NCBI GenBank assembly: GCA_013336275.1
Contig: JAAXUA010000001.1
Location: 270,167-334,166, forward strand
Direction: 5' to 3'
From: Candidatus Falkowbacteria bacterium
Lineage (GTDB): Bacteria; Patescibacteriota; Patescibacteriia; Patescibacteriales; GWE2-39-37
DNA length: 64,000 nucleotides
In this document: positions 1-64,000 of the stretch, piece by piece
Layout of the letters: each line of letters starts with the position of its first letter
Numbering within the stretch: the stretch's first letter is position 1
Program-made: the position numbers and the translations under genes
The notes under the pieces: generated by a model
The model's input: the letters and a program-made list of their open reading frames with translations, nothing else
Told to the model about the DNA's origin: nothing
Database searches by the model: none

Positions 1-1017
1 GGTTCAGGCCTATACGCTCTTTCCCCGTTCGCTGAAGGCGCACATTATGCCGGGGTGCGCAGCGGATATATAGTAATCCAAGTCGAACAGCACGGCGAGG
101 CTTGGTATGTCTTTCCGACCAACGGCCAGCGCTACTACCTGGGGCGCCCGGCTGACGCTTTCAAGGCGATGCGCTCGCTTGCTCTAGGGGTGCCTCACGG
201 CCTGATCGCTAACACGTCCGTATTCCCCGAGCGTTTTTCCGGCATGATACTTCTGGATGTCGAGAGCCATGGCGAGGCCTACTACATCTATCCTAAGAAC
301 CGTCAGAAATACTACCTGGGACGCCCGGATGATGCATTTCGTGTCATGCGAGAACTCGGCCAAGGAATCACCGACGCCGAACTGAAATACATTCCTGAGG
401 GCGAACTTGATAAGCCGATAATCCTACCGACTGGCAAGACTACTAATATCAAAGTCCCCTTCACTTCCCAGGCTCCATTCGGAGGCTGGTCGGACCAGCG
501 CCAGCAGGACGGTTGCGAGGAATCCTCCTCACTGATGGCCGTACGCTGGGCCACGGGCAAAGCATTGACGAAGGATGAAGCCTTGAAGGAGATTCTCGGC
601 TCATCGGACTATACCCTGAAAAAATACGGCGAATACCGTGACATCTCAGCCGCCGATACGGTTTCCTGGATCCTGAATGATTATTTCAAATACACCAAAG
701 TTGGGCTCAAGAAAAACATCACCGTTGATGACATAGTGGCCGAGCTCGACCGTGGCAATGTAGTGCTGACGCCGATGGATGGCCAAATGCTGCATAACCC
801 GAACTTTACCTCTCCGGGACCGCCCAGGCACATGCTTGTCATCCGCGGCTATGATCCTGAGCGGAAGGTCTTCATCACCAACGACCCTGGCACTCGCAAC
901 GGTGAAGGTTATGAGTACAGTGCCAAGGTCCTTTTCGAGTCCATCCGGGATTACCCGACCGGCTACCACGAACCGATAAGCAAGATCGAAAAGAATATGA
1001 TCGTCGTCTGGAAATAA
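1..1017 (+). CDS. C39-like (papain-fold) peptidase domain protein with two N-terminal tandem repeats; 5'-partial
   Basis: ORF track gives 55..1017, but the frame stays open to nt 1, so the gene probably starts left of the window. Repeats HGEAWYVFPTNGQRYYLGRPADAFKAMRSLALG / HGEAYYIYPKNRQKYYLGRPDDAFRVMRELGQG. C-terminal half has QAPFGGW..DGCEESS (candidate Cys) and HMLVIRGYD (candidate His), as in Peptidase_C39_2-type proteins. Confidence 0.55.
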   Translation, partial: GSGLYALSPFAEGAHYAGVRSGYIVIQVEQHGEAWYVFPTNGQRYYLGRPADAFKAMRSLALGVPHGLIANTSVFPERFSGMILLDVESHGEAYYIYPKNRQKYYLGRPDDAFRVMRELGQGITDAELKYIPEGELDKPIILPTGKTTNIKVPFTSQAPFGGWSDQRQQDGCEESSSLMAVRWATGKALTKDEALKEILGSSDYTLKKYGEYRDISAADTVSWILNDYFKYTKVGLKKNITVDDIVAELDRGNVVLTPMDGQMLHNPNFTSPGPPRHMLVIRGYDPERKVFITNDPGTRNGEGYEYSAKVLFESIRDYPTGYHEPISKIEKNMIVVWK

Positions 1018-1022
1018 CTATC

Positions 1023-1050
1023 AAAAAACCGGCCTATCAAGCCGGTTTTT
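1023..1050. terminator. Bidirectional rho-independent terminator between convergent genes
   Basis: AAAAAA-CCGGC-ctatcaa-GCCGG-TTTTT hairpin flanked by an A-run and a T-run. Confidence 0.7.
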
Positions 1051-1059
1051 CATATTGCA

Positions 1060-1716
1060 TCAATTGAATTTCTTCCAAACCCCTTCGGAAACCACCACGG
1101 TTCGCCCGCCATCCACCTTGATCGCCGACTGGTCATCAAGGGCGTAAAAAGTCTCGGGAAAATCCACCGCCAGTTTCTCCAGATTTTCCATATTCAGATT
1201 CGGGAAATATGGCGAATTCAGATGCGGTCGGACTAAAAGATCGACATAATCCAACCCTTCATCCTTGTCATATTCCCCCGGCACGTCATCATAAAGCTTT
1301 TCTGACATGCTCAAGTCAAGACTCTTACACGCCACCATACTGCCAGCGCTAATCCCGACATATACTCTAGTCTCAAGCAATTCTGGCAACAACGCCGACA
1401 AACCGGACTTTTGCAGCCAATACATCAGATGAAAGGTGTTGCCGCCGCCGAACAAAAAAACGTCGGCCGCTTCGAGACGAGGCTGCCAGATATCTTTCGG
1501 CAGCGCCGAGATGTCAACGATATCGATTGACTTGAAGCCAAGGTTCTTGCAGTTCACCAAGTCGTTGATCAGCCACCATTTGTCACCCGCTTCGACATTA
1601 GCGGCGGTCGGCACGAAAGCAAGATTCAGCTCAGCAAAAGGCCGTCCGGCCAAATCAACTAATGCTTCAGCGATGGACTTGTTCGACAGCCCGGCTGAGG
1701 TTAATAATAATTTCAT
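1060..1716 (-). CDS. Peptidase S51 family (dipeptidase E-like)
   Basis: 218 aa; MKLLLTSAG..., FGGGNTFHL and YVGISAGSMV (nucleophile Ser context) resemble PepE/S51. Confidence 0.6.
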   Translation of the reverse strand: MKLLLTSAGLSNKSIAEALVDLAGRPFAELNLAFVPTAANVEAGDKWWLINDLVNCKNLGFKSIDIVDISALPKDIWQPRLEAADVFLFGGGNTFHLMYWLQKSGLSALLPELLETRVYVGISAGSMVACKSLDLSMSEKLYDDVPGEYDKDEGLDYVDLLVRPHLNSPYFPNLNMENLEKLAVDFPETFYALDDQSAIKVDGGRTVVVSEGVWKKFN

Positions 1717-1725
1717 AAGTCTCGG

Positions 1726-2004
1726 TTATTTTTGAAAATTCTTTTGGCAATCGATAGCCTGCTTGATGCACTCCTCTGGGTCATAACCCAGGTCGTCGCA
1801 CCACCTTATCGTTGCAAAGATCATATTGCCCAATTCTTTCTTAAGCTCATCATCCGTGTGCGTATCTTGATCCTTGATGGCGTTGCGCTCCCAACGGCAG
1901 ATATCGCCAAAAACCTTGCCCATCCGGACGATAACCTGGCTGAGGCTCAGCTTCTGCTCGCCCCAGATATCACGGCTTTGTTCCAATAGATTTTTTATTT
2001 CCAT
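1726..2004 (-). CDS. Small MazG-like all-alpha NTP pyrophosphohydrolase
   Basis: 92 aa; helical with acidic motifs (ELKKELGNMIFATIRWCDDLGYDPEE) typical of single-domain MazG-type proteins; 1-nt gap to the next gene. Confidence 0.5.
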   Translation of the reverse strand: MEIKNLLEQSRDIWGEQKLSLSQVIVRMGKVFGDICRWERNAIKDQDTHTDDELKKELGNMIFATIRWCDDLGYDPEECIKQAIDCQKNFQK

Positions 2005-2005
2005 A

Positions 2006-2551
2006 TTATTTTATTTCATATTTCCAGCCGGGCTGCCAGGCTTTTCGTTTGCGCCAGTCATCCGCAAAGGCCTGATCCCAAGACATTCCCTTCAACAGCA
2101 CATCCAGGGCTAATTGCGGAGCTTTGTGCGCCACGATGGCCACGGACTTGCCGTCGTGATTCGTTTTCAAAAAATCAACAAATTCAGCGATCCGCTTCTT
2201 AACGTCTTCATAGCTCTCGCCGCCAGGAAACCGCCCCATAATGTTCAATTCTTGCATCGGCTCGACGATAGCTGACGGCTTGGCGTTGTATTCGCCGTAG
2301 TTGCATTCGCGCAGCCTGGCATCACTGACAATCTTGGCTGCGCCGCCAAAGGTCAGCTCGGCGGAGCGGACAGCTCGGACCAGATCCGAACAGAACACGA
2401 TATCGAAATGCTTATCCTTGACGATTTCTTTAAGGGCCAAAGACTGCTTGATGCCCAGCTCGGAAAGCTCGACATCGTACCAGCCGGAAGAGATTCCCTG
2501 TTCATTATCAGTTGTGGTCCCGTGGACGAAATAAGTTATGCTGACTGCCAT
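2006..2551 (-). CDS. Histidine phosphatase superfamily (PGAM-like) protein
   Basis: 181 aa; N-terminal ITYFVHGTTTDNE (RHG-type motif with V in place of R), LSELGIKQ, CSDLVRAVRSAE, IVAH. Confidence 0.55.
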   Translation of the reverse strand: MAVSITYFVHGTTTDNEQGISSGWYDVELSELGIKQSLALKEIVKDKHFDIVFCSDLVRAVRSAELTFGGAAKIVSDARLRECNYGEYNAKPSAIVEPMQELNIMGRFPGGESYEDVKKRIAEFVDFLKTNHDGKSVAIVAHKAPQLALDVLLKGMSWDQAFADDWRKRKAWQPGWKYEIK

Positions 2552-2569
2552 AAATAAATTTTACTTGAT

Positions 2570-3010
2570 TCAACTCTCGCGAACTGCCTTGATCCTGCTA
2601 TTGCTTTTCTGTTTTAAAAAATTACGGATGCCTTTTCCGGCCAAGGGCTCATCATCATATCTTGGCATTACGTGCAGGTGGACATGATGCGGCTCGATTT
2701 GCCCGCTGACTTTTCCCACATTCCAGCCTATCGTATAGCCGCTTGGCCCGTACTTCTCATCCAGGTATTTCCTAACCTCTTTCAACAAATTAAACATATC
2801 AAGAACTTCTTCATCTGACAAATCGAAAGGGGTGGCCTTGTGAGCGAACGGGATGATGACTCCAGCACCTTCCAAGACACCTTCTGGATTATATCCGTTG
2901 CTAGACAAAAAAATACATGTCGCATTTCGCATAACCTCTTCTTTTCCCAAAACTTTCTTGTCGCAAAACATGCACTCCATATTTGCTGGTGTTAGTTTTA
3001 TAATTCCCAA
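2570..3010 (-). CDS. HIT-family nucleotide hydrolase/transferase
   Basis: Histidine triad EPHHVHLHVMPR near the C-terminus. An alternative start at MECMFCDKK (nt 2980) is possible. Confidence 0.8.
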   Translation of the reverse strand: MGIIKLTPANMECMFCDKKVLGKEEVMRNATCIFLSSNGYNPEGVLEGAGVIIPFAHKATPFDLSDEEVLDMFNLLKEVRKYLDEKYGPSGYTIGWNVGKVSGQIEPHHVHLHVMPRYDDEPLAGKGIRNFLKQKSNSRIKAVRES

Positions 3011-3017
3011 AATCGTT

Positions 3018-3695
3018 CTATTTGAACTCTTTAATCACCTTGGCGATTACCGCTTGGACTTCCTTGTCGGCCACGTACTTATAGCTGAACCTTCGCTTCA
3101 GCAGCTCGGTGGCATTGCCATACGTCCTCGTGAGCAGCTTCAAAGCATGGTACAGCTCGACTTCTCCCTGCTTATCCTTGGCGTGGCGCTGAAAGCCGCG
3201 GATCAGGTCATAAACGACATGGGCTTCGCAGACCGGCAAATACTTGCCTTCATTAATAGGAGCATAAGCCGTGATTGTTTTTTTATCTTTCAACACGGCA
3301 CCGACGAAGCGGTGCATGCCATCGAGGACCCTGTACATCCCGCTTTCATCCGGCCCTCGCAGCAATATCGGTTCACTTCCGAATGATGCTTCAGTTTCGA
3401 ACTTTTTCCTGACAACCGCATTCTTTGCCATCAAATCGCTAAACTTCTCGACAGATTTATCGCACCGTTCGAGCAATATCTTATTCCACCCAGGGTTGGT
3501 TCCGGTAAAAAGAATCTTCTCCACAGGCAGCTTAATCTTCCTATATTTGATCTTAGGATTTGCCAAGTAATCGCCGATCCAATTCAAACCCACCCCGGCA
3601 TTGACCAGGATCCGACCGCGTGGATCAAGCTGCTTCTTGCTCTTAGACTCTTCGTGAGCGGCTAAATCGCTCAAATACTTTTCAAATTTATTCAT
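3018..3695 (-). CDS. Hypothetical protein with ParB/sulfiredoxin-fold-like motif
   Basis: 225 aa; ILLRGPDESGMYRVLDGMHRFVGAVL resembles the ParB N-terminal (DGxHR) core. No DNA-binding HTH recognised. Confidence 0.35.
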   Translation of the reverse strand: MNKFEKYLSDLAAHEESKSKKQLDPRGRILVNAGVGLNWIGDYLANPKIKYRKIKLPVEKILFTGTNPGWNKILLERCDKSVEKFSDLMAKNAVVRKKFETEASFGSEPILLRGPDESGMYRVLDGMHRFVGAVLKDKKTITAYAPINEGKYLPVCEAHVVYDLIRGFQRHAKDKQGEVELYHALKLLTRTYGNATELLKRRFSYKYVADKEVQAVIAKVIKEFK

Positions 3696-3699
3696 AATT

Positions 3700-4140
3700 T
3701 CACAATCCTATCTCGCTATAATGAACCCCCATGCGGATATCATCTAATGCCTGTTTAACTTCGGGCAAAACATTTTTCGGAAGATTATCCAAAGGGTACC
3801 AGGCCAATTCGTCGCACTTCTCCGGCTCCATGTTCTTGACTTCCCCGCTCCATTTGCTGGCCGTGAGGTAAATATCAAAATATTCCCGGTCCGATGAGAT
3901 GCGATGCATGACATGCGAGACTTCAAGGTCGACCGATTCCAGCACGATTCCAGCCTCTTCTGCCGCTTCACGGATGATGCATTGCGAGGCCGTCTCTCCG
4001 CCGTCGAGATGTCCGGCCACCAAGCTGTAATTGCCGTCTTGGTACCCGGTGTTATAGCGCCGCAAAAGCAAAACCTGGCCATCTTTGACCAAAACCAGAT
4101 AGGCCGCGACATAGGCCCTGAATCGTTCTTTGTGTGACAT
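3700..4140 (-). CDS. Nudix hydrolase
   Basis: Nudix box GHLDGGETASQCIIREAAEEAGI. Confidence 0.85.
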   Translation of the reverse strand: MSHKERFRAYVAAYLVLVKDGQVLLLRRYNTGYQDGNYSLVAGHLDGGETASQCIIREAAEEAGIVLESVDLEVSHVMHRISSDREYFDIYLTASKWSGEVKNMEPEKCDELAWYPLDNLPKNVLPEVKQALDDIRMGVHYSEIGL

Positions 4141-4145
4141 AAGAA

Positions 4146-4571
4146 TTACTTACCTCGCTCATTAATAAAGGCTTCGATATCTTCAAGCATGCTCTGCTTG
4201 GTAACCATCTCCCGTGCTTCTTCCGGCGTCACCCACCTCCAGTCCGAATGCTCTTCAGATATCCTGATATCATCGGTATTCGTCTTGCACCAATACATTA
4301 TTCCGACCAACTCATTTTCAGCGATCCTCTCGCCTCTAAAGATGTGAAAAATCGAAATCGGTTTTATGATTTCAATATCTGCTCCGGTCTCTTCCATGAC
4401 TTCGCGCCTCAAGCCGACCTCCGGCTCCTCGAATTGGTGAAGGCGCCCCGTGACATATTCCCAGATTCCAGGAGAAAAGTCCTTTTCATCACTTCGCTTG
4501 AGCAACAATATCTTGCCAGTAGCCGCATTCTCGATTATCGCCCCAGTGGCGACCAAAAATCTTCCATTCAT
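4146..4571 (-). CDS. Nudix hydrolase
   Basis: Nudix box GRLHQFEEPEVGLRREVMEETGA. The start ATG overlaps the upstream gene's stop codon (ATGA at 4568..4571). Confidence 0.85.
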   Translation of the reverse strand: MNGRFLVATGAIIENAATGKILLLKRSDEKDFSPGIWEYVTGRLHQFEEPEVGLRREVMEETGADIEIIKPISIFHIFRGERIAENELVGIMYWCKTNTDDIRISEEHSDWRWVTPEEAREMVTKQSMLEDIEAFINERGK

Positions 4572-5191
4572 AATTCAGTAGATAAGGGTTTATCAAAGTA
4601 AAAGTCCGACTCGCTGTTTTCATTGATTCCGTCCAAAAAATAGGCCAGCTTGAATCTTGTTTTACCGCCCCAGATGATATTTTCCAAGCGGCAGCAGCCA
4701 AAATATGACAAAGTTTCGAAGGTAAAATTCTTCGGTACCCTGATCACTATATTCGATGTGATATAGCGCTTGGTCAAATCGAACATCGCCTTCATGCTCG
4801 GCTGCGTGTCTTCTATATTATCAACGTGGAGGGATTTTTTTTCGCCGGCAACGCTCCAATCCGGGTCAAGTATAGCAACCTCTGCCGAAATGTTCTTCAG
4901 CAAGTTTTCATCAAGCACATCGCCGACTATGAATTCTATCTTGTCGGCAACACCGTACAGTTCGGCGTTATATTTGGCATCCTTGATTCTATCGGGACTG
5001 ATATCCACTCCGATCACTTTTTCCATGCGGCGAGCCAGCGGTATCACTGCCATGCCGACAGCACAGCACAGTTCGACCGCCGAATTGAAGCGTGACAGCT
5101 GATTGGCGATATGCTCGCCGACGACTTCGGGGCAGCTCATGTAATACGCATCCTCATCAGCCTGGATAGCCTTTAAAAACTTCTGTTCCAT
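4568..5191 (-). CDS. SAM-dependent methyltransferase, TGS1 / RNA cap guanine-N2 methyltransferase-like (Methyltransf_15-like)
   Basis: ELCCAVGMAVIPLARRMEKVIGVDISPDRIKDAKYNAELYGVADKIEFIVGDVL...AEVAILDPDW matches the remembered pattern xDxFxGxGG..ViaiDidp...A..NA.vYGV.d.IefI.GD....DvvflSPPW. Confidence 0.55.
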   Translation of the reverse strand: MEQKFLKAIQADEDAYYMSCPEVVGEHIANQLSRFNSAVELCCAVGMAVIPLARRMEKVIGVDISPDRIKDAKYNAELYGVADKIEFIVGDVLDENLLKNISAEVAILDPDWSVAGEKKSLHVDNIEDTQPSMKAMFDLTKRYITSNIVIRVPKNFTFETLSYFGCCRLENIIWGGKTRFKLAYFLDGINENSESDFYFDKPLSTEL

Positions 5192-5198
5192 AGTTTCA

Positions 5199-5537
5199 TC
5201 ACTCTACCACTCTTTCCAGGATTATTCTTTGTCCGAATCCTCCCCGCTCCTCTGCCTTTTTACGACGCACAGCCTCAAGACTTGATAAGTCGACGTTTTT
5301 CAAAACGCATATCGCATGCAAGACTTCCAAAATGTCAGCGGCTTCTTCTGCCGAGGGGTTTTCCAAAAACTCAGCCACCTCTTCGTGCAGCTTTCTCTCA
5401 AGCGCCTCGCCATATTCCCCAGCGGCGGCAATATGGGTGATCGGCAGCTTACCTTTTGCCTTGATGATTTCCGGAATCTTGTCCCTGACTAATTTATCGT
5501 ATTCCATGCTAATTGATTTTTTTAGTATCGTTTTCAT
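5199..5537 (-). CDS. PRA-PH-like / MazG-superfamily house-cleaning NTP pyrophosphohydrolase
   Basis: 112 aa; YDKLVRDKIPEII...KLHEEVAEFLE...EEAADILEVLHAI...RRKKAEERGGF. AGGAG lies 10 nt upstream. Confidence 0.6.
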   Translation of the reverse strand: MKTILKKSISMEYDKLVRDKIPEIIKAKGKLPITHIAAAGEYGEALERKLHEEVAEFLENPSAEEAADILEVLHAICVLKNVDLSSLEAVRRKKAEERGGFGQRIILERVVE

Positions 5538-5541
5538 AAAA

Positions 5542-5775
5542 TCAGTCTCCTACCGGCTTGAATCTCAAGATTTCCTTGCCGTCAATCACGACTGTTTCAA
5601 GAAACATTTTCATCGGCCGAACCCACAGTGAATTATCACCGAATTTTTCGTGCTCATACAGCGCCCTGTAGACCACCAATTCCTCAAGGGTTTCGCTATG
5701 ATGCGCCACGCCAATGACTTCGTAATAGTTCCCTTTGTAGTGTTGGTACTTTCCTAATTTCATAAAATTGCCCAC
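5542..5775 (-). CDS. DUF1653-like small protein
   Basis: YQHYKGNYYEVIGVAHHSETLEELVVYRALY...LWVRPMKMF. GTG start at 5775, or ATG (MKLGKY) at 5763. Confidence 0.55.
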   Translation of the reverse strand: MGNFMKLGKYQHYKGNYYEVIGVAHHSETLEELVVYRALYEHEKFGDNSLWVRPMKMFLETVVIDGKEILRFKPVGD

Positions 5776-5778
5776 GAA

Positions 5779-6228
5779 TTATCTTTGACCCAACAATTCA
5801 ATCGCCTCCAGAGCCAGCGGTTTTACATTCGCCGGAGCGTCTTCAATCGTCCTTATCTCATCCGCCGTAAACCATTTCAGCTTGGACGTTTCTCCATCTT
5901 GCGGGTTGAGTGCGTCCGTCTGAGAAGTGGCGTAATATATGAAATCGATATGCTGGTGGAATTGGTTGATATCCTCGAGCAAGAGATGCGCCGGACGGAT
6001 CAGCTGCATCACGTCGCCCATCTCTATTTGCGGATCAGGAGAATATAGCTCAACATCCAAGCCCGTCTCTTCCCTCACCTCCCTCAGGGCTGCCGCCTGG
6101 GGCAGCTCGTCCCGGTCGATATGGCCTCCGACCGGAATCCAGAAACATAGCTTTTTGTGGTGATGCAGGAGCACCTTGTCCTTGTGCACGATAAAGGTGG
6201 TAGCGGTAAAATGCTTGGTAATTTCCAT
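5779..6228 (-). CDS. Nudix hydrolase
   Basis: Nudix box GGHIDRDELPQAAALREVREETGL. Confidence 0.85.
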   Translation of the reverse strand: MEITKHFTATTFIVHKDKVLLHHHKKLCFWIPVGGHIDRDELPQAAALREVREETGLDVELYSPDPQIEMGDVMQLIRPAHLLLEDINQFHQHIDFIYYATSQTDALNPQDGETSKLKWFTADEIRTIEDAPANVKPLALEAIELLGQR

Positions 6229-6278
6229 ATTGGCGTTTTACTTGATAAACGAAAACTTTGGAAAACGGCTATCTGTTT

Positions 6279-6653
6279 TCACAGATAGCCCTGCTGACGG
6301 AGGTGGGCGACGATCTTGATTAAGGCGTCGCTGAGATTGTAAGTCTCGGGCTGGTCGGTCCATTCTGCCGCATTGATTTCGGCCTTAGGAAAGACCTTAC
6401 CGCTGCCGTCGGCCATATAGACCTGAGCGGCAAAAGTGTAACCCTTATAAGGCGCTGTGCCGATGAACTCCCCAAGAAAGACCGGCGGCTCCATTTCGAG
6501 TCCTGAAAGCTCCTCGCCCAATTCCCGCATGAGGCAATCAAGGTCAGCCTCGCCGTCCTCAGGTTTGCCGCCCGGCAAAATCCAGAACTCGCCCTTGCGC
6601 ACCAACAGGATACGCCCTTGATCGATAACCACTACACAGATGACTCTTCTCAT
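6279..6653 (-). CDS. Nudix hydrolase (first gene of the 12-gene operon)
   Basis: Nudix box PGGKPEDGEADLDCLMRELGEELSG. Start moved to MRRVICVV (ATG 6651..6653) because GGAGG (6662..6666) lies 8 nt upstream; the ORF track extends to 6680. Confidence 0.8.
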   Translation of the reverse strand: MRRVICVVVIDQGRILLVRKGEFWILPGGKPEDGEADLDCLMRELGEELSGLEMEPPVFLGEFIGTAPYKGYTFAAQVYMADGSGKVFPKAEINAAEWTDQPETYNLSDALIKIVAHLRQQGYL

Positions 6654-6734
6654 GCCTCCAACCTCCATTGATAAGATCATCTCCTTTCCAAAATATTCGT
6701 TAATAGGTGCAAATTACAACTAAATAATACTTAA

Positions 6735-7160
6735 TTATTTTCTGTACAAATATAACATTAATCCATAAATAAACACTGAAGAGACAACCATAATAATGCC
6801 CATGTATATTTTTCCATCAAAGAAAAAGTTTATAGCAAAACCCACACCAACTGCGGATGCAAAAAATTTTATTAGCTCAGGTAAAAAAATAGTTTTTAAC
6901 CTATAATCCATTAGGTTATTTTTCTTTTCGAGTTCGTGATTAGTGCTTCGAAGCTTTTCCAACTCATTTTGACTTTGTTTGAGGGATTTCTTAAGTGAAG
7001 CAACCTCATCCTTTAGATTGCCATTTTCAGCAAATAAAATTTTGCCCACTCCAGAATTGCACAGTTCCTTATCTTTGAGCTGTGAAATTGGCTTATTGTT
7101 TTTTTTCTTACGAGTGTTCACTTTTTTATAAATAGTTCTCGTGGCTCCATGTCTGACCAC
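6735..7160 (-). CDS. Hypothetical coiled-coil protein with C-terminal transmembrane segments
   Basis: 141 aa; Lys-rich N-terminus, coiled coil (LKDEVASLKKSLKQSQNELEKLRSTNHELEKK), hydrophobic tail FFASAVGVGFAINFFF...IIMVVSSVFIYGLMLYLY. AT-rich codons. Start uncertain (overlaps the upstream gene by 43 nt). Confidence 0.4.
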   Translation of the reverse strand: MVRHGATRTIYKKVNTRKKKNNKPISQLKDKELCNSGVGKILFAENGNLKDEVASLKKSLKQSQNELEKLRSTNHELEKKNNLMDYRLKTIFLPELIKFFASAVGVGFAINFFFDGKIYMGIIMVVSSVFIYGLMLYLYRK

Positions 7161-7492
7161 CCATATCTCTTAAACGGTTTAAACGGTTTAAACTGCTTAA
7201 AGGGTCTAAATGGTTCATGCTCGACAAACATTGGGAATGGCTTAAATTGTTTGAATGGTAAAAAAGGCCTTGGCGCATCTGTTGGATGCTTGCCAAAGCC
7301 AACACAGTTACCACCATGATCCCTCATTATACCATTTTCAAACCAGCCAACATGTTGCCCAGAGTAATTATATAGATTTGTCCCATCAAGAAAACCAATG
7401 CTTTTGCCATCAAAGCCAACCAGCCTTCCATTGTCAAGAAGTCTTATACCTGGCTTTCCATATCGATTGTATATTACATCGATTTCTTTCAT
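7118..7492 (-). CDS. 4-fold beta-flower-like protein with FKPF-repeat tail
   Basis: Repeated G-x-x-[IV]G-[FW] beta-hairpin units (GRLVGFDGKSIGFLDGTNLYNYSGQHVGWFENGIMRDHGGNCVGF), then PFKQFKPFPMF...PFRPFKQFKPFKPFK. Confidence 0.45.
   Translation of the reverse strand: MKEIDVIYNRYGKPGIRLLDNGRLVGFDGKSIGFLDGTNLYNYSGQHVGWFENGIMRDHGGNCVGFGKHPTDAPRPFLPFKQFKPFPMFVEHEPFRPFKQFKPFKPFKRYGWSDMEPRELFIKK
7170..7214. repeat. Five tandem 9-nt units (TTAAACGGT-like) inside a CDS
   Basis: ttaaacggt ttaaacggt ttaaactgc ttaaagggt ctaaatggt; encodes the FKPF/FKQF peptide repeat on the minus strand. Confidence 0.8.
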
Positions 7493-7575
7493 ATATTTAT
7501 ATTACCTATTTGGCAATTATTACGGATTTCACATTTCATTGTCACGAATATCACTTGATTCATTTACCGCTCGAT

Positions 7576-9069
7576 TTATTTCAACTTCACAGCTCCAGCC
7601 CTGATCCTATCAATCGCCTTTTCCTTACCTAGAGCCTCGGCTACTTCGAATGGTCCTGGGCTTTTATCCCGGCCGGTCATGGCGACGCGTGCCGGCCAGA
7701 GGACCTCGCCGACGGTGATCATAGCGCTTCGGATATGGTTCATCAGTGCCTCTTCGATAGTGAACCTGGTCCATTCGGTTTCGGGGATGCGCTCAAGGAC
7801 ATCAGCTGCTGCCTCGAGATTCTTCTTGGTGGTTTCGGCGTCGCTCTTCTTCCAGACCAAAAGCGAACCTTCATATTTCAGTTTCGGCTGGAATAAGTAG
7901 TCGGTGAGGTCATTGATTTCTGATAATTTCTTCAAACGGTCATGAGCCAAGCCGACGAACAGCTCAAGCTGCTGGCGGCTGACTTTTTCTCCCGTCAAAT
8001 TATTGAGCCACTGCCCGTCTTGGACATCAAGCAACTTACCCTCGACCAAGTACGGCAAGACCAGGTCAACGAGCTCATGCACCGTCTTCTGGCGGATGTA
8101 ATGGCCATTGATATAATCCAGCTTCTCGGTATCGAAGATCGCCGGGCTGGTGCCGATATCTTTGATCTTGAATTCGCTGATGATCTGGTCCAAGGGCATG
8201 ATTTCCGTATCGCTCTTCGAATGCCAGCCCAGAAGGGCGCAAAAATTGAGCAGCGCCTCCGGCAAGTACCCCTTCGTTCGGTAATCCTCGACCGCAACGT
8301 CGCCATGGCGTTTGGAGAGCTTGCCGCCCTCCTTATTCAAGACCAGCGGGATGTGGACGAACTTGGGCGGTTCCCAGCCGAAGTTCCGATAGAGTAAAAC
8401 GTTCTTAGGAAAGGATGAAAGCCATTCGTCGCCGCGCACCACGTGGCTGATCTCCATCAGGTGGTCGTCGACCACGTTGGCGAATTGGTAGGTCGGCATC
8501 CCGTCAGTCTTGATGAGCACATGGTCCTCCAGATTCTCCGCCTTGAAGGTGATGTCTCCGCGCAACTCATCAAAAGCCGTGACCTCGCCCTCGAGCGGCA
8601 TGGCTTGGCGAATGGTGAAGGCGTCTCCTCGAGCGACGCGAGCCTCGACTTCTTCCGAGGACAGGTTGCGGCACCGGCGGTCGTAGCGCGGCGGCAGCTT
8701 GTTAGCCATCTGTTCCTCCTTCATGGCCGCGATCTCCTCGGACGAGCAGAAACAGCGGTAGGCGTGGCCGCTCTCCAGAATCTCCGCGGCGTACCGGTCA
8801 TAGATATCGCGGCGCTGGCTCTGGACATAGGGTCCGAACGGTCCGCCGGAAAGCGGGCTCTCGTCGAAATGGATATCGAGCCAGGCCAGAATCTCGACCA
8901 GGTGCTCGGCGGCACCAGCCACCTCGCGTTTCTGGTCGGTATCCTCGATGCGCAGAATGAAAGTGCCCTCCAGTGCTTTGACGATGAGGTAGTTGAATAA
9001 GACAGTGCGCAGGCTGCCGATATGCAGGAAACCGGTCGGCGATGGCGCGAAACGGACGCGAGTACTCAT
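7576..9069 (-). CDS. gltX: Glutamate--tRNA ligase
   Basis: 497 aa; RFAPSPTGFLHIGSLRT (HIGH motif), KLSKRHG (KMSKS motif), overall GluRS architecture. Confidence 0.95.
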   Translation of the reverse strand: MSTRVRFAPSPTGFLHIGSLRTVLFNYLIVKALEGTFILRIEDTDQKREVAGAAEHLVEILAWLDIHFDESPLSGGPFGPYVQSQRRDIYDRYAAEILESGHAYRCFCSSEEIAAMKEEQMANKLPPRYDRRCRNLSSEEVEARVARGDAFTIRQAMPLEGEVTAFDELRGDITFKAENLEDHVLIKTDGMPTYQFANVVDDHLMEISHVVRGDEWLSSFPKNVLLYRNFGWEPPKFVHIPLVLNKEGGKLSKRHGDVAVEDYRTKGYLPEALLNFCALLGWHSKSDTEIMPLDQIISEFKIKDIGTSPAIFDTEKLDYINGHYIRQKTVHELVDLVLPYLVEGKLLDVQDGQWLNNLTGEKVSRQQLELFVGLAHDRLKKLSEINDLTDYLFQPKLKYEGSLLVWKKSDAETTKKNLEAAADVLERIPETEWTRFTIEEALMNHIRSAMITVGEVLWPARVAMTGRDKSPGPFEVAEALGKEKAIDRIRAGAVKLK

Positions 9070-9071
9070 GG

Positions 9072-9272
9072 CTATTTGTTTAAGATATTAATGATGTATG
9101 GGAAAAGGAAAAACGCCAACGCGAGAGACAAGACCAAAAGCGTGAAGCTCAAGCCGATGACCCAGCGCTGCAGGCGCCAGACCTTCTCTGCCAGCTTTTC
9201 CCGATCCTTTTTCAAAAGCTGGTTGGTGATGTCGTTCAGGAGATAGATGTATTTTTTGAATTGGAGTTTCAT
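9072..9272 (-). CDS. Small single-pass membrane protein (66 aa)
   Basis: MKLQFKK...WVIGLSFTLLVLSLALAFFLFPYIINILNK. Its ATG overlaps the upstream stop (ATGA at 9269..9272). The 99-aa ORF in the track is an upstream extension into the neighbouring gene. Confidence 0.5.
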   Translation of the reverse strand: MKLQFKKYIYLLNDITNQLLKKDREKLAEKVWRLQRWVIGLSFTLLVLSLALAFFLFPYIINILNK

Positions 9273-10486
9273 ATTTGTTTCAAATATTCGTTGAATTTGT
9301 CCAAGAAAACTTGCGTCGATTTGCGGCGGACATGGTGGACGGTCGCGACCAGACGATCGGTGTCCACCCACTGCCAGAAATCATGGTCCCAATAGTTCAG
9401 CTTGATTTCGGCATCGTCGCCCAAAAACTCGATGACGGCCAAAGACTGCTTCTGCCCTTTGTAGCCCGAGTCGCGGGTGACTTGGTGCTTGCCGAGCGCA
9501 CCGTTGAAATCGTAGCGCCAGACATCCTTAAAGACGGCTTTGACCTCGAACTTGTCCGTGCCCAACTCCTCGGTCGCCTCTCTCAGGCCGGCATCCTTCG
9601 GGTCTTCCCCGTCGGTACCTCCCTGGGGCAGCTGCCAATGAGGCTCGGCCGAATAGGAACGACGCACGACTAATACCTGATACCGTTCGTTTTGACGCCG
9701 ATAAATCAGACAGGCGACATTAGGTCGGTAAAGCCGAGGGCGGATGAACTGCCAGACCAGAAAGCGCCACATGAAGACGAAAACGGCTCGCCAGATCCGC
9801 TGATAGCGCCGGAAAACGACTTGGCCCTGAGCATTGGACGGTTTCTGAAAAAGCCGCCAAGACCACTCGAGCCCCAAAAGCCGCATCAGCTTCGGCGCCC
9901 GTTTTACTTTGCCCGAAATGAAATCAAGTGCGCCGCCGATGCCGACGGCCAGACGCAAGCCAGGCACCTTCTCTAAATTATGAAATACGAATTTCTCTTG
10001 ATAAGGTGCGCCAAGGGTGACTAGCATGATCGATGGCGCTCCGACTAAAGATGGCGAGAAGTCGCGGCCGAAACGGTCGACGGCCTGCACCGAAACCTTC
10101 AAACGCGGGTAGCGCGCCTTGAGTGCGGTTTCAATGTCGGTGGCGCTAGACAAGCCTTCGCGCCAATTGACGACTAGCACTGACAACTGCCGCTCCTCAG
10201 CCATGGCAAGGAGGTCAGGCACCAGGTCGGCACCAGTGACCCTGGGCGCATTGACGCCCTTGAGCCAGCCAGCAGCCTTCAGTCCCATTCCGTCCATCAG
10301 AGACAGGTCGGCTTTGTTCAATATATGGAACAGCTCTTCATCATGATTGGCGGCCAAAACGATCTCGGGATTGGGCGTGACCAGGAAACGGGGCCTATCG
10401 CCAGCCAAAAAAGCTTCGACGCGCTTGAGCGCCCCGGCTCGATCAATGATGGACAGCTTGATTCCTAAAATATTTACCTGGTTCAT
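9269..10486 (-). CDS. Fusion protein: WecG/TagA/CpsF-family glycosyltransferase (N) + RppH-like Nudix hydrolase (C)
   Basis: N-terminal region VNILGIKLS...FLVTPNPEIVLAA...LSLMDGMGL...LEWSWRLFQKP is WecG/TagA-like. C-terminal region WQLPQGGTDGEDPKDAGLREATEELG is a Nudix box resembling the RppH motif WQFPQGG...RELxEExG. Confidence 0.7.
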   Translation of the reverse strand: MNQVNILGIKLSIIDRAGALKRVEAFLAGDRPRFLVTPNPEIVLAANHDEELFHILNKADLSLMDGMGLKAAGWLKGVNAPRVTGADLVPDLLAMAEERQLSVLVVNWREGLSSATDIETALKARYPRLKVSVQAVDRFGRDFSPSLVGAPSIMLVTLGAPYQEKFVFHNLEKVPGLRLAVGIGGALDFISGKVKRAPKLMRLLGLEWSWRLFQKPSNAQGQVVFRRYQRIWRAVFVFMWRFLVWQFIRPRLYRPNVACLIYRRQNERYQVLVVRRSYSAEPHWQLPQGGTDGEDPKDAGLREATEELGTDKFEVKAVFKDVWRYDFNGALGKHQVTRDSGYKGQKQSLAVIEFLGDDAEIKLNYWDHDFWQWVDTDRLVATVHHVRRKSTQVFLDKFNEYLKQI

Positions 10487-10628
10487 AATATCATGATTAT
10501 ATCCTAACTTGAGCCAAAAAACAAGACTTAATATTGACTAATCCGGCAAAATATGTTTAAATTTCCAATTATAAACGCCCTTTATCACAACCGCTTCAGC
10601 GGATAAACCCACCCAAGGAGGCCCGAGA

Positions 10629-11615
10629 ATGCCAAAGTATGTAAAAGCCCACGGAATCAGCCTGGACAAAGACAGTATCCTGATGTTCGGCGTACTCAAT
10701 CAGAATGGCAATGCCATGCTGCTGGATGGAGTACTCGAATTCCAACCCGTAACCGAAAAAGGAGTCAGCATCACCGCTTACCGCAAACTGGACGAAAACA
10801 GCCACTTCTTCGATGGCCATTTCCCCGGTAAACCGGTCTGTCCTGGCCACTACCTGCTCCAGATGGCCTATCTGACTGCCCAGCTGTTCCATTTCTGCCT
10901 TACCGGCAAAACGAGCTTCACCCCCTGGCACATCAGAGCAAAAGAGCTTACCAACCGTGCCCCAGCGCTTCCGGGAGATACGATGTACATCACCTGTATC
11001 GAACCGGAGATGGATGATGAGACCTTCGCTTGCTCTGCCGTAATCAAAAACCAGAATGGCACGCTCATAGCCTCGGTCGACAATCTGTGCTTTTTCACTA
11101 AGCCTTTCGACCCCGCTACGGTCACCCTATCCGAAGAAAAACCAGGCATCAATCAGGAAATCTTTCAGCTCAACGGCCTGGAACTGGACTACCAGAACAT
11201 CATCGCGCACTCGCTGCTCCCCCACCGTGGTCATGCCCTGCTGGTCGACGGCGTCACCTCTTTCAGGAAAACCAGCCACGACGCGATCATTACCTCGACC
11301 TACAACCTGATGGACAAAGGCATCTTCTTCTCCGGGTACAAGTTCTGCCAAGGACACTACATGCTTGAGATGGCTTATCTGACCGCCGCCCTCTTCCATT
11401 ACTGCCTTACCGGCGAAACCAAGGGCGCCCCGGCCCCCTTCCGCACCACCGAAATCGCCTTCCTGCGGCCCGCCCTTCCCGGCGAAACCCTGAAAACGAT
11501 CTGTTGCGCCCCCGAGCTTCGCAGCCGCACCTTCAGCTGTTCAGCAACGGTAACCGACAGCGACAACCGGCCCATCGCCAATTTCGGCCGCATCAACGGG
11601 ATATCCCTGAAGTAA
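10629..11615 (+). CDS. Tandem double-hotdog FabZ/FabA-like dehydratase-fold protein
   Basis: Two homologous halves. Half 1: FFDGHFPGKPVCPGHYLLQMAYLTAQLFHFCLTG. Half 2: LPHRGHALLVD...FFSGYKFCQGHYMLEMAYLTAALFHYCLTG. AAGGAGG at 10615..10621. Confidence 0.7.
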   Translation: MPKYVKAHGISLDKDSILMFGVLNQNGNAMLLDGVLEFQPVTEKGVSITAYRKLDENSHFFDGHFPGKPVCPGHYLLQMAYLTAQLFHFCLTGKTSFTPWHIRAKELTNRAPALPGDTMYITCIEPEMDDETFACSAVIKNQNGTLIASVDNLCFFTKPFDPATVTLSEEKPGINQEIFQLNGLELDYQNIIAHSLLPHRGHALLVDGVTSFRKTSHDAIITSTYNLMDKGIFFSGYKFCQGHYMLEMAYLTAALFHYCLTGETKGAPAPFRTTEIAFLRPALPGETLKTICCAPELRSRTFSCSATVTDSDNRPIANFGRINGISLK

Positions 11616-11634
11616 TCGCTCACTCATTGAATTT

Positions 11635-11668
11635 AAGGCGCCTAGTCCGACTAGGCGCCTTACTTTTA
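11635..11668 (+). terminator. Rho-independent terminator after the double-hotdog gene
   Basis: AAGGCGCCTAGTC-cga-CTAGGCGCCTT followed by ACTTTTAT. Confidence 0.7.
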
Positions 11669-11680
11669 TCTTAATCATTC

Positions 11681-11709
11681 TTGACAATAATAAGAGTATC
11701 TCATATAGT
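11681..11709 (+). promoter_or_regulatory. Sigma70-type promoter of clpB
   Basis: TTGACA (11681..11686) - 17 nt - TATAGT (11704..11709). Confidence 0.7.
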
Positions 11710-11713
11710 TAAT

Positions 11714-11740
11714 TTAGCAGTCAGAGTAATGGAGTGCTAA
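11714..11740 (+). promoter_or_regulatory. CIRCE (HrcA operator) inverted repeat
   Basis: TTAGCAGTC-N9-GAGTGCTAA versus consensus TTAGCACTC-N9-GAGTGCTAA (1 mismatch). It lies at the predicted transcription start, upstream of the clpB ATG. Confidence 0.75.
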
Positions 11741-11760
11741 CTACAAATAAAAGCAATAAT

Positions 11761-14397
<2,637 letters not shown>

Positions 14398-14410
14398 AGT
14401 ACGCTCATAT

Positions 14411-14441
14411 AAAAAACAACCGCCAACTGGCGGTTGTTTTT
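14411..14441. terminator. Bidirectional terminator between clpB and the convergent membrane operon
   Basis: AAAAA-ACAACCGCC-aact-GGCGGTTGT-TTTT. Confidence 0.75.
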
Positions 14442-14452
14442 ATTATATCCGA

Positions 14453-16237
14453 TCAGATTATTTCCATGATCTTGGCTTTGTACTTCTGATAGATGAACGA
14501 GATCGAAAGGAGGGCGATGCCCAAGCTCATTGTCGAAATTATGCGGTAAAGCGTTCCCAAACTCCACAAGTCATAGAAGAAAAGCTTCAGTATGGCCAAA
14601 AGCAGGAGAATCAAACCGCCGACACGCAGCCCCTTGTTGCCGACAAAAAAACCGGCAGACAAAATAATGATGGCATGCAGTATCCAGAAGAGCGACAGTC
14701 CGATGCTTGAACGGCTTTGATTGCTCTTGAGCTGCTTGTTCAAGACATCTGACTGCTCAAGCCTTGCCTTGTAGTCCTGGACCGGCGTCAGCTTCTGTTC
14801 CTGATAGTATTTATCCCTGGCGACCTGCGACTTGCCATTGTAATAATGGGTGATCTCCCGGTTGCCGGCAAAGAAAGCCAGCAGGTTGGCAGCTAGAACG
14901 AAGGCGACGATGAAGTGCCGCCGATTGAACCAATCGTCGGTCTTCTCCGGAACAGCCGTCGATTTGAAAAAAGCCCAGGCTGAAGTGATAGAAGCGGCGA
15001 TCAGGAATCCGGCAGCCATAAAAGCCTTGTTGATGATCGGGGTTGCGATTATCGGCGTCCGGGTGATGTCCACAAAAAGATAACGGCTAAGGGCCAAGAC
15101 ATAAATGGCCAGGCCGAAGGCTGCGATACTCTTCTTGCCCAGCCGGGCCGCCAAAAAGAACAGCAAGGCGGCCTCAAGTGTCCAGCCGATTGTGATCGTA
15201 GCCTGCTCGAACTGGAGCGGGATAGCAAGACTGCCGGCTGAGGCTGACATGAAGGCAAGGAAAGCATACAGATTATCATCGTCAGGAGTGCTTATCCTGA
15301 CGAGATAAGCGCCCATATAATAATAGGCCGCCAGAGTGATGGCAAATAGGCCCATCAGCTTATGATACTCCGGGTCCAGAAGGCCGTAGCTGAAACTGAA
15401 ATAGAGCAGTCCCAGAATCAGGGTAATGACTTGTTCCGGACCGGCAGACTTCTTCTTTTCCAGTATGTTGTAGATGACTGAAGCCACTGAATAAATCAGG
15501 AAAAAGATGGTAAGGAAAAGAAAAGTGCTCTTGAGCTGGCTGAAATCGTAGTACCGGTCATACCAGCCGCTGAACAGCATGAAGGTGCCGGCTAGGCTGA
15601 CATACTGGATCGAACGCCAGTGCTTGAAAACCGAGGCCACGAGGACGCCGATATCCAAAACGATGAGATAGACGAATAGCACCACCTGGTTATTGTGGCC
15701 GCTCGAGACCAGATAGGGCGTCAGGACTCCGCCAAGCACCGACATGATAGCCAAGCTCCGGGCATCGAGACGGATGCTCAGACCGATGCCAGCGGCCGTA
15801 ATCAACGACATGGCAACGAAGGCCGCACCCTGGGTAATCAGGTGGTAAAAATCGTAGGCTGCATACAAGGAGAGATACATCACCGATAGACCTCCGCCGG
15901 ACAGCAGCTGGCTATAAGCAAAATACTTGACTCGGGTCTTCTCACCGAGGGCCAAAAGGATGCCACCAGCTGCTACGCCCATCAACACCCTGATTGCTGG
16001 GGAAACCCAATTGTTGTCAAAAGCATACTTAAGGAAAAAAGAGATGCCCAGCAGCAGGACTATAACGCCGACGCGCGCGAACCATTTAGCGCCAATATTC
16101 TCTTCTAGCGACTGGGCGGGTTTTTGCTGGTCAGGCTTCGGCGGTGGAGGAGGAGGCGGCGGCGGTGGAGTTGAAGCTGAACCGTAAGCTTCATCATTCC
16201 CTGCCGGTTCGGAGGCCGTGTTGAGTTGATCGCTCAT
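14453..16237 (-). CDS. DUF2339-like polytopic membrane protein
   Basis: 594 aa; N-terminal poly-Pro (11 P), then IGAKWFARVGVIVLLLGISFFLKYAFDNNW and about 16 further hydrophobic spans, the pattern I associate with DUF2339. Confidence 0.65.
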   Translation of the reverse strand: MSDQLNTASEPAGNDEAYGSASTPPPPPPPPPPKPDQQKPAQSLEENIGAKWFARVGVIVLLLGISFFLKYAFDNNWVSPAIRVLMGVAAGGILLALGEKTRVKYFAYSQLLSGGGLSVMYLSLYAAYDFYHLITQGAAFVAMSLITAAGIGLSIRLDARSLAIMSVLGGVLTPYLVSSGHNNQVVLFVYLIVLDIGVLVASVFKHWRSIQYVSLAGTFMLFSGWYDRYYDFSQLKSTFLFLTIFFLIYSVASVIYNILEKKKSAGPEQVITLILGLLYFSFSYGLLDPEYHKLMGLFAITLAAYYYMGAYLVRISTPDDDNLYAFLAFMSASAGSLAIPLQFEQATITIGWTLEAALLFFLAARLGKKSIAAFGLAIYVLALSRYLFVDITRTPIIATPIINKAFMAAGFLIAASITSAWAFFKSTAVPEKTDDWFNRRHFIVAFVLAANLLAFFAGNREITHYYNGKSQVARDKYYQEQKLTPVQDYKARLEQSDVLNKQLKSNQSRSSIGLSLFWILHAIIILSAGFFVGNKGLRVGGLILLLLAILKLFFYDLWSLGTLYRIISTMSLGIALLSISFIYQKYKAKIMEII

Positions 16238-16242
16238 AATAT

Positions 16243-16938
16243 TTATTTACAGACACCGCTGAGGCAGGCACTGCTGCAGGTGGTATCCGATTGTTTGAGT
16301 TGATTGTCCTCGCAATAGAATTCCCTAACGATACGGTCCGATATGCATACATCGGGAAATTCCTTGCCGTATTGATCTATGGTAATGCCGAATTGGTCAT
16401 AAGCCAGGCCATTGTCGCTGTCACGGCAGAAGGTCTTGGCGTTCTTGGCGACCAAAGTGACGGAAACGCCTGCCGCTCCCTCGAGGCTGGCCCGTTGCTG
16501 GTCGATGACCGTGATACCGTCATTCAGTTCCACGTCGTACACCCCAGGGCTGAGCTTGACGAACGAACACAAAGCATCGGAAACCTGGACTTGCTGGATA
16601 TCGACTCCGTCCTTGGTCAAGCGGCAAAATAATGACCTCTGACTGTTCCGTCCATTGGCGATATTGACTACGACTGTTCCAGTATCGGTCGGCGTATTCG
16701 GCGGCGGCAACTGGCCCGTGACATCAAAAGCCGGATCGCTGCCAGGCAATGTCGGAGGGGTGATATCAAAAGGACCCGCCACTGGCGGCAGGGGTTCCGG
16801 CGGCAGGGTCTTGGCATTATTCACGGCCGGTTTTTTCAGATCGGGCTCGCTGACGATCAGGCCAGTCGTGAATGAGGCGGCCAGGATGACGAACAAGGAA
16901 CACACGGCCATGAAAAGATTTTTTTCCGTCAGTTTCAT
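16243..16938 (-). CDS. Secreted/anchored protein: signal-anchor, Pro-rich linker, beta-rich domain, C-terminal Cys-rich module
   Basis: MKLTEKNLFMAVCSLFVILAASF..., PPEPLPPVAGPFDITPPTLPG, C-terminal CRDSDNG...YGKEFPDVCISDRIVREFYCEDNQLKQSDTTCSSACLSGVCK. Confidence 0.45.
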   Translation of the reverse strand: MKLTEKNLFMAVCSLFVILAASFTTGLIVSEPDLKKPAVNNAKTLPPEPLPPVAGPFDITPPTLPGSDPAFDVTGQLPPPNTPTDTGTVVVNIANGRNSQRSLFCRLTKDGVDIQQVQVSDALCSFVKLSPGVYDVELNDGITVIDQQRASLEGAAGVSVTLVAKNAKTFCRDSDNGLAYDQFGITIDQYGKEFPDVCISDRIVREFYCEDNQLKQSDTTCSSACLSGVCK

Positions 16939-16947
16939 ATTGGTTGG

Positions 16948-17472
16948 TTAAAATCTAAGAAAGGAGAAGCCAAGCATCGACAAGACGACGCCGATAATGA
17001 ACATCGAGATAAAAAGATTGAAGATATACCCGCCGATAATGCCGTAACTGACCGAACGTCGGCGATTCCATAAATAGAAAATCGCTACGAAAATCGCCAG
17101 CCCGACAAGAGAACCAACCATGCCCAGGATATCCTTGATGAAGGATAGGTCGGCCTCCATCCCGCTCAGCTTGACCAAGATTGACGGCAGCCAAGACAGG
17201 ACGGCCGAAGACAATATCGGCGCCCAGAAGCCGAGCCAGAAATCCTTGCGTCGCTGTTCCTTTGAAGCATAGACGACCTTGGCGGAAAAATTCCAAAAAT
17301 CGAAAGGGGCGCTCGGCGCGGACTCGTCGGAGCTTTGCACGCCAAAAACCATGGAAGCGGCCTCTTCGATCTCTTTCGGGTTATAGCCGGATTTGACCAG
17401 CATATTTGTCAGTACTGCCCGAGGATACTTGTCCCGATTAGTAGCAAGATAGTTGACGATCTGCTCGTTCAT
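16948..17472 (-). CDS. Small membrane protein with soluble N-terminal module
   Basis: 174 aa; N-terminus IVNYLATNRDKYPRAVLTNMLVKSGYNPKEIEEAASMV followed by 3-4 hydrophobic spans. Confidence 0.4.
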   Translation of the reverse strand: MNEQIVNYLATNRDKYPRAVLTNMLVKSGYNPKEIEEAASMVFGVQSSDESAPSAPFDFWNFSAKVVYASKEQRRKDFWLGFWAPILSSAVLSWLPSILVKLSGMEADLSFIKDILGMVGSLVGLAIFVAIFYLWNRRRSVSYGIIGGYIFNLFISMFIIGVVLSMLGFSFLRF

Positions 17473-17490
17473 AGGATTATTTTTGAGTGG

Positions 17491-18858
17491 CTAAAAACTG
17501 ACCAAGATGTTGTTATAAGCACTGGTGTCGCCTTGCTTGACGACGATCGAGTTGGATTTGCTGTAATTGATAGTAACTGGCGTGGCCAGGTTGGCATGGG
17601 CTCCTAGGCCGAACGTACCTTCGTCGTAGACCGAGAATTTGAACTTGCCGTCGACCCCAGGCTTGATTACGCGTTCCCAGCCGTTGCGGTCATCAAAAAG
17701 TTTGTTCAATGAGATGTCTGCGTCGATGAAGGGTTTATCCCCTTCATCAAAAAGCTTGTTGCCGTTGTTATCGATAAAGATATAGCCCTCGATAGTGGCC
17801 AAGGGCTGTTTGACGACTACGCCGCAATCAGCCAAGGTCATCGGCTGGCGAGCAAGCTCGCGCGGCGCGTCAGCGATGGCATTGTTCGAGTCGATATAAT
17901 ACCAGATCGAAGGATTGCCGATAGACTGGGCAGCGATGCAATAACCGTCGGCATAAGCGGAGTTGTCGAGCCAGACCAGATTGATCTTGGAATTGTCGGC
18001 CCTAACCTTTAGGTACCGGAAACGGCTGTCGCTATCGGTGGCTAGCTTGGCCAGCTCATCATACGGCAGCACGCCCTGAATCTTGGCCGGATAAACATAG
18101 TTCTTGTTACGGTATTCCTGCAAAGCGCTGGACAAATCTCGCATCAGCGACGATAACTCGGAATCAGCCATTTCGCGCTCGCGCACATCATCATAGGCGT
18201 TGACCGTCGAGCTGGCCGTATCGACCACCCGGTTTATGTCAGTGGCGTCGATGACCGTCTCATCAATCGACAAGCTTTTAATCAAGCCCTGGCCATTACT
18301 GCCAACCGAGACGCCGACGAGCATCGGCGAGGCGCCTCGCCGGTTCACCCGCTCAAGCTCTCTGCCCTTGCCTTCGGGCACAAAATAGCTCTCGATGCCG
18401 TACGCCACCCTGATTGATGTAGGCTTGCTTTCTTGCTTCAAAATGCAGTCGCTGCCAGGAAGGCAGTCGACCTTGCCCTGATAATAATCGACGTATTGGA
18501 CTTTGCCCCTGATGAAATCACCTTGGGAAGGTCGGTCCAGAGTCACGGTCGTAGCATGCGAATATTTTTGTCCCGGCTCGGTTGCGAGTCCGACATAGAC
18601 CGTGGCGCCCTGCGCCAGTCCGGCTGAATCTTCTTTAGAAACGGACACGTCAGAAAGGCTGATCCGATTGATGGCGTAACTCAGAATCACGTAGTCGCCC
18701 TGGAATAGGCTGCGTGGATCGACCGGTGCAGTTCTTAAGAATACCTCCTTGCCCGACACCATGATCAGCTGGTTCGAAATCACCAAAAAGAGCAGAAAAA
18801 ACAGCTGCAACAAAATCGAGGCAAGAAAGAGTTGTTTGGAGGTCGGTTTGAATATCAT
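17491..18858 (-). CDS. GDYXXLXY-domain protein with long C-terminal extension
   Basis: N-terminal TM span, then PVDPRSLFQGDYVILSYAINRI (GDYxxLxY motif) and YFVPEGKG. About 270 extra residues follow the core. Confidence 0.65.
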   Translation of the reverse strand: MIFKPTSKQLFLASILLQLFFLLFLVISNQLIMVSGKEVFLRTAPVDPRSLFQGDYVILSYAINRISLSDVSVSKEDSAGLAQGATVYVGLATEPGQKYSHATTVTLDRPSQGDFIRGKVQYVDYYQGKVDCLPGSDCILKQESKPTSIRVAYGIESYFVPEGKGRELERVNRRGASPMLVGVSVGSNGQGLIKSLSIDETVIDATDINRVVDTASSTVNAYDDVREREMADSELSSLMRDLSSALQEYRNKNYVYPAKIQGVLPYDELAKLATDSDSRFRYLKVRADNSKINLVWLDNSAYADGYCIAAQSIGNPSIWYYIDSNNAIADAPRELARQPMTLADCGVVVKQPLATIEGYIFIDNNGNKLFDEGDKPFIDADISLNKLFDDRNGWERVIKPGVDGKFKFSVYDEGTFGLGAHANLATPVTINYSKSNSIVVKQGDTSAYNNILVSF

Positions 18859-18859
18859 A

Positions 18860-20335
18860 TTATTTTATTTGACCGATCAGGCGGCGGCGTTGGCGTTCGC
18901 CGAAATAGCTCACCGCCATCAGCACTAGGCCGCCGCCGATGAAAAAGAGCGAACGGTCAAATAGCTCGTAGCCCCATTGGAAATATTTTACCAATATCAT
19001 TAGCAGGAACAGCGAGAGGCCGAGGTTGATATACTCACCTCTCTTGGCTTCATGCCCCAGCCAGATCATGCCCAAGCTCTCAACGAATACCAGGACATTA
19101 AAGAAGATGACGTAGATGTCCGAAGGGAAAAATATTATGGCCGACGCCAAGGCCATGAGTGACAGGACGGCGACATTACCTCCCAAGTACTGCTCACGCG
19201 TAGTTTCGGTCTCGCGATACCGCCACATCGAAACCAAGGAAATTGAAACTAGCAAGACCAAAGCGATTCCAGACTGCCAAGTCACAGCCTCGAAAGCGGA
19301 GTATTTTCCGGTGAAGAACTCATCGCCTATTTCCTGGAAAGAAAGCAGAAAACTAGTGAAAAAGACAGAGAAAAACCCTAGTACCGTATAGCCCGACTCC
19401 ATCGACTTCCACCTGTCCCACAGCTGATGCATGCGGCCCAAAGAAAAGAGAGCGACACCGTAAAGCAGGGCGACTGCGGCTAGCAGGCTTGGGATCGCCC
19501 GCTCATAATCATAGCCGAGAAGATTGACCCGTCCCCGTCCACCTGCCCAGAGCGAACAAGCGATGAGGAGCCAGATTCCCAAGCCGACAAGATTAAGCGG
19601 CTGGACTCTGGTCGCCTTGATGCGATATGTCAAAGGCACAAGGATGGCGCCGACTATCAAGAGATACCAATAATTAACAGACTGCATCCTGAAGTTGAAA
19701 TCAAGAACATCAAAAAGATCCATACCGGTGTTGGTCCGCAGGAATTGCCATATAAACACCAAGACAGTTGCTAACGCGAGGCTTGATTTGAGTTCCAGCC
19801 CGTAAACTATCGGCAATATCAAGAAAGCCCACCACAGCAAGGTGCTGCCGCTTTCCGTCATGATATTGAATATCTGCTGGATCAGGACGATGGCCGCCCC
19901 AAGCATTAGCGTACCCAGGAAAATAAGCGCCCTGCCGATACGCGGATAGCCGCGCTTGTACTCCATGAAGTACCCTGCTCCATAGACTGACATCAGGATC
20001 GAGAAAATCAGCACGACCTTGGTCCAGCGTCCGATGTCCTGCCAATTCGAGGCGATCATCAGGATTATACCCAAACCCAAGAGCAATGAACCCAAGACCG
20101 CGACAGTAGTAACAAGCTGGCCCTTGCGGTCGCGCGGTTTTGCCGGAACCGGCACCGTCAGCCGCATAACCGCCCCTGCACTGACCTGTTCGAATGCTTG
20201 GTTGATTTCTTCGCTTGACCAACCTTTTCCCTTGAGGGAAGCCTCGATCTGTTCGCGGCTATCGCCCTGGCTGGACGATATTTTGATATAGCTTGATAGC
20301 TCGGGAAAGTTATTCATAAAGATATTTATCCCCAT
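18860..20335 (-). CDS. Polytopic membrane protein, DUF2157/DUF4401-like
   Basis: 491 aa; soluble N-terminus (SREQIEASLKGKGWSSEEINQAFEQV) then about 12 hydrophobic spans. Placed directly upstream of the GDYXXLXY gene with a 1-nt gap. Confidence 0.45.
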   Translation of the reverse strand: MGINIFMNNFPELSSYIKISSSQGDSREQIEASLKGKGWSSEEINQAFEQVSAGAVMRLTVPVPAKPRDRKGQLVTTVAVLGSLLLGLGIILMIASNWQDIGRWTKVVLIFSILMSVYGAGYFMEYKRGYPRIGRALIFLGTLMLGAAIVLIQQIFNIMTESGSTLLWWAFLILPIVYGLELKSSLALATVLVFIWQFLRTNTGMDLFDVLDFNFRMQSVNYWYLLIVGAILVPLTYRIKATRVQPLNLVGLGIWLLIACSLWAGGRGRVNLLGYDYERAIPSLLAAVALLYGVALFSLGRMHQLWDRWKSMESGYTVLGFFSVFFTSFLLSFQEIGDEFFTGKYSAFEAVTWQSGIALVLLVSISLVSMWRYRETETTREQYLGGNVAVLSLMALASAIIFFPSDIYVIFFNVLVFVESLGMIWLGHEAKRGEYINLGLSLFLLMILVKYFQWGYELFDRSLFFIGGGLVLMAVSYFGERQRRRLIGQIK

Positions 20336-20365
20336 TTTCTATAATTATACCACACCTCCGCGATA

Positions 20366-20394
20366 TTGCCTTTAAAGCCAAATTTTATTATAAT
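20366..20394 (+). promoter_or_regulatory. Sigma70-type promoter for the 20419 gene
   Basis: TTGCCT (20366..20371) - 17 nt - TATAAT (20389..20394). Confidence 0.5.
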
Positions 20395-20418
20395 ATGGGG
20401 GTAATAACTAACTACCAT

Positions 20419-21933
20419 ATGAAACAGATCAACCTAAAATTCTTCGGCTACTTTGCCATAATCTTGACTATCGTCGCCACCCTAGCCGTAAAGGCCCAGG
20501 CACAGACCCTTGCGGAGCAGACGTTCAATCCGCATAACATCATCGGCGACGCCGAGGTCCTTGACCACACCGCCATGTCCATGGACGAAGTCCGCAACTT
20601 CCTATCATTGAAAGCCGGCTTTCTCTCGACTTATCAGGCTCCCACTTGTCTTGAATCAGACCTTTATAACCCGACCGGGGCCTACAAGCCTTGCACCGGA
20701 CCGGTCAAGACTGCCGCCGAAATCATCTACGACCGGGCCATTACAAACAAGGTCAATCCGAAATTCCTTATAGTCCTCCTGCAAAAGGAAGGCAGCTTGG
20801 TTGAGCTCAAAACCAAACCGAGCCAGACCCGCGTCGATTGGGCGGTCGGCTATGGCTGCCCGGATTCAGGCGGCTGCAGCCCGCGCTACCAGGGCTTCTG
20901 GAAACAGGTCAACAGCGCTTCCCTGCAATTCCGCGACTATATGGACAACCCCCAGCTCTACAACTACAGGCCGAACCAGACCTATACCGTTTCCAACACC
21001 GGGCGCGAACCGATGGTCGTCACCCCGCAGAACTTAGCCACCGCAGCGCTCTACAACTACACTCCGCACGTCTATAACGGCAACTTCAATTTTTACAACA
21101 TCTGGCAGCGCTACTTCCCCCGCATCACCTCCTCTTATCCCAACGGCTCGCTCTTGCAAGTCGAGGGAGAAAAAGGCGTCTGGCTAATCCAGAACGGAAA
21201 GAAACGGCCCTTCGTTTCCAAAGGCGCCCTTTCCTCGAGATATGACATCTCGCGTATTCTTAAAGTCACTCCCACCCAGCTCGAGTCCTACGTGACTGGT
21301 TCACCGATCAAGTTCCCGCAATACGCCCTGGTCCGCTCACCGAATGGCGGCGTCTTCCTCCTCGACGGCGACTACAAGCGCCCGATTACTTCAGGAGCCT
21401 CGTTCAAAAAGCTCGGTTTCAATCCTGAGGAGGTAGTCAGTGCCAGCTGGAGCGATATCAACACCTATCAGGACGGCTTGCCGATCACCGCGACTTCGAG
21501 CTTCCCGACCGGCGCCCTGCTTCAAGACAAGAAAACCGGCGGCATCTACTGGGTCCAGGACAACACCAAGGCTCCGATCCTTGATCGCGTGATCATCCAG
21601 ACAAAATTCAAAGGCCGCAAAGCCATGCCCGTCTCATCCAAGGAATTGGCCGCTATCCCGACCGTCGCACCGATACTCTTCGAAGATGGCCAACTCTTGA
21701 AATCCTTGACCAGCACCTCCGTCTTCGTTATCGCCGATGGCCAGAAACACCCGATCTATTCTGGAAAGGTTTTCGAAAAGCTCGGCTACAAATGGGAAAA
21801 CGTCATCAACGTCTCGCCAAAAATACTCTACTATTATCCTCAAGGCGAACCGCTCAAGGAGCCTCAAGCAACGGCTCAGCCACCACTGGTGAGCGACCAA
21901 GCCAGCGCCGATAATACTATTTCTAAAAGCTAA
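20419..21933 (+). CDS. Secreted protein: N-terminal domain plus four ~55-aa repeats
   Basis: Start moved to MKQINLKFFGYFAIILTIVATLAVKAQA (signal peptide), because the ATG at 20395 directly abuts the TATAAT box. Repeats: GVWLIQNGKKRPF.., GGVFLLDGDYKRPI.., GGIYWVQDNTKAPI.., SVFVIADGQKHPI... Confidence 0.5.
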   Translation: MKQINLKFFGYFAIILTIVATLAVKAQAQTLAEQTFNPHNIIGDAEVLDHTAMSMDEVRNFLSLKAGFLSTYQAPTCLESDLYNPTGAYKPCTGPVKTAAEIIYDRAITNKVNPKFLIVLLQKEGSLVELKTKPSQTRVDWAVGYGCPDSGGCSPRYQGFWKQVNSASLQFRDYMDNPQLYNYRPNQTYTVSNTGREPMVVTPQNLATAALYNYTPHVYNGNFNFYNIWQRYFPRITSSYPNGSLLQVEGEKGVWLIQNGKKRPFVSKGALSSRYDISRILKVTPTQLESYVTGSPIKFPQYALVRSPNGGVFLLDGDYKRPITSGASFKKLGFNPEEVVSASWSDINTYQDGLPITATSSFPTGALLQDKKTGGIYWVQDNTKAPILDRVIIQTKFKGRKAMPVSSKELAAIPTVAPILFEDGQLLKSLTSTSVFVIADGQKHPIYSGKVFEKLGYKWENVINVSPKILYYYPQGEPLKEPQATAQPPLVSDQASADNTISKS

Positions 21934-21937
21934 TCTT

Positions 21938-22729
21938 ATGTCTATCGTCTTCGCGGCGATCGTTCCCCACCCGCCCCTATTAATTCCTGCCATCGGCAAA
22001 GAAAACGCCGCGCGGCTCAAGGCTACTGATGATGCTTACAAGAAACTCAAAGAAAACCTCTACGCCAGCAAGGCGGATACTATCCTGATGATTTCCCCGC
22101 ACGGATTGGTCCAGGGAAAGACTTTCTCCATGAACTTAAGTCCGGAATTCCAGGCAAATTTCGAGCATTTCGGCGACTTCGCCACCAGATTCACCGTCCA
22201 GGGCGATGTCGGCCTGGCCCATCGCATCCGCGAAAATCTCGAGACCAAGGCCCCGCTCCAACTGATCAGCCAGCCCGATCTCGACTACGGCTCAGGCATC
22301 CCGTTGTTCCTTTTGACACCTCCCGGGACACCGCAATACAAGGTCATTCCTCTATACTACTCGGGCCTCGACTTCGAAGCCCATTTTCGCTTCGGACAGC
22401 TTCTGAAACGCGAACTGCTTTACAGCCAAAACCGCATCGCCGTCATCGCTTCTGGTGATCTGTCACACCGCCTGACCAAAGAAGCCCCGGCCGGCTACTC
22501 GCCGAAAGCCGCTAAGTTCGACCAAAAAGTTGTAGAATCAATCACCAAAAACCAGCCCGAAGAACTATTGAATATGAACCATATCCTCATCCGCGAAGCC
22601 AACGAATGCGGTCTCAAATCCATTCTCATTCTCATGGGCATTCTCGACGGCATCAACCACGAGCCGGAACGCCTAGCCTACGAAGCGCCCTTCGGCGTCG
22701 GCTACCTCACCATGAACTTCAAATTGTAG
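21938..22729 (+). CDS. Class III extradiol dioxygenase (LigB) superfamily protein
   Basis: 263 aa; MSIVFAAIVPHPPLLIP..., ILMISPHG, ASGDLSHRL. Confidence 0.55.
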   Translation: MSIVFAAIVPHPPLLIPAIGKENAARLKATDDAYKKLKENLYASKADTILMISPHGLVQGKTFSMNLSPEFQANFEHFGDFATRFTVQGDVGLAHRIRENLETKAPLQLISQPDLDYGSGIPLFLLTPPGTPQYKVIPLYYSGLDFEAHFRFGQLLKRELLYSQNRIAVIASGDLSHRLTKEAPAGYSPKAAKFDQKVVESITKNQPEELLNMNHILIREANECGLKSILILMGILDGINHEPERLAYEAPFGVGYLTMNFKL

Positions 22730-22782
22730 TTCGCCTAATAACGAGCTAGCTGAAATACATGTTGAGCAAATAATCATTTTAA

Positions 22783-23202
22783 ATGGCTGAGAAAAAGTCG
22801 AAACTAGCTGAAATAAAAACCAAGCCCACCTCGGCAAGCGTGGAGGATTTCATCAATAACATTGATGACGAACAAAAGCGCAAAGACAGTTTTGTGCTTT
22901 TGGAAATGATGAGAAAAGCGACGGGAGAAAATCCCGTGCTATGGAGCAGCTCGATTATCGGTTTCGGGAATAAACGATACAAAAGTCCTGCTACTGGCAG
23001 AGAGGTCGATTGGCTTCAGATAGGTTTCTCTCCTCGTAAAGCTAACCTGTCGCTGTATCTGAGCGTAAATATCGTGAAGCATGCTGCCGCACTAAAAAAA
23101 TTAGGAAAACATAAAACTGGCGTCGGTTGCCTCTACATAAACAAGCTGACGGATATTGATATGAAGGTTCTAAAGGAAATCATTGATGCATCATTAAAGT
23201 GA
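22783..23202 (+). CDS. DUF1801 (YdhG-like) domain protein
   Basis: 139 aa; SVEDFINNIDDEQKRKDSFVLLEMMRKATGENPVLWSSSIIGFG. Confidence 0.55.
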   Translation: MAEKKSKLAEIKTKPTSASVEDFINNIDDEQKRKDSFVLLEMMRKATGENPVLWSSSIIGFGNKRYKSPATGREVDWLQIGFSPRKANLSLYLSVNIVKHAAALKKLGKHKTGVGCLYINKLTDIDMKVLKEIIDASLK

Positions 23203-23230
23203 CCGCGGAATAGTCTCTCAAGCAACCATT

Positions 23231-23260
23231 CAAAAACAGCCCGACTAAGGCTGTTTTTTC
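23231..23260. terminator. Bidirectional terminator overlapping the 3' end of the 23245 gene
   Basis: AAAAACAGCC-cgactaa-GGCTGTTTTTT. Confidence 0.65.
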
Positions 23261-23556
23261 GTTTCCGGATCGTCAGGTTTTTTTTCTATGACCTTGAAGA
23301 AATACTTCCACTTTTCTCCGGTCTGGCAGAGTTCCTTGGTATCATTAAGCGCCTGCATCACGATCACCTTGTTGTATTGCTTACAGACCCTGAAAACCGA
23401 GTTGCGCTTGAAGTTGGGCACGGCCAATTCCTTGATTATCTGCAACGCCAAATCCTGCCACTCGTAGGCCGGTGGTTTTTTGGCAGGAATTTTGTTCCTA
23501 TTCTTGAAGATGTCCCCGAAAGATTGGAATCCTTCGTCTATTTTTACATCTGACAT
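23245..23556 (-). CDS. Hypothetical protein
   Basis: 103-aa ORF with no recognised motif. Confidence 0.4.
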   Translation of the reverse strand: MSDVKIDEGFQSFGDIFKNRNKIPAKKPPAYEWQDLALQIIKELAVPNFKRNSVFRVCKQYNKVIVMQALNDTKELCQTGEKWKYFFKVIEKKPDDPETKKQP

Positions 23557-23598
23557 AAAGATATGCTAAGTATAACAGGCTGCCCGGCGCCTGTTAAG

Positions 23599-23627
23599 TT
23601 GACAAAAACGTCATTTAATGATTAAAT
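23599..23627 (+). promoter_or_regulatory. Candidate promoter of def-fmt
   Basis: TTGACA (23599..23604) - 17 nt - TTAAAT. Confidence 0.4.
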
Positions 23628-23652
23628 AAACTAGCTAAATAATCTCAAAAAT

Positions 23653-24135
23653 ATGCCCGATATACTTAAAATCCTGACTCACCCCGACCCGCGGCTGCGC
23701 AAGATGTCGACCGAGGTCGAGATCAAAGAACTCAACTCTAAAGAGCTCAAAAAGCTGATTGCCGATATGAAGCGCACGATGGTCGAAAAGGACGGCGTCG
23801 GTCTGGCCGCACCTCAGGTTGGCCACAACATCCGTCTCATCACTATCAACACCGACCAAGGGCCGATCTGCCTGGTCAATCCCAAGATAACCAAGCGTTC
23901 CTGGGCCAAAGAAACCCAAGAGGAGGGCTGCCTTTCTGTACCCGACATCTTCCACAAGATCAGCCGTCACAAGAAGATCTGCTGCAAGTTTACCACCGAA
24001 CTGAACAAGCAAGGCATCATCGAGGCCGAGGGCTTGATTGCCCGAGGACTCCAGCACGAAATCGACCACTTGGACGGCGTGTTGTTCATCGATTATCTAG
24101 ACCCCAAGAAGACCGCCACGAAAAAGAAAAAATAA
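23653..24135 (+). CDS. def: Peptide deformylase
   Basis: GVGLAAPQVG, EGCLSVP and HEIDHLDG motifs. Confidence 0.95.
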   Translation: MPDILKILTHPDPRLRKMSTEVEIKELNSKELKKLIADMKRTMVEKDGVGLAAPQVGHNIRLITINTDQGPICLVNPKITKRSWAKETQEEGCLSVPDIFHKISRHKKICCKFTTELNKQGIIEAEGLIARGLQHEIDHLDGVLFIDYLDPKKTATKKKK

Positions 24136-24140
24136 ACCAC

Positions 24141-25076
24141 ATGACGCCTATCCGGACAATTTTTATCGGCACCCCAGCCTTCAGCGTGCCCACCCTCGAA
24201 GCCTTGGTCAATGACCGCGACTTTGATGTTGTCGCCGTCATCAGCCAGCCTGACCGGCCCATCGGCCGCAAGCAGATCATTACGCCGACTCCGGTCAAAG
24301 AGGCGGCCGCAAAATATGGTTTGCCGATTTACCAACCTGAAAAGATCAGTGAAATCTTGTCCCAGCTTACCGAGCTCAAGCCCGATGTCATCGTAGTCGT
24401 AGCCTATGCCCAGATCATCCCCGAATCGGTCCTGAACCTCCCCCGCTACGGCTGCATCAATATCCATGCTTCCCTCCTTCCGAAATATCGCGGCGCGGCC
24501 GTCTTGCAGGCACCGATACTTCACGGCGACCAGGAGACGGGCGTCACCATCATGAAGATGGATAAGTCACTGGATACTGGCCCCGTCATCTTCCAAGCCA
24601 AAATCGAGCTCGACCCCGAGGAGACGCCTTTGACCTTGGCTGACAAACTATCACCCCTGGGCGCCTCGATATTGCCAGACGTCCTCAAGCGCTACATTTC
24701 GGGCGAGTTGCAGCCCCACCAACAGAATAACGAGCTGGCTAGCTACGTCAAAACCTTGACCAAGGACGACGGGCGCATCGATTGGTCCCACTCGGCCCAT
24801 CGGCTTGAGCGGCAGATCCGAGCCATGACTCCCTGGCCTGGTACCTGGACAACGTGGCAAGGGCAAATCCTGAAGATTACCAAAGTCGAACACGCTCCCC
24901 ACCGCATCGAACAATACCGCCATGGCGAGGTCTTCATCGATCACGGCCATATGGCCATCCAGTGCGGCATCGACTCGTTGATCGTCGAGCGCTTGCAGCT
25001 TGAAGGCAAATCAGCGGTCAGCGCTAGCGAGTTTTTACGTGGCTACCCCGAAATCGTCCATACGGTTTTGACATAA
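24141..25076 (+). CDS. fmt: Methionyl-tRNA formyltransferase
   Basis: 311 aa; FIGTPAFSVPTLEAL, NIHASLLPKYRGAA, C-terminal Fmt domain; immediately follows def. Confidence 0.95.
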   Translation: MTPIRTIFIGTPAFSVPTLEALVNDRDFDVVAVISQPDRPIGRKQIITPTPVKEAAAKYGLPIYQPEKISEILSQLTELKPDVIVVVAYAQIIPESVLNLPRYGCINIHASLLPKYRGAAVLQAPILHGDQETGVTIMKMDKSLDTGPVIFQAKIELDPEETPLTLADKLSPLGASILPDVLKRYISGELQPHQQNNELASYVKTLTKDDGRIDWSHSAHRLERQIRAMTPWPGTWTTWQGQILKITKVEHAPHRIEQYRHGEVFIDHGHMAIQCGIDSLIVERLQLEGKSAVSASEFLRGYPEIVHTVLT

Positions 25077-25155
25077 TCTGAGTTTTGTTCTATACTATTT
25101 TCTATAAAATACCCTCACCACAAGGGCTATTTTATTTGAAAAAACCGACAATTTT

Positions 25156-25230
25156 GGCGCTATCGTCTAGTGGTTAGGACATCAGGTTCTCATCCTGGTA
25201 ACCGGGGTTCGATTCCCCGTAGCGCTACCA
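25156..25230 (+). tRNA. tRNA-Glu (anticodon CTC), CCA encoded
   Basis: Hand-folded cloverleaf. Acceptor GGCGCTA/TAGCGCT (G1-T72 wobble), D-arm GTCT-AGTGGTTA-GGAC, anticodon arm TCAGG-TTCTCAT-CCTGG, T-arm CGGGG-TTCGATT-CCCCG, then A-CCA. Confidence 0.9.
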
Positions 25231-25239
25231 ATACAAAAA

Positions 25240-25265
25240 GGGACTGGCACAACCAGTCTCTTTTT
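25240..25265 (+). terminator. Terminator after tRNA-Glu
   Basis: GGGACTGG-cacaa-CCAGTCTC-TTTTT. Confidence 0.65.
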
Positions 25266-25395
25266 ATATTGGTACGGTTGCGTGGTTGAGGACTTCGGGC
25301 TGATAAAGTAGCCAACATGAATGGATGAGAAATAGAATGAAATGCGTTAAGAAACCAACTGGAATACTGACGGTGTGGGGCTTCCGCCCCGGTGA

Positions 25396-25426
25396 GATTC
25401 CCCGTAGCGCTACAAAAATACAAAAA
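25396..25426 (+). repeat. Duplicated 3' end of tRNA-Glu (att-like direct repeat)
   Basis: GATTCCCCGTAGCGCTAC at 25396..25413 is 18/18 identical to 25211..25228. Both copies are followed within a few nt by ATACAAAAA and a terminator hairpin. Confidence 0.8.
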
Positions 25427-25457
25427 CAGACTACCTGATAAGGCGGTCTGTTTTTTT
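25427..25457 (+). terminator. Second terminator-like hairpin after the tRNA fragment
   Basis: CAGACTACC-tgataa-GGCGGTCTG-TTTTTTT. Confidence 0.6.
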
Positions 25458-25465
25458 GCATAATA

Positions 25466-25494
25466 TTGACAAATACTATAAAATATGCTAGAAT
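25466..25494 (+). promoter_or_regulatory. Sigma70-type promoter with extended -10
   Basis: TTGACA (25466..25471) - 17 nt - (TGC)TAGAAT (25489..25494). About 110-nt leader to the ATG at 25612. Confidence 0.6.
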
Positions 25495-25611
25495 ATAACA
25501 TTGCTTTTTGCACGTTCATTCACACCTAGTGTTTCATAAAAACCTTGGCAAACAAAGTAATTTCACTCTAACCGTATTCGAAAGGATACACACCAACCAC
25601 GGGGAGGCATT

Positions 25612-26208
25612 ATGCACTGGTTCAGAAATCTTGGCACATTAGGAAAGATTGGTATCGTCGTCGGCTCTATCGTGACCCTGGCCTTGCTTGGGCTGTTTGT
25701 TTTCTGGCTCGGCTGGGTCAACTTCGTTGACAACTACCAGCTCGCCTACAAATTCGACAAGCTCGACAAAACCGGCAAAATCCAGATTCTGAAGGAAACT
25801 CAACACGACGGCAAGGTGAACTACGAAAGAGGCTGGATTGTTACCACACCTATCGCCGTCAAGGTGCACACTGTTGATCTGCGCCCGATGCAGGTCTGCA
25901 TGAATGCCAACTCGAGAGTGCTTAACTGCAAGCTAGTGGAGTTCAACCCCGATGGGCTTGAGCTGTTTCTCAGCTGGCACGGACGCAACGACTACGAAGG
26001 CCCTTCATCATCCGGCTCGGGTGGAACATCGACCCAAGGCGCAACCCACAGTACGACGAAATTCAGCGAAATACTCACGAGCTACGCGTACGATGGCAAT
26101 GAGTACCCCTTCCTGACCATCATCAAGGAACTCAAACCCGAAACGATTAACAACCCCGTCAAGACATCCCAGGCCCTCGCACCGAAGGCGGAGGAGGATA
26201 AAAAATGA
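25612..26208 (+). CDS. Membrane-anchored hypothetical protein (paralog A)
   Basis: N-terminal TM span IGIVVGSIVTLALLGLFVFWLGW; VDLRPMQVCMNANSRVLNCKLVEFNP; GGGGAGG SD at 25601..25607. Confidence 0.5.
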   Translation: MHWFRNLGTLGKIGIVVGSIVTLALLGLFVFWLGWVNFVDNYQLAYKFDKLDKTGKIQILKETQHDGKVNYERGWIVTTPIAVKVHTVDLRPMQVCMNANSRVLNCKLVEFNPDGLELFLSWHGRNDYEGPSSSGSGGTSTQGATHSTTKFSEILTSYAYDGNEYPFLTIIKELKPETINNPVKTSQALAPKAEEDKK

Positions 26209-26660
26209 GCGCCATCAAGCGGCTTTTAGCCGGTCTCGGCCTCTGTTCAGTCATCATTGCCACTTTCTACACCGCAATGATCCACTATCAGGAACAATAC
26301 GAAGTCGCCATCATGTGGAACAAGATTTCCGGCCATTTCTGGCTGGAGGAGCGTGGGGGTTTTCACCGGTCAGCACCTTGGGTGCTCGCAGCCAAGATCG
26401 ATTTGCGGCCAAACCGTGTCGCCGTTACCTCGGCCAGCCGAAGTTACAACAGCAAGCTGGTGCAATTCGACCCCAAGTTTTACCGTGAATTCGTCGCCCT
26501 TGAAGGCACCCGCTACTACTGGTGGTCCAATCGGATCTCCTTCAACCTCGGATATTCCGAAGAATACCGCGGGATGAAGGACATTCTTCGCGGGTATACC
26601 TACGCAATGAAACACTATCCTTTCATCAAAGTCGTCAAAGAATTCGACGACTTGAACTGA
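26205..26660 (+). CDS. Membrane-anchored hypothetical protein (paralog B)
   Basis: N-terminal TM span; IDLRPNRVAVTSASRSYNSKLVQFDP parallels paralog A. ATGA overlap with the upstream gene; GAGGAGG at 26191..26197. Confidence 0.5.
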   Translation: MSAIKRLLAGLGLCSVIIATFYTAMIHYQEQYEVAIMWNKISGHFWLEERGGFHRSAPWVLAAKIDLRPNRVAVTSASRSYNSKLVQFDPKFYREFVALEGTRYYWWSNRISFNLGYSEEYRGMKDILRGYTYAMKHYPFIKVVKEFDDLN

Positions 26661-26666
26661 ACAGAC

Positions 26667-26694
26667 AGGGGACGCACAGAGCGTCCCCTTTTTT
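26667..26694 (+). terminator. Rho-independent terminator
   Basis: AGGGGACGC-acaga-GCGTCCCCT-TTTTT. Confidence 0.75.
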
Positions 26695-26712
26695 CATCTT
26701 GACATGGTCCCA

Positions 26713-26741
26713 TTGACATTTTTACATATTTATGCTAAGGT
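26713..26741 (+). promoter_or_regulatory. Candidate promoter (TTGACATTTTTACA type)
   Basis: TTGACA (26713..26718) - 17 nt - (TGC)TAAGGT. A second TTGACA sits at 26699..26704. Confidence 0.35.
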
Positions 26742-26800
26742 TTGCTTACTTGAATGGCCCGAACGGCCGTTCTTTTTTATTGGGTAAAGCCTGATACCGC

Positions 26801-27556
26801 ATGAAAAATCGCCTCAAACAACTGAAGCGTCATAAACAATTGAAACTCAAACGCAGGTTCCGTTCCCCGGAATGCCAGCTTAATGCATGTGCTCCGGCGA
26901 CCCTGCCCATCTTCCTGCAAAAGAAAGGTCTCTTCAGCCTGCTGATCGTCAGCATCGCCTGTTTTTTCGTTTTCTTGCCCCAGAATGACATCGACGAGCT
27001 TCATTACTATCTATACGCCGGCAGCAAGAAACCGACCCGAGGCTGCCTCCCTGGACCCTATTCTTCATTTAAAAACTCTGAGAATGCCGAATGCCTACCC
27101 ACTCCGATCGCTAAAAATGGCCCTCTGAGAGACATGGTTGTTTCTATCGTCAAACACACTCCGATGGAAAAGATGGTCGACGCAATCGCTGAACGGGAGA
27201 CGAAAGTCGTCGCTTACCTTGTTGGCATCGCCATGAAGGAAAGCAAGTTCGGGATTTACTCACCCAAAAAGGACGGCGCGGAATGCTACAACTACTGGGG
27301 TTACCGCGGCAAAGAGAATACGACTGCCAGCGGCTACTCTTGTTTCGATTCTCCGGAACACGCCATCAAGGTCGTAGGTGACCGCATCGAATCGATGGTC
27401 AAGCGCGGGGCCCGCAATCCGGCCGAGATGATCTCTTGGAAGTGCGGCAGCACCTGTGCCGGCCACGACCCTGAAAGCGTGCGCAAGTGGATTGCCGACG
27501 TGTCCATCCACTACCACCAAATCAGCTCGTCCGAGCAGATCGCCAAGAATAAATAA
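26801..27556 (+). CDS. Membrane-anchored protein, possibly lysozyme/transglycosylase-like
   Basis: Basic N-terminus, TM span GLFSLLIVSIACFFVFL. LVGIAMKESKFG...NYWGYRG weakly recalls SLT-type E-S catalytic contexts. Confidence 0.35.
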   Translation: MKNRLKQLKRHKQLKLKRRFRSPECQLNACAPATLPIFLQKKGLFSLLIVSIACFFVFLPQNDIDELHYYLYAGSKKPTRGCLPGPYSSFKNSENAECLPTPIAKNGPLRDMVVSIVKHTPMEKMVDAIAERETKVVAYLVGIAMKESKFGIYSPKKDGAECYNYWGYRGKENTTASGYSCFDSPEHAIKVVGDRIESMVKRGARNPAEMISWKCGSTCAGHDPESVRKWIADVSIHYHQISSSEQIAKNK

Positions 27557-27575
27557 ACCCTACGTTTTAAAATAA

Positions 27576-27609
27576 GAAAAAGCCGCCTGTTTCCAAGCGG
27601 CCTTTTTTT
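27576..27609. terminator. Bidirectional terminator between convergent genes
   Basis: AAAAAGCCGC-ctgtttccaa-GCGGCC-TTTTTTT. Confidence 0.6.
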
Positions 27610-27627
27610 ATGCAATGTACTGTTTTT

Positions 27628-28209
27628 TCAGAATTTGACCTTGGGGGCGTCCTTGACTTTTTCGTCAGCTTTGAACGGCTCCTTACGTGCTAAGTGGAGC
27701 AGTATGCTGTTGGTCATACTGTTGGGAAAAGTCCGGATGCTGACATTGAATGTCTCGACAGCTTTGTTGTAGCGGCTTCTGGCGACGTTAATCCGGTTCT
27801 CCGTTCCCTCCATCTGGTTCTGCAGGTCCGAAAACTGCTGGTTAGCCTTGAGGTCGGGATATCTCTCGACCACCACCATCAAGCGCGACAGGGCGCTTGA
27901 AAGTTCGCCTTGAGCGGACTGAAACTTGTTCAGCATGGCCGGGTCGTTGATCATGGCCTGATTCAGCTGGATCGATCCGACTTTGGCACGAGCCTCGGTT
28001 ACCGCTTTGAGCGTTTCACTCTCATGCTTGGCGTAGCCTTTGACCACCTCGACCAGATTCGGTATCAGGTCAGCTCGGCGCTGGTACGAAGCCTCGACAT
28101 CACCCCAGGCAGCTATGACCGCCTCTTCTTTGGCCTGCATTTCGTTGTAGCCGCAGCCGGAAAGTCCCATTATGGCCACAAGCAGCATCAGTAAACAGAT
28201 TCTTTTCAT
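27628..28209 (-). CDS. lemA: LemA family lipoprotein
   Basis: Lipobox LSGC; YNEMQAKEEAVIAAWGDVEASYQRRADLIPNLVEVVKGYAKHE...RYPDLKANQQF..LQ..LEGTENRI. GAGGAGG SD at 28219..28225. Confidence 0.85.
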   Translation of the reverse strand: MKRICLLMLLVAIMGLSGCGYNEMQAKEEAVIAAWGDVEASYQRRADLIPNLVEVVKGYAKHESETLKAVTEARAKVGSIQLNQAMINDPAMLNKFQSAQGELSSALSRLMVVVERYPDLKANQQFSDLQNQMEGTENRINVARSRYNKAVETFNVSIRTFPNSMTNSILLHLARKEPFKADEKVKDAPKVKF

Positions 28210-28250
28210 CGGTAATCTCCTCCTCGGATATTCCCTTACGGGGTTAGTTG

Positions 28251-30314
28251 CTAATCATCAGCACCGCTTCCATCGCAGTCGCCACCAGAGTCTGGCTCAG
28301 GCGTCGAATCGAATGATATCCCTTCGCCGCCGCCTCCTCGGCTGCGGCTAAAAGTGTCGTCATCATCGACGGCGATAACGCTACGCCTCTCTTCTCTGCG
28401 CTCAGCTTCTCTGCGTTCTTCAAGCAAACGCGCCTGCCTCCTCAACTCGGATTGGTGCGTGTTCGCCTCCTCTTCTGCTTCCCTGGCAATGCGTCTGGCG
28501 TCGCTAGCGACCTCAGCAATCAGGGCCATGAGGACGATCATGTTGACCATCCCGCCTTGACCCGCCTGGGAGGAAAGCTTCTTGGCAGAAGCCAGCTTTT
28601 CTTCGAGGCGTTTGACTTTGCCGGCAGTCGCGTCCTTGACGCCATCTGCCTTAACGGCTGACAACGCTTTGTGATACGACCTTTCGGCTTCGGTGCAGGA
28701 TTGGGCATGTTCGTTCCGCGCTTTCTCGAGACTTACCTCAAGCTCGTCCAATTCCTCGTAGAAAGACTTTACCTTTTCGAGCTCTTTTTTAGCCTCCTCC
28801 GCCATGCCGTAGCCGAAATCGGCTACACCGGATGAGATTACGCTTTCTTTTAAAGCGGAGGAATTCAGGGCGATATAGATTGAAAAATTGCCACTGAGTC
28901 CATGAAGCTTTTGCGGCAGTTCACGCCAGACATCGGCCGGATTTTCCGACTGCAGCTTTGATAGCTTGGCTGCCGCAGATTCCACCATGCGGGAAAGTTC
29001 GGTAAATAGGACACCGTTTTGAGCGATCAGCTTGGCGGCCTGTTCGAGATTTTTCTTCGGCTCTTCGATCGTCCTCTTGGCTACGCCGAGATGATCATCG
29101 AAATACTTCCAGTTAATGTCATCCGGGTGCTGTTTCTTCTTCTCCATGACCGCCTTGAGTTCTGCGACTTCGCTTTCAAACCTCTTCAGCGGCTTGGTAT
29201 CGATCACGAAGCCTTCGGCCCGATACTGCAGCGCCGCCTTGTCGGCCTTTTCGATTTCACGATCAAAACCGGCAATCCTGGCCCCTGCTTCGGTAAACGA
29301 CTGCTCAAGCATGAAGGGCAGTTTCTCGATCTTGTCGAGTTGCAGCTTGCTGGCCGCGATCAGCTTCTTGAGCTGGCGACCGAGATCAGCCGGGTTGCGC
29401 GATGCGGAAAATATCGGATCTTTTGCCGTTAGATCCCGCTTGGCATTATTGACCTCGTCCATCGTCCGACGGATCTGGGTCAGGCATTGCTCACCCTGGG
29501 ACTTGGCCAATTGCGGCAGCCCTTCCGATACCTTGACGGCATTGCAGCAAAGCTTGCCGATTTCCTCAGCCGCTTCGCCATAGACTTTGAGCAGTTCCTG
29601 CTGGTTCTGCTCGGCCTGCTTCTTTTCACGGTTCCGATTGATCTGCTTGATCACCCAATTGCCGCCGAGCGCCAAAACGATAATACCCATCAAGGCGATG
29701 AGGCCGTAGATGAATATCCCGGACAGATCGCTCTTGGGGGAGCTTTTGGACGCTTCTCCGGTGGATTGGCTCGGAACAACCGGCGGTTGTGACGCCTTTT
29801 CCTTGGCCAGCAAGCCTTCGATACTGTCGGTTATCTGGTTCAGGCTGCCGACCACGTCGCCTTTGTCGAATGACTCGCGCGACGCCTTGAGAATTCTTCC
29901 CGTGGCCATATCGGTCAGGACGCCATTCAAACCGCGTCCGACCTCGATCCTTCTTCTTCCAGGTTTGCCGTTCTTGCCGCGCTCCTCCGTCGCGATGGTT
30001 ATCAGCACTCCGTTGTCGACTCCCTTCTTGCCTACCTTCCAGACATCTGCGACGTTGATAGAATACTCAGCAATCTCGTTGCCATTGAGGTTCTTGACCA
30101 CCAAGACGGTGATCGTTGCCAGGCCTTTCTTCTGGATTCCGGCCAGGCGCATTTCCAGCTGTTGTTTTCTTTCAGCGGGGATGGCGCTAGCGAAATCGTT
30201 GATGAATCCCTGGGGCTTCGGCGGCAGGGCTATGCCGAAATCAAAGGCATGAACCATTGTTGCCGCGAGTACGAAGGCGGCCATCAAAAACCATACTGCT
30301 TTCCATTGCTTCAT
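28251..30314 (-). CDS. TPM-domain protein with TM span and ~470-aa coiled-coil cytoplasmic extension
   Basis: Signal peptide, TPM core (GFINDFASAIPAERKQQLE...ITVLVVKNLNGNEIAEYSINVADVWKVGKKGVDNGVLITIA), TM span IFIYGLIALMGIIVLALGG, long helical region, acidic/Gly tail. GAGGAGG SD at 30322..30328. Confidence 0.75.
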   Translation of the reverse strand: MKQWKAVWFLMAAFVLAATMVHAFDFGIALPPKPQGFINDFASAIPAERKQQLEMRLAGIQKKGLATITVLVVKNLNGNEIAEYSINVADVWKVGKKGVDNGVLITIATEERGKNGKPGRRRIEVGRGLNGVLTDMATGRILKASRESFDKGDVVGSLNQITDSIEGLLAKEKASQPPVVPSQSTGEASKSSPKSDLSGIFIYGLIALMGIIVLALGGNWVIKQINRNREKKQAEQNQQELLKVYGEAAEEIGKLCCNAVKVSEGLPQLAKSQGEQCLTQIRRTMDEVNNAKRDLTAKDPIFSASRNPADLGRQLKKLIAASKLQLDKIEKLPFMLEQSFTEAGARIAGFDREIEKADKAALQYRAEGFVIDTKPLKRFESEVAELKAVMEKKKQHPDDINWKYFDDHLGVAKRTIEEPKKNLEQAAKLIAQNGVLFTELSRMVESAAAKLSKLQSENPADVWRELPQKLHGLSGNFSIYIALNSSALKESVISSGVADFGYGMAEEAKKELEKVKSFYEELDELEVSLEKARNEHAQSCTEAERSYHKALSAVKADGVKDATAGKVKRLEEKLASAKKLSSQAGQGGMVNMIVLMALIAEVASDARRIAREAEEEANTHQSELRRQARLLEERREAERREERRSVIAVDDDDTFSRSRGGGGEGISFDSTPEPDSGGDCDGSGADD

Positions 30315-30473
30315 TGTCTTACCTCCTCGTGGGGTGATTTTGACTACGTTGGTATTTTGCAGCTAACTTAAGCGCTAAATTCTGAAAAATTATCAAGGTG
30401 CGAATCGTAAACAATAACATAATATCGCAGCAATGTCAATACATAATCTTGCCTAAAATAAGCCAAAAAACAT

Positions 30474-30503
30474 AAAAAAACAGGCCGGCAAATTGCCGGC
30501 CTG
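30474..30503 (-). terminator. Terminator after murF
   Basis: Perfect palindrome CAGGCCGGCAA/TTGCCGGCCTG, with a U-run on the minus strand (A-run 30474..30480). Confidence 0.75.
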
Positions 30504-30517
30504 TCTGAATTTTTGGT

Positions 30518-31810
30518 TTACGCGTCCGACCAGTCTTGTCTAACCAAGAGCTCTTTGGCCTTGAGCGGCTCAGCCATTACTTCCTTAACTGCCTTTTCCA
30601 TGCGCATGGACTGTGAGCCTTTGACTAATACCAGGTCGCCCGCAAGCAAAAGGTCCTTCAGAAATACCTTCGCCTCTTCAGATGAGTCGAATTTGAAAAT
30701 ATTATCCTTGGTTATGCCGGCCTGCTCAGCCGCCTTGGCCGTCTCTTTAGAGCGCTCGCCTACCGCGATCAGGATGTCGATCTTATTCTCAGCAGCAGTG
30801 CGGCCGACACTACGATGCCCTTCTTGGGTAAAATGCCCCAGCTCCATCATGTCCCCCAGAACCGCGATTCTTCTCGCACCTTTAGCCAAGGGGATCTTGC
30901 CCACCACCTGCAAGGCAGCGATAGTGGGCTGCGGTGAGCCGTTATACGTATCATCGATAATCAATGTCTGCTTGATTCCGGGAATGATATTCATCCGCCC
31001 CTTAGGAGACCGCAAATTGCGGAGAGCCTGGGCGATTTCGACCAGGTTCATGCCATAAGTTACGCCAACGGCAGCGCCAGCCAAAGCGGCGTAAATCGCG
31101 CCATACCCCAACACTTTAGGCAGAAGCACGGGCACGATCGAGCCGTCGTAGCTCAGCTTGAAACTGACGCCAGCCAAGCCTTCATGGTCATCCTGATGTT
31201 CGAAACTGAAGAATATCTCGACGGCGCGGACCGAAGCCTTCTGATCGAAACCGTAGGTCAGCGTCTTGGCTTTGCTTGCTTTGCCGATAGCCCGGCAACG
31301 CTCGTCGTCATAATTGACTATCGCCCAGCCGTCGTTGGGCAGGGCCGAGACCAAACCGCCTTTCTCTTTCTCTATTTTCTCGATAGTTCCGAAATGCTCC
31401 AGGTGCATCGGTCCGATCAGGGTGACCACGCCAAGCTTGGGTCTGACGAAGTCCGTCAGATACGCCATGTCGCCAGGCTGATCGACACCCATCTCCAAGA
31501 CCAGGATATCCGGGTAGGTCTTGTCCTTTTTGATGATCAGGCTGGTCGCTTTCAAAAAAACCTTGATCCAGCCCAAAAGCGAGCGGCCGGGCGACTCGAT
31601 GCCGATGATGGTCAAAGGCAAACCGATTTCGTTATTGTAATTCTTGATATTCTGCCGGACTTGGAATTTGCTCGATAGAACCGTATAGATCGCCTCGCGC
31701 GAGCTGGTCTTGCCAGCGCTGCCAGTGACACCGATAACCTCAGGCTGATACTTGCGCAGAATCATCCTTGACCAGAATCTCAATTTCCATTGTAATATTT
31801 TTTTGAACAT
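30518..31810 (-). CDS. murF: UDP-N-acetylmuramoyl-tripeptide--D-alanyl-D-alanine ligase
   Basis: GVTGSAGKTSSRE P-loop, NYNNEIGLPLTIIG (MurF hallmark), position in the dcw block. Confidence 0.85.
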   Translation of the reverse strand: MFKKILQWKLRFWSRMILRKYQPEVIGVTGSAGKTSSREAIYTVLSSKFQVRQNIKNYNNEIGLPLTIIGIESPGRSLLGWIKVFLKATSLIIKKDKTYPDILVLEMGVDQPGDMAYLTDFVRPKLGVVTLIGPMHLEHFGTIEKIEKEKGGLVSALPNDGWAIVNYDDERCRAIGKASKAKTLTYGFDQKASVRAVEIFFSFEHQDDHEGLAGVSFKLSYDGSIVPVLLPKVLGYGAIYAALAGAAVGVTYGMNLVEIAQALRNLRSPKGRMNIIPGIKQTLIIDDTYNGSPQPTIAALQVVGKIPLAKGARRIAVLGDMMELGHFTQEGHRSVGRTAAENKIDILIAVGERSKETAKAAEQAGITKDNIFKFDSSEEAKVFLKDLLLAGDLVLVKGSQSMRMEKAVKEVMAEPLKAKELLVRQDWSDA

Positions 31811-31814
31811 ATGC

Positions 31815-33716
31815 TTATTTTTTGCTTTCGATCTTGCGTTCTTGCGGTACCTGATAGTAGTTTAATACAAAAGTGGCGATTTCGCCAAATAGCGGCACGG
31901 CTGAACTTTCGGCGAATTTAGAATCTTTCGGGTCGTCCAAACGGGTGAGCATCACGAATTTCGGGCTGTTGGCTGGCGCATAACCGATGAAAGTCTGGAT
32001 CGTCTGATCGCCATAACCCTTCTTGTCCTTAGAGGCAACTTGGGCGGTGCCGGTCTTGCCGGCCACGTAGTAGCCGGGGACCTTGGCACGCTTGGCATGG
32101 CCGTTCTCAACGGCATTGACCAGCATTCCAGTCATCAGGGTTGCCGTACGGTTGGAAATCACACGCCTGACCTGGGTCGACTGGGTAACTATCTGTCCGC
32201 CATCAGGAGAGATGATGGCCTTGACCAAGAACGGCTTCATCAGCATTCCCCCGTTGGCGATGACGGCGTACGAATTTATCATCTGGATCGGGGTGGCTGT
32301 TATGCCCTGGCCGAAAGATGCCGTAGCGGCCGCGACCGGTTTGATTTTTTTTCCTGTCATGCTGATGATATTGCCCGCCGTCTCGGTTTCAAGTTCGATG
32401 CCGGTCTTTTCGCCGAAGCCGAACCGTTTGAGATACTCGGCGAACATTGGCGCGCCGATCGATTGCATGGCGAAATATGAACCGGTATTCAATGAATCTT
32501 GCAGGACGATATTCATGCTGGTAACGCCGTGGCCGCCCTTACTTTCATAATCAGAATTCTTGATCGGCTTAGGCCAGCCGTCGACCATGATATAGCCTTT
32601 GTCGGTGTAAGTAGTGTTGGGGCCAACCTTGACCTGATCGACAGCCGCTGCCATCGTGATAGCCTTGAAGGTTGAGCCTGGCTCGTAGCTGTCGAAGATG
32701 ACCGGATTGTTGAACACCTCGATCTTTTCCACTTCACGGTAATTATTGGGGTCGAAGTCAGGCACGGCACACATCGCGATGATGGCGCCGGTTTTCGGCT
32801 CCATGATCACCACGCTGCCGCCATTGGCGCCATGGCGATCGACGGCGGCCTTGAGCAGGCGGCAGGTCTCGAACTGGACCGATCGATTGATAGTCAAAAT
32901 CAAGTCGCTGCCGTCGGTAACCTTGTCGAGCTGATCCGTCTTGAGCATGGCGTCGCCCGAGGCGCTTTTATCGACATTCATGGTAGCACTGCTCCCAGAT
33001 AATTCTCTTTCAAAAAACCCTTCGAGGCCGTAGCGGCCGCGCCTAGTATCATCCATATATCCTAAAAAGCCCAAGACGTGCGATCCGACATTCCTCTCGG
33101 GGTAGTAGCGGTCTTGGAACATGTCATAATTCAAGCCTTCGATCTTGAGAGCCTTGATCGCCAAAGCCTCTTCTTCCTCGACTTTTTTCGATATCGGGAC
33201 ATAAGGGTCGTCTTTTTTGCCCAGAACAGCCAGATATTCATTTATGATTTTTTCTTTGCGCTGGCGCAGTTCCAGCTCTTTCTTGACCTGCCTGAATTCG
33301 GCGGTGGATGAAGCCATGGTCGGGTCGTTGGCAATCAAATCATCGATTTCGCGTTCGACACGCTTCTGATTATAGGTCGAGTAAAGCGCTTCAGCGGCGG
33401 CAGGGACATCTTTGATCAGGGACGGTTTGGCATAGATGGTGGCGAACTGCTTGTTCGTCGCCAAGGGGAAAAGTTCGCCGTTGGCCTTGAATTCCTGACT
33501 GTCCTGGATGAAGACGCGGCCGCGCTTCGGCAGCAGCGTGCTGACTCCCTGCTGTTGCCTTTGAGCCAACGCCACATAGCGGCCGTGCTGACGGATTTGC
33601 AAGTCGTATAATTTATAGATAGCCGTTGCGCCCAACAAAAAAACAACCGCCATTATGAACCTAATGCGATTATCTTGCGTTGCGTTCTTCTTGTTGTTAC
33701 GTTGCCGGAATGACAT
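31815..33716 (-). CDS. ftsI: Class B penicillin-binding protein (transpeptidase), FtsI/PBP2-type
   Basis: N-terminal TM span; SxxK = GSTFK, SxN = DSLN, KTG = GKTGTAQ; follows ftsL. Confidence 0.85.
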   Translation of the reverse strand: MSFRQRNNKKNATQDNRIRFIMAVVFLLGATAIYKLYDLQIRQHGRYVALAQRQQQGVSTLLPKRGRVFIQDSQEFKANGELFPLATNKQFATIYAKPSLIKDVPAAAEALYSTYNQKRVEREIDDLIANDPTMASSTAEFRQVKKELELRQRKEKIINEYLAVLGKKDDPYVPISKKVEEEEALAIKALKIEGLNYDMFQDRYYPERNVGSHVLGFLGYMDDTRRGRYGLEGFFERELSGSSATMNVDKSASGDAMLKTDQLDKVTDGSDLILTINRSVQFETCRLLKAAVDRHGANGGSVVIMEPKTGAIIAMCAVPDFDPNNYREVEKIEVFNNPVIFDSYEPGSTFKAITMAAAVDQVKVGPNTTYTDKGYIMVDGWPKPIKNSDYESKGGHGVTSMNIVLQDSLNTGSYFAMQSIGAPMFAEYLKRFGFGEKTGIELETETAGNIISMTGKKIKPVAAATASFGQGITATPIQMINSYAVIANGGMLMKPFLVKAIISPDGGQIVTQSTQVRRVISNRTATLMTGMLVNAVENGHAKRAKVPGYYVAGKTGTAQVASKDKKGYGDQTIQTFIGYAPANSPKFVMLTRLDDPKDSKFAESSAVPLFGEIATFVLNYYQVPQERKIESKK

Positions 33717-33732
33717 TGTAATGGCTAATGGC

Positions 33733-34050
33733 TCATTTCAATGCCACCGCCGGATTGGCATTGAGATATTTGACCTGGTCGACTTTGACCATTGCCAAGT
33801 CGGCGATCCGCTGAGCCAGATTATTATATGAACTTAGGGACATGGCCTTGACCTCGAGCTGATTAATCTCGTTCCTGACGGCATTAGCTTTCCGCCTCTC
33901 TTCTAATAGCATGTAGTTCTTGATCGACAAGTCGTTGATGCCGACCAGATAAGCGATGCCGCAGACTACCATAGCCAATAATAGTACCCGATTATAAACG
34001 TGCAGATTTTTCAAATTTTTGGTTTTTGAGATTTTTTTGGAGCGTGACAT
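33733..34050 (-). CDS. ftsL: Cell division protein FtsL-like
   Basis: 105 aa, single TM span plus coiled coil, located between rsmH and ftsI. Confidence 0.6.
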   Translation of the reverse strand: MSRSKKISKTKNLKNLHVYNRVLLLAMVVCGIAYLVGINDLSIKNYMLLEERRKANAVRNEINQLEVKAMSLSSYNNLAQRIADLAMVKVDQVKYLNANPAVALK

Positions 34051-34059
34051 TATTTTATT

Positions 34060-35022
34060 TTATATCCTGGCCGCAGCTCTTAGCTTGGCGCTGCGGGCGC
34101 GAGGGTTATTATTGACTTCTTCTTCAGTCGGCAGGACCGGTTTCTTGGTCAGGCTTTTCATGGTGGCCCGATGATCGCAGCTGCAGACCGGCAAGGTGGG
34201 CGGGCAGACGCAATCAATTGTCTGCTCGCGGATGAACTGCTTGACGATGCGATCTTCGAGACTGTGATAACTGACCACCACTAGTCTTCCGCCAGGCTTC
34301 AAGAGTTCCAGCGATTGCGCCAACACCAGCTCCAGGCTTTCGAGTTCCCGGTTAGTGGCGATACGCAAGGCCTGGAAGGTCTTGGTAGCGAAATGCTTCT
34401 GTCCGTGCCTAGCCTTGGGCGGTAAGGAATACTCGATGGCGGAAATCAGCTGCCCGGTCGTGGTTATCGGTGACTTGTCCCGAGCCCGGACTATTGCCCT
34501 GGCAATGGCTCGCGAATGGGACTCCTCGCCGTATTGGCGCAAGATGCGCTCAAGCTCCTTTTCCGTCCAGCCGTTCACTATCGCCTCGGTCGTTTCGACG
34601 CTCCTCTTTGCGCCGCCGAAACTCATATCGAGCGGGGTGTCCGCCTGGAAAGAAAAGCCACGTTCACGGTCGGCTAGCTGGGCTGATGACAGCCCCAAGT
34701 CCAGCACTAGTCCATCGAAGCCGCCGATCTTTTCCAACCAACCTTCGGCTTCTAGGTTCTCTTTCATCCGACTGAAATTGTCAGGGATCACATGTATGTT
34801 ATCAATTCCTGATGCCTTGATGATTTCGGCCTGATCGTGGGCCAAGGGGTCCAAGTCGAATCCGATGACTTGTCCGGGCTGACATTCGCCCGCAATGCGC
34901 TTGCTATAGCCGCCGCCGCCGAAAGTCCCGTCCAGATAGTTGCCGCCTTTGACCGGCTCCAGATATTCCATGACTTCGTCGAGCATTGCCGGCGTATGAT
35001 AACTGGACATACTAAACGTCAA
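34060..35022 (-). CDS. rsmH: 16S rRNA (cytosine1402-N4)-methyltransferase
   Basis: HTPAMLDEV, LDGTFGGGGYS, DLGLSSAQL, SYHSLEDRIVK. Confidence 0.95.
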   Translation of the reverse strand: MTFSMSSYHTPAMLDEVMEYLEPVKGGNYLDGTFGGGGYSKRIAGECQPGQVIGFDLDPLAHDQAEIIKASGIDNIHVIPDNFSRMKENLEAEGWLEKIGGFDGLVLDLGLSSAQLADRERGFSFQADTPLDMSFGGAKRSVETTEAIVNGWTEKELERILRQYGEESHSRAIARAIVRARDKSPITTTGQLISAIEYSLPPKARHGQKHFATKTFQALRIATNRELESLELVLAQSLELLKPGGRLVVVSYHSLEDRIVKQFIREQTIDCVCPPTLPVCSCDHRATMKSLTKKPVLPTEEEVNNNPRARSAKLRAAARI

Positions 35023-35443
35023 GTTCGCCTAGAGCCTCGGCAATATCGCCGCTCTTGGCCTCGGTGCCTTCTTTGTAAGCCTCCCAGACTGACTCGTCCC
35101 AGATTTCCAAGCGGTCGAACAGGCCGGCTACGACCGTCGTTTTATTCAAGCCAGCGAATTTGCGCAGATGTTCCGGCAGGATGATGCGGCCCTGGCTGTC
35201 GAAATCGACTTCGGCGGCTCCGGCCAGCATCAAACGGGCAAAGGCGCGGGTATTGGCTTTGCCGATCGGCAAAGCGGCTAATTTTCTAGCTAGCTGCTCC
35301 CATTCTTTTTTCGGGTAAAGGAACAAGCAATTGTCCAAACCCTTAGTCACTACGGCTCCACCCTCCAAAAGCACGCGAAATTTAGCTGGTATTGCCAGCC
35401 TCCCTTTTGCGTCTAGGTTGTGCTTGTACTCTCCGATAAACAT
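35012..35443 (-). CDS. mraZ: Transcriptional regulator MraZ
   Basis: MFIGEYKHNLDAKGRLAIPAKFR plus the second DxxGR repeat (DSQGRIILP). Confidence 0.9.
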   Translation of the reverse strand: MFIGEYKHNLDAKGRLAIPAKFRVLLEGGAVVTKGLDNCLFLYPKKEWEQLARKLAALPIGKANTRAFARLMLAGAAEVDFDSQGRIILPEHLRKFAGLNKTTVVAGLFDRLEIWDESVWEAYKEGTEAKSGDIAEALGELDV

Positions 35444-35586
35444 AAGCGGTGTTTTCGCCCTTAGGGCTCAAGAGGAGTGCGGCTAGCCGGGCTAGCCAAA
35501 CCCCTTTTGTGCCTTACATTTCGATAAGGCTGACAAGCATGGGTAAACGGGCTAGGCGAGTGAGCGGGAGGCGATTGGATAATCCT

Positions 35587-35665
35587 CCACTTTTCCCCAC
35601 TTTTCACCTTTCTTATTTCATTCTACCCCACGAACAAACCGAAGTCAACCACTTTCCACCACTTT
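35587..35665 (-). promoter_or_regulatory. Candidate MraZ operator: two pairs of 10-nt-phased AAAGTGG boxes
   Basis: Minus strand reads AAAAGTGGGGAAAAGTGG (35604..35587) and AAAGTGGTGGAAAGTGG (35665..35649), 144-222 nt upstream of the mraZ ATG. Confidence 0.55.
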
Positions 35666-35792
35666 GCCATCATAATCAATTAGCCAACATTAAACAAAAA
35701 AAATAAAAAAATCACCCCCTAGCCAGTGGTGGGGATGATTTTTATAGAGAAAATTAAGCTGTTACCTATTCTTATCCACAGTTGGAGCTGTT

Positions 35793-36164
35793 TTAAAGGC
35801 TTTTTTTCTTAACGACGAAATCCGGAGTATTGTCGTAAATCGGTTCGACATAGGCCTTATCTGGCTGCTTTTCGTTCCTGACCGTACCCTCAACCGGAAC
35901 CTGCAAGGCATAGGCCATGGCGTTGGCCGTGACAATGCCGATACGCAATGAAGTGAAGCTGCCCCCTTGGTTAGCCACGATGATTTTCTCCAGATCGATC
36001 ATGCGAATCCCGGCTTTGGCCAAGGCCCGGTCGATAGCTGGCAACAATTCTTCCGACTGCCGTCTGCGCGCTGGCACTTTCTCCTCGGCGATCAGGTCTG
36101 CATCCCTATATACAGCCGCAGTCAGAGCCTCGGGGTCCGTAGTGTCTATTTTTAAGATATTCAT
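35793..36164 (-). CDS. tsaB: tRNA t6A biosynthesis protein TsaB, short (N-terminal-half) form
   Basis: 123 aa; ILKIDTT..., ELLPAIDRALAKAGI...IVANQGGSFTSLRIGIVTANAMAYAL (GPGSFTGLRIG-type motif). Confidence 0.65.
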   Translation of the reverse strand: MNILKIDTTDPEALTAAVYRDADLIAEEKVPARRRQSEELLPAIDRALAKAGIRMIDLEKIIVANQGGSFTSLRIGIVTANAMAYALQVPVEGTVRNEKQPDKAYVEPIYDNTPDFVVKKKSL

Positions 36165-36221
36165 AATATTGATTTACGCTCTAAAGGATTCTTAACATAT
36201 TAAAAAGAAAAAATAAAGGCT

Positions 36222-36256
36222 TAAAACAAACCGGCCCGCCTGAATGGCGGGCCGGT
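36222..36256 (-). terminator. Terminator after the GT4 gene
   Basis: ACCGGCCCGCC-tgaat-GGCGGGCCGGT with a U-rich tract on the minus strand. Confidence 0.7.
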
Positions 36257-36276
36257 TATCTATATTTTTATTTTCT

Positions 36277-37452
36277 TTAAAACAAGAGATGCATCAGCTG
36301 TCCGATGATTTTCATCCGCGGAAAGCGTCGGCGCTGGGACTTCTTCTCTTTCAGCGCCTCATCGTAGACTCGTTCGACGCCAGTGGTGATGTCATTCCAA
36401 TTATAGTATTTAATGACATGCTGGCGGTTACGATCGCGGCTTTGGGCTACGTCTGCCGGATTATCAAGCATCTGCTGCAGCTTGTCGCGCAGGTCGCGGA
36501 TGCTCTTGTTCTTGAAGACATAATCCGTACCGGGCAGCGCCTCGAGATTTTCAGGAATATCGCTCACCAGAACGGCTTGGCGGTAAGCCATGGCCTCAAG
36601 CAAGGCGATCGATAAGCCTTCCGATTCGGAGGGCTGGACAAAAGCATAGGCGTGGCTGAAAAGCTGTTTGAGGTCTTCGCCCGACTGGTTGCCGGTGAAG
36701 ATAACCCGTGGATCGCCCTCGGCCAATCGATGGATCTGGGAGACATACTTATCGGTAAAGGCGCTATCGCCGACGATGACCAGTTTCTTGTCGGTCTCGA
36801 TCTTCTTGAACGCCTCAATCAGGTAATGGACGCCCTTGTGCTTGACCAGTCGCGAAACGGCCAGGATATAACTTTCCGATTCAAGCCCCCATTGGGCTAA
36901 AGCCGATTTTTCGCTGACAGGCTCGACGGCAACGCCGTTCGGCACATAGGTGGTCTCCTGCTCGTACTTCTCATTGGCGTACCGCTGCAAGGTCCTTGAG
37001 ACCGCAATGGTCCGGTCAGACAGCTTGCAACATACCAATTCGCCGAAGCGGAGATAGAATTTGGCCAGGCTGTTCCATTTCTGGTGCATGTAGCACTGGG
37101 TGTGAAAAGTGGCGACGACCGGAGTCCGCGGCTTCAAGAGCTTCACCAGCCAGAGGAGCGACGACGGTCCGATGGAGTGGAAGTGAACCACATCGACGTC
37201 GCGGCGGGCGACGTCGAGGCAGGCTAGGAATGTGTGGCTGATCGCATCCAAGTGTTTGGAATTGACGCTCGGGAGGCTGATCAGATTGACGCCGCGAAAG
37301 GACGCAAGGTCAGCCGGGGTGTAGTTGCGGCGAGTGTAGACGTACACTTCATGGCCGCGCTGCACCAGGTTGGTAGCCAGATCCTCGACGTGCTTTTCCA
37401 CGCCGCCGAATTTGGCTGGTATTCCCTTTTGTCCGATAACGGCTATTTTCAT
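36277..37452 (-). CDS. Glycosyltransferase family 4
   Basis: MKIAVIGQKGIPAKFGGVEKHVEDLA..., C-terminal EGLSIALLEAMA (E-x7-E region). Confidence 0.8.
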   Translation of the reverse strand: MKIAVIGQKGIPAKFGGVEKHVEDLATNLVQRGHEVYVYTRRNYTPADLASFRGVNLISLPSVNSKHLDAISHTFLACLDVARRDVDVVHFHSIGPSSLLWLVKLLKPRTPVVATFHTQCYMHQKWNSLAKFYLRFGELVCCKLSDRTIAVSRTLQRYANEKYEQETTYVPNGVAVEPVSEKSALAQWGLESESYILAVSRLVKHKGVHYLIEAFKKIETDKKLVIVGDSAFTDKYVSQIHRLAEGDPRVIFTGNQSGEDLKQLFSHAYAFVQPSESEGLSIALLEAMAYRQAVLVSDIPENLEALPGTDYVFKNKSIRDLRDKLQQMLDNPADVAQSRDRNRQHVIKYYNWNDITTGVERVYDEALKEKKSQRRRFPRMKIIGQLMHLLF

Positions 37453-37463
37453 ATGTTTATGCT

Positions 37464-39986
37464 CTAAGGTTTAGTTACGATGACCGGGCCTGAATTAAGC
37501 AAGTTCTGGTCGATAGTGGCCACGATATAGAATTCACTGCGATAGATGACGTTGGCCCAAGTCGAGCCGACCCTGACTCCGCCTTCGGTGCCGAAGTTGT
37601 AGCCATAGATGTAGACTGCGCCGGTCACCTGGTTGAGCTCTTTGACGAACTCGACCGAGCGGACGACCTTGCGGATCGAGACCGGACCGAAGTCGGATTC
37701 ATTGCTGGTGTAATCGCCGACTCTGACCGAAACGTAACCATAATGGTAAGTATCCAGGATCTTGACCCGGATCTCCTGCCCATCGACCGTCGGATAGACG
37801 CCGATCATCTGGACTTTAGGATTGATTACGGTATGGTTCTGGTCGGCATACTTATAGGTAATGACGTTCTCGCGCGGATTGATCGAGAAGCCGTAGCCCC
37901 TGATGGTCAGGATGCCGGTGTTCAAGTCGATCTGGGCGTCGGTCACGGTCGGACGGACCGACAAGCTGACCTTGCCATCATCCTGCCAGCGGTCATAACG
38001 CAGGTTGACTGATGAATACTTGTTGGAAATCGCCATCGGAGCGGTCAAGCTGACGACCGTGCCATTGGCACCGACAGTCAGGCTGCTCGGGGTGACTTCG
38101 ACCTTCTCGCTGGTGGTCAGGGTAAAGATGACCTTGGCCAGATTGATATTGCTGCCGACGCCGTAGGCGGTGATAAGCATAGGCTGTCCCGGCTGGACCG
38201 GCTCTGGAGTCACGTTGACGATTTTAGGAATTATTTCCAAAGGCAGATAATTCGATTTCTGGCCGTTCATGACGATAGCGACGAAGCCGGTTTGGGCGCT
38301 GTTGGGTACGACGACGGAGATTACGCCGTTGGCGTTCTTCAGCACGGGAGCGGCGACACGCTGGCCATAACCTTGGAATTCGATAGCGGTCGATGAGCTG
38401 GCATCAGGATTGACGCCCTCGGCCGTCAGGGTGATGGTCTCGCCGATAGCAGCCGCCGGCAGCCTTTCGGCAGTCTCAGTCGAGAAGCGGCTGTTCTTGG
38501 CAGCGATAGTCTTCAAACGCGGCTTGGCCGAGTAAGACAAGGCCTGGCCTTTATCGGAAACGACGCCGTTGACCGTGACGGTCACGGTGGCCGAGTTGGC
38601 ATTCTTCAAGGCCTTGACCTCTATCAGCTCATCCTTTTCGAAGATGTCGACGACCTTGGCAGTCTCGGTGCCGATGGCCTTGCCTTGGCTGTTCCAGTAA
38701 GTCACGACCGGACGATTGGCGATGCCTTTGCCGTAGATCAGGAGCTTATCGCCGACCTGGTCGTAGCCGCGCTGGCTCCAAACCATCTTATATATGACCG
38801 GCTTGACCTTGTAGGCCACAGCCGCCGTGCGGTTCTCTGTGCTCTTGCCGGCTACGTTCTGGAACGAGGTCTGCATGAACATGCTGCCCGCGACCACGCC
38901 GGTCGGAAGCTTGACGGTAACGTAATTCAATTGGGAATCGAAGCGGATCGGCTTGAGCCAGTTGTCCCACTGCTTGCCTGTCTTGTCCGTCACGCGGACG
39001 ACGACGAAGCTGGCGTCGGTAGCCGGACTGAAACCGGTCACGCGGATTGTGGCGTCCTGGTCCGCCTCGAGCATCGACGGGATCAACTCGATGATTTTAG
39101 GCACGACATTGTAATTGAATTGTCCCGCCAGCTGGCCCTTGATATAGACTTTGCCGACTCCGCCGAATGTCTGCTGATAGAAGCTGAAATAGGCCACGGC
39201 GCCAGTCATGCTGTCGATGCGGAATTTCTTCCTCTCCGGCTGGCCGGAAGTCGGATTATAATATGGGAGCTCGACTTCGATATCATTCTCAGTCAGATAG
39301 CTCAAATTGTTGAATTGCAGCGCTTTCCTGGTGTCGCCGATGGAGCCGCGAACTTCGGAAGTTGCCAGTTTGCTCGAGAGCTCGACCAGCGAGACGCCGT
39401 CGATGAACATGGTTGTGCCTGAAGCGATATCGCCGAAGGCGAAGACCAGAAGCCCAGGCTCTGAGGCCGTAATTTCCGGCACGACGATCTGGCTATATTC
39501 ATTATAATCAGTGCCGACCGACTGTTCGAACAGGGGCGTTCTTGGAACGTAGGTCGAACTGTTCTCCAAATAGACCGAAAGTTTGCTCGGCACGGAAGCT
39601 TTAGCATAATATCGCAGCCAGTACTGCTTGCCGGCCTCCATCAGAAAGGAGTTGGATTTGGAACCGACTAGTCCGGCACTGGCACGGTTGCCAGCTGCAC
39701 CGGAAACTTCAACTCCGGCTGCGTATGATCCCTGCCCGAAAGCCGGTTCATAGGAACGGAACAAAGTATATTGGCGAGTAGCGGCTGTCTGCCAGACTCC
39801 CCAGCTCGTATAGAGGTCAGTTTCAAAACTGCCACCTTTTATCATGTTCGCGCCTGGTTTGGTGGGCAGAGGGACGGCATCGGCGGCGTTGGCTGTAAGC
39901 ACAACTCCTTGAGCCACCACTGAGACGATCAATAGGAGCGAAACGATCGATTTGATTTTTGCTTTCAGACTACTTAGGTAGTTCAT
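37464..39986 (-). CDS. Large secreted surface protein: N-terminal CBM-like domain plus about six IPT/TIG-like Ig repeats
   Basis: Signal peptide ...VVLTANA; GGSFETDLYTSWGVWQ (CBM4_9-like). Repeats begin P[KV]I..[LV].P and contain [IL]x[IV]xGxGF (e.g. ILTIRGYGF, VYIYGYNFG). Confidence 0.6.
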   Translation of the reverse strand: MNYLSSLKAKIKSIVSLLLIVSVVAQGVVLTANAADAVPLPTKPGANMIKGGSFETDLYTSWGVWQTAATRQYTLFRSYEPAFGQGSYAAGVEVSGAAGNRASAGLVGSKSNSFLMEAGKQYWLRYYAKASVPSKLSVYLENSSTYVPRTPLFEQSVGTDYNEYSQIVVPEITASEPGLLVFAFGDIASGTTMFIDGVSLVELSSKLATSEVRGSIGDTRKALQFNNLSYLTENDIEVELPYYNPTSGQPERKKFRIDSMTGAVAYFSFYQQTFGGVGKVYIKGQLAGQFNYNVVPKIIELIPSMLEADQDATIRVTGFSPATDASFVVVRVTDKTGKQWDNWLKPIRFDSQLNYVTVKLPTGVVAGSMFMQTSFQNVAGKSTENRTAAVAYKVKPVIYKMVWSQRGYDQVGDKLLIYGKGIANRPVVTYWNSQGKAIGTETAKVVDIFEKDELIEVKALKNANSATVTVTVNGVVSDKGQALSYSAKPRLKTIAAKNSRFSTETAERLPAAAIGETITLTAEGVNPDASSSTAIEFQGYGQRVAAPVLKNANGVISVVVPNSAQTGFVAIVMNGQKSNYLPLEIIPKIVNVTPEPVQPGQPMLITAYGVGSNINLAKVIFTLTTSEKVEVTPSSLTVGANGTVVSLTAPMAISNKYSSVNLRYDRWQDDGKVSLSVRPTVTDAQIDLNTGILTIRGYGFSINPRENVITYKYADQNHTVINPKVQMIGVYPTVDGQEIRVKILDTYHYGYVSVRVGDYTSNESDFGPVSIRKVVRSVEFVKELNQVTGAVYIYGYNFGTEGGVRVGSTWANVIYRSEFYIVATIDQNLLNSGPVIVTKP

Positions 39987-40040
39987 ACGGTTTCGCTTAG
40001 AAAATTAAAGCCATCGACGAAATATATCGATAAACAATCT

Positions 40041-40069
40041 ATACTACTATAAACAGAATGTTTTGTCAA
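40041..40069 (-). promoter_or_regulatory. Sigma70-type promoter of the surface-protein/glycan operon
   Basis: Minus strand TTGACA (40069..40064) - 17 nt - TAGTAT (40046..40041). Confidence 0.6.
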
Positions 40070-40119
40070 GGGTTTTCGTGATTAATTACTATTTTTTATT
40101 TAATATTAGCTATTTAAAT

Positions 40120-41328
40120 TCAAATTAATGATTCGTATATTTGACTGATTTTCTGATAAAACTGTCCACTATCAAACCTCTTTCCTTGCTCTTTGGAGGC
40201 CTCTGACATAGCTTGGAAATCAGCCTTTTCGAGCTTCAGGATGGCCCGCCTAAGGTCTTCGGGGTCGCCAGGGGCGAAAGTAAAGCCATTCTCGCCCGGA
40301 TTGACCAGCTCGGTCAGTCCGCCGATGCGGGAAACCAGCAGCGGCCGGCCAGCGGCTAAGGCCTCGATCAAGCTGTAGGGCATATTCTCCGGCCAACGCG
40401 CCGGCAATACTACCGCTCGGGCCTGCTTGATCAACCTGATCAGCTCGCTGCCCTCCTGGTAGCCCAGAAACTCCGTCTGGCGGCCGAGACCCAGTGCTTT
40501 GGAGCGAGCCTGCAAGCTTTCATGTTCCGGACCGGCGCCGACGACCTTGAGCTTGGCCGAAGTGCCGGAAATGGCCTCAAGCAGATCGTTAATCCCCTTC
40601 TCTTCGGACAACCGCCCGAAATAAAGAAGATAGTCGCCAAGGGGGTAATCCGCATCAGCTTCCAGTTCGATGCGCTGCCCTTCTCCCAAAAAATTGTATA
40701 CGACCGATATCTTCTCTTGCGGCAAGCCGAAGGCGGCAGATACTTCGGCCATGAAACGGCTTGGGGCGATGAAATGGTCAACCAAGTCGTAATTCTTGAA
40801 GATGCGCCGATGCAGATAAAGCTCGAGCATGCTCATCAGGCTCTTGGGCCGCGAATTTTTGACGCAGCGATTCAGGGCGCATTGGTAATATTTGCCGCCT
40901 TTGCAGCGTTCGCAATATTTACCTTTGACATACAGCTGATAGCTCGGGCAGATCGGCTGATAATCATGCAGCGTCATCACTACGGGAATGCCATACTGCT
41001 TCAGGACGCGGATAATGGACGGTGTCAGCTGATGGGCGACATTATGGAGATGGGCCAAATCAGGCTTTTCATCGCGCAGTAAGCGCTTGAGCTGCCTGAC
41101 CGCCTCCCAGTTATGAAAGAATTTGAAAAACCCTGATAGGCTGAAATGATCGAAACCGACCGGCTTGGCAAAATATTCCGCATAAGGTGCCGGCAAATTC
41201 TGCGGGTCCTGCATCGAGAACGGGATGACCGTGTGGCCGTTTGACTCCAGCAATTTCGACAGCTCGAACAGGTGACGCTCGGCGCCGCCCTTGAGGTAGT
41301 AGAATTTGTTGATCTGCAGGATTTTCAT
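40120..41328 (-). CDS. Glycosyltransferase family 4
   Basis: MKILQINKFYYLKGGAERHLFEL..., Cys cluster CERCKGGKYYQCALNRC, C-terminal GT1/GT4 domain (ENMPYSLIEALAAG). Confidence 0.8.
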   Translation of the reverse strand: MKILQINKFYYLKGGAERHLFELSKLLESNGHTVIPFSMQDPQNLPAPYAEYFAKPVGFDHFSLSGFFKFFHNWEAVRQLKRLLRDEKPDLAHLHNVAHQLTPSIIRVLKQYGIPVVMTLHDYQPICPSYQLYVKGKYCERCKGGKYYQCALNRCVKNSRPKSLMSMLELYLHRRIFKNYDLVDHFIAPSRFMAEVSAAFGLPQEKISVVYNFLGEGQRIELEADADYPLGDYLLYFGRLSEEKGINDLLEAISGTSAKLKVVGAGPEHESLQARSKALGLGRQTEFLGYQEGSELIRLIKQARAVVLPARWPENMPYSLIEALAAGRPLLVSRIGGLTELVNPGENGFTFAPGDPEDLRRAILKLEKADFQAMSEASKEQGKRFDSGQFYQKISQIYESLI

Positions 41329-41353
41329 GATTATGATTATTATCTTTATTGTC

Positions 41354-41506
41354 GCCTGCCTCTGTATGTCATTTTCTCAGTCAGCATAGAAAAGACGAAG
41401 TCTTTTGCATGGTCGGGAATTCATGTTTCTTGATCAAAATTCTGGAGCTTTTTTTATAAAAGCTTACGAATTTTTATTCCTTCGAAAATGACATACAGAG
41501 GCAGGC
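41354..41506. repeat. Perfect 23-bp inverted repeat enclosing 107 bp (MITE-like or structured RNA)
   Basis: GCCTGCCTCTGTATGTCATTTTC (41354..41376) and its exact reverse complement (41484..41506). The interior contains two further small hairpins. Confidence 0.85.
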
Positions 41507-41517
41507 AACTTCTTCGG

Positions 41518-42507
41518 TTACAAGCTTGCTCTGAAAAATTTATGCTTGATGATCCACCAGCCGACGCTCGGCAGATGCCGGCGCATCTCGCCTCGGATCG
41601 TGCAGATGATCCATGACTCGCTGGTATTCTTGACCTCCATCTCCTGGCGCGCCTGGTCAGCGGCGGCGGAAAACCAAGTCGTCGCTAACTTCCCCTCTCC
41701 CAGATTGCCCAACTTCTGGCTGATCAGATTGCTTGGATAGATCGTGCCGTTCGGTTCGATAAATAGCGAATCCTTCCCGGCACCGGTCGGCAGCAGACGT
41801 TGCTGCTTGCGGGCGTAAAGCAATAAGCCGTAATCATAGAAGGCGCGGAGCCAGCGCTTGATTCGCCAGCTCTTAAGCTCCTTCCTGATGAGATAGGTCA
41901 GGTCGCGTTCAACCGCTTCCAGCGCGGTCACTCGATTCGAATCCTTTTGGAAATAGATATCGGAGTTCTGCACCAGGGCCAAGGCCATCTCAATGCCGAG
42001 TTCGCACGACAGGTCGTAAACTTTCGGCAGCTCGCCAGCGTTGTCGTCCATGATCGTGAAGCTCAAGCCGAGGTTCGAAACTCCGGATTCCTTAAGCATC
42101 TTGATGGTGGAGATGGCGTGGTCGAAGATGCCTGGGATGCCGCGGATGCGGTCATGGACCGGGGCGAGGCCGTCAATGGAGATGCGGACACCGACTTGCG
42201 GATCGACCGCCAAGATCTTATTGATCTGTTCGCGGATCAGCTCGGTCGCCAAGCCGTTCGAGGAGATGATGATCTGGGCCTTCGGCGAAACCTCCTTGAT
42301 GATCGCGACGATTTCAGGCAGGTCGGGGCGCAGGAACGGCTCTCCGCCGGTAAGATTGATATGCTTCAAGGTCGGCGCCAGATTGCGGAAATACCCGAGC
42401 GGCAATTCGGCCGGATTCTGGTCCTGCCAGATATTGCACATCTGGCAGCGCGAGTTGCAACGATAGGTTATGGCGATAGTGGCGTCGATCGGCTGGTAGG
42501 TTTTCAT
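41518..42507 (-). CDS. Radical SAM enzyme
   Basis: ITYRCNSRCQMCNIW (CxxxCxxC), LTGGEPFL. No C-terminal SPASM cysteine cluster seen. Confidence 0.8.
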   Translation of the reverse strand: MKTYQPIDATIAITYRCNSRCQMCNIWQDQNPAELPLGYFRNLAPTLKHINLTGGEPFLRPDLPEIVAIIKEVSPKAQIIISSNGLATELIREQINKILAVDPQVGVRISIDGLAPVHDRIRGIPGIFDHAISTIKMLKESGVSNLGLSFTIMDDNAGELPKVYDLSCELGIEMALALVQNSDIYFQKDSNRVTALEAVERDLTYLIRKELKSWRIKRWLRAFYDYGLLLYARKQQRLLPTGAGKDSLFIEPNGTIYPSNLISQKLGNLGEGKLATTWFSAAADQARQEMEVKNTSESWIICTIRGEMRRHLPSVGWWIIKHKFFRASL

Positions 42508-42511
42508 ATGG

Positions 42512-43357
42512 TTAATGGATGAATAATCTTAATATGGAAATCTTCAAAGTGTGCATCAGCTTGACCAGCTTCCGCTCGACGAGGCGGTCGGGCCAATGTT
42601 TGCCCATGAAATACTCGAGATTGTCGCGCTCCCAGCGCATACGCTCGAGCGTGCGGCGTCCGCCGGCGGAAAAACCGTGGTAGTGGAGAACCTTGGCTTT
42701 GGGCAGATAAACCACCTGCCAACCGGACTCGGTCGCCCGCGAGCAGTAATCGATGTCTTCGACTCCGAAAAAGAATTTCTCGTCCAGCTCGCCCAACTGT
42801 TCCAAGACAGCTCGTCTGAGCATCAAGCAGCCGCCGGAAACCCAGCCGACTTGGCCGCCATGCTCGAAAAGCGAGCGGTTGAAACGGTTAGGATATAGCA
42901 GGCTGCCGCCCGGCAGATATTTGTAAAGCGTGGATAAGCGGATGAATTCCGACATGAAACTGAACGAACGGCCGCAACTGACTTGGAACTCCCCGTCAGG
43001 ATAAGCCATCCGTGGCCCGACGATGCCGGCCTGGGCGTTCTGTTCAAGATAGGCTGCCAACTTGTCCACTGCCCCGGCTTCGACGATTACGTCAGAATTG
43101 AGCAAAAGGATAAATTCCCCCTCAGCCAAGCGCATGCCCTGGTTGGCGGCCCCAGCAAAGCCGAGGTTGGTTTCATTGGCGAAGTAGCGTATGCGCTCGT
43201 CGGCAAGGTTCTCGATATACATCCTCTCGGTCGAGCCGTTATCGATCAAGATGACTTCCTTGACCGATTCGTCGGCACGCTCAAGCAAACGCACGATCGC
43301 GCGCTCAGTCAGTTCCGGCGTGTTGTAATTAATTATTACTGCTGATACTTTTTTCAT
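42512..43357 (-). CDS. Glycosyltransferase family 2
   Basis: VSAVIINYNTPELT..., LIDNGSTE, LNSDV (DxD-like), GGCLMLRR. Confidence 0.8.
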   Translation of the reverse strand: MKKVSAVIINYNTPELTERAIVRLLERADESVKEVILIDNGSTERMYIENLADERIRYFANETNLGFAGAANQGMRLAEGEFILLLNSDVIVEAGAVDKLAAYLEQNAQAGIVGPRMAYPDGEFQVSCGRSFSFMSEFIRLSTLYKYLPGGSLLYPNRFNRSLFEHGGQVGWVSGGCLMLRRAVLEQLGELDEKFFFGVEDIDYCSRATESGWQVVYLPKAKVLHYHGFSAGGRRTLERMRWERDNLEYFMGKHWPDRLVERKLVKLMHTLKISILRLFIH

Positions 43358-44759
43358 AAGCGCTTATATTTATCAAAGCTCCGAGTGAGAGCCAGAAGAC
43401 CAAGGCATAAGGCAAGGCCAGGAACGTCACCTCTACCAGCCCATTGACGAAAGCAGCCATAACCATGGCGATGACGCCGTAACCGAGCCAGCGTTCTCCT
43501 GGCGACCGACGGCGAGTGTAGACCGCTTGGCCCAGCACGCTTGCCATCAATAATGTCACCATGGCGACTCCCAGTACGCCCAGGTCGACTGCCGCTTGGA
43601 GGATGAAATTATTCAATAAATCGCTCTGGTCATAGCCGAGCATCTTCTTGAAATGCTCCATCTGCTGGCCGGCGCCGACGCCGAATTGCCAGTGCTGCTG
43701 CAGTATCTTCCAGGAAGTCTTATATTCTAAAACCCGATATTGGGTGTTGGCGTCGTTGAAAGTATTGGCAACCCGCTCCCACAGGACGACTGCTACCGGA
43801 GAAAACATCAGAGCGACCGTAACGGCTGCAGCCAACCCGGCTAGCATCAGGGCGGTGCGGCGTTCCCGGATCTTGAAAAAAAGGAAAACCATGCCGATGC
43901 CGAGACTGATGAGAGCAGCTTTGCCTAAGGACAGGAAAATGGCGGCTAAGGCGATGATTATGACCCCGAGCCAAAGAAAACTCTTTCTGGTAAGCTGGTG
44001 GCGCCAAAGGTAATAACTGGTCAAAAGCAGGGTCAGCGAGACCATGATGGCGGCCGTCGTGGCAATCGGGGCTACGGGCAGGACGACGCTCTTCCGGTCA
44101 GTGAAGAATTTCTGGGTGATGCCGAGTTGGAAGAATTTGTAAGCGATCTCACCGGCGATGATCAGGATAGTAGCGGCGATCGACCAATAGAAGGCCGAGA
44201 CGCGTTTGGCGGAATTGATCAGGTTTCGCGACAAGAAATAGGCAAGGCAGCTGAAACTCAGGATCTTGATGACATAGATATACGAGGTTGCGGACATCCC
44301 GACCTGATAAGAGCTAGCCGCTAAGATGAGCGTACCGAACAGCGCTAGAGTAATCCAGTCGACAATAACCTCTTTCCAGGTGTTGCTGACCGTGCGATCG
44401 ATCAGGAATACCACTAAGGCAAACAGGAGCACGGCTTCGGTCAAAGTCATCTCGTATGATAGCCCGGGTTTGATTTCAAGGAAGATGACCTTGCCCAAGG
44501 TTATGAGCGGCAAGGCCAAAAGCACCAGGCGCCAAAGCTCATCGCGCCAGATGAAAAAGAAAAATACGGCCAGAACGAAGCTGAGTGCAAGGGCGATGCT
44601 GCCTAGCTTGCTTAGCAGCAAAAAACTAGCCAAACAGCCCAAGAAGAGACCGAATTTGGATAAGAATAGCTTACTTTGGCTTAAATTTTGCGTTATTGCT
44701 AATGTCGCCATAGGTTTGCTTGGATTAATATATATATCATATTTTGGCGTTTTTGTCAA
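43329..44759 (-). CDS. O-antigen ligase/polymerase-like (Wzy_C) membrane protein
   Basis: 476 aa, about 11 TM spans with a large loop. TTG start at 44759, or ATG (MATLAI) downstream. Confidence 0.6.
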   Translation of the reverse strand: MTKTPKYDIYINPSKPMATLAITQNLSQSKLFLSKFGLFLGCLASFLLLSKLGSIALALSFVLAVFFFFIWRDELWRLVLLALPLITLGKVIFLEIKPGLSYEMTLTEAVLLFALVVFLIDRTVSNTWKEVIVDWITLALFGTLILAASSYQVGMSATSYIYVIKILSFSCLAYFLSRNLINSAKRVSAFYWSIAATILIIAGEIAYKFFQLGITQKFFTDRKSVVLPVAPIATTAAIMVSLTLLLTSYYLWRHQLTRKSFLWLGVIIIALAAIFLSLGKAALISLGIGMVFLFFKIRERRTALMLAGLAAAVTVALMFSPVAVVLWERVANTFNDANTQYRVLEYKTSWKILQQHWQFGVGAGQQMEHFKKMLGYDQSDLLNNFILQAAVDLGVLGVAMVTLLMASVLGQAVYTRRRSPGERWLGYGVIAMVMAAFVNGLVEVTFLALPYALVFWLSLGALINISAYEKSISSNN

Positions 44760-44825
44760 CTATATTCCCCATTTTGGGTAAAAACCTAGACTATTTACAT
44801 AGTCGGAAATTAAATTTCTTGACCA

Positions 44826-44858
44826 TAAAAAAACGGGCGCTACTTGGGGTAGCGCCCG
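44826..44858 (-). terminator. Terminator ending the orphan envelope island
   Basis: CGGGCGCTAC-ttggg-GTAGCGCCCG with a U-run on the minus strand (A-run 44826..44832). Confidence 0.75.
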
Positions 44859-44880
44859 GTGATACGAATGAACGTGCAGC

Positions 44881-45270
44881 TTATTTGCAGGCTGCGTCTG
44901 CCTTGAGGTTGCTGCCGCCTTCCGAGCGGTCGACTGTCAGGCCCTTGACTGCATGGGTCTTGGACCAGAGGACTTTACCGCTGGTGACGTTGACGGGGTG
45001 GAAGCGACCGTCGGCGATTTTTGATTTGGCGATGACGTAGTCACCGGCCGAATCCTTGACCAGCTCATAACCGGTCATGTCGCCTGCGCCCCACTGGTTT
45101 TCATCGCAGGCCGCGTAGATGGTGGCGGACATGTTGAGTCCGACCATTGCACGTGCGGGCACGCGGATCGAGTCGCCATCGACACAAGTCTGGGTTACGC
45201 CAGCGAACGCCAGCGTGCTGCTGAGGGTGATGGCGAGGGCCACCAGGGTTGAACTGATAAGACGTTTCAT
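44881..45270 (-). CDS. Small secreted 4-Cys protein (orphan)
   Basis: Start set at MKRLISSTLVALAITLSSTLAFAG (signal peptide), with GAAGGAGG 7 nt upstream (45278..45285). The ORF track extends to 45303. Confidence 0.6.
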   Translation of the reverse strand: MKRLISSTLVALAITLSSTLAFAGVTQTCVDGDSIRVPARAMVGLNMSATIYAACDENQWGAGDMTGYELVKDSAGDYVIAKSKIADGRFHPVNVTSGKVLWSKTHAVKGLTVDRSEGGSNLKADAACK

Positions 45271-45483
45271 AACTATTCCTCCTTCTGTAGTGTGGGAGAA
45301 CACTGTCTCCGGTTTGTTCGGAGCATCGCTCCGATTTCCCGGAGCTTAGGTTCCGAATGGTTGATAGTTACCTGCTGCCTAGGTGGACTCTGTTTTTTAC
45401 CTCCCCAAGATGGAATGAGCTCATTATTCACAATATTACAGTGAACTTCAGAGTATAGTCCATCAGTGAGGATTTGTCAAGAC

Positions 45484-47394
45484 CTACGGCCGTTCGCGTA
45501 CTGCCGGTACGGGTACGGAGGTTTTGAGCGGGAGTGGCAATGCGGCTGGTTCGGCGGCTTGGGCTTCAGTTACGCCACGGTTGGCCCATGAATTGACGAC
45601 ATGATGATAAGCCTTCTTGAATGTCCGATCGAAGTTCCAGACTACATTGGCACCGAAGGTGTCACTGGGATCATCTTTGCCGATATTGAAGCGGTAGCGG
45701 GCCGAAGGTTCGAGCTGTTCTTCGAGAACTTTGGCTCCGACATAAGGCTCGACGCCGGTCATCTTGGCGCCTGGAGTGTGGTCTACTACCAGACCAACGA
45801 GCGGTTCGACCTTGTCGCTGGCGTAAAGGGACGCTTGTCCCATAAGCGCGAACTGTGATTGGTCGCGTCTCGGGTCCTGGGCGGCGGTCATTGCTTTGCC
45901 GTTCACCCATGACTGCTTCTTGCCGCCGATGTCGATGTTGGCGCTGCCGGCAACCTGGACTTCGCTCGGCCAGTCGTGGCCGGTCTTGTGCAGATGCCGC
46001 GCTTCGACATTGATTAGTTCGTTCTCTTCCCTGCCTTCGTAGCCGGTGTTGTTCTTGGCCCAGCCCTCCTGTTCGCCGTAGCGGAGATGCAGGATTGAGA
46101 GGTCGTTTGGCTGACGTACTTCGAGTACGCCGCCATAGACTATCTGGTTGCCTTTGAACTTCAACAGGCCGCCATTCTTTTCTCCGAACTGTCCGTCCCA
46201 ACCGACGCCTTTGATTGAAGCGCCGGGATAGAAGGTGCGGTTCTTATCGCCGCAGTACCCGGGGAAAATATCCATCTCCCCGCCATAGATCATCTCTTTG
46301 TCCTTGTTAGGGTAGTTGACGCCCCAACGCGGTGCGATGAACAGGGCACCTTTGTAATCAGGCGTCCATTTGCAGCAGGGTTTTTCAGCCGGCGGCGGTG
46401 GTGGGGGTGTTTCTTTCTGCGGTGGCAGTGGTGGCTGAGGCGGTGTTTCTTTCTGCGGCGGTGGCGGTGGCGGTGGCGGTTCGCCCTCCTTCGGCGGTTG
46501 CGGCGGTTGCGATTTGGGCGGTTCCTGCGGAATTACCGGTACGGCTGGCGGCAGCGGGCGAGAGCTGATCTCGAGGTTGTTGCACTTCGATGTCAGCGTG
46601 ATCGTCCACAATCTGCCTTTATGTTCGAACTCGGGCCAGACTTGCGCCTGGAGCTCTTCTTGACCTGACCAGCGGGCCGTATGGACCCAGTGGTAGTTTC
46701 CGAAAAGTATCCAGTCGAAATCGGTGCCGGGTTTGACAGTGGTTGCCTGCGGAGTGGTTGAGGTGAAGGTTTTGACCAGGAGATTCTTCAGTTCCTGGTC
46801 GTCGGTCGGCAGCAGATTCAGGGCTTTGCGATGGTCGCGCTTCCCGAAAGGATTGCCGCCGGCTATCGTCCAGAGGAATACTCCGGCCGAAGCTTTAGCT
46901 GCAGTTTTGCCCGTGTGCGTTTTTCCCGCCTGCTTGGCTTTGCGTTCAGCTGGCACCGAAGTGTCTGGCTGGACGATCCCATTGACGATCGGGATTACCA
47001 AAGCTTGGTCGGGGTGGATCAGATGTGGATTCTTGATGCCAGGGTTGGCTTCATGGATCCTAGTCCACTGGCTGCCGTCGCGGTAGTAACGCTCAGCGAT
47101 CGTCCAAAGGCATTGGCCCTTGATGACTACATGCTTGAGCGAAGTTGCGACTGCGGCCTTCTCGCGCGGTTGCGGCGGTGCGGGCACGGATGCTGGCACC
47201 GCGGCTGGCTGGGCTTGGCTGGCTCTAGAAACGTGGCAAGCGATACAAGCTTGCTGTTTCTTGGCAACCGGCTGCTGCACGGCTGGCTTCGCGATAGCGA
47301 CTGTCTTGACCGGCTGCTCTTTATGCTTGGAACCCATGAACAGGGCTATCAGCACGAAAAGCGCGATCAGTGTCGGCATGATCAACTTTTTCAT
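45484..47394 (-). CDS. Membrane-anchored LysM-domain protein with Pro-rich linker and beta-rich C-terminal domain (orphan)
   Basis: TM span MKKLIMPTLIALFVLIALFMG; CIACH motif; LysM (HVVIKGQCLWTIAERYYRDGSQWTRIHEANPGIKNPHLIHPDQALVIP); PPKEGEPPPPPPPPQKETPPQPPLPPQKETPPPPPP; ~280-aa C-terminal domain. AAGGAG SD 6 nt upstream. Confidence 0.7.
   Translation of the reverse strand: MKKLIMPTLIALFVLIALFMGSKHKEQPVKTVAIAKPAVQQPVAKKQQACIACHVSRASQAQPAAVPASVPAPPQPREKAAVATSLKHVVIKGQCLWTIAERYYRDGSQWTRIHEANPGIKNPHLIHPDQALVIPIVNGIVQPDTSVPAERKAKQAGKTHTGKTAAKASAGVFLWTIAGGNPFGKRDHRKALNLLPTDDQELKNLLVKTFTSTTPQATTVKPGTDFDWILFGNYHWVHTARWSGQEELQAQVWPEFEHKGRLWTITLTSKCNNLEISSRPLPPAVPVIPQEPPKSQPPQPPKEGEPPPPPPPPQKETPPQPPLPPQKETPPPPPPAEKPCCKWTPDYKGALFIAPRWGVNYPNKDKEMIYGGEMDIFPGYCGDKNRTFYPGASIKGVGWDGQFGEKNGGLLKFKGNQIVYGGVLEVRQPNDLSILHLRYGEQEGWAKNNTGYEGREENELINVEARHLHKTGHDWPSEVQVAGSANIDIGGKKQSWVNGKAMTAAQDPRRDQSQFALMGQASLYASDKVEPLVGLVVDHTPGAKMTGVEPYVGAKVLEEQLEPSARYRFNIGKDDPSDTFGANVVWNFDRTFKKAYHHVVNSWANRGVTEAQAAEPAALPLPLKTSVPVPAVRERP
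46406..46477. repeat. 36-nt-period coding repeat (Pro-rich linker)
   Basis: GGTGTTTCTTTCTGCGG occurs at 46406 and 46442; encodes PPQKETPP units on the minus strand. Confidence 0.7.
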
Positions 47395-47656
47395 GACTTG
47401 CTCCTTTCCTCCAGCAGTTGGATACTGGAAAAATTGAAATCCTTTTGCGCACCATCACCTGATTCCTGTTTCTTCCGAGCTAACGGAAGCGACATGCTGC
47501 GCTTTGAGAGCGCAACTGCGACGGACCCGACGGGTCAACGCCTAGCCTGCTGGGAGCCTGCGGCTTCCTACCAGCTTACTTGGGAACTAGCTGAGTGTGG
47601 CAATGCAACGTATAAGCGGACTGCGTATTTGGATGCGACCGAAGCCGCAAGTGAAG

Positions 47657-48589
47657 TTACTCAGCCAGGAAGAATTTCGGTATGTACCCCAGTTTGCTGA
47701 GGCAAGCGTCATAGCGACGGTTATACCGGAACATCCTGGACACGTCGCCGGATGATGGCTGGTACTGATCATAGCCTACGGAGTTCATCTTGTCCGCGAT
47801 GAAAATCTCGGGGACGGTGATGAACTTCATGGCGGCGATGATTATCGCTGATTCCCTGAAGCCGACGAACGGCAAGGTCACCAGGATCTTCCAGTCGCTG
47901 CCAAGCCACTGGGCAAAGTTGTAAACCTTCGAATCCTTCCACATGATCTCCTCAAGCTGTTTTTCTGTAAGCTTGCTCGAGGGGTTGAGGGTCAGGCGGT
48001 GTTCCTCCGCCAAGTACTGGCGCATCCACTTCACTTCCTTGACCAGGGCCCCCGCATAGATATCGAGGAGCTGCCGGTACTCGGGTGAGTCGGTGCTCAT
48101 TGCCTTGGCGAATTCCTGCCCAGTACCGAACTTCGGCATGTGGGCTTCAAGCTCTTTGTAGTCGATCTTGCCCGCCTCTTTCAGTTTGACTTCGGTGCCC
48201 TGTCCGTAGGCGGCAGTCATGGTGCGGTTAAGCACGGCGACCAGCGCGCCATCGAAATCTTCGGGCTTAGCCATGGGTACGGTTATGAACAGGGGTTTGG
48301 TGCAGGCCATGTCGACGAGCGGATTGTCGAACAGGCTGACGGCATGGAGTTTCAGCGGTTCCCGTCCGTCCTTGTAAACTACGCGGACGGGCCAGGTCGT
48401 TCTCTGTTCCCCGCCTTCTGCCAGGTCAAGCTGCGGATGAAGCGGCAAGGTCATAACCATGACCTGCTTCACCTGCTTGGCAGGCAGAGGCACGAGGTGC
48501 ATCTCTTCCTTGCGCATGAAGTCGTGTGAGCAGCCGGAAACGAGGCTGCCGAACATCAGTGCTGCGATAAGCTGTCTTGCTGTTCTCAT
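47657..48589 (-). CDS. Lipoprotein, orphan
   Basis: MRTARQLIAALMFGSLVSGC (lipobox LVSGC). AAGGAGG at 48595..48601; ATGA overlap with the upstream gene. Confidence 0.6.
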   Translation of the reverse strand: MRTARQLIAALMFGSLVSGCSHDFMRKEEMHLVPLPAKQVKQVMVMTLPLHPQLDLAEGGEQRTTWPVRVVYKDGREPLKLHAVSLFDNPLVDMACTKPLFITVPMAKPEDFDGALVAVLNRTMTAAYGQGTEVKLKEAGKIDYKELEAHMPKFGTGQEFAKAMSTDSPEYRQLLDIYAGALVKEVKWMRQYLAEEHRLTLNPSSKLTEKQLEEIMWKDSKVYNFAQWLGSDWKILVTLPFVGFRESAIIIAAMKFITVPEIFIADKMNSVGYDQYQPSSGDVSRMFRYNRRYDACLSKLGYIPKFFLAE

Positions 48590-49050
48590 GACGCCCTCCT
48601 TTCGGCTTGCTCGTTGTAGCTGGCGCCGGTGATGTCGATCACCTTCCTGTCGCTCAGCTTGGTAATGATTTTCGCGTCTTCCAATCGGTTGAACTGCTCC
48701 TGGAAACGATCCGGTTTCTTAAGGCAAGTCCTAATCGAGTGGCGCAAGCTTTCGATGTTTGAACTGTTGAAATTCTGGCCTGAGGCGTTGACGAAGGGCG
48801 AGTACCAGATGCCGTCGTGGTATTTGACCTTTATGGCATAACCGCTGACGTACACCTCTCGCGTTTCTCCGTCGTGCTCCTCGAGTTGCCGCAAGGCATT
48901 CCCTTTGATCGCCTCGCGCAAGGTGCGCCTATCCTGGTATCGGAACCAGAACAAGAGGCAAAAAAGGAAAATTATCCCTGCCACACCCATGGCGCACATC
49001 AGGTTCCAGAATTCATCGGTTCCGAACTCCATACTGAACATGCTGAACAT
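48586..49050 (-). CDS. Single-pass membrane protein, orphan
   Basis: TM span LMCAMGVAGIIFLFCLLFWF; GGAAGGAG 6 nt upstream (49057..49064). Confidence 0.55.
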   Translation of the reverse strand: MFSMFSMEFGTDEFWNLMCAMGVAGIIFLFCLLFWFRYQDRRTLREAIKGNALRQLEEHDGETREVYVSGYAIKVKYHDGIWYSPFVNASGQNFNSSNIESLRHSIRTCLKKPDRFQEQFNRLEDAKIITKLSDRKVIDITGASYNEQAERRAS

Positions 49051-49191
49051 AGCGTACTCCTTCCTGATTTTTCCTCAATCTAGAGGAGGATTTTCGGTCA
49101 TCTGACCGGTGTTGTCACGTGTTGTCAATGAGCCTAAGCTTGTCTCTTTCTGATCCCGTCAACGAGACTGGAGCAGAGGCGAAACAACCTT

Positions 49192-50088
49192 CTAAAGCAG
49201 GTTGCTGATATTGCCTTGGTTCAGGATATCGTCAAGGTCAAAGTCATCACTTATTGCCGGCTTAGGCGAAGGCCCGGCGGCCGGCTGCGCGACCGGTTCG
49301 GCTGGCCGAGGTCGTGCGGGTTCCGACTGAGCCTGGACCTCTACTGGTGCTGGCTCAGGACAAGGAGTTGCCACTGCCTGCTGCTGGGGAGCTGGCTCGA
49401 TCGGCATCTTTTCTGGCTGCGTCTCCTGGACGGCCTGGATGGGCGCCGGCTCGATGGAAACTTTGGCGAAAAGGTAAAGGTAGAACAGGCCGAAAATCAA
49501 ACCGATGACCGGACCCAATATCATATTCAAGACGATATTGGGGCGGACCGGCCACTTCGAAACGATGGGCTGGTCGATCACCCTGATTTCAACCTTATCA
49601 CCAGTACCCAGAAAGACGCTGCTCTTATTCTTCAAAGCTAAATCGACGGCTTGAGCCACCTGCTCGGCCTGATATTTGTCGGCATGAAAAACCGAGATCT
49701 CGATCACACCCAAATCGCCATAAGACCTGGCGGCAATCATTTTCTGCCATGTCTTGGCGCGCTCTCGCTGGTCGTTGCTGAAATAGTCCTTGTCGACATT
49801 CAGCCCCGAAGCTAAGACCTCCTCCAGGAACGAATTGGAAGCGACGATCTTGGTCAAGACGCCGCCCAAATACTCGTTAGCCTTGGCAGCGACAAAAGGA
49901 TCGGTACCCTCTTGGCTATTCTGGATGATCAGCAAACGTGACTGGGCTCGGAACTCGAGCGGACGCAAAAAAGTGAAGGCCATGGCAAGTAGCACGAAAA
50001 TAAGGACGCTTGTCACCAAGGTCAGCTTGCCTTTTTTGATCAATTGATAGAATTGGGCTAATTCCATATGAGTCTTACGGCTAGACAT
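49192..50088 (-). CDS. Wzz/polysaccharide co-polymerase-like chain-length determinant with Pro-rich tail
   Basis: N-terminal TM span (LTLVTSVLIFVLLAMAF) followed by RPLEFRAQSRLLI; second TM span (ILGPVIGLIFGLFYLYLF); PEP/PAP-rich C-terminus. Confidence 0.6.
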   Translation of the reverse strand: MSSRKTHMELAQFYQLIKKGKLTLVTSVLIFVLLAMAFTFLRPLEFRAQSRLLIIQNSQEGTDPFVAAKANEYLGGVLTKIVASNSFLEEVLASGLNVDKDYFSNDQRERAKTWQKMIAARSYGDLGVIEISVFHADKYQAEQVAQAVDLALKNKSSVFLGTGDKVEIRVIDQPIVSKWPVRPNIVLNMILGPVIGLIFGLFYLYLFAKVSIEPAPIQAVQETQPEKMPIEPAPQQQAVATPCPEPAPVEVQAQSEPARPRPAEPVAQPAAGPSPKPAISDDFDLDDILNQGNISNLL

Positions 50089-50149
50089 TCAAAGCCCCGA
50101 CTACGCTAAAGATATCGGGTTTATAAATGATAGTTCAAAATGATTAATT

Positions 50150-50178
50150 ATGGTAACATTTTATTGTAAAAATGTCAA
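50150..50178 (-). promoter_or_regulatory. Candidate promoter (TTGACATTTTTACA type) for the Wzz-like gene
   Basis: Minus strand TTGACA (50178..50173) - 17 nt - (TGT)TACCAT (50155..50150). Confidence 0.35.
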
Positions 50179-50200
50179 TAGCTTATTCGGCCAAGGCAAC

Positions 50201-50222
50201 AAAAAAATGCCCCTTCCGGGCA
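50201..50222 (-). terminator. Terminator after the 50263 regulator gene
   Basis: TGCCC-cttcc-GGGCA hairpin with a 7-U run on the minus strand. Confidence 0.55.
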
Positions 50223-50262
50223 AATCTTTTAGTTTCAGCGAATTTTCTCTATTTTTTGCTAA

Positions 50263-50859
50263 CTATACGCCAAATTCATCAATAAGAATCAAGCGCTTCC
50301 CCTCGAGGATATTATAAAGGAAGACATCAGTCATACTCAAGCGGAAGGAGAACTCTCCCGGCTCCATAAAGGTGAAGTTCACTTCTCGCCCTAATTCCTG
50401 CTCCAATTGTGCCAAAAGGGCGAGCAGCTTGACCTTATTGATCTTGCCGACTATCAGGATATCGATCGGCGAGTCGGGCAGATTCACGAAAATACCGGTC
50501 AGGACCAGCAGCTTTATCCGGCCCAGCTTCATCAGGCGATCAAGGAAGTCTCGTTCATAAAGGATCTGCGATTTGACGATTAACGCCTTAAGCTCATCTT
50601 TGAGCACGAAATTAGGATCGAGGCGGTAGTGCTTCTTTTCTTGCCGCGGAGCACCCTTCTCGTCGCTATTAACCTCTTCGGCCATGACATGCTCGACCAT
50701 GCCGAACTCCTCCAGATTGTCCAACTCTTTCTTGACCGCCACCAGCTGGAGCTTGAGCATCTTGACGATCTCGACCAAAGTCAGGCGCCGGTCAGGCGAC
50801 AACAAAAAAAGCTTCATCAGCTTGACGCGGGTTCGTGATCCAAAAAGCTTCTCGAGCAT
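50263..50859 (-). CDS. Putative winged-helix transcriptional regulator
   Basis: MLEKLFGSRTRVKLMKLFLLSPDRRLTLVEIVKMLKLQLVAVKKELDNLEEFGMV (ArsR-like wHTH) plus an uncharacterised C-terminal domain. Confidence 0.45.
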   Translation of the reverse strand: MLEKLFGSRTRVKLMKLFLLSPDRRLTLVEIVKMLKLQLVAVKKELDNLEEFGMVEHVMAEEVNSDEKGAPRQEKKHYRLDPNFVLKDELKALIVKSQILYERDFLDRLMKLGRIKLLVLTGIFVNLPDSPIDILIVGKINKVKLLALLAQLEQELGREVNFTFMEPGEFSFRLSMTDVFLYNILEGKRLILIDEFGV

Positions 50860-50976
50860 AGTTTAAGATTACCTGTTGCTAGCTTATACTGCTTGTTCTT
50901 TACTATTATTTTATAGTATAATATAGGGGTAGTCAATTCGTTATTGGCTCTATTTTTTATAGTGAGTTGAAGAAAA

Positions 50977-53199
50977 ATGTTTTATAAAATTGCTCAACTC
51001 ATCCTGACGCCCACTCAAAAAAGCAGCCAGCTGGGCGAAGTCTACCTGGCCCAACCCGATGCCCACAAAGAAGGGCTTGCCGGGCGGCTTTTCATATTGA
51101 TCGAACTGCCAGCCAATGCCTCGGGCGGAGCCAAATTCATCAATTACCTGGTCAGCGAGCTGACTCATAACTACTACCAGAACGAGAAACTGATCCTGCG
51201 CGAAAGGCTCTCTACGATCAAGATTGAGCATATCTTCGAGGCGGCTTTAGCCAAGACCAACAAGAATTTGGCCGATTTCATGCAAAACCCGGTCATCGAC
51301 TTCGAGTTGCGGTCAATCAACGCCACGGTCGGGGTAATTTTCGAAAATGAGCTCCACTTCTCCGTCATCGGTGCCAACAAGGCTTTCCTGGCCTACCTGA
51401 ATCCTAAAGACTTAGACGGACGCGATTATCGGATCACTGAAATCACCGGCAGGGTCGATTCGGAACCGGTTGCCCCCGTGGTGGCCACCAAGATCTTCTC
51501 CAACGTCATTAATGGCCAATTGCCGGAAAAGGGCTACTTCATATTTTCCAACGAGGCCTTGCCTGAGTATGTCTCTTCCAAACAGCTCATGGAAATCGTC
51601 ACCACCCTCTCCCCCGTCTCCGCAGTCGAACAATTAAAGAACCAGCTGGCCAAAGTGAACGCTTACGTTTCATTCCTGGCGCTGATCATCAAGAATACTG
51701 TCGGCCAGGCAGCCAATCCGGCAGACCGCATCATCTTGTCCGGCTCAAGCCAGAACTCGATCAACTCGCTCAATTCGACCGAACAGGCCACTGAACGGCT
51801 GCTGACCCCCTCGGGAGTAATAGACCTTAAGTCCTGGATTCAGAAAATTACCCGCTGGCGCCCCAAGCTGGGCGTTTCCCTGCCTCGATCGGCAAAAGGC
51901 GGGCAACTTTCCATCTCTGACCGGGTTGCCAGCAAGAAAAGAACCGGCCTATTCTGGCTCAAAAAATCATTCCAAGTCGTTTTAGCTTTTTTCTTAGTAC
52001 TGTTCGATCTGATCAAGGGCTTGCCCCAATTCTTAAAAGCCGACCGCTGGCAGAAAAGCCTCAACTCGGCCAAACAAAGGACTGCCAGCTTTTTCCTCTG
52101 GTTCAAGAACTTGGAGCGTAAGCACCAAGTGGTAATAGTGGTCGTGCTCGTAACCCTCGGCTTTTTCGTCGAGAATCTCTTCACCCTAAAACAACGGAAC
52201 TACGAAGAAGCCTTAGAGCAGAATCACCAAGACTCAGCCAAGCTCATCGAGCAGAAAGAAACCGCCGTCGAATCCAGTCTTATTTATAAGAACGAGGACG
52301 GCGCCAACCAGATCCTTTCGGAAATCAAGCCGCTTCTTGACCAATTGCCCGCCGATGACCCTCAATATGCCGAGCTGTTCAAGAAATATGAACAGCAGGT
52401 GGCGAAGCTCCGCAAAGAAAACAAGACCAACCCCGTCGAAGCGGCCAACTTCGCTCAAATCAGCCCTCAAGCCAAGCCAGAAAACCTGTCGTTGATTGCC
52501 GGCCAGCTAGTCGCCGGCGACGCAGCCAATTCTGCCATTTACCGATTCGACCTGGCAACCAAGTCAGGGACGATCAAGAACGATTTCACCGACCAGGTCT
52601 CCGAACTGCGCTTGCCTGCCTTGGACGAAAAATCAGCCAGTTTCCTCAACAAGGACAAGGTCATCGAATTCGACCCGACGACCGGCAAGGCCAAGCAATT
52701 CAACCTGGAACCCCAAGGCAATCCCATCGGTATCGCCAATCAGGCTATTTATAATGGCAAGCTATACCAGCTCAACAGCGCCGACAGGCAGATTTATCGC
52801 TTCAACAAGACAAGCGCTTCATACTCTGGCGGCTCTGCCTGGCTGAAACAGCCAGCCAATGAGCTGGCCGGGGCAGTCTCGCTGTCAATCGACTCCTCCA
52901 TTTTCGTGCTTGTCGACAATGGGCAGATTTATAAATATCTCCGGGGTGAACCCGAACCTTTCACTACCCCCAAGATCCAGCCGCCAGTCGCTAAAGCAAG
53001 CAAGCTTTTCATTACGGACAAAAAAATACTTATCTTCGAGCCGGCCGCCAAACGCATCATCTCTTTAGACAAGAACGGCAACTTCATCAACCAAGCGACC
53101 TTTGCCGGTTTGAACGAGCCTCGTGACGCCGCCTTCTCAGCCGACGGCAGCAAAGCCTACATCCTCTCCGGCTCCAGTGCTTGGGAAATCAACTTATAA
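50977..53199 (+). CDS. Large membrane protein: cytoplasmic N-domain, two TM spans, coiled coil, repeat-rich (propeller-like) C-domain
   Basis: 740 aa; TM spans FQVVLAFFLVLFDLI and VVIVVVLVTLGFFV. C-terminal recurring motifs AIYRFD, QIYRFN, GQIYKY, KRIISLD. Confidence 0.45.
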   Translation: MFYKIAQLILTPTQKSSQLGEVYLAQPDAHKEGLAGRLFILIELPANASGGAKFINYLVSELTHNYYQNEKLILRERLSTIKIEHIFEAALAKTNKNLADFMQNPVIDFELRSINATVGVIFENELHFSVIGANKAFLAYLNPKDLDGRDYRITEITGRVDSEPVAPVVATKIFSNVINGQLPEKGYFIFSNEALPEYVSSKQLMEIVTTLSPVSAVEQLKNQLAKVNAYVSFLALIIKNTVGQAANPADRIILSGSSQNSINSLNSTEQATERLLTPSGVIDLKSWIQKITRWRPKLGVSLPRSAKGGQLSISDRVASKKRTGLFWLKKSFQVVLAFFLVLFDLIKGLPQFLKADRWQKSLNSAKQRTASFFLWFKNLERKHQVVIVVVLVTLGFFVENLFTLKQRNYEEALEQNHQDSAKLIEQKETAVESSLIYKNEDGANQILSEIKPLLDQLPADDPQYAELFKKYEQQVAKLRKENKTNPVEAANFAQISPQAKPENLSLIAGQLVAGDAANSAIYRFDLATKSGTIKNDFTDQVSELRLPALDEKSASFLNKDKVIEFDPTTGKAKQFNLEPQGNPIGIANQAIYNGKLYQLNSADRQIYRFNKTSASYSGGSAWLKQPANELAGAVSLSIDSSIFVLVDNGQIYKYLRGEPEPFTTPKIQPPVAKASKLFITDKKILIFEPAAKRIISLDKNGNFINQATFAGLNEPRDAAFSADGSKAYILSGSSAWEINL

Positions 53200-53211
53200 C
53201 CTTCTCCAGAT

Positions 53212-53245
53212 AAAAAAACGGGCGTACTTGCGTACGCCCTGTTTG
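53212..53245. terminator. Bidirectional terminator between convergent genes
   Basis: AAAAAAA-CGGGCGTAC-ttgc-GTACGCCC-TGTTTG. Confidence 0.65.
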
Positions 53246-53257
53246 CGGTTTGAGCCG

Positions 53258-53773
53258 CTACTGTCTTGGGAGGAAATGCACCGAATGATCCGTGCCGGCC
53301 AGGAGGATGCCCTCAGTATCAGGCATGATCTTCATGTCGAATTCGGGGAGTGAGGTCGTCACTTTCCTGAAGTTGATGAAGGTAAAACGCCGTTCACCGA
53401 TGATCTTGTCGACAACCTCCACGATGGCAGTGATTTCGTGCCCGAAGTCAAACGGCGTAATGCCATAGTAGTGGCAGTTGACGAAGACTCCCTTGAAGTT
53501 CTTGACGTGGTGGTAATGGGCCGGAACCGACTTGCCTTCGATTATCTGCTCTGTCTGCAGCCGAAGACCGCCAGCTTTAGGCACTTTGACCTCGACGTCA
53601 GGCATAAGGGCCATCACCTTGCGTTCGCAAACCTTCGGCGCAGCACTCTGCACCAGCAGTTGGTGGGATTTGCGGTCTTCGCCTTCGAGACCATTGATGT
53701 CATCCTGGATCGCGAATGCGGCGAGGGCGAGCGACAAATTGGTGTTTCTGAATTCTGCTTGTTCGGTTTTCAT
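53258..53773 (-). CDS. Orphan hypothetical protein (171 aa)
   Basis: Start set at MKTEQAEF with AAGGAGG 6 nt upstream (53780..53786). The ORF track extends to 53830. Confidence 0.5.
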   Translation of the reverse strand: MKTEQAEFRNTNLSLALAAFAIQDDINGLEGEDRKSHQLLVQSAAPKVCERKVMALMPDVEVKVPKAGGLRLQTEQIIEGKSVPAHYHHVKNFKGVFVNCHYYGITPFDFGHEITAIVEVVDKIIGERRFTFINFRKVTTSLPEFDMKIMPDTEGILLAGTDHSVHFLPRQ

Positions 53774-53967
53774 TGACTGCCTCCTTGTGGTGGTTGTGGC
53801 AATTCCTAGGGATGAGTAAAAGCTCCTCAATTGACGTGACCGCTAAAATCCAGCGTTATAAGTATTTCCTCTCCTTGTTTAAGGTGCCCGCTTTTAGCAA
53901 AAAGCGCGAATTTATATTTATAACACATTTATGTATAATTGTCAACTAAAGCCCCCTTTCTCAGCAA

Positions 53968-54003
53968 TAAAAAAAGACGCCTCTTACGAAGCGTCTTTTT
54001 TTT
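53968..54003. terminator. Terminator after rplL
   Basis: AAAAAAAGACGC-ctcttacgaa-GCGTCTTTTTTTT. Confidence 0.7.
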
Positions 54004-54016
54004 ATTGTAAAAGGAT

Positions 54017-54427
54017 TTACTTCAAGGTAACCTTGCCGCCAGCCTCTTCGATCTTCTTTTTGATGTCATCGGCTTCTTCCTTCTTTACGCCTTCCTTCAC
54101 CATCTTAGGAGCTGCGTCTACCAAATCCTTGGCATCCTTCAAGCCCAAAGCGGTGATTTCGCGGACAACTTTGATCACGTTGATCTTGTTGGCGCCAGAG
54201 TCAGTCAATTCGACGTCGAAGCTGGTCTTCTCTTCAGCAGCCGGAGCAGCTGGGCCGGCAGCAGCCATCATCATGGCAGGTGCGGCAGCGGATACGCCAA
54301 ACTTCTTCTCGAGAACCTTGACCAATGCGGCCAGGTCGATGACGCTCATCTTTTCGATTTCAGCAACGAGCGCCTGGAATTTTGCAGGAACCTCTACGGT
54401 TTCCTCAGTCTTGATTTCTTCAGTCAT
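54017..54427 (-). CDS. rplL: 50S ribosomal protein L7/L12
   Basis: Ala/Pro hinge ([21 protein letters not shown]), C-terminal [21 protein letters not shown]...[20 protein letters not shown]. Confidence 0.95.
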
Positions 54428-54459
54428 AGTTTTTTACTTAATAATTTTTTATAAATGTT

Positions 54460-54987
54460 TTAGGCTTTCTGCTCCTCAATTGCCTTGAGGACATAAACCA
54501 GGTTGCGCAAGTTGCCAGCCAAGGCATTGACGAATCCGGAAACCGGAGCGTTCAATGAACCGACCAACTGGCCATACAATTCCTGCTTGCTTGGCAATTT
54601 TGCCAATTCAGTCACCTCAGCTGCGCTGATAAAATGACCCTCGAGAACACCGCCGGCAAAATCCAGCTTACCCTCGTTCTCTTTCTTGTACTTAGCCACC
54701 AGCTTAGCTGGGACCACTTCGTCGCCGTACCCGAAAATCGCAGCCAATTGGCCATCCATCTTACGGGCAGAAAAACCGTCCAGACCCTTGCCTTTGAAAG
54801 CCAGGTCGATCAAGGTCTTTTTGGCAACGAGCATTTCGGCCTGTTCTTCTCTGAGCGCATTGCGCAAAGATTCGCTGGCCTGCACACCGAAACCGTTGAA
54901 ATTAGCGAAAACTACCGACTTGGCTCGTCCGGCACGTTCCTCTAAAGTCCGCAGCTCAGTCTGCTTCTTTACTCTGCTTTTAGCCAT
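54460..54987 (-). CDS. rplJ: 50S ribosomal protein L10
   Basis: 175 aa; SVVFANFNGFGVQASESLRNALRE..., adjacent to and upstream of rplL. Confidence 0.9.
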   Translation of the reverse strand: MAKSRVKKQTELRTLEERAGRAKSVVFANFNGFGVQASESLRNALREEQAEMLVAKKTLIDLAFKGKGLDGFSARKMDGQLAAIFGYGDEVVPAKLVAKYKKENEGKLDFAGGVLEGHFISAAEVTELAKLPSKQELYGQLVGSLNAPVSGFVNALAGNLRNLVYVLKAIEEQKA

Positions 54988-55134
54988 AATTATTATTTAA
55001 TTTCTCAAAAATCACGAATCATAAACAAAAAAAACTGTGGCTTTACCACAGCAACAAGAACCTAAAAATGGTCCTCACCTCGGCAGGGCTTATCTTGTAC
55101 GCCTGCGGTCTCTGGTAAAGTAATATTTTGATGT
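54988..55134 (-). promoter_or_regulatory. rplJ 5' leader with intrinsic-terminator-like attenuator (candidate L10 leader)
   Basis: The ~145-nt leader between the predicted promoter and the rplJ ATG contains CTGTGG-taaag-CCACAG followed by U8 (55051..55026, minus strand). Confidence 0.45.
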
Positions 55135-55140
55135 AAGATT

Positions 55141-55168
55141 ATTCTAGCAGATTAGCCATTTTTGTCAA
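55141..55168 (-). promoter_or_regulatory. Sigma70-type promoter of rplJL
   Basis: Minus strand TTGACA (55168..55163) - 16 nt - (TGC)TAGAAT (55146..55141). Confidence 0.6.
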
Positions 55169-55185
55169 TAGCCCGAGTCTTGCGG

Positions 55186-57567
55186 CTATCGGCCACCTTC
55201 CTGCAGATTATAAACCGGGCCGATGGCCAGATATTTCTTACCCTTGATCTGTTCGATGATGACTATCAGTTTCAGGGTTCCGATATCTTCAATGGTCTTA
55301 AGCTTTTCGAAATTGAATGCCGTCCGCTTCTCGCCAGATTTGCTGACAAGGTTCTTCCTGGCGAAGTTGGCCAAGTTGGCCAAGTCATTATTATCCAGTT
55401 TCTCGCCGGCCAATTCCTTCTTTGTAATCGCCTTAAGCTTCAAGAGCTCGTCCTGGACCTCGGCCAATTTCTTGCCGGTCAGATCGACATCTTTAACCAG
55501 GCGCAGGGCTCCCATCATCTTGCCGAGCATCCGCGCGTTAGCCAAAAGCTCATCAATCAGGACTGGGGCCGGCTCCACCATATAGGAAGACTCCGCCAAG
55601 TCGCCACCGGAGACATTTTCCAGATTAGGGACCCACTTATCAGCCGGCAGCCGCAGATTGACCCAGGCGGCCAAAGCAGCAGTCGTTTGGCGGTTGCTCC
55701 AGTTGGCTGTGTTGGTGACGATCGGTCCGGTGAGCTCAAGCGGGTCAAGCATGGACTTGCGCATCACATCGAGCGTTGACCAATACTGGCTGGCATGCCA
55801 GCTGTTGGCACTGAAATTAAGAAGCTGGTTCTTAAGGATGTCTGATTGCTGGGTGTAATTCCTATAAGATGTGTTCTCGTTGAAATAGGCGTTGGAAACG
55901 ACCGGCTGAAGTATGTTAATAATATCCAAGCCGATGGCCGCGCAACGGACATCGCCGATTTCAGACTTTTCTTTGGTTTGATTCGGACAAGCGGTGACGT
56001 TCTTGGCCAGTTGCTCCTTTTTGGCTGGCAAAAATTTGGAGACCTTGGGATTGGTCAGCTGCTTGAAGATAAAATAATCGGGCCAGAAATCAGTCTGCAG
56101 CAAGCGCATGCCTAAGATGGGCTTAGTCTTGGGGTCAGCGCGGTCATAGCTCCCTTCCAATCCGTAATAATCGCTGCGCTTGGCGATTTCGGCCTGAACC
56201 TTCTTGGCGGCCTGCTCGGCTCTCTGCCGTTCCGGCTCGATCGAGAAAATCTGCTCGGGATCATAACCCTCGCCAAAAAGATTCAGCATCACTTCATTAT
56301 AGTGCAAGTAGGTCAGGTCCTTGCGCAACCCGGAAAAATACGAAACCACCTTGTAAATCCTAGCCCAGCGATTTTTCAGCTCCTGGTTATCGGCGAAGTC
56401 TTTGGCCACGAAAGCGTTAGCGATGAAATTAATCAGCCAGTCGTTCTGGTCCAACAAGCAATCTTTGCAGCTGTCATCACGGTAGTACAAAGGAAAGACC
56501 GAGTTGAACCAGCGATGAGCCAGATAGAAGTTGGCCAGTTTGGCATTGCCCAGGTTCTCGGCGGTCGGGTCGAATTCGCTGTAGTCGCGCTCATAAAGCA
56601 GGACTGGCGATTTCGAGGTGCCGTTGGCCTTGGCAATCAGCGCCAACTCCTTGGCTACGTCAGCCGCCAGATAATCCGGCAGCTCAAAGACATAGCCGTC
56701 CTTTTCGCTAGCTGAGAATTTATTGCCGGTCGTCAGCTCCTCACTCGAAATCTGCCCGGTCTTGGGTTTTAAAAGCTCGAGGCCGACGGCAAAAAAAGCC
56801 GCTTCAAGACGCTCGGCTTCCAAAACAGGGTCGTTGGCCGTGCCGACTTTGGCCTTAGTCTTCTTATAGCGAGCATTGGCGATCTGGAAGAATTCCTTGT
56901 TGATTTTCCACAAATCCTTATAAAAAGTCCCGACCTTGATGTCGGCGAATACTTCTTTCATCTGATTCTGGTAAAAATACCAGATGAAATCTGAACTGAT
57001 GAACTGCGGCATGTCCTTCTTGCTGATCTGGTTATAAAGCCCGTAAAAATCAGTCGCCTCCTTCTTGAAGACATTGTCCATAATGGTAAAACCATTCTTG
57101 TTCAGTTCATCAATCTGCTTTTCTGATAATTCGACTTTTCGTGAAAAATCATAGTAGTTCGCGACATCGACTTTGATAGACAACGGCATCCTGATGGTAT
57201 CAGCCTTGGCTTCGTATTTGTCCTGAGGCGCTTCATAATAATCAGAAAACTTCAGGACCTCGGCCTTGACGTTGGAAAAATCGCCTGACCAGCCATAAGG
57301 ATCGGAGCTCGTGGCCTGGTCGTTCTCCGGCAGACCCGCACCGGTCGAGGTGGAGTTCTTCTGCACCTCGGTCGAGGTTGCCACCGGCGGCTTATCACCC
57401 GGCTTCTTTGTCGTGCCGAGATATGACTTGATGAAGCCGACCATGATACTGATGACTATCACGCCGCCCAAAACGGCAAAAAGCATGATCTGCATCTTGT
57501 TATTCTGCGGCGGTCTGTTTGTTACCGGCCCGGAATAGCCGGACCCTTGAGCCATGTTGTCGAACAT
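55186..57567 (-). CDS. Large membrane-anchored extracytoplasmic protein (possibly DUF3160-like)
   Basis: 793 aa; N-terminal TM span IMLFAVLGGVIVISIMVGFI, Ser/Thr-rich linker, large domain with no catalytic motif recognised. The family call is a weak recollection. Confidence 0.4.
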   Translation of the reverse strand: MFDNMAQGSGYSGPVTNRPPQNNKMQIMLFAVLGGVIVISIMVGFIKSYLGTTKKPGDKPPVATSTEVQKNSTSTGAGLPENDQATSSDPYGWSGDFSNVKAEVLKFSDYYEAPQDKYEAKADTIRMPLSIKVDVANYYDFSRKVELSEKQIDELNKNGFTIMDNVFKKEATDFYGLYNQISKKDMPQFISSDFIWYFYQNQMKEVFADIKVGTFYKDLWKINKEFFQIANARYKKTKAKVGTANDPVLEAERLEAAFFAVGLELLKPKTGQISSEELTTGNKFSASEKDGYVFELPDYLAADVAKELALIAKANGTSKSPVLLYERDYSEFDPTAENLGNAKLANFYLAHRWFNSVFPLYYRDDSCKDCLLDQNDWLINFIANAFVAKDFADNQELKNRWARIYKVVSYFSGLRKDLTYLHYNEVMLNLFGEGYDPEQIFSIEPERQRAEQAAKKVQAEIAKRSDYYGLEGSYDRADPKTKPILGMRLLQTDFWPDYFIFKQLTNPKVSKFLPAKKEQLAKNVTACPNQTKEKSEIGDVRCAAIGLDIINILQPVVSNAYFNENTSYRNYTQQSDILKNQLLNFSANSWHASQYWSTLDVMRKSMLDPLELTGPIVTNTANWSNRQTTAALAAWVNLRLPADKWVPNLENVSGGDLAESSYMVEPAPVLIDELLANARMLGKMMGALRLVKDVDLTGKKLAEVQDELLKLKAITKKELAGEKLDNNDLANLANFARKNLVSKSGEKRTAFNFEKLKTIEDIGTLKLIVIIEQIKGKKYLAIGPVYNLQEGGR

Positions 57568-57576
57568 GATTTTGTT

Positions 57577-58635
57577 TTAGTATAGATACTGCCTTTTATT
57601 CTGCTTATGCTGCTCGAATGTTTCGGCGAATATGGTCGCGCCCGTCTTAGGGTCGTTCAAGAAAAAATTATAATCATTCGGCTCGGGATAGATGGCTGCC
57701 ACCAGGGCGGCCAAACCAGGGTTGCCGATCGGTGTCGGCGGCAGGCCCTTGAAGCGGTAGCTATTGAAGGGGGAGTCGGACTCCAGGTCTTCAGCCGAAT
57801 GAGCGGCTACGGTGTCATTTAAGACATAGCTCAGGGTGGCGTCAGACTGTAGCGCCTGTCCGCGGTCGAGCCGCCGCCAAAAAAGATCGGAAACCAGCTT
57901 CATATCGGTGGCAGTACGAACTTCTTTTTCAAGAAGCGAAGCCATGATGACTACTTCCCAAACCGTCTTGCGTTGGCGCGCTATTTCCTGGCGCATTGCC
58001 GCAGAAAGTTTCGAATCGAAATTCTTAAGCATCTTCCTGATAATCTGCCCGGAGGTCGCAGTCTTGCTGAAACGGTAAGTGTCAGGAAAAAGATACCCCT
58101 CATAGCCATAATGACCCGGCTTATCCTCAAGGTAGCTGAAATCATTCGCGTAATCAGCCGGCCGAGGTTCAGACAGGGGTAGTTTGCCGTAATCAACGGT
58201 CGGTCTGCCGGCGGCATCAATAAAGGTAGAAGAAGCCACGATGCCTGCTTTGGCTAGCTGGTCGGCCAGGCTCCTGATACTATCCCCTTCCAGAAAGGTG
58301 ATTTGCACCTGGTTAGCTTGAGCATTGCCCAGGGCTTCGATGAGCTGAAGCAAAGACAACCCCCGCGGCAACTCATAATCGCCAGCTTGAAGCTTGTTCT
58401 GTTTATGACTCAAACGCACGAGCACTTCAAAGAACCAAGGCGAACTGATGACTCCTTCGTCAGCTAAAGAGCGGCTGATCTGCTTCAAAGTCTCGCCGCG
58501 CTCGATCGTAAAGGCGATTTCGCCAGGCTTGCCGTCGCCAGGCTTGCGCTGCAATTCCCAGCCGAAAAAAATAATCGTTACGATAATGACCGCGGGTAGG
58601 AAGGCGAACAGGAATAGCCAGATATGCTTTTTCAT
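57577..58635 (-). CDS. mltG: Endolytic murein transglycosylase MltG (YceG-like)
   Basis: N-terminal TM span; GDYELPRGLSLLQLIEAL; ASLLEKEV; LQSDATLSYVL; SPFNSYRFKGLPPTPIGNPG. Confidence 0.9.
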   Translation of the reverse strand: MKKHIWLFLFAFLPAVIIVTIIFFGWELQRKPGDGKPGEIAFTIERGETLKQISRSLADEGVISSPWFFEVLVRLSHKQNKLQAGDYELPRGLSLLQLIEALGNAQANQVQITFLEGDSIRSLADQLAKAGIVASSTFIDAAGRPTVDYGKLPLSEPRPADYANDFSYLEDKPGHYGYEGYLFPDTYRFSKTATSGQIIRKMLKNFDSKLSAAMRQEIARQRKTVWEVVIMASLLEKEVRTATDMKLVSDLFWRRLDRGQALQSDATLSYVLNDTVAAHSAEDLESDSPFNSYRFKGLPPTPIGNPGLAALVAAIYPEPNDYNFFLNDPKTGATIFAETFEQHKQNKRQYLY

Positions 58636-58638
58636 AAA

Positions 58639-59715
58639 TTATAGGTATTCCTCCATGCCCTCGGCTTTCAGCTTGTCGACAAGCTGCTTGACCGACTGGG
58701 CTTCCGATTGCGGGCAGATCAGCATGGCGTCCGGAGTATCGATAACCACCAAGTCCTTGACCCCGACCAAAGCGACCAGCTTGTTGGAATAACCGTAAAC
58801 CAGATTGCCGCTGCTCTCGACTTCTATGACATTGCCTTTGACGATATTGTCGGACGGCTGCGCTGACAAGACTTCCTTGACCGTACGCCAATGCCCGACA
58901 TCGGCCCAGCCGAAATCAGCCGGTATCACTAGAAGTTTCGGAGCTTTTTCGATAATGCCGTAATCCATGGAAATCGGCGAAATCAGGTTGAACTCGCGCT
59001 CGATTATCGCGTCTTGTTCCGGTGTGCCCCAGGCCGATTCGATCGCCATCAGGCGGCTATGCATTTCCGGAAGCAGCTGCTGGTACAGCGAAAGGAGGTA
59101 ATCGGTCTTGAAAGCGAAGCAGCCGATATTCCAAAGATACTCCCAGCGCTCGAAATATTCTTGCGCCTTTTCCAAAGTCGGCTTCTCTTTGAATTCGGAA
59201 ATTTCAAAAATCTTAGTGCCTTCCAGTTCTTTCCACTCCTCACCCATCTTGATGTAGCCGTAACCGGTCTCGGGATAAGTCGGGTTGACGCCGATCAAGA
59301 CGCCGGCGTCAGGCTTTTCGGCCAGAACCCTTCCGGCCAGCTGGATGATTTTCAGGTACTCGGCCTCGTTCTTGATGTAGTGATCGGAATTTATATTGAT
59401 AATGCTTTCGCCCGGATGGTCGTGGTGTATCTTGGTGACTGCCAATCCGATGGCGGCGGCCGTGTCGCGCCTTGAAGGCTCGATGATGTAATTGCCATGA
59501 GGGACCTCGGTCAGCTGCTGCTTGATCAGCTCGGCCTGGACCTGGTTCGTTGCTATATAGATATCCTCTGCCGGAAAGCCGGCGCGCAGGCGTTCATAAG
59601 TCTTCTCAAGCAGCGTTTGGTCGCCGACGATCTGTTGGACTTGTTTTGGCGTATTCTTGCGGGAAACCGGCCACAAGCGCGTGCCTGAACCGCCGGCTAA
59701 AATGATTAATTTCAT
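58639..59715 (-). CDS. Sugar-1-phosphate nucleotidyltransferase (mannose-1-phosphate guanylyltransferase-like)
   Basis: MKLIILAGGSGTRLWPVSRKNTPKQ; 358 aa. ATGA overlap with pcm. Confidence 0.8.
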   Translation of the reverse strand: MKLIILAGGSGTRLWPVSRKNTPKQVQQIVGDQTLLEKTYERLRAGFPAEDIYIATNQVQAELIKQQLTEVPHGNYIIEPSRRDTAAAIGLAVTKIHHDHPGESIININSDHYIKNEAEYLKIIQLAGRVLAEKPDAGVLIGVNPTYPETGYGYIKMGEEWKELEGTKIFEISEFKEKPTLEKAQEYFERWEYLWNIGCFAFKTDYLLSLYQQLLPEMHSRLMAIESAWGTPEQDAIIEREFNLISPISMDYGIIEKAPKLLVIPADFGWADVGHWRTVKEVLSAQPSDNIVKGNVIEVESSGNLVYGYSNKLVALVGVKDLVVIDTPDAMLICPQSEAQSVKQLVDKLKAEGMEEYL

Positions 59716-60338
59716 GATTTTGGGTTTATTAGCGGTACGAAGCGGAAGCCAGGCCAGCGCCTTTCAGCATAAGTACCGTCAGTTTTTTTCTCAATCAGGA
59801 CCAGGTCCTGGTCAGCATCCGTCCGCCCGACCGGGGCGACAAGCCAGCCGCCACGAGCAAGGCGATCCAAGAGGTTGGACGGCACTTTCGGCGCAGCTGC
59901 CGCTATCATAATCTTATCAAAAACAGCTCCTTCGGGCAAACCTGAATAGGCGTCGGCGCAGATTATACGCGCCTGTTCCGACGTATGGTATTTCGAGACG
60001 TTTGCTTGAGCGGTTTCAGCTAGCTCGGGGACTATTTCCAGTCCCAGGACGGTGCCAGGCTTAGCTAGCTCGGCCATCAAAGCAGTGGTCCAACCCGAAC
60101 CGCTGCCGACATCCAAGACCCTATCGCCAGGCTCGACCTGCAGCAATTCAAGCATTATGGCAACCGTTGTAGGCTGGGAGTTGGTTTGTCCGAAGCCGAT
60201 CGGCAACGCCTGGTCGATATCGGCCATATGACGATTGGCGACCGGCAGGAAGTCGGCACGCCTGATCTTGCGCATCGCGGCGATGATTGCCGGCGTCCTC
60301 AAGGCGCCGTCTTCTATTAAGAGATCAATTGAAGACAT
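59712..60338 (-). CDS. pcm: Protein-L-isoaspartate O-methyltransferase
   Basis: QTNSQPTTVAIMLELL, VLDVGSGSGWTTALMAEL, GGWLVAPVG. Confidence 0.8.
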   Translation of the reverse strand: MSSIDLLIEDGALRTPAIIAAMRKIRRADFLPVANRHMADIDQALPIGFGQTNSQPTTVAIMLELLQVEPGDRVLDVGSGSGWTTALMAELAKPGTVLGLEIVPELAETAQANVSKYHTSEQARIICADAYSGLPEGAVFDKIMIAAAAPKVPSNLLDRLARGGWLVAPVGRTDADQDLVLIEKKTDGTYAERRWPGFRFVPLINPKS

Positions 60339-61143
60339 CGGAGAAAAACATCAGAAAAATTATTATGAAAGCTAAAACGAAACGATAATAAGCGAAGGCA
60401 CGTAAACTATGCTTTTGCGTAAAATGAAGAAGCATGGCGATGGCCAGCCAGCCGGAAATGACCGCTGCAACGAAGGCCAACCCCACAACTGTCCACTCTC
60501 TCGGCTCCAAACCGGATTCGAAAAGATAAGGAACTTTTTTCAAGGCCGCTCCGGCGATTATTGGCAGCGACAAAAGGAAGGAAAAACGGATTGCAGCCGT
60601 TCTCTTCAAATTAAGGCCCATACCTGATATAGTAGTAATACCGCTCCTTGAGGTGCCAGGAATCAAGGCTAAGGCCTGGGACAGTCCGATAATCATAGCT
60701 TGCCTCAAAGTCAGCTGGCTCAACTCTTGCGATTGCTTGCCCACCCGCTCGACCACGATAAAAAGGATTCCGACCAGGACAAGCATGAAGGCCACCAGCA
60801 ACGGCGACCGTAAAACAGTTTCGATCGTGTCTTCCCAGAGCAGCCCGGCCAGTCCGGCCGGAATGGTGGCAAAAATGATCAGCCAGCTCAAATCAGTCAA
60901 ACTGCCAGGCAGATACCTGAAACTGCGCAGCCAGCGCAAGGCCAAAGAGACGACATCCTTGCGGAAAAACCATAATACAGCCACGAAGGTAGCCAGGTGG
61001 AGCGAAACATCGAACGCCACTTCATCTTTTATCGGCAAAGCCAATAAACGATGCAAGACCAAAAGGTGTCCGGAACTGGACACTGGTAAAAACTCAGTGA
61101 CTCCTTGCACCACCCCGAAAATGATCGCGCTTATATATTCCAT
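60325..61143 (-). CDS. uppP: Undecaprenyl-diphosphate phosphatase (BacA/UppP)
   Basis: IIFGVVQGVTEFLPVSSSGHL, PGTSRSGITI-like GTSRSGITT. Start set at MEYISAII (61143), which fits family N-termini and removes the overlap with the divergent gene; the ORF track extends to 61164. Confidence 0.85.
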   Translation of the reverse strand: MEYISAIIFGVVQGVTEFLPVSSSGHLLVLHRLLALPIKDEVAFDVSLHLATFVAVLWFFRKDVVSLALRWLRSFRYLPGSLTDLSWLIIFATIPAGLAGLLWEDTIETVLRSPLLVAFMLVLVGILFIVVERVGKQSQELSQLTLRQAMIIGLSQALALIPGTSRSGITTISGMGLNLKRTAAIRFSFLLSLPIIAGAALKKVPYLFESGLEPREWTVVGLAFVAAVISGWLAIAMLLHFTQKHSLRAFAYYRFVLAFIIIFLMFFSDVFN

Positions 61144-61155
61144 ATAATTTAAATT

Positions 61156-61590
61156 ATGTATCAAATCCTACTTACGCCCCTCGTGGCAGCGGTAATCGCC
61201 CAGGTTTCCAAATTCTTTATCGGCGCCAACCACTTGAAGATCGGTGTCACCAACCTGGTGGCCTATTCAGGAATGCCCTCTGGCCATTCAGCCTTGATGA
61301 TCTCCCTCGTGACCATCATCGGTCTCGAATTGGGTATCCAGGATCCGCTATTCGCGGTCTGTGTCGTCTTGACCATCCTGGTCCTTAGGGATGCGGTCGG
61401 ACTCAGGCGCTACCTTGGGCAGCACGGCAAGGTACTCAACATCCTGGTCAAAGACCTTAAGGATGACGAAGTCCTGGACTATAAATATCCGGCACTCCTG
61501 GAAAAGATCGGCCATACGCCCGCGCAAGTCGCCGTCGGCAGCCTGATCGGCTTCCTGGTGAGCCTGGCCAGCTACTTTATTGTCAGCTGA
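61156..61590 (+). CDS. Divergent PAP2-family membrane protein (DUF212, acid phosphatase/haloperoxidase-related)
   Basis: 144 aa; YSGMPSGHSALMISLV, RDAVGLRR, GHTPAQVAVGSLIG. TATAAT at 61143..61148, 7 nt before the ATG. Confidence 0.7.
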   Translation: MYQILLTPLVAAVIAQVSKFFIGANHLKIGVTNLVAYSGMPSGHSALMISLVTIIGLELGIQDPLFAVCVVLTILVLRDAVGLRRYLGQHGKVLNILVKDLKDDEVLDYKYPALLEKIGHTPAQVAVGSLIGFLVSLASYFIVS

Positions 61591-61623
61591 TGGACTGAGA
61601 TAATTATACCACGTTTACTCGAA

Positions 61624-61654
61624 ATAACCGATTCTAGCCCAATCGGTTATTTTT
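61624..61654 (+). terminator. Rho-independent terminator
   Basis: ATAACCGATT-ctagccc-AATCGGTTAT-TTTT. Confidence 0.75.
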
Positions 61655-61655
61655 A

Positions 61656-61664
61656 TGGTATAAT
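61656..61664 (+). promoter_or_regulatory. Extended -10 promoter element upstream of pilM/N
   Basis: TGgTATAAT, 28 nt upstream of the ATG at 61692. Confidence 0.4.
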
Positions 61665-61691
61665 ATAATAACTATTCAAAAGACTCAATCA

Positions 61692-63143
61692 ATGCATTGG
61701 CCCAACATCTTAATCAAGCCCGAACCCATAGCCGGTATCGAACTTTCCGATGCGGCATTGCGTTTCGCATTGCTCAAGCAGGGTAAAAAAAACAGCGTAC
61801 TACTCGAACAGGCCCTGCTGGAACCGCTGGCTCCGGGCGATCTTGTCGGCAATCGCGTCAATAATCCGGAAGGTTTGGCAAAAAGCCTGGCCAACCTGGC
61901 CGCCAAAACCCGCAAGCTGACGCAGTTGGCCGTCCTGACTTTGCCAGCTGACTACCTGTACCTGAAAATCGTGGAATTCCCCGCTGACTTGGAAGAATAC
62001 AAGATTGAAGAATCGATCGAGCTGATGGCTCATTTCCAATTGCCGTTACCGGCAGATGAGCTGTATTTCGATTGGCAGGTTTTGCCCAAACAGCCGGATT
62101 CCACGAAGCGCCGAGTGCTGATCGTAGCCACGAATAAGAATAAGATCGACGAGCTGGTAAGCCTCTTTACTTTAGCGGGCATTGAGCTGGTGGCCATCGA
62201 GTTCCATCAGCTTTCAGCTGGCCGCCTCTTGGAAGGACAGGCTGACCCGTCTTATATCCTGGCCATAATCAACCAGCATGGATTCACAGTCTCCCTGACT
62301 GACCAAGCGATTCCTGTAGTTGCTCACCCTTTGCCAGAAGCTGAAAAAAATAAAACCGGAATCGAGTCTGCAATCAAGCACCTCGCAGATTACGCCCAGA
62401 CCGAGCGCCATGACATCAAGCACTTGATCCTATTAGGCGATTCTCCTGACGTCTACAAAACCGGGCTGAAGAGCGTCGTTCCTGCGCTTGCTCCGATTGC
62501 CGGAACGGAAAAGCTCCTGCCCGCAGCTGACTGGGTCATCGCCTTGGGAGCCGCGCGAAGAGGGCTGTTGCCACGTCAGAACGACAAGCAGATCAGCCTG
62601 ATGCCGTTAGGAACCGAGGAAATTTATGAGCACCAGAAGGCGATCTCCTTCGTCGCCTTCATAACTAGGCTTACGGCCACATTATCCATATTCTTCGTAG
62701 CGGTCTTTTTCGGCAGTTGGGTCCTCATGAACCGCCTGCAAACCATTACCGGACAGCAGATTGCCACCTACTCCGGACAAGCTGGCCAAGGGAGCGTCTT
62801 CGAAATGCAGAATCGGGCTCAGCAGCTGAACCAAGTCTTGAGCCAGACCAACTTGCTATTGCAGGAGCAGACAGCCTATAGCCGCTTAGTAAACGACATA
62901 GAAAAGATAATTCCGGAGAACATCATCATAACTTCGCTCGCTGCGGCCACGACCAATCAGCCGATCAGCCTAGTCGGTACAGCCAAGACCAGAGCTGACC
63001 TCAACTCTTTCATCAAGGTCCTGAACGGATCCGGCATGTTCGCTCCCACCCCGCTGCCGCTGGACAATCTGGACAAGAGGATAGACATACCGTTCAGTTT
63101 CTCGCTTAGCCTGGCTGCGCCGGCGCTTTACGCAACAAAATGA
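61692..63143 (+). CDS. pilM: Type IV pilus assembly protein, PilM-PilN fusion
   Basis: N-terminal actin-like PilM (IAGIELSDAALRFALLK..., LTLPADYLYLKIVEFP), TM span LTATLSIFFVAVFFGSWVL, then a PilN-like periplasmic part. Confidence 0.65.
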   Translation: MHWPNILIKPEPIAGIELSDAALRFALLKQGKKNSVLLEQALLEPLAPGDLVGNRVNNPEGLAKSLANLAAKTRKLTQLAVLTLPADYLYLKIVEFPADLEEYKIEESIELMAHFQLPLPADELYFDWQVLPKQPDSTKRRVLIVATNKNKIDELVSLFTLAGIELVAIEFHQLSAGRLLEGQADPSYILAIINQHGFTVSLTDQAIPVVAHPLPEAEKNKTGIESAIKHLADYAQTERHDIKHLILLGDSPDVYKTGLKSVVPALAPIAGTEKLLPAADWVIALGAARRGLLPRQNDKQISLMPLGTEEIYEHQKAISFVAFITRLTATLSIFFVAVFFGSWVLMNRLQTITGQQIATYSGQAGQGSVFEMQNRAQQLNQVLSQTNLLLQEQTAYSRLVNDIEKIIPENIIITSLAAATTNQPISLVGTAKTRADLNSFIKVLNGSGMFAPTPLPLDNLDKRIDIPFSFSLSLAAPALYATK

Positions 63144-63709
63144 AGAACCTAACCCCGACACAGAAACAGATAATCATAAGCATCGCCTGGCTGCTGCCTC
63201 TAATGCTTGGTTCATTTTTGGTTGGAAATGTCTACGCCAAGAAGATCAAAAAAATAAATAATGACAACGAGCAGAAGAAAGTCATGCTGTCCCTCTTGAA
63301 GACGCAGACTGATTCCGAAAGCCGCCTTTCCGCCCAGATCAAGATGACCAAGAATTTCGACGCCGAACTCAAAGAAGCGATACCGGCAGCCAGCAATCTG
63401 TCGCCGATTACTGATGCCATCGGCAGCTTGGCCCAAAAATACGGCATCGCCTCATCGATATCGGTATCCGGTCCGCAGGCGACAGACAAGATGATTCACG
63501 CTTCCCCTCTCTACCGCATGGACCTCAAAGCCACGCTGAGCAACGCCACTGTCGGCAGCTTCCAAAAATTATTATCAGACCTTGAGGGCCAGCCGTATTT
63601 CTTCAGCGTTGACAGCTTCTCCTTCAAGAGCGCATCGGGCTCCGGCTGGCATGACAACTCTTCAATCACCTTAATCGGCCACTTTTATGCAGAAAATCGA
63701 GTTGAATAA
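63140..63709 (+). CDS. pilO: PilO-like pilus assembly protein
   Basis: N-terminal TM span, coiled coil, C-terminal alpha/beta domain. ATGA overlap with pilM/N. Confidence 0.5.
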   Translation: MKNLTPTQKQIIISIAWLLPLMLGSFLVGNVYAKKIKKINNDNEQKKVMLSLLKTQTDSESRLSAQIKMTKNFDAELKEAIPAASNLSPITDAIGSLAQKYGIASSISVSGPQATDKMIHASPLYRMDLKATLSNATVGSFQKLLSDLEGQPYFFSVDSFSFKSASGSGWHDNSSITLIGHFYAENRVE

Positions 63710-64000
63710 AATAAAGAACTCCTCCCTGTGGCGTTGGCGCTATGCCCTTATTTTTGCGGCGTATTCATTTGTTTTCTTGTCAATCTTCATCTCCGTCAGT
63801 AAATTCTTGGCCAAGGAAATCAACCGCAGCTTCGGCCAGCCTTCCTTGGAAACGGAAGGCGTTACCACGACCCTGGATCTTCAGGGTTATGAACGCCTTG
63901 CTGCCAAGCTCAAGTTGGCGACTTCAACCCCAGAGGCCTCACCTACCTCAACCGAATCTCTAGCCACCTCGACCACAGCCATTGAAGTGGCCATGGAATC
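63687..64000 (+). CDS. Membrane protein, 3'-partial (runs off the window)
   Basis: Hand-translated frame from ATG 63687: MQKIELNKIKNSSLWRWRYALIFAAYSFVFLSIFISVSKFLAKEINRSF...STPEASPTSTES, with no stop before nt 64000. Preferred over the 63742..63963 ORF in the track. Confidence 0.5.
   Translation, partial: MQKIELNKIKNSSLWRWRYALIFAAYSFVFLSIFISVSKFLAKEINRSFGQPSLETEGVTTTLDLQGYERLAAKLKLATSTPEASPTSTESLATSTTAIEVAME

What the first reader, a model, noticed from the sequence alone, without database searches (positions are those of the whole stretch)
4146..5191. TGS1-like cap guanine-N2 methyltransferase homolog translationally coupled (ATGA) to a Nudix hydrolase
The 207-aa methyltransferase carries NAELYGVADKIEFIVGDVL...VAILDPDW. 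This recalls the eukaryotic/archaeal TGS1 (Methyltransf_15) signature more than ordinary bacterial rRNA or tRNA methyltransferases. Its stop codon overlaps the start of the next Nudix gene (ATGA at 4568..4571), which suggests stoichiometric co-expression. A guanine-N2 methyltransferase paired with a decapping-type hydrolase in a bacterium would be unusual.
Basis: partly seen in the sequence, partly recalled or inferred. Interest (0 to 1): 0.6.

Follow-up and report, generated by a model that had tools for sequence, protein, structure and literature searches.

The report
Bacterial TGS1-like methyltransferase beside a Nudix gene
A candidate-phylum bacterium really does encode a small enzyme whose closest characterised relative is the eukaryotic RNA-cap hypermethylase TGS1. 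Its overlap with a Nudix hydrolase gene is not conserved in relatives, and its substrate pocket is altered, so a cap-methylation/decapping pair is not supported.

Summary
On the minus strand, a 207-aa methyltransferase (4568..5191) and a 141-aa Nudix hydrolase (4146..4571) overlap by ATGA.

The TGS1 homology is real:
- Pfam's best hit is Methyltransf_15 (48.9 bits; cut-off 22).
- The best solved-structure match by sequence is human TGS1 (E 2e-20).
- The AlphaFold model (pLDDT 92) superposes on human TGS1 (TM 0.79, 33-34% identity), well ahead of any rRNA or tRNA methyltransferase.

The functional reading fails:
- In 42 related loci a Nudix gene abuts the methyltransferase in only 3. That is no more often than elsewhere in the same loci (Fisher p 0.33).
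- Those Nudix genes are not orthologues of one another.
- The two closest relatives lack the pairing.
- 4-bp overlaps occur at 5 of 51 same-strand junctions in this window.
- The Nudix is a generic MutT-like enzyme, not a recognisable decapping type.

The methyltransferase belongs to a rare, acidic prokaryotic clade (CPR bacteria, DPANN archaea, some Clostridia). It keeps the AdoMet site and the stacking Trp, but several TGS1 cap-contact residues are replaced or missing (DP[D/E]W for SPPW; Ser671→Met; Phe804→Arg; the Lys646 segment is absent).

The most likely function is N-methylation of a nucleotide-like substrate that is not a canonical m7G cap. The gene sits in a 14-gene operon rich in small hydrolases.

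The parts
4568..5191 (-). 207-aa TGS1-family (Pfam Methyltransf_15) SAM-dependent N-methyltransferase of the prokaryotic DP[D/E]W clade
   Evidence: ORF. PF09445 48.9 bits. Human TGS1 E 2e-20. AF2 pLDDT 92.3 and Foldseek TM 0.79 to 3gdh. Clade signature.
4146..4571 (-). 141-aa minimal MutT-like Nudix hydrolase ('Nudix B') with an intact Nudix box
   Evidence: PF00293 66 bits. Best solved relatives are a MutT-related protein, NudI, NudG/CTP pyrophosphohydrolase and Ap4A hydrolases. All NCBIfam hits are far below their cut-offs.
4568..4571 (-). ATGA stop/start overlap between the methyltransferase and Nudix B
   Evidence: Sequence. 5 of 51 same-strand junctions in the window have the same 4-bp overlap.
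3700..4140 (-). 146-aa Nudix hydrolase ('Nudix A'), 5 bp downstream of Nudix B
   Evidence: PF00293 67.9 bits.
5199..5537 (-). 112-aa protein of unassigned family, immediately upstream of the methyltransferase (7-bp gap)
   Evidence: No significant Pfam, NCBIfam or PDB match.
5542..5775 (-). DUF1653 protein (77 aa)
   Evidence: PF07866 97.8 bits.
5779..6228 (-). 149-aa Nudix hydrolase ('Nudix C')
   Evidence: PF00293 64.6 bits.
6279..6680 (-). 133-aa Nudix hydrolase ('Nudix D')
   Evidence: PF00293 48.2 bits.
3018..3695 (-). 225-aa protein of unknown family, conserved (69% identity) in the related island of L001
   Evidence: No family hit. L001 homologue.
2570..3010 (-). HIT-family protein (146 aa)
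   Evidence: PF01230 35.7 bits.
2006..2551 (-). Histidine phosphatase, branch 1 (181 aa). This family is the most recurrent neighbour of the methyltransferase in other genomes.
   Evidence: PF00300 105.5 bits. 9 of 89 neighbours within two genes in 25 loci. Positions.
1726..2004 (-). 92-aa protein, possibly MazG-like (not confirmed)
   Evidence: Only E 0.2 to E. coli MazG. Pairwise E 0.001 to the weak-MazG neighbour of P0053.
1060..1716 (-). Peptidase S51 (218 aa), last gene of the co-directional array
   Evidence: PF03575 93.4 bits.
7516..7545 (-). Promoter-like site upstream of the first gene of the array (consensus match only)
   Evidence: 10 of 12 hexamer matches.
1022..1052 (-). Intrinsic-terminator-like hairpin (14 pairs plus a T run) just after the last gene of the array

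Best explanation
The 207-aa protein is a stand-alone SAM-dependent methyltransferase of the TGS1 (Methyltransf_15) family. It belongs to a rare, horizontally scattered prokaryotic clade found in CPR bacteria, DPANN archaea and some Clostridia and Erysipelotrichaceae.

Shown:
- It has the TGS1 fold.
- It has counterparts of the AdoMet-contacting acidic residues and of the conserved, probably structural, Asn: E40, D63, N75 and D91, matching human D696, D719, N731 and D747.
- It keeps the catalytic-motif Asp and first Pro (D109, P110) and the base-stacking Trp (W112).

Inferred: it binds a planar, probably purine, base on W112 and methylates an exocyclic amine, with D109 and the P110 carbonyl activating the nitrogen as in TGS1 and Tgs2.

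The acceptor is probably not a canonical m7GpppN cap. The clade has replaced Ser671 with Met, Thr673 with Cys/Val/Asn, Pro765 with Asp/Glu and Phe804 with Arg. It lacks the N-terminal segment carrying Lys646, and it has gained a conserved His122.

Three features make a free nucleotide or a 5'-terminal nucleotide-like substrate more likely than a site inside rRNA or tRNA: the protein is acidic, it has no RNA-binding module, and it recurs next to small nucleotide or phosphoester hydrolases.

The ATGA overlap with the Nudix gene reflects tight packing in a roughly 6.5-kb, 14-gene co-directional array that is rich in small hydrolases. It does not mark a dedicated two-protein system.
For: TGS1-family membership:
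- Searches place the protein in the TGS1 family.
- A profile search of 1.84 billion representatives finds only 36 clusters at E<=1e-30.
- The next tier includes many long proteins matched at their C-terminal ends over profile positions 4-190. The one checked (P0092) is from a choanoflagellate, and the shorter members of this tier that I aligned carry the eukaryote-type SPPWGG signature.

Active site:
- The residue map comes from the HMMER alignment to 3gdh, the structure and mutagenesis papers and a 72-sequence signature table.

Substrate type:
- Family pI has a median of 5.3; the window protein has pI 4.77 and net charge -10.

Pairing not conserved:
- A Nudix gene is adjacent in 3 of 42 loci (78 neighbour slots), against 6 of 270 other ORFs in the same loci (Fisher p 0.33).
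- The adjacent Nudix proteins are only 26-33% identical to one another, no closer than paralogues within the window.
- L001 shares 69-88% identical island genes, and L029 carries a 72% identical methyltransferase. Both have other neighbours.

Neighbourhood theme:
- His_Phos_1 occurs 9 times and HAD 4 times among the 89 neighbours within two genes.
- Other neighbours are CYTH and a phosphoribosyltransferase, weak MazG plus an HD YfbR-like protein, AdSS/IMPDH/CTP synthase and a 2H phosphoesterase.

Operon:
- Anatomy and overlap frequency.
Against: - No biochemical data exist for any member of this clade, so substrate and product are inferred.
- Neighbour associations are anecdotal and confounded by relatedness; most His_Phos_1 cases come from related Clostridia MAGs.
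- Three further independent Nudix adjacencies exist (L015, L032, L042), and in L015 and L032 the stop and start codons also overlap. A loose functional link to Nudix enzymes therefore cannot be excluded.
- A TGS1-fold enzyme (TK2045) methylates 16S rRNA, so an RNA-internal target remains possible.
- The residue map rests on sequence alignment; I could not superpose coordinates.
Confidence: 0.6

Rival explanations
1. Functional methyltransferase-Nudix module. The enzyme N2-methylates a guanine-containing 5' cap-like structure or nucleotide. The translationally coupled Nudix hydrolyses the same substrate class, either decapping or clearing the methylated nucleotide.
For: - The ATGA overlap has no separate Shine-Dalgarno sequence.
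- A Nudix gene also abuts the methyltransferase in L015, L032 and L042, in both orders.
- Nudix B has weak similarity to Ap4A hydrolases and to Bdellovibrio 'probable pyrophosphohydrolase' 3ees.
- E. coli RNA carries methylated NpnN caps, including m7Gp4Gm, and the paper names no enzyme that adds these methyl groups (PMC7044304).
Against: - Adjacency occurs in only 3 of 42 loci and is not enriched over background (p 0.33).
- The four adjacent Nudix proteins are mutually 26-33% identical, so they are not orthologues.
- The closest relatives lack the pairing.
- RppH models score 18-19 bits against cut-offs of 116-118.
- The window has five Nudix domains within 7 kb, so chance adjacency is likely.
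- 4-bp overlaps are common in this window.
Confidence: 0.12
2. Site-specific rRNA or tRNA base methyltransferase (m2G, m6A or m4C type). It would be analogous to RsmD/RsmC/TrmN6, or to the TGS1-fold archaeal 16S m4,2C synthase TK2045.
For: - TK2045 is a precedent for a TGS1-like fold acting on rRNA.
- The next-best structural neighbours are TrmM and METTL5.
- Some loci lie near translation genes: IF3-L35-L20 and RNase J in L029, and an aminoacyl-tRNA synthetase in L034.
Against: - The distribution is very rare and patchy: 47 homologues among 5.8 billion clusters and 36 representative clusters at E<=1e-30. That is unlike a housekeeping modification enzyme.
- The protein is acidic and has no RNA-binding or THUMP/PUA-type domain.
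- No NCBIfam rRNA or tRNA methyltransferase model approaches its cut-off.
- TK2045 (8vyd) matches only at E 0.52.
- The gene sits in a lower-GC accessory array.
Confidence: 0.2
3. Orphan DNA amino-methyltransferase (N6-A or N4-C) of a restriction-modification or defence system.
For: - It has a (D/N/S)PP(Y/F/W)-like motif IV.
- Partial PADLOC match to mad2 (47 bits, core region only) and a PHROG 'DNA methyltransferase' match (30 bits).
Against: - Those matches cover only the Rossmann core (residues 38-141).
- At 207 aa the protein has no target-recognition domain.
- Its full length, including the N-terminal helices and C-terminal strands, aligns to TGS1.
- No restriction or defence partner genes lie nearby.
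Confidence: 0.03

Closest known systems
Human TGS1 methyltransferase domain (PDB 3GDH/3EGI), the eukaryotic m7G-cap guanine-N2 dimethyltransferase
   Same: - It is the best sequence and structure match: E 2e-20, 33-34% identity, TM 0.79.
- The alignment begins in the second half of the N-terminal extension (query residue 4 = R657) and runs to the C-terminal strands.
- Conserved counterparts: D696/E40, D719/D63, N731/N75, D747/D91, P764/P110, W766/W112, P806/P153, R807/K154.
   Different: - No large N-terminal region. The protein starts at about hTGS1 residue 654, so the Lys646/Tyr647/Trp648 part of the extension is absent. In human TGS1 a 653-853 fragment was inactive.
- SPPWGG becomes DP(D/E)W(S/A).
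- Ser671→Met (Met in most of the prokaryotic TGS-like proteins compared, invariant in the window's close family), Thr673→Cys/Val/Asn, Asn704→variable, Tyr771 not conserved, Phe804→Arg (Arg in most, sometimes Lys or another residue).
- A new conserved His122.
- The host is a bacterium, whose transcripts lack m7G caps (PMC4615557).
Giardia Tgs2 and mimivirus Tgs (short, DPPW-type guanine-N2 monomethyltransferases)
   Same: Small stand-alone enzymes with Asp rather than Ser at the first position of motif IV and an essential Trp.
   Different: - In Tgs2, Phe18, Thr40 (a hydroxyl is required; T40V gives <1% activity), Asp76, Pro142 and Tyr148 are important.
- Here the counterparts of Thr40 (Cys/Val/Asn), Asp76 (variable), Pro142 (Asp/Glu) and Tyr148 (not conserved) are changed.
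- The Phe18 counterpart falls at the extreme N-terminus (about residue 2), outside the aligned region, and cannot be placed.
Thermococcus kodakarensis TK2045, 16S rRNA m4,2C918 synthase (PDB 8VYD)
   Same: A prokaryotic enzyme whose catalytic domain resembles TGS1 and has a D-P-P-x motif. It shows that a TGS1-like fold in prokaryotes need not mean cap methylation.
   Different: - Only a marginal sequence match (E 0.52).
- TK2045 has an extra N-terminal domain and a DPPR motif with no stacking Trp.
- The window protein is far closer to TGS1 itself.
Bacterial rRNA guanine-N2 methyltransferases RsmD/RsmC and RlmI-type enzymes
   Same: Rossmann-fold amino-methyltransferases with an NPPY-like motif IV. 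They have been described as related to the Tgs family.
   Different: Not the best hits. PH1915 (which I take from memory to be RlmI-like) scores E 1e-6 over 73 residues. No NCBIfam rRNA or tRNA methyltransferase model reached E<=0.01 with a score anywhere near its cut-off.

Membership tests
TGS1 / Pfam Methyltransf_15 (PF09445) | Scores above the curated Pfam gathering threshold, and better than other methyltransferase models | tested here: met
   48.9 bits against a cut-off of 22; the next family scores 32.7 bits.
TGS1 / Pfam Methyltransf_15 (PF09445) | TGS1 fold over the whole domain, including N-terminal helices and the C-terminal beta-hairpin | tested here: met
   AF2 pLDDT 92.3. Foldseek 3gdh TM 0.79, rmsd 2.2-2.7 Å over 189-194 columns; the next protein in the E-value order has TM 0.61 and no other non-TGS1 hit in the top 50 exceeds 0.66.
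TGS1 / Pfam Methyltransf_15 (PF09445) | AdoMet-binding acidic residues and the conserved Asn (hTGS1 D696, D719, N731, D747) | tested here: met
   E40, D63, N75 (invariant) and D91.
TGS1 / Pfam Methyltransf_15 (PF09445) | Base-stacking Trp of motif IV (hTGS1 W766, Tgs2 W143) | tested here: met
   W112 is invariant in 22 family members and is Trp in 69 of the 72 aligned sequences.
Cap m7G guanine-N2 methyltransferase (functional TGS1/Tgs2 type) | Motif IV is S/D-P-P-W-G-G | tested here: not met
   The motif is D-P-D-W-S-V. The second Pro is Asp or Glu in nearly all close family members, and GG is absent. Tgs2 P142A keeps 7% activity.
Cap m7G guanine-N2 methyltransferase (functional TGS1/Tgs2 type) | Cap triphosphate contacts Lys646, Tyr771 and Arg807, and a complete N-terminal extension | tested here: not met
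   The protein begins at about hTGS1 residue 654, so the Lys646 segment is absent. The Tyr771 position is variable. Only Arg807 has a conservative counterpart, K154.
Cap m7G guanine-N2 methyltransferase (functional TGS1/Tgs2 type) | Pocket residues Ser671 and Thr673 (hydroxyl essential in Tgs2 Thr40), and Phe804 (hydrophobic pocket for the first methyl group) | tested here: not met
   M18 (invariant in the close family), C20 (Cys/Val/Asn) and R151 (nearly invariant in the close family) (roles).
Cap m7G guanine-N2 methyltransferase (functional TGS1/Tgs2 type) | m7G-dependent methyl transfer to guanine N2 of m7GTP, m7GDP or m7GpppN | not testable with these tools
   Needs an enzyme assay.
   The best NCBIfam hit, RlmD, scores 39.6 bits against a cut-off of 183.55. 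PH1915 scores E 1e-6, against TGS1 at 2e-20.
Decapping-type Nudix (RppH / NudC / Dcp2) for the partner gene | Match to RppH or other decapping-specific models, or decapping enzymes as the closest solved relatives | tested here: not met
   RppH models score 18-19 bits against cut-offs of 116-118. The top solved relatives are a MutT-related protein, NudI and NudG; Ap4A hydrolases and 3ees are weaker hits. The generic Nudix box is intact (my reading of the translation).
Conserved methyltransferase-Nudix gene pair | Adjacency to an orthologous Nudix gene is conserved in related genomes | tested here: not met
   3 of 42 loci, Fisher p 0.33. The Nudix neighbours are 26-33% identical to each other. 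The pairing is absent in L001 and L029.

The most novel reading that the evidence does not exclude
The DP[D/E]W clade could be a prokaryotic 5'-end or nucleotide 'cap-like' methyltransferase. It would N-methylate the guanine (or another purine) of a non-canonical cap or its precursor. Candidate substrates are dinucleoside polyphosphates or m7G-containing nucleotides of the kind found as methylated NpnN caps in E. coli; the paper reporting them names no methylating enzyme. Alongside the Nudix, HIT and histidine-phosphatase genes of the operon, which may also include MazG-like genes (unconfirmed), it would tune RNA 5'-end stability or clear modified nucleotides. The clade would then also represent the prokaryotic stock from which eukaryotic TGS1 arose.
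Probability: 0.1. Interest if true: 0.8.

Novelty: new variant of a known kind. Interest (0 to 1): 0.35.

Why it matters
TGS1 is regarded as a eukaryotic (and giant-virus) enzyme tied to m7G caps, which bacteria and archaea lack.

This analysis finds a small, uncharacterised prokaryotic clade whose nearest relatives outside the prokaryotic TGS-like group are eukaryotic TGS1 proteins. The clade has a systematically altered acceptor pocket. That gives a concrete handle on two questions:
- Which prokaryotic enzyme lineage did cap hypermethylation evolve from?
- Do reduced-genome symbionts (CPR, DPANN) methylate nucleotides or non-canonical RNA 5' ends?

The result also guards against an annotation error. 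Some databases already label these proteins 'trimethylguanosine synthase', and that function should not be propagated. The specific claim that drew attention, a methyltransferase/decapping pair, does not hold up, so the practical importance is moderate.

Tried and rejected
1. Conserved pairing. I tested it in 25 genome loci, 17 metagenome loci and six contig look-ups. I used tblastn, phmmer, a Nudix HMM and Pfam. The pairing was rejected.
2. Orthology of the four adjacent Nudix genes. Rejected: they are 26-33% identical to each other.
3. Defence-system membership. PADLOC hits (mad2, PDC-S07, ThsC) and PHROG hits are generic domain matches with no system context.
4. DNA methyltransferase reading. 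Rejected: there is no target-recognition domain and the full length aligns to TGS1.
5. My memory-based guess that the 112-aa (5199..5537) and 92-aa (1726..2004) ORFs are MazG-like NTP pyrophosphatases. Not confirmed: PDB hits are only E 0.2-0.3, and there is one weak pairwise match to a weak-MazG neighbour in L049.
6. Genomic-island boundaries. There are no tRNA genes in window 1-16000 or in L028. An integrase gene lies beyond the window's left edge in L028. GC is lower across about 1-8 kb. The question was left open.
7. Literature on prokaryotic TGS1 homologues. None was found. The Mouaikel et al. 2003 paper is not held.
8. Coordinate superposition.
9. A first bootstrap script timed out and a second crashed. 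The rerun is.
Full report
**1. Observation**

The minus strand carries a 207-aa ORF at 4568..5191 and a 141-aa ORF at 4146..4571. The + strand reads tcat at 4568-4571. On the coding strand this is ...GAA TTA TGA overlapping ATG AAT GGA, an ATGA stop/start overlap. The quoted peptide is present. An identical protein is annotated in a Candidatus Falkowbacteria assembly (P0001), and an identical gene order is seen on an independent Logan contig (L028).

The overlap itself is unremarkable. A simple gene call on the window gives 68 genes at 94% coding density. Of 51 same-strand junctions, 5 overlap by exactly 4 bp and 32 overlap or lie within 20 bp.

**2. What the methyltransferase is**

Several independent lines place it in the TGS1 family.
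- Pfam's best model is Methyltransf_15, 'RNA cap guanine-N2 methyltransferase' (48.9 bits, cut-off 22). Generic SAM-methyltransferase models follow at 32.7 bits or less.
- No NCBIfam model for a bacterial rRNA, tRNA or protein methyltransferase approaches its cut-off.
- Against all PDB sequences the best hits are the two human TGS1 catalytic-domain constructs (E 2e-20, query residues 4-189). The next hit is PH1915 at E 1e-6 over 73 residues.
- An AlphaFold2 model built on 22 family members is confident (pLDDT 92.3, pTM 0.89).
- Foldseek's top six PDB hits are all human TGS1 chains (TM 0.70-0.79, 33-35% identity). TrmM comes next in the E-value order at TM 0.61 and 14% identity, and no other non-TGS1 protein in the top 50 exceeds TM 0.66.

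The homology claim stands.

**3. How big and how close the family is**

- The word-indexed search of 5.8 billion clusters returned only 47 homologues at 47-100% identity. Most are from Patescibacteria-type metagenome contigs, and one is labelled Woesearchaeota.
- The exhaustive profile search of 1.84 billion representatives found 36 clusters at E<=1e-30 and 1,154 at E<=1e-10.
- Directly below the short (about 200-aa) prokaryotic proteins come long (400-1,100 aa) proteins matched at their C-terminal ends over profile positions 4-190. One of them, P0092, is from the choanoflagellate Codosiga, and the shorter members of this tier that I aligned carry the eukaryote-type SPPWGG signature. I take this tier to be eukaryotic TGS1.
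- In a crude neighbour-joining tree of 72 sequences the eukaryote-type sequences form one clade (50 of 50 bootstraps). That clade sits among several diverse groups of short prokaryotic TGS-like proteins, and the deeper branching is unresolved.
- Genome-collection hits put the window's subgroup in CPR bacteria, DPANN archaea (Aenigmatarchaeota, Woesearchaeota), gut Clostridia MAGs and Erysipelotrichaceae/'Tenericutes' MAGs. This is a patchy, accessory-gene distribution.

**4. Active-site comparison**

I used the HMMER alignment to 3gdh (chain index + 612 = hTGS1 numbering, checked on SPPW 763-766). Residue roles come from Monecke et al. 2009 (PMC2709555) and Hausmann et al. 2007 (PMC1865056).

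| hTGS1 residue | Window clade | Status |
|---|---|---|
| D696 | E40 | retained |
| D719 | D63 | retained |
| N731 | N75 (invariant) | retained |
| D747 | D91 | retained |
| S763 | D109 (invariant; Asp as in Giardia Tgs2 and mimivirus Tgs) | retained |
| P764 | P110 (invariant) | retained |
| W766 | W112 (invariant) | retained |
| P806 | P153 | retained |
| R807 | K154 | conservative change |
| P765 | Asp/Glu | changed |
| G767-G768 | Ser/Ala-x | changed |
| S671 | Met (invariant in the close family) | changed |
| T673 | Cys/Val/Asn (Tgs2 T40V is dead) | changed |
| N704 | variable | changed |
| Y771 | not conserved | changed |
| F804 | Arg (nearly invariant in the close family) | changed |
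| K646/Y647/W648 | absent (protein starts at about residue 654) | missing |

F804 forms the hydrophobic pocket for the first methyl group. K646/Y647/W648 belong to the half of the N-terminal extension that is missing here, and a human 653-853 fragment is inactive.

The 72-sequence table shows that these are clade signatures:

| Element | Eukaryote type | Prokaryotic group |
|---|---|---|
| N-terminal segment | E-x-W-[YF]-S-V-T-P-E | D-x-[YLF]-[YF]-M-S-x-P-E |
| Motif IV | SPPWGGP | DP[DE]W[SA] |
| After motif IV | no counterpart | conserved His122 |
| Late motif | [FYL]-x-P-R-N | R-x-P-K |

The chemistry, amine methylation of a base stacked on Trp, is probably retained. The determinants that read an m7G-triphosphate cap are largely not. 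Bacterial and archaeal transcripts lack m7G caps (PMC4615557).

TK2045 is a documented prokaryotic enzyme with a TGS1-like catalytic domain, and it methylates 16S rRNA C918 (PMC11551388). Fold alone therefore does not dictate the substrate.

**5. The Nudix partner**

Nudix B has a canonical Nudix box (my reading of the translation) and matches Pfam NUDIX at 66 bits. Its best NCBIfam hits are NudG, NudB and NudI, all far below their cut-offs. The RppH models score 18-19 bits against cut-offs of 116-118. Its best solved relatives are an archaeal MutT-related protein, NudI and CTP pyrophosphohydrolase. Ap4A hydrolases and 3ees follow more weakly. It is a minimal MutT-like Nudix of unassigned specificity. 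'Decapping-type' is not supported, although it is not excluded either.

**6. Is the pairing conserved?**

I examined the following loci, with ORFs called uniformly:
- 25 loci from species-representative genomes
- 17 metagenome loci
- contigs for P0001, P0007, P0027, P0053, P0018 and P0035

Window proteins were searched by tblastn and phmmer. A Nudix HMM and Pfam were also used.

The closest relatives do not show the pairing:
- L001 carries a 72.5% identical methyltransferase and the same island genes (Peptidase S51 88%, Nudix D 86%, histidine phosphatase 74%, the 225-aa unknown 69%). There the methyltransferase lies between a 134-aa and a 78-aa protein; neither was detected as a Nudix, and the 134-aa one has no Pfam hit.
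- P0007 (72% identical) lies between a solute-binding protein and a glycosyltransferase.
- P0027 (Magasanikbacteria) lies between a 2H phosphoesterase and a Fic protein.

A Nudix gene abuts the methyltransferase in only three other loci: L015 (upstream), L032 (upstream) and L042 (downstream). That is 3 of 78 neighbour slots in 42 loci, against 6 of 270 other ORFs in the same loci (Fisher one-sided p 0.33). The four adjacent Nudix proteins are 26-33% identical to each other.

**7. What surrounds the methyltransferase**

In the window it is gene 7 of 14 co-directional small genes. A promoter-like site lies at 7545-7516 and a strong terminator-like hairpin at 1052-1022. The genes in order are:

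| Order | Gene |
|---|---|
| 1 | Bflower protein |
| 2 | coiled-coil/TM protein |
| 3 | Nudix D |
| 4 | Nudix C |
| 5 | DUF1653 |
| 6 | 112-aa unknown |
| 7 | methyltransferase |
| 8 | Nudix B |
| 9 | Nudix A |
| 10 | 225-aa unknown |
| 11 | HIT |
| 12 | histidine phosphatase |
| 13 | 92-aa unknown |
| 14 | Peptidase S51 |

 GC is 0.44-0.48 across this array, against 0.51-0.58 beyond 8 kb.

Across other genomes the most recurrent neighbour is His_Phos_1. It accounts for 9 of 89 proteins within two genes. It is directly downstream in several Clostridia loci and one gene upstream in L001, but most of these loci are related to one another.

Other neighbours:
- HAD hydrolases, 4 cases
- MFS transporters, 9 of the 89 neighbours
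- CYTH and a phosphoribosyltransferase
- a weak MazG hit plus an HD YfbR-like protein
- AdSS/IMPDH/CTP synthase
- an APH-type kinase

The family is acidic (median pI 5.3; window protein 4.77, net charge -10) and has no accessory domain.

I read this as weak but consistent support for a nucleotide-level substrate. The Nudix adjacency in the window follows from sitting in a Nudix-rich, tightly packed operon.

**8. Mechanism, marked by strength**

- Shown: TGS1-family fold, a retained AdoMet site, and the D-P-x-W catalytic loop with the stacking Trp.
- Inferred: SN2 methyl transfer to an exocyclic amine of a stacked purine, activated by D109 and the P110 carbonyl.
- Inferred, weaker: the acceptor is a free or 5'-terminal nucleotide that is not a canonical m7GpppN. 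Arg151 replaces the hydrophobic methyl pocket, which suggests a single methylation or a differently shaped or charged acceptor.
- Not supported: obligatory partnership with Nudix B.
- Speculative: E. coli RNA carries methylated NpnN caps such as m7Gp4Gm, and methylation protects them from RppH (PMC7044304). That paper names no methylating enzyme. This keeps a cap-like reading alive at low probability.

**9. Novelty and score**

The family is already inside Pfam PF09445, and some members are auto-annotated 'trimethylguanosine synthase'. I found no paper that characterises or discusses prokaryotic members.

The clade-specific pocket changes, and its position next to eukaryotic TGS1, make it a new variant of a known kind. 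The headline claim, a methyltransferase/decapping pair, is not supported. Interest: 0.35.

Noticed in passing
window 1022-7545 (minus strand): About 6.5 kb of 14 tightly packed co-directional small genes, with four Nudix paralogues, HIT, a histidine phosphatase, DUF1653, Peptidase S51, a Bflower protein and three unknowns. A promoter-like site and a strong terminator-like hairpin bound the array. GC is 0.44-0.48 against 0.51-0.58 in the flanks. An integrase gene lies just beyond the window's left edge in L028. This may be an accessory island for nucleotide house-cleaning.
   Followed up: partly
window 2006-2551; L001 5029-5574; L003 2850-3407; L010 6696-7289; L020 6655-6951; L025 1152-1688; L035 5937-6503: A branch-1 histidine phosphatase is the most recurrent neighbour of the TGS-like methyltransferase. 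It is adjacent or within a few genes in CPR, Clostridia and 'Tenericutes' loci. Independence of these cases was not established, because many of the Clostridia MAGs are related.
   Followed up: partly
window 9269-10486 (minus strand): A 405-aa protein fuses a WecG/TagA/CpsF-family glycosyltransferase domain (residues 59-218) to a C-terminal Nudix domain (253-389). This is an unusual architecture and the fifth Nudix domain within about 7 kb.
   Followed up: no
window 10629-11615 (plus strand): A 328-aa protein that looks like a tandem duplication of a FabA-like hot-dog domain. Pfam detects the first copy, and the second half repeats the 'GHY(L/M)L(Q/E)MAYLTA' segment.
   Followed up: no
window 6735-7160 and 7118-7492 (minus strand): A 4-fold beta-flower (Bflower) protein overlaps by 43 bp a 141-aa protein that has a coiled-coil segment and a hydrophobic C-terminus. 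The start codon of the downstream ORF may be mis-set.
   Followed up: no
L041 958-1503; L049 4650-4937 and 8961-9428; L050 6940-10606; L043 348-875: Other members of the TGS-like family sit next to a CYTH (triphosphate tunnel) protein, a small weak-MazG protein plus an HD YfbR-like nucleotidase, purine and pyrimidine biosynthesis genes (AdSS, IMPDH, CTP synthase), or a phosphoribosyltransferase. The theme is nucleotide metabolism, but the evidence is anecdotal.
   Followed up: partly
L001 (CAYUCS010000001.1, 772 kb contig): The record is titled 'uncultured Gammaproteobacteria bacterium'. Its island genes are 69-88% identical to those of this Falkowbacteria-labelled window, and a single contig of 772 kb is typical of a CPR genome. 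The title is probably a taxonomic mislabel.
   Followed up: no
P0087-P0123 and hTGS1 versus P0053-P0121: Eukaryote-type TGS1 sequences form one well-supported clade set among several diverse groups of short prokaryotic TGS-like proteins with variant motif IV (DPDW, DPEW, DVEW, DIPYW, DPAF). This suggests a wider uncharacterised prokaryotic radiation from which TGS1 may derive.
   Followed up: partly
L005 5032-6000 and L033 3032-4000: In two archaeal-type loci a 322-aa APH/choline-kinase-like phosphotransferase ends exactly where the TGS-like gene starts. This is another tight junction with a small-molecule kinase.
   Followed up: no
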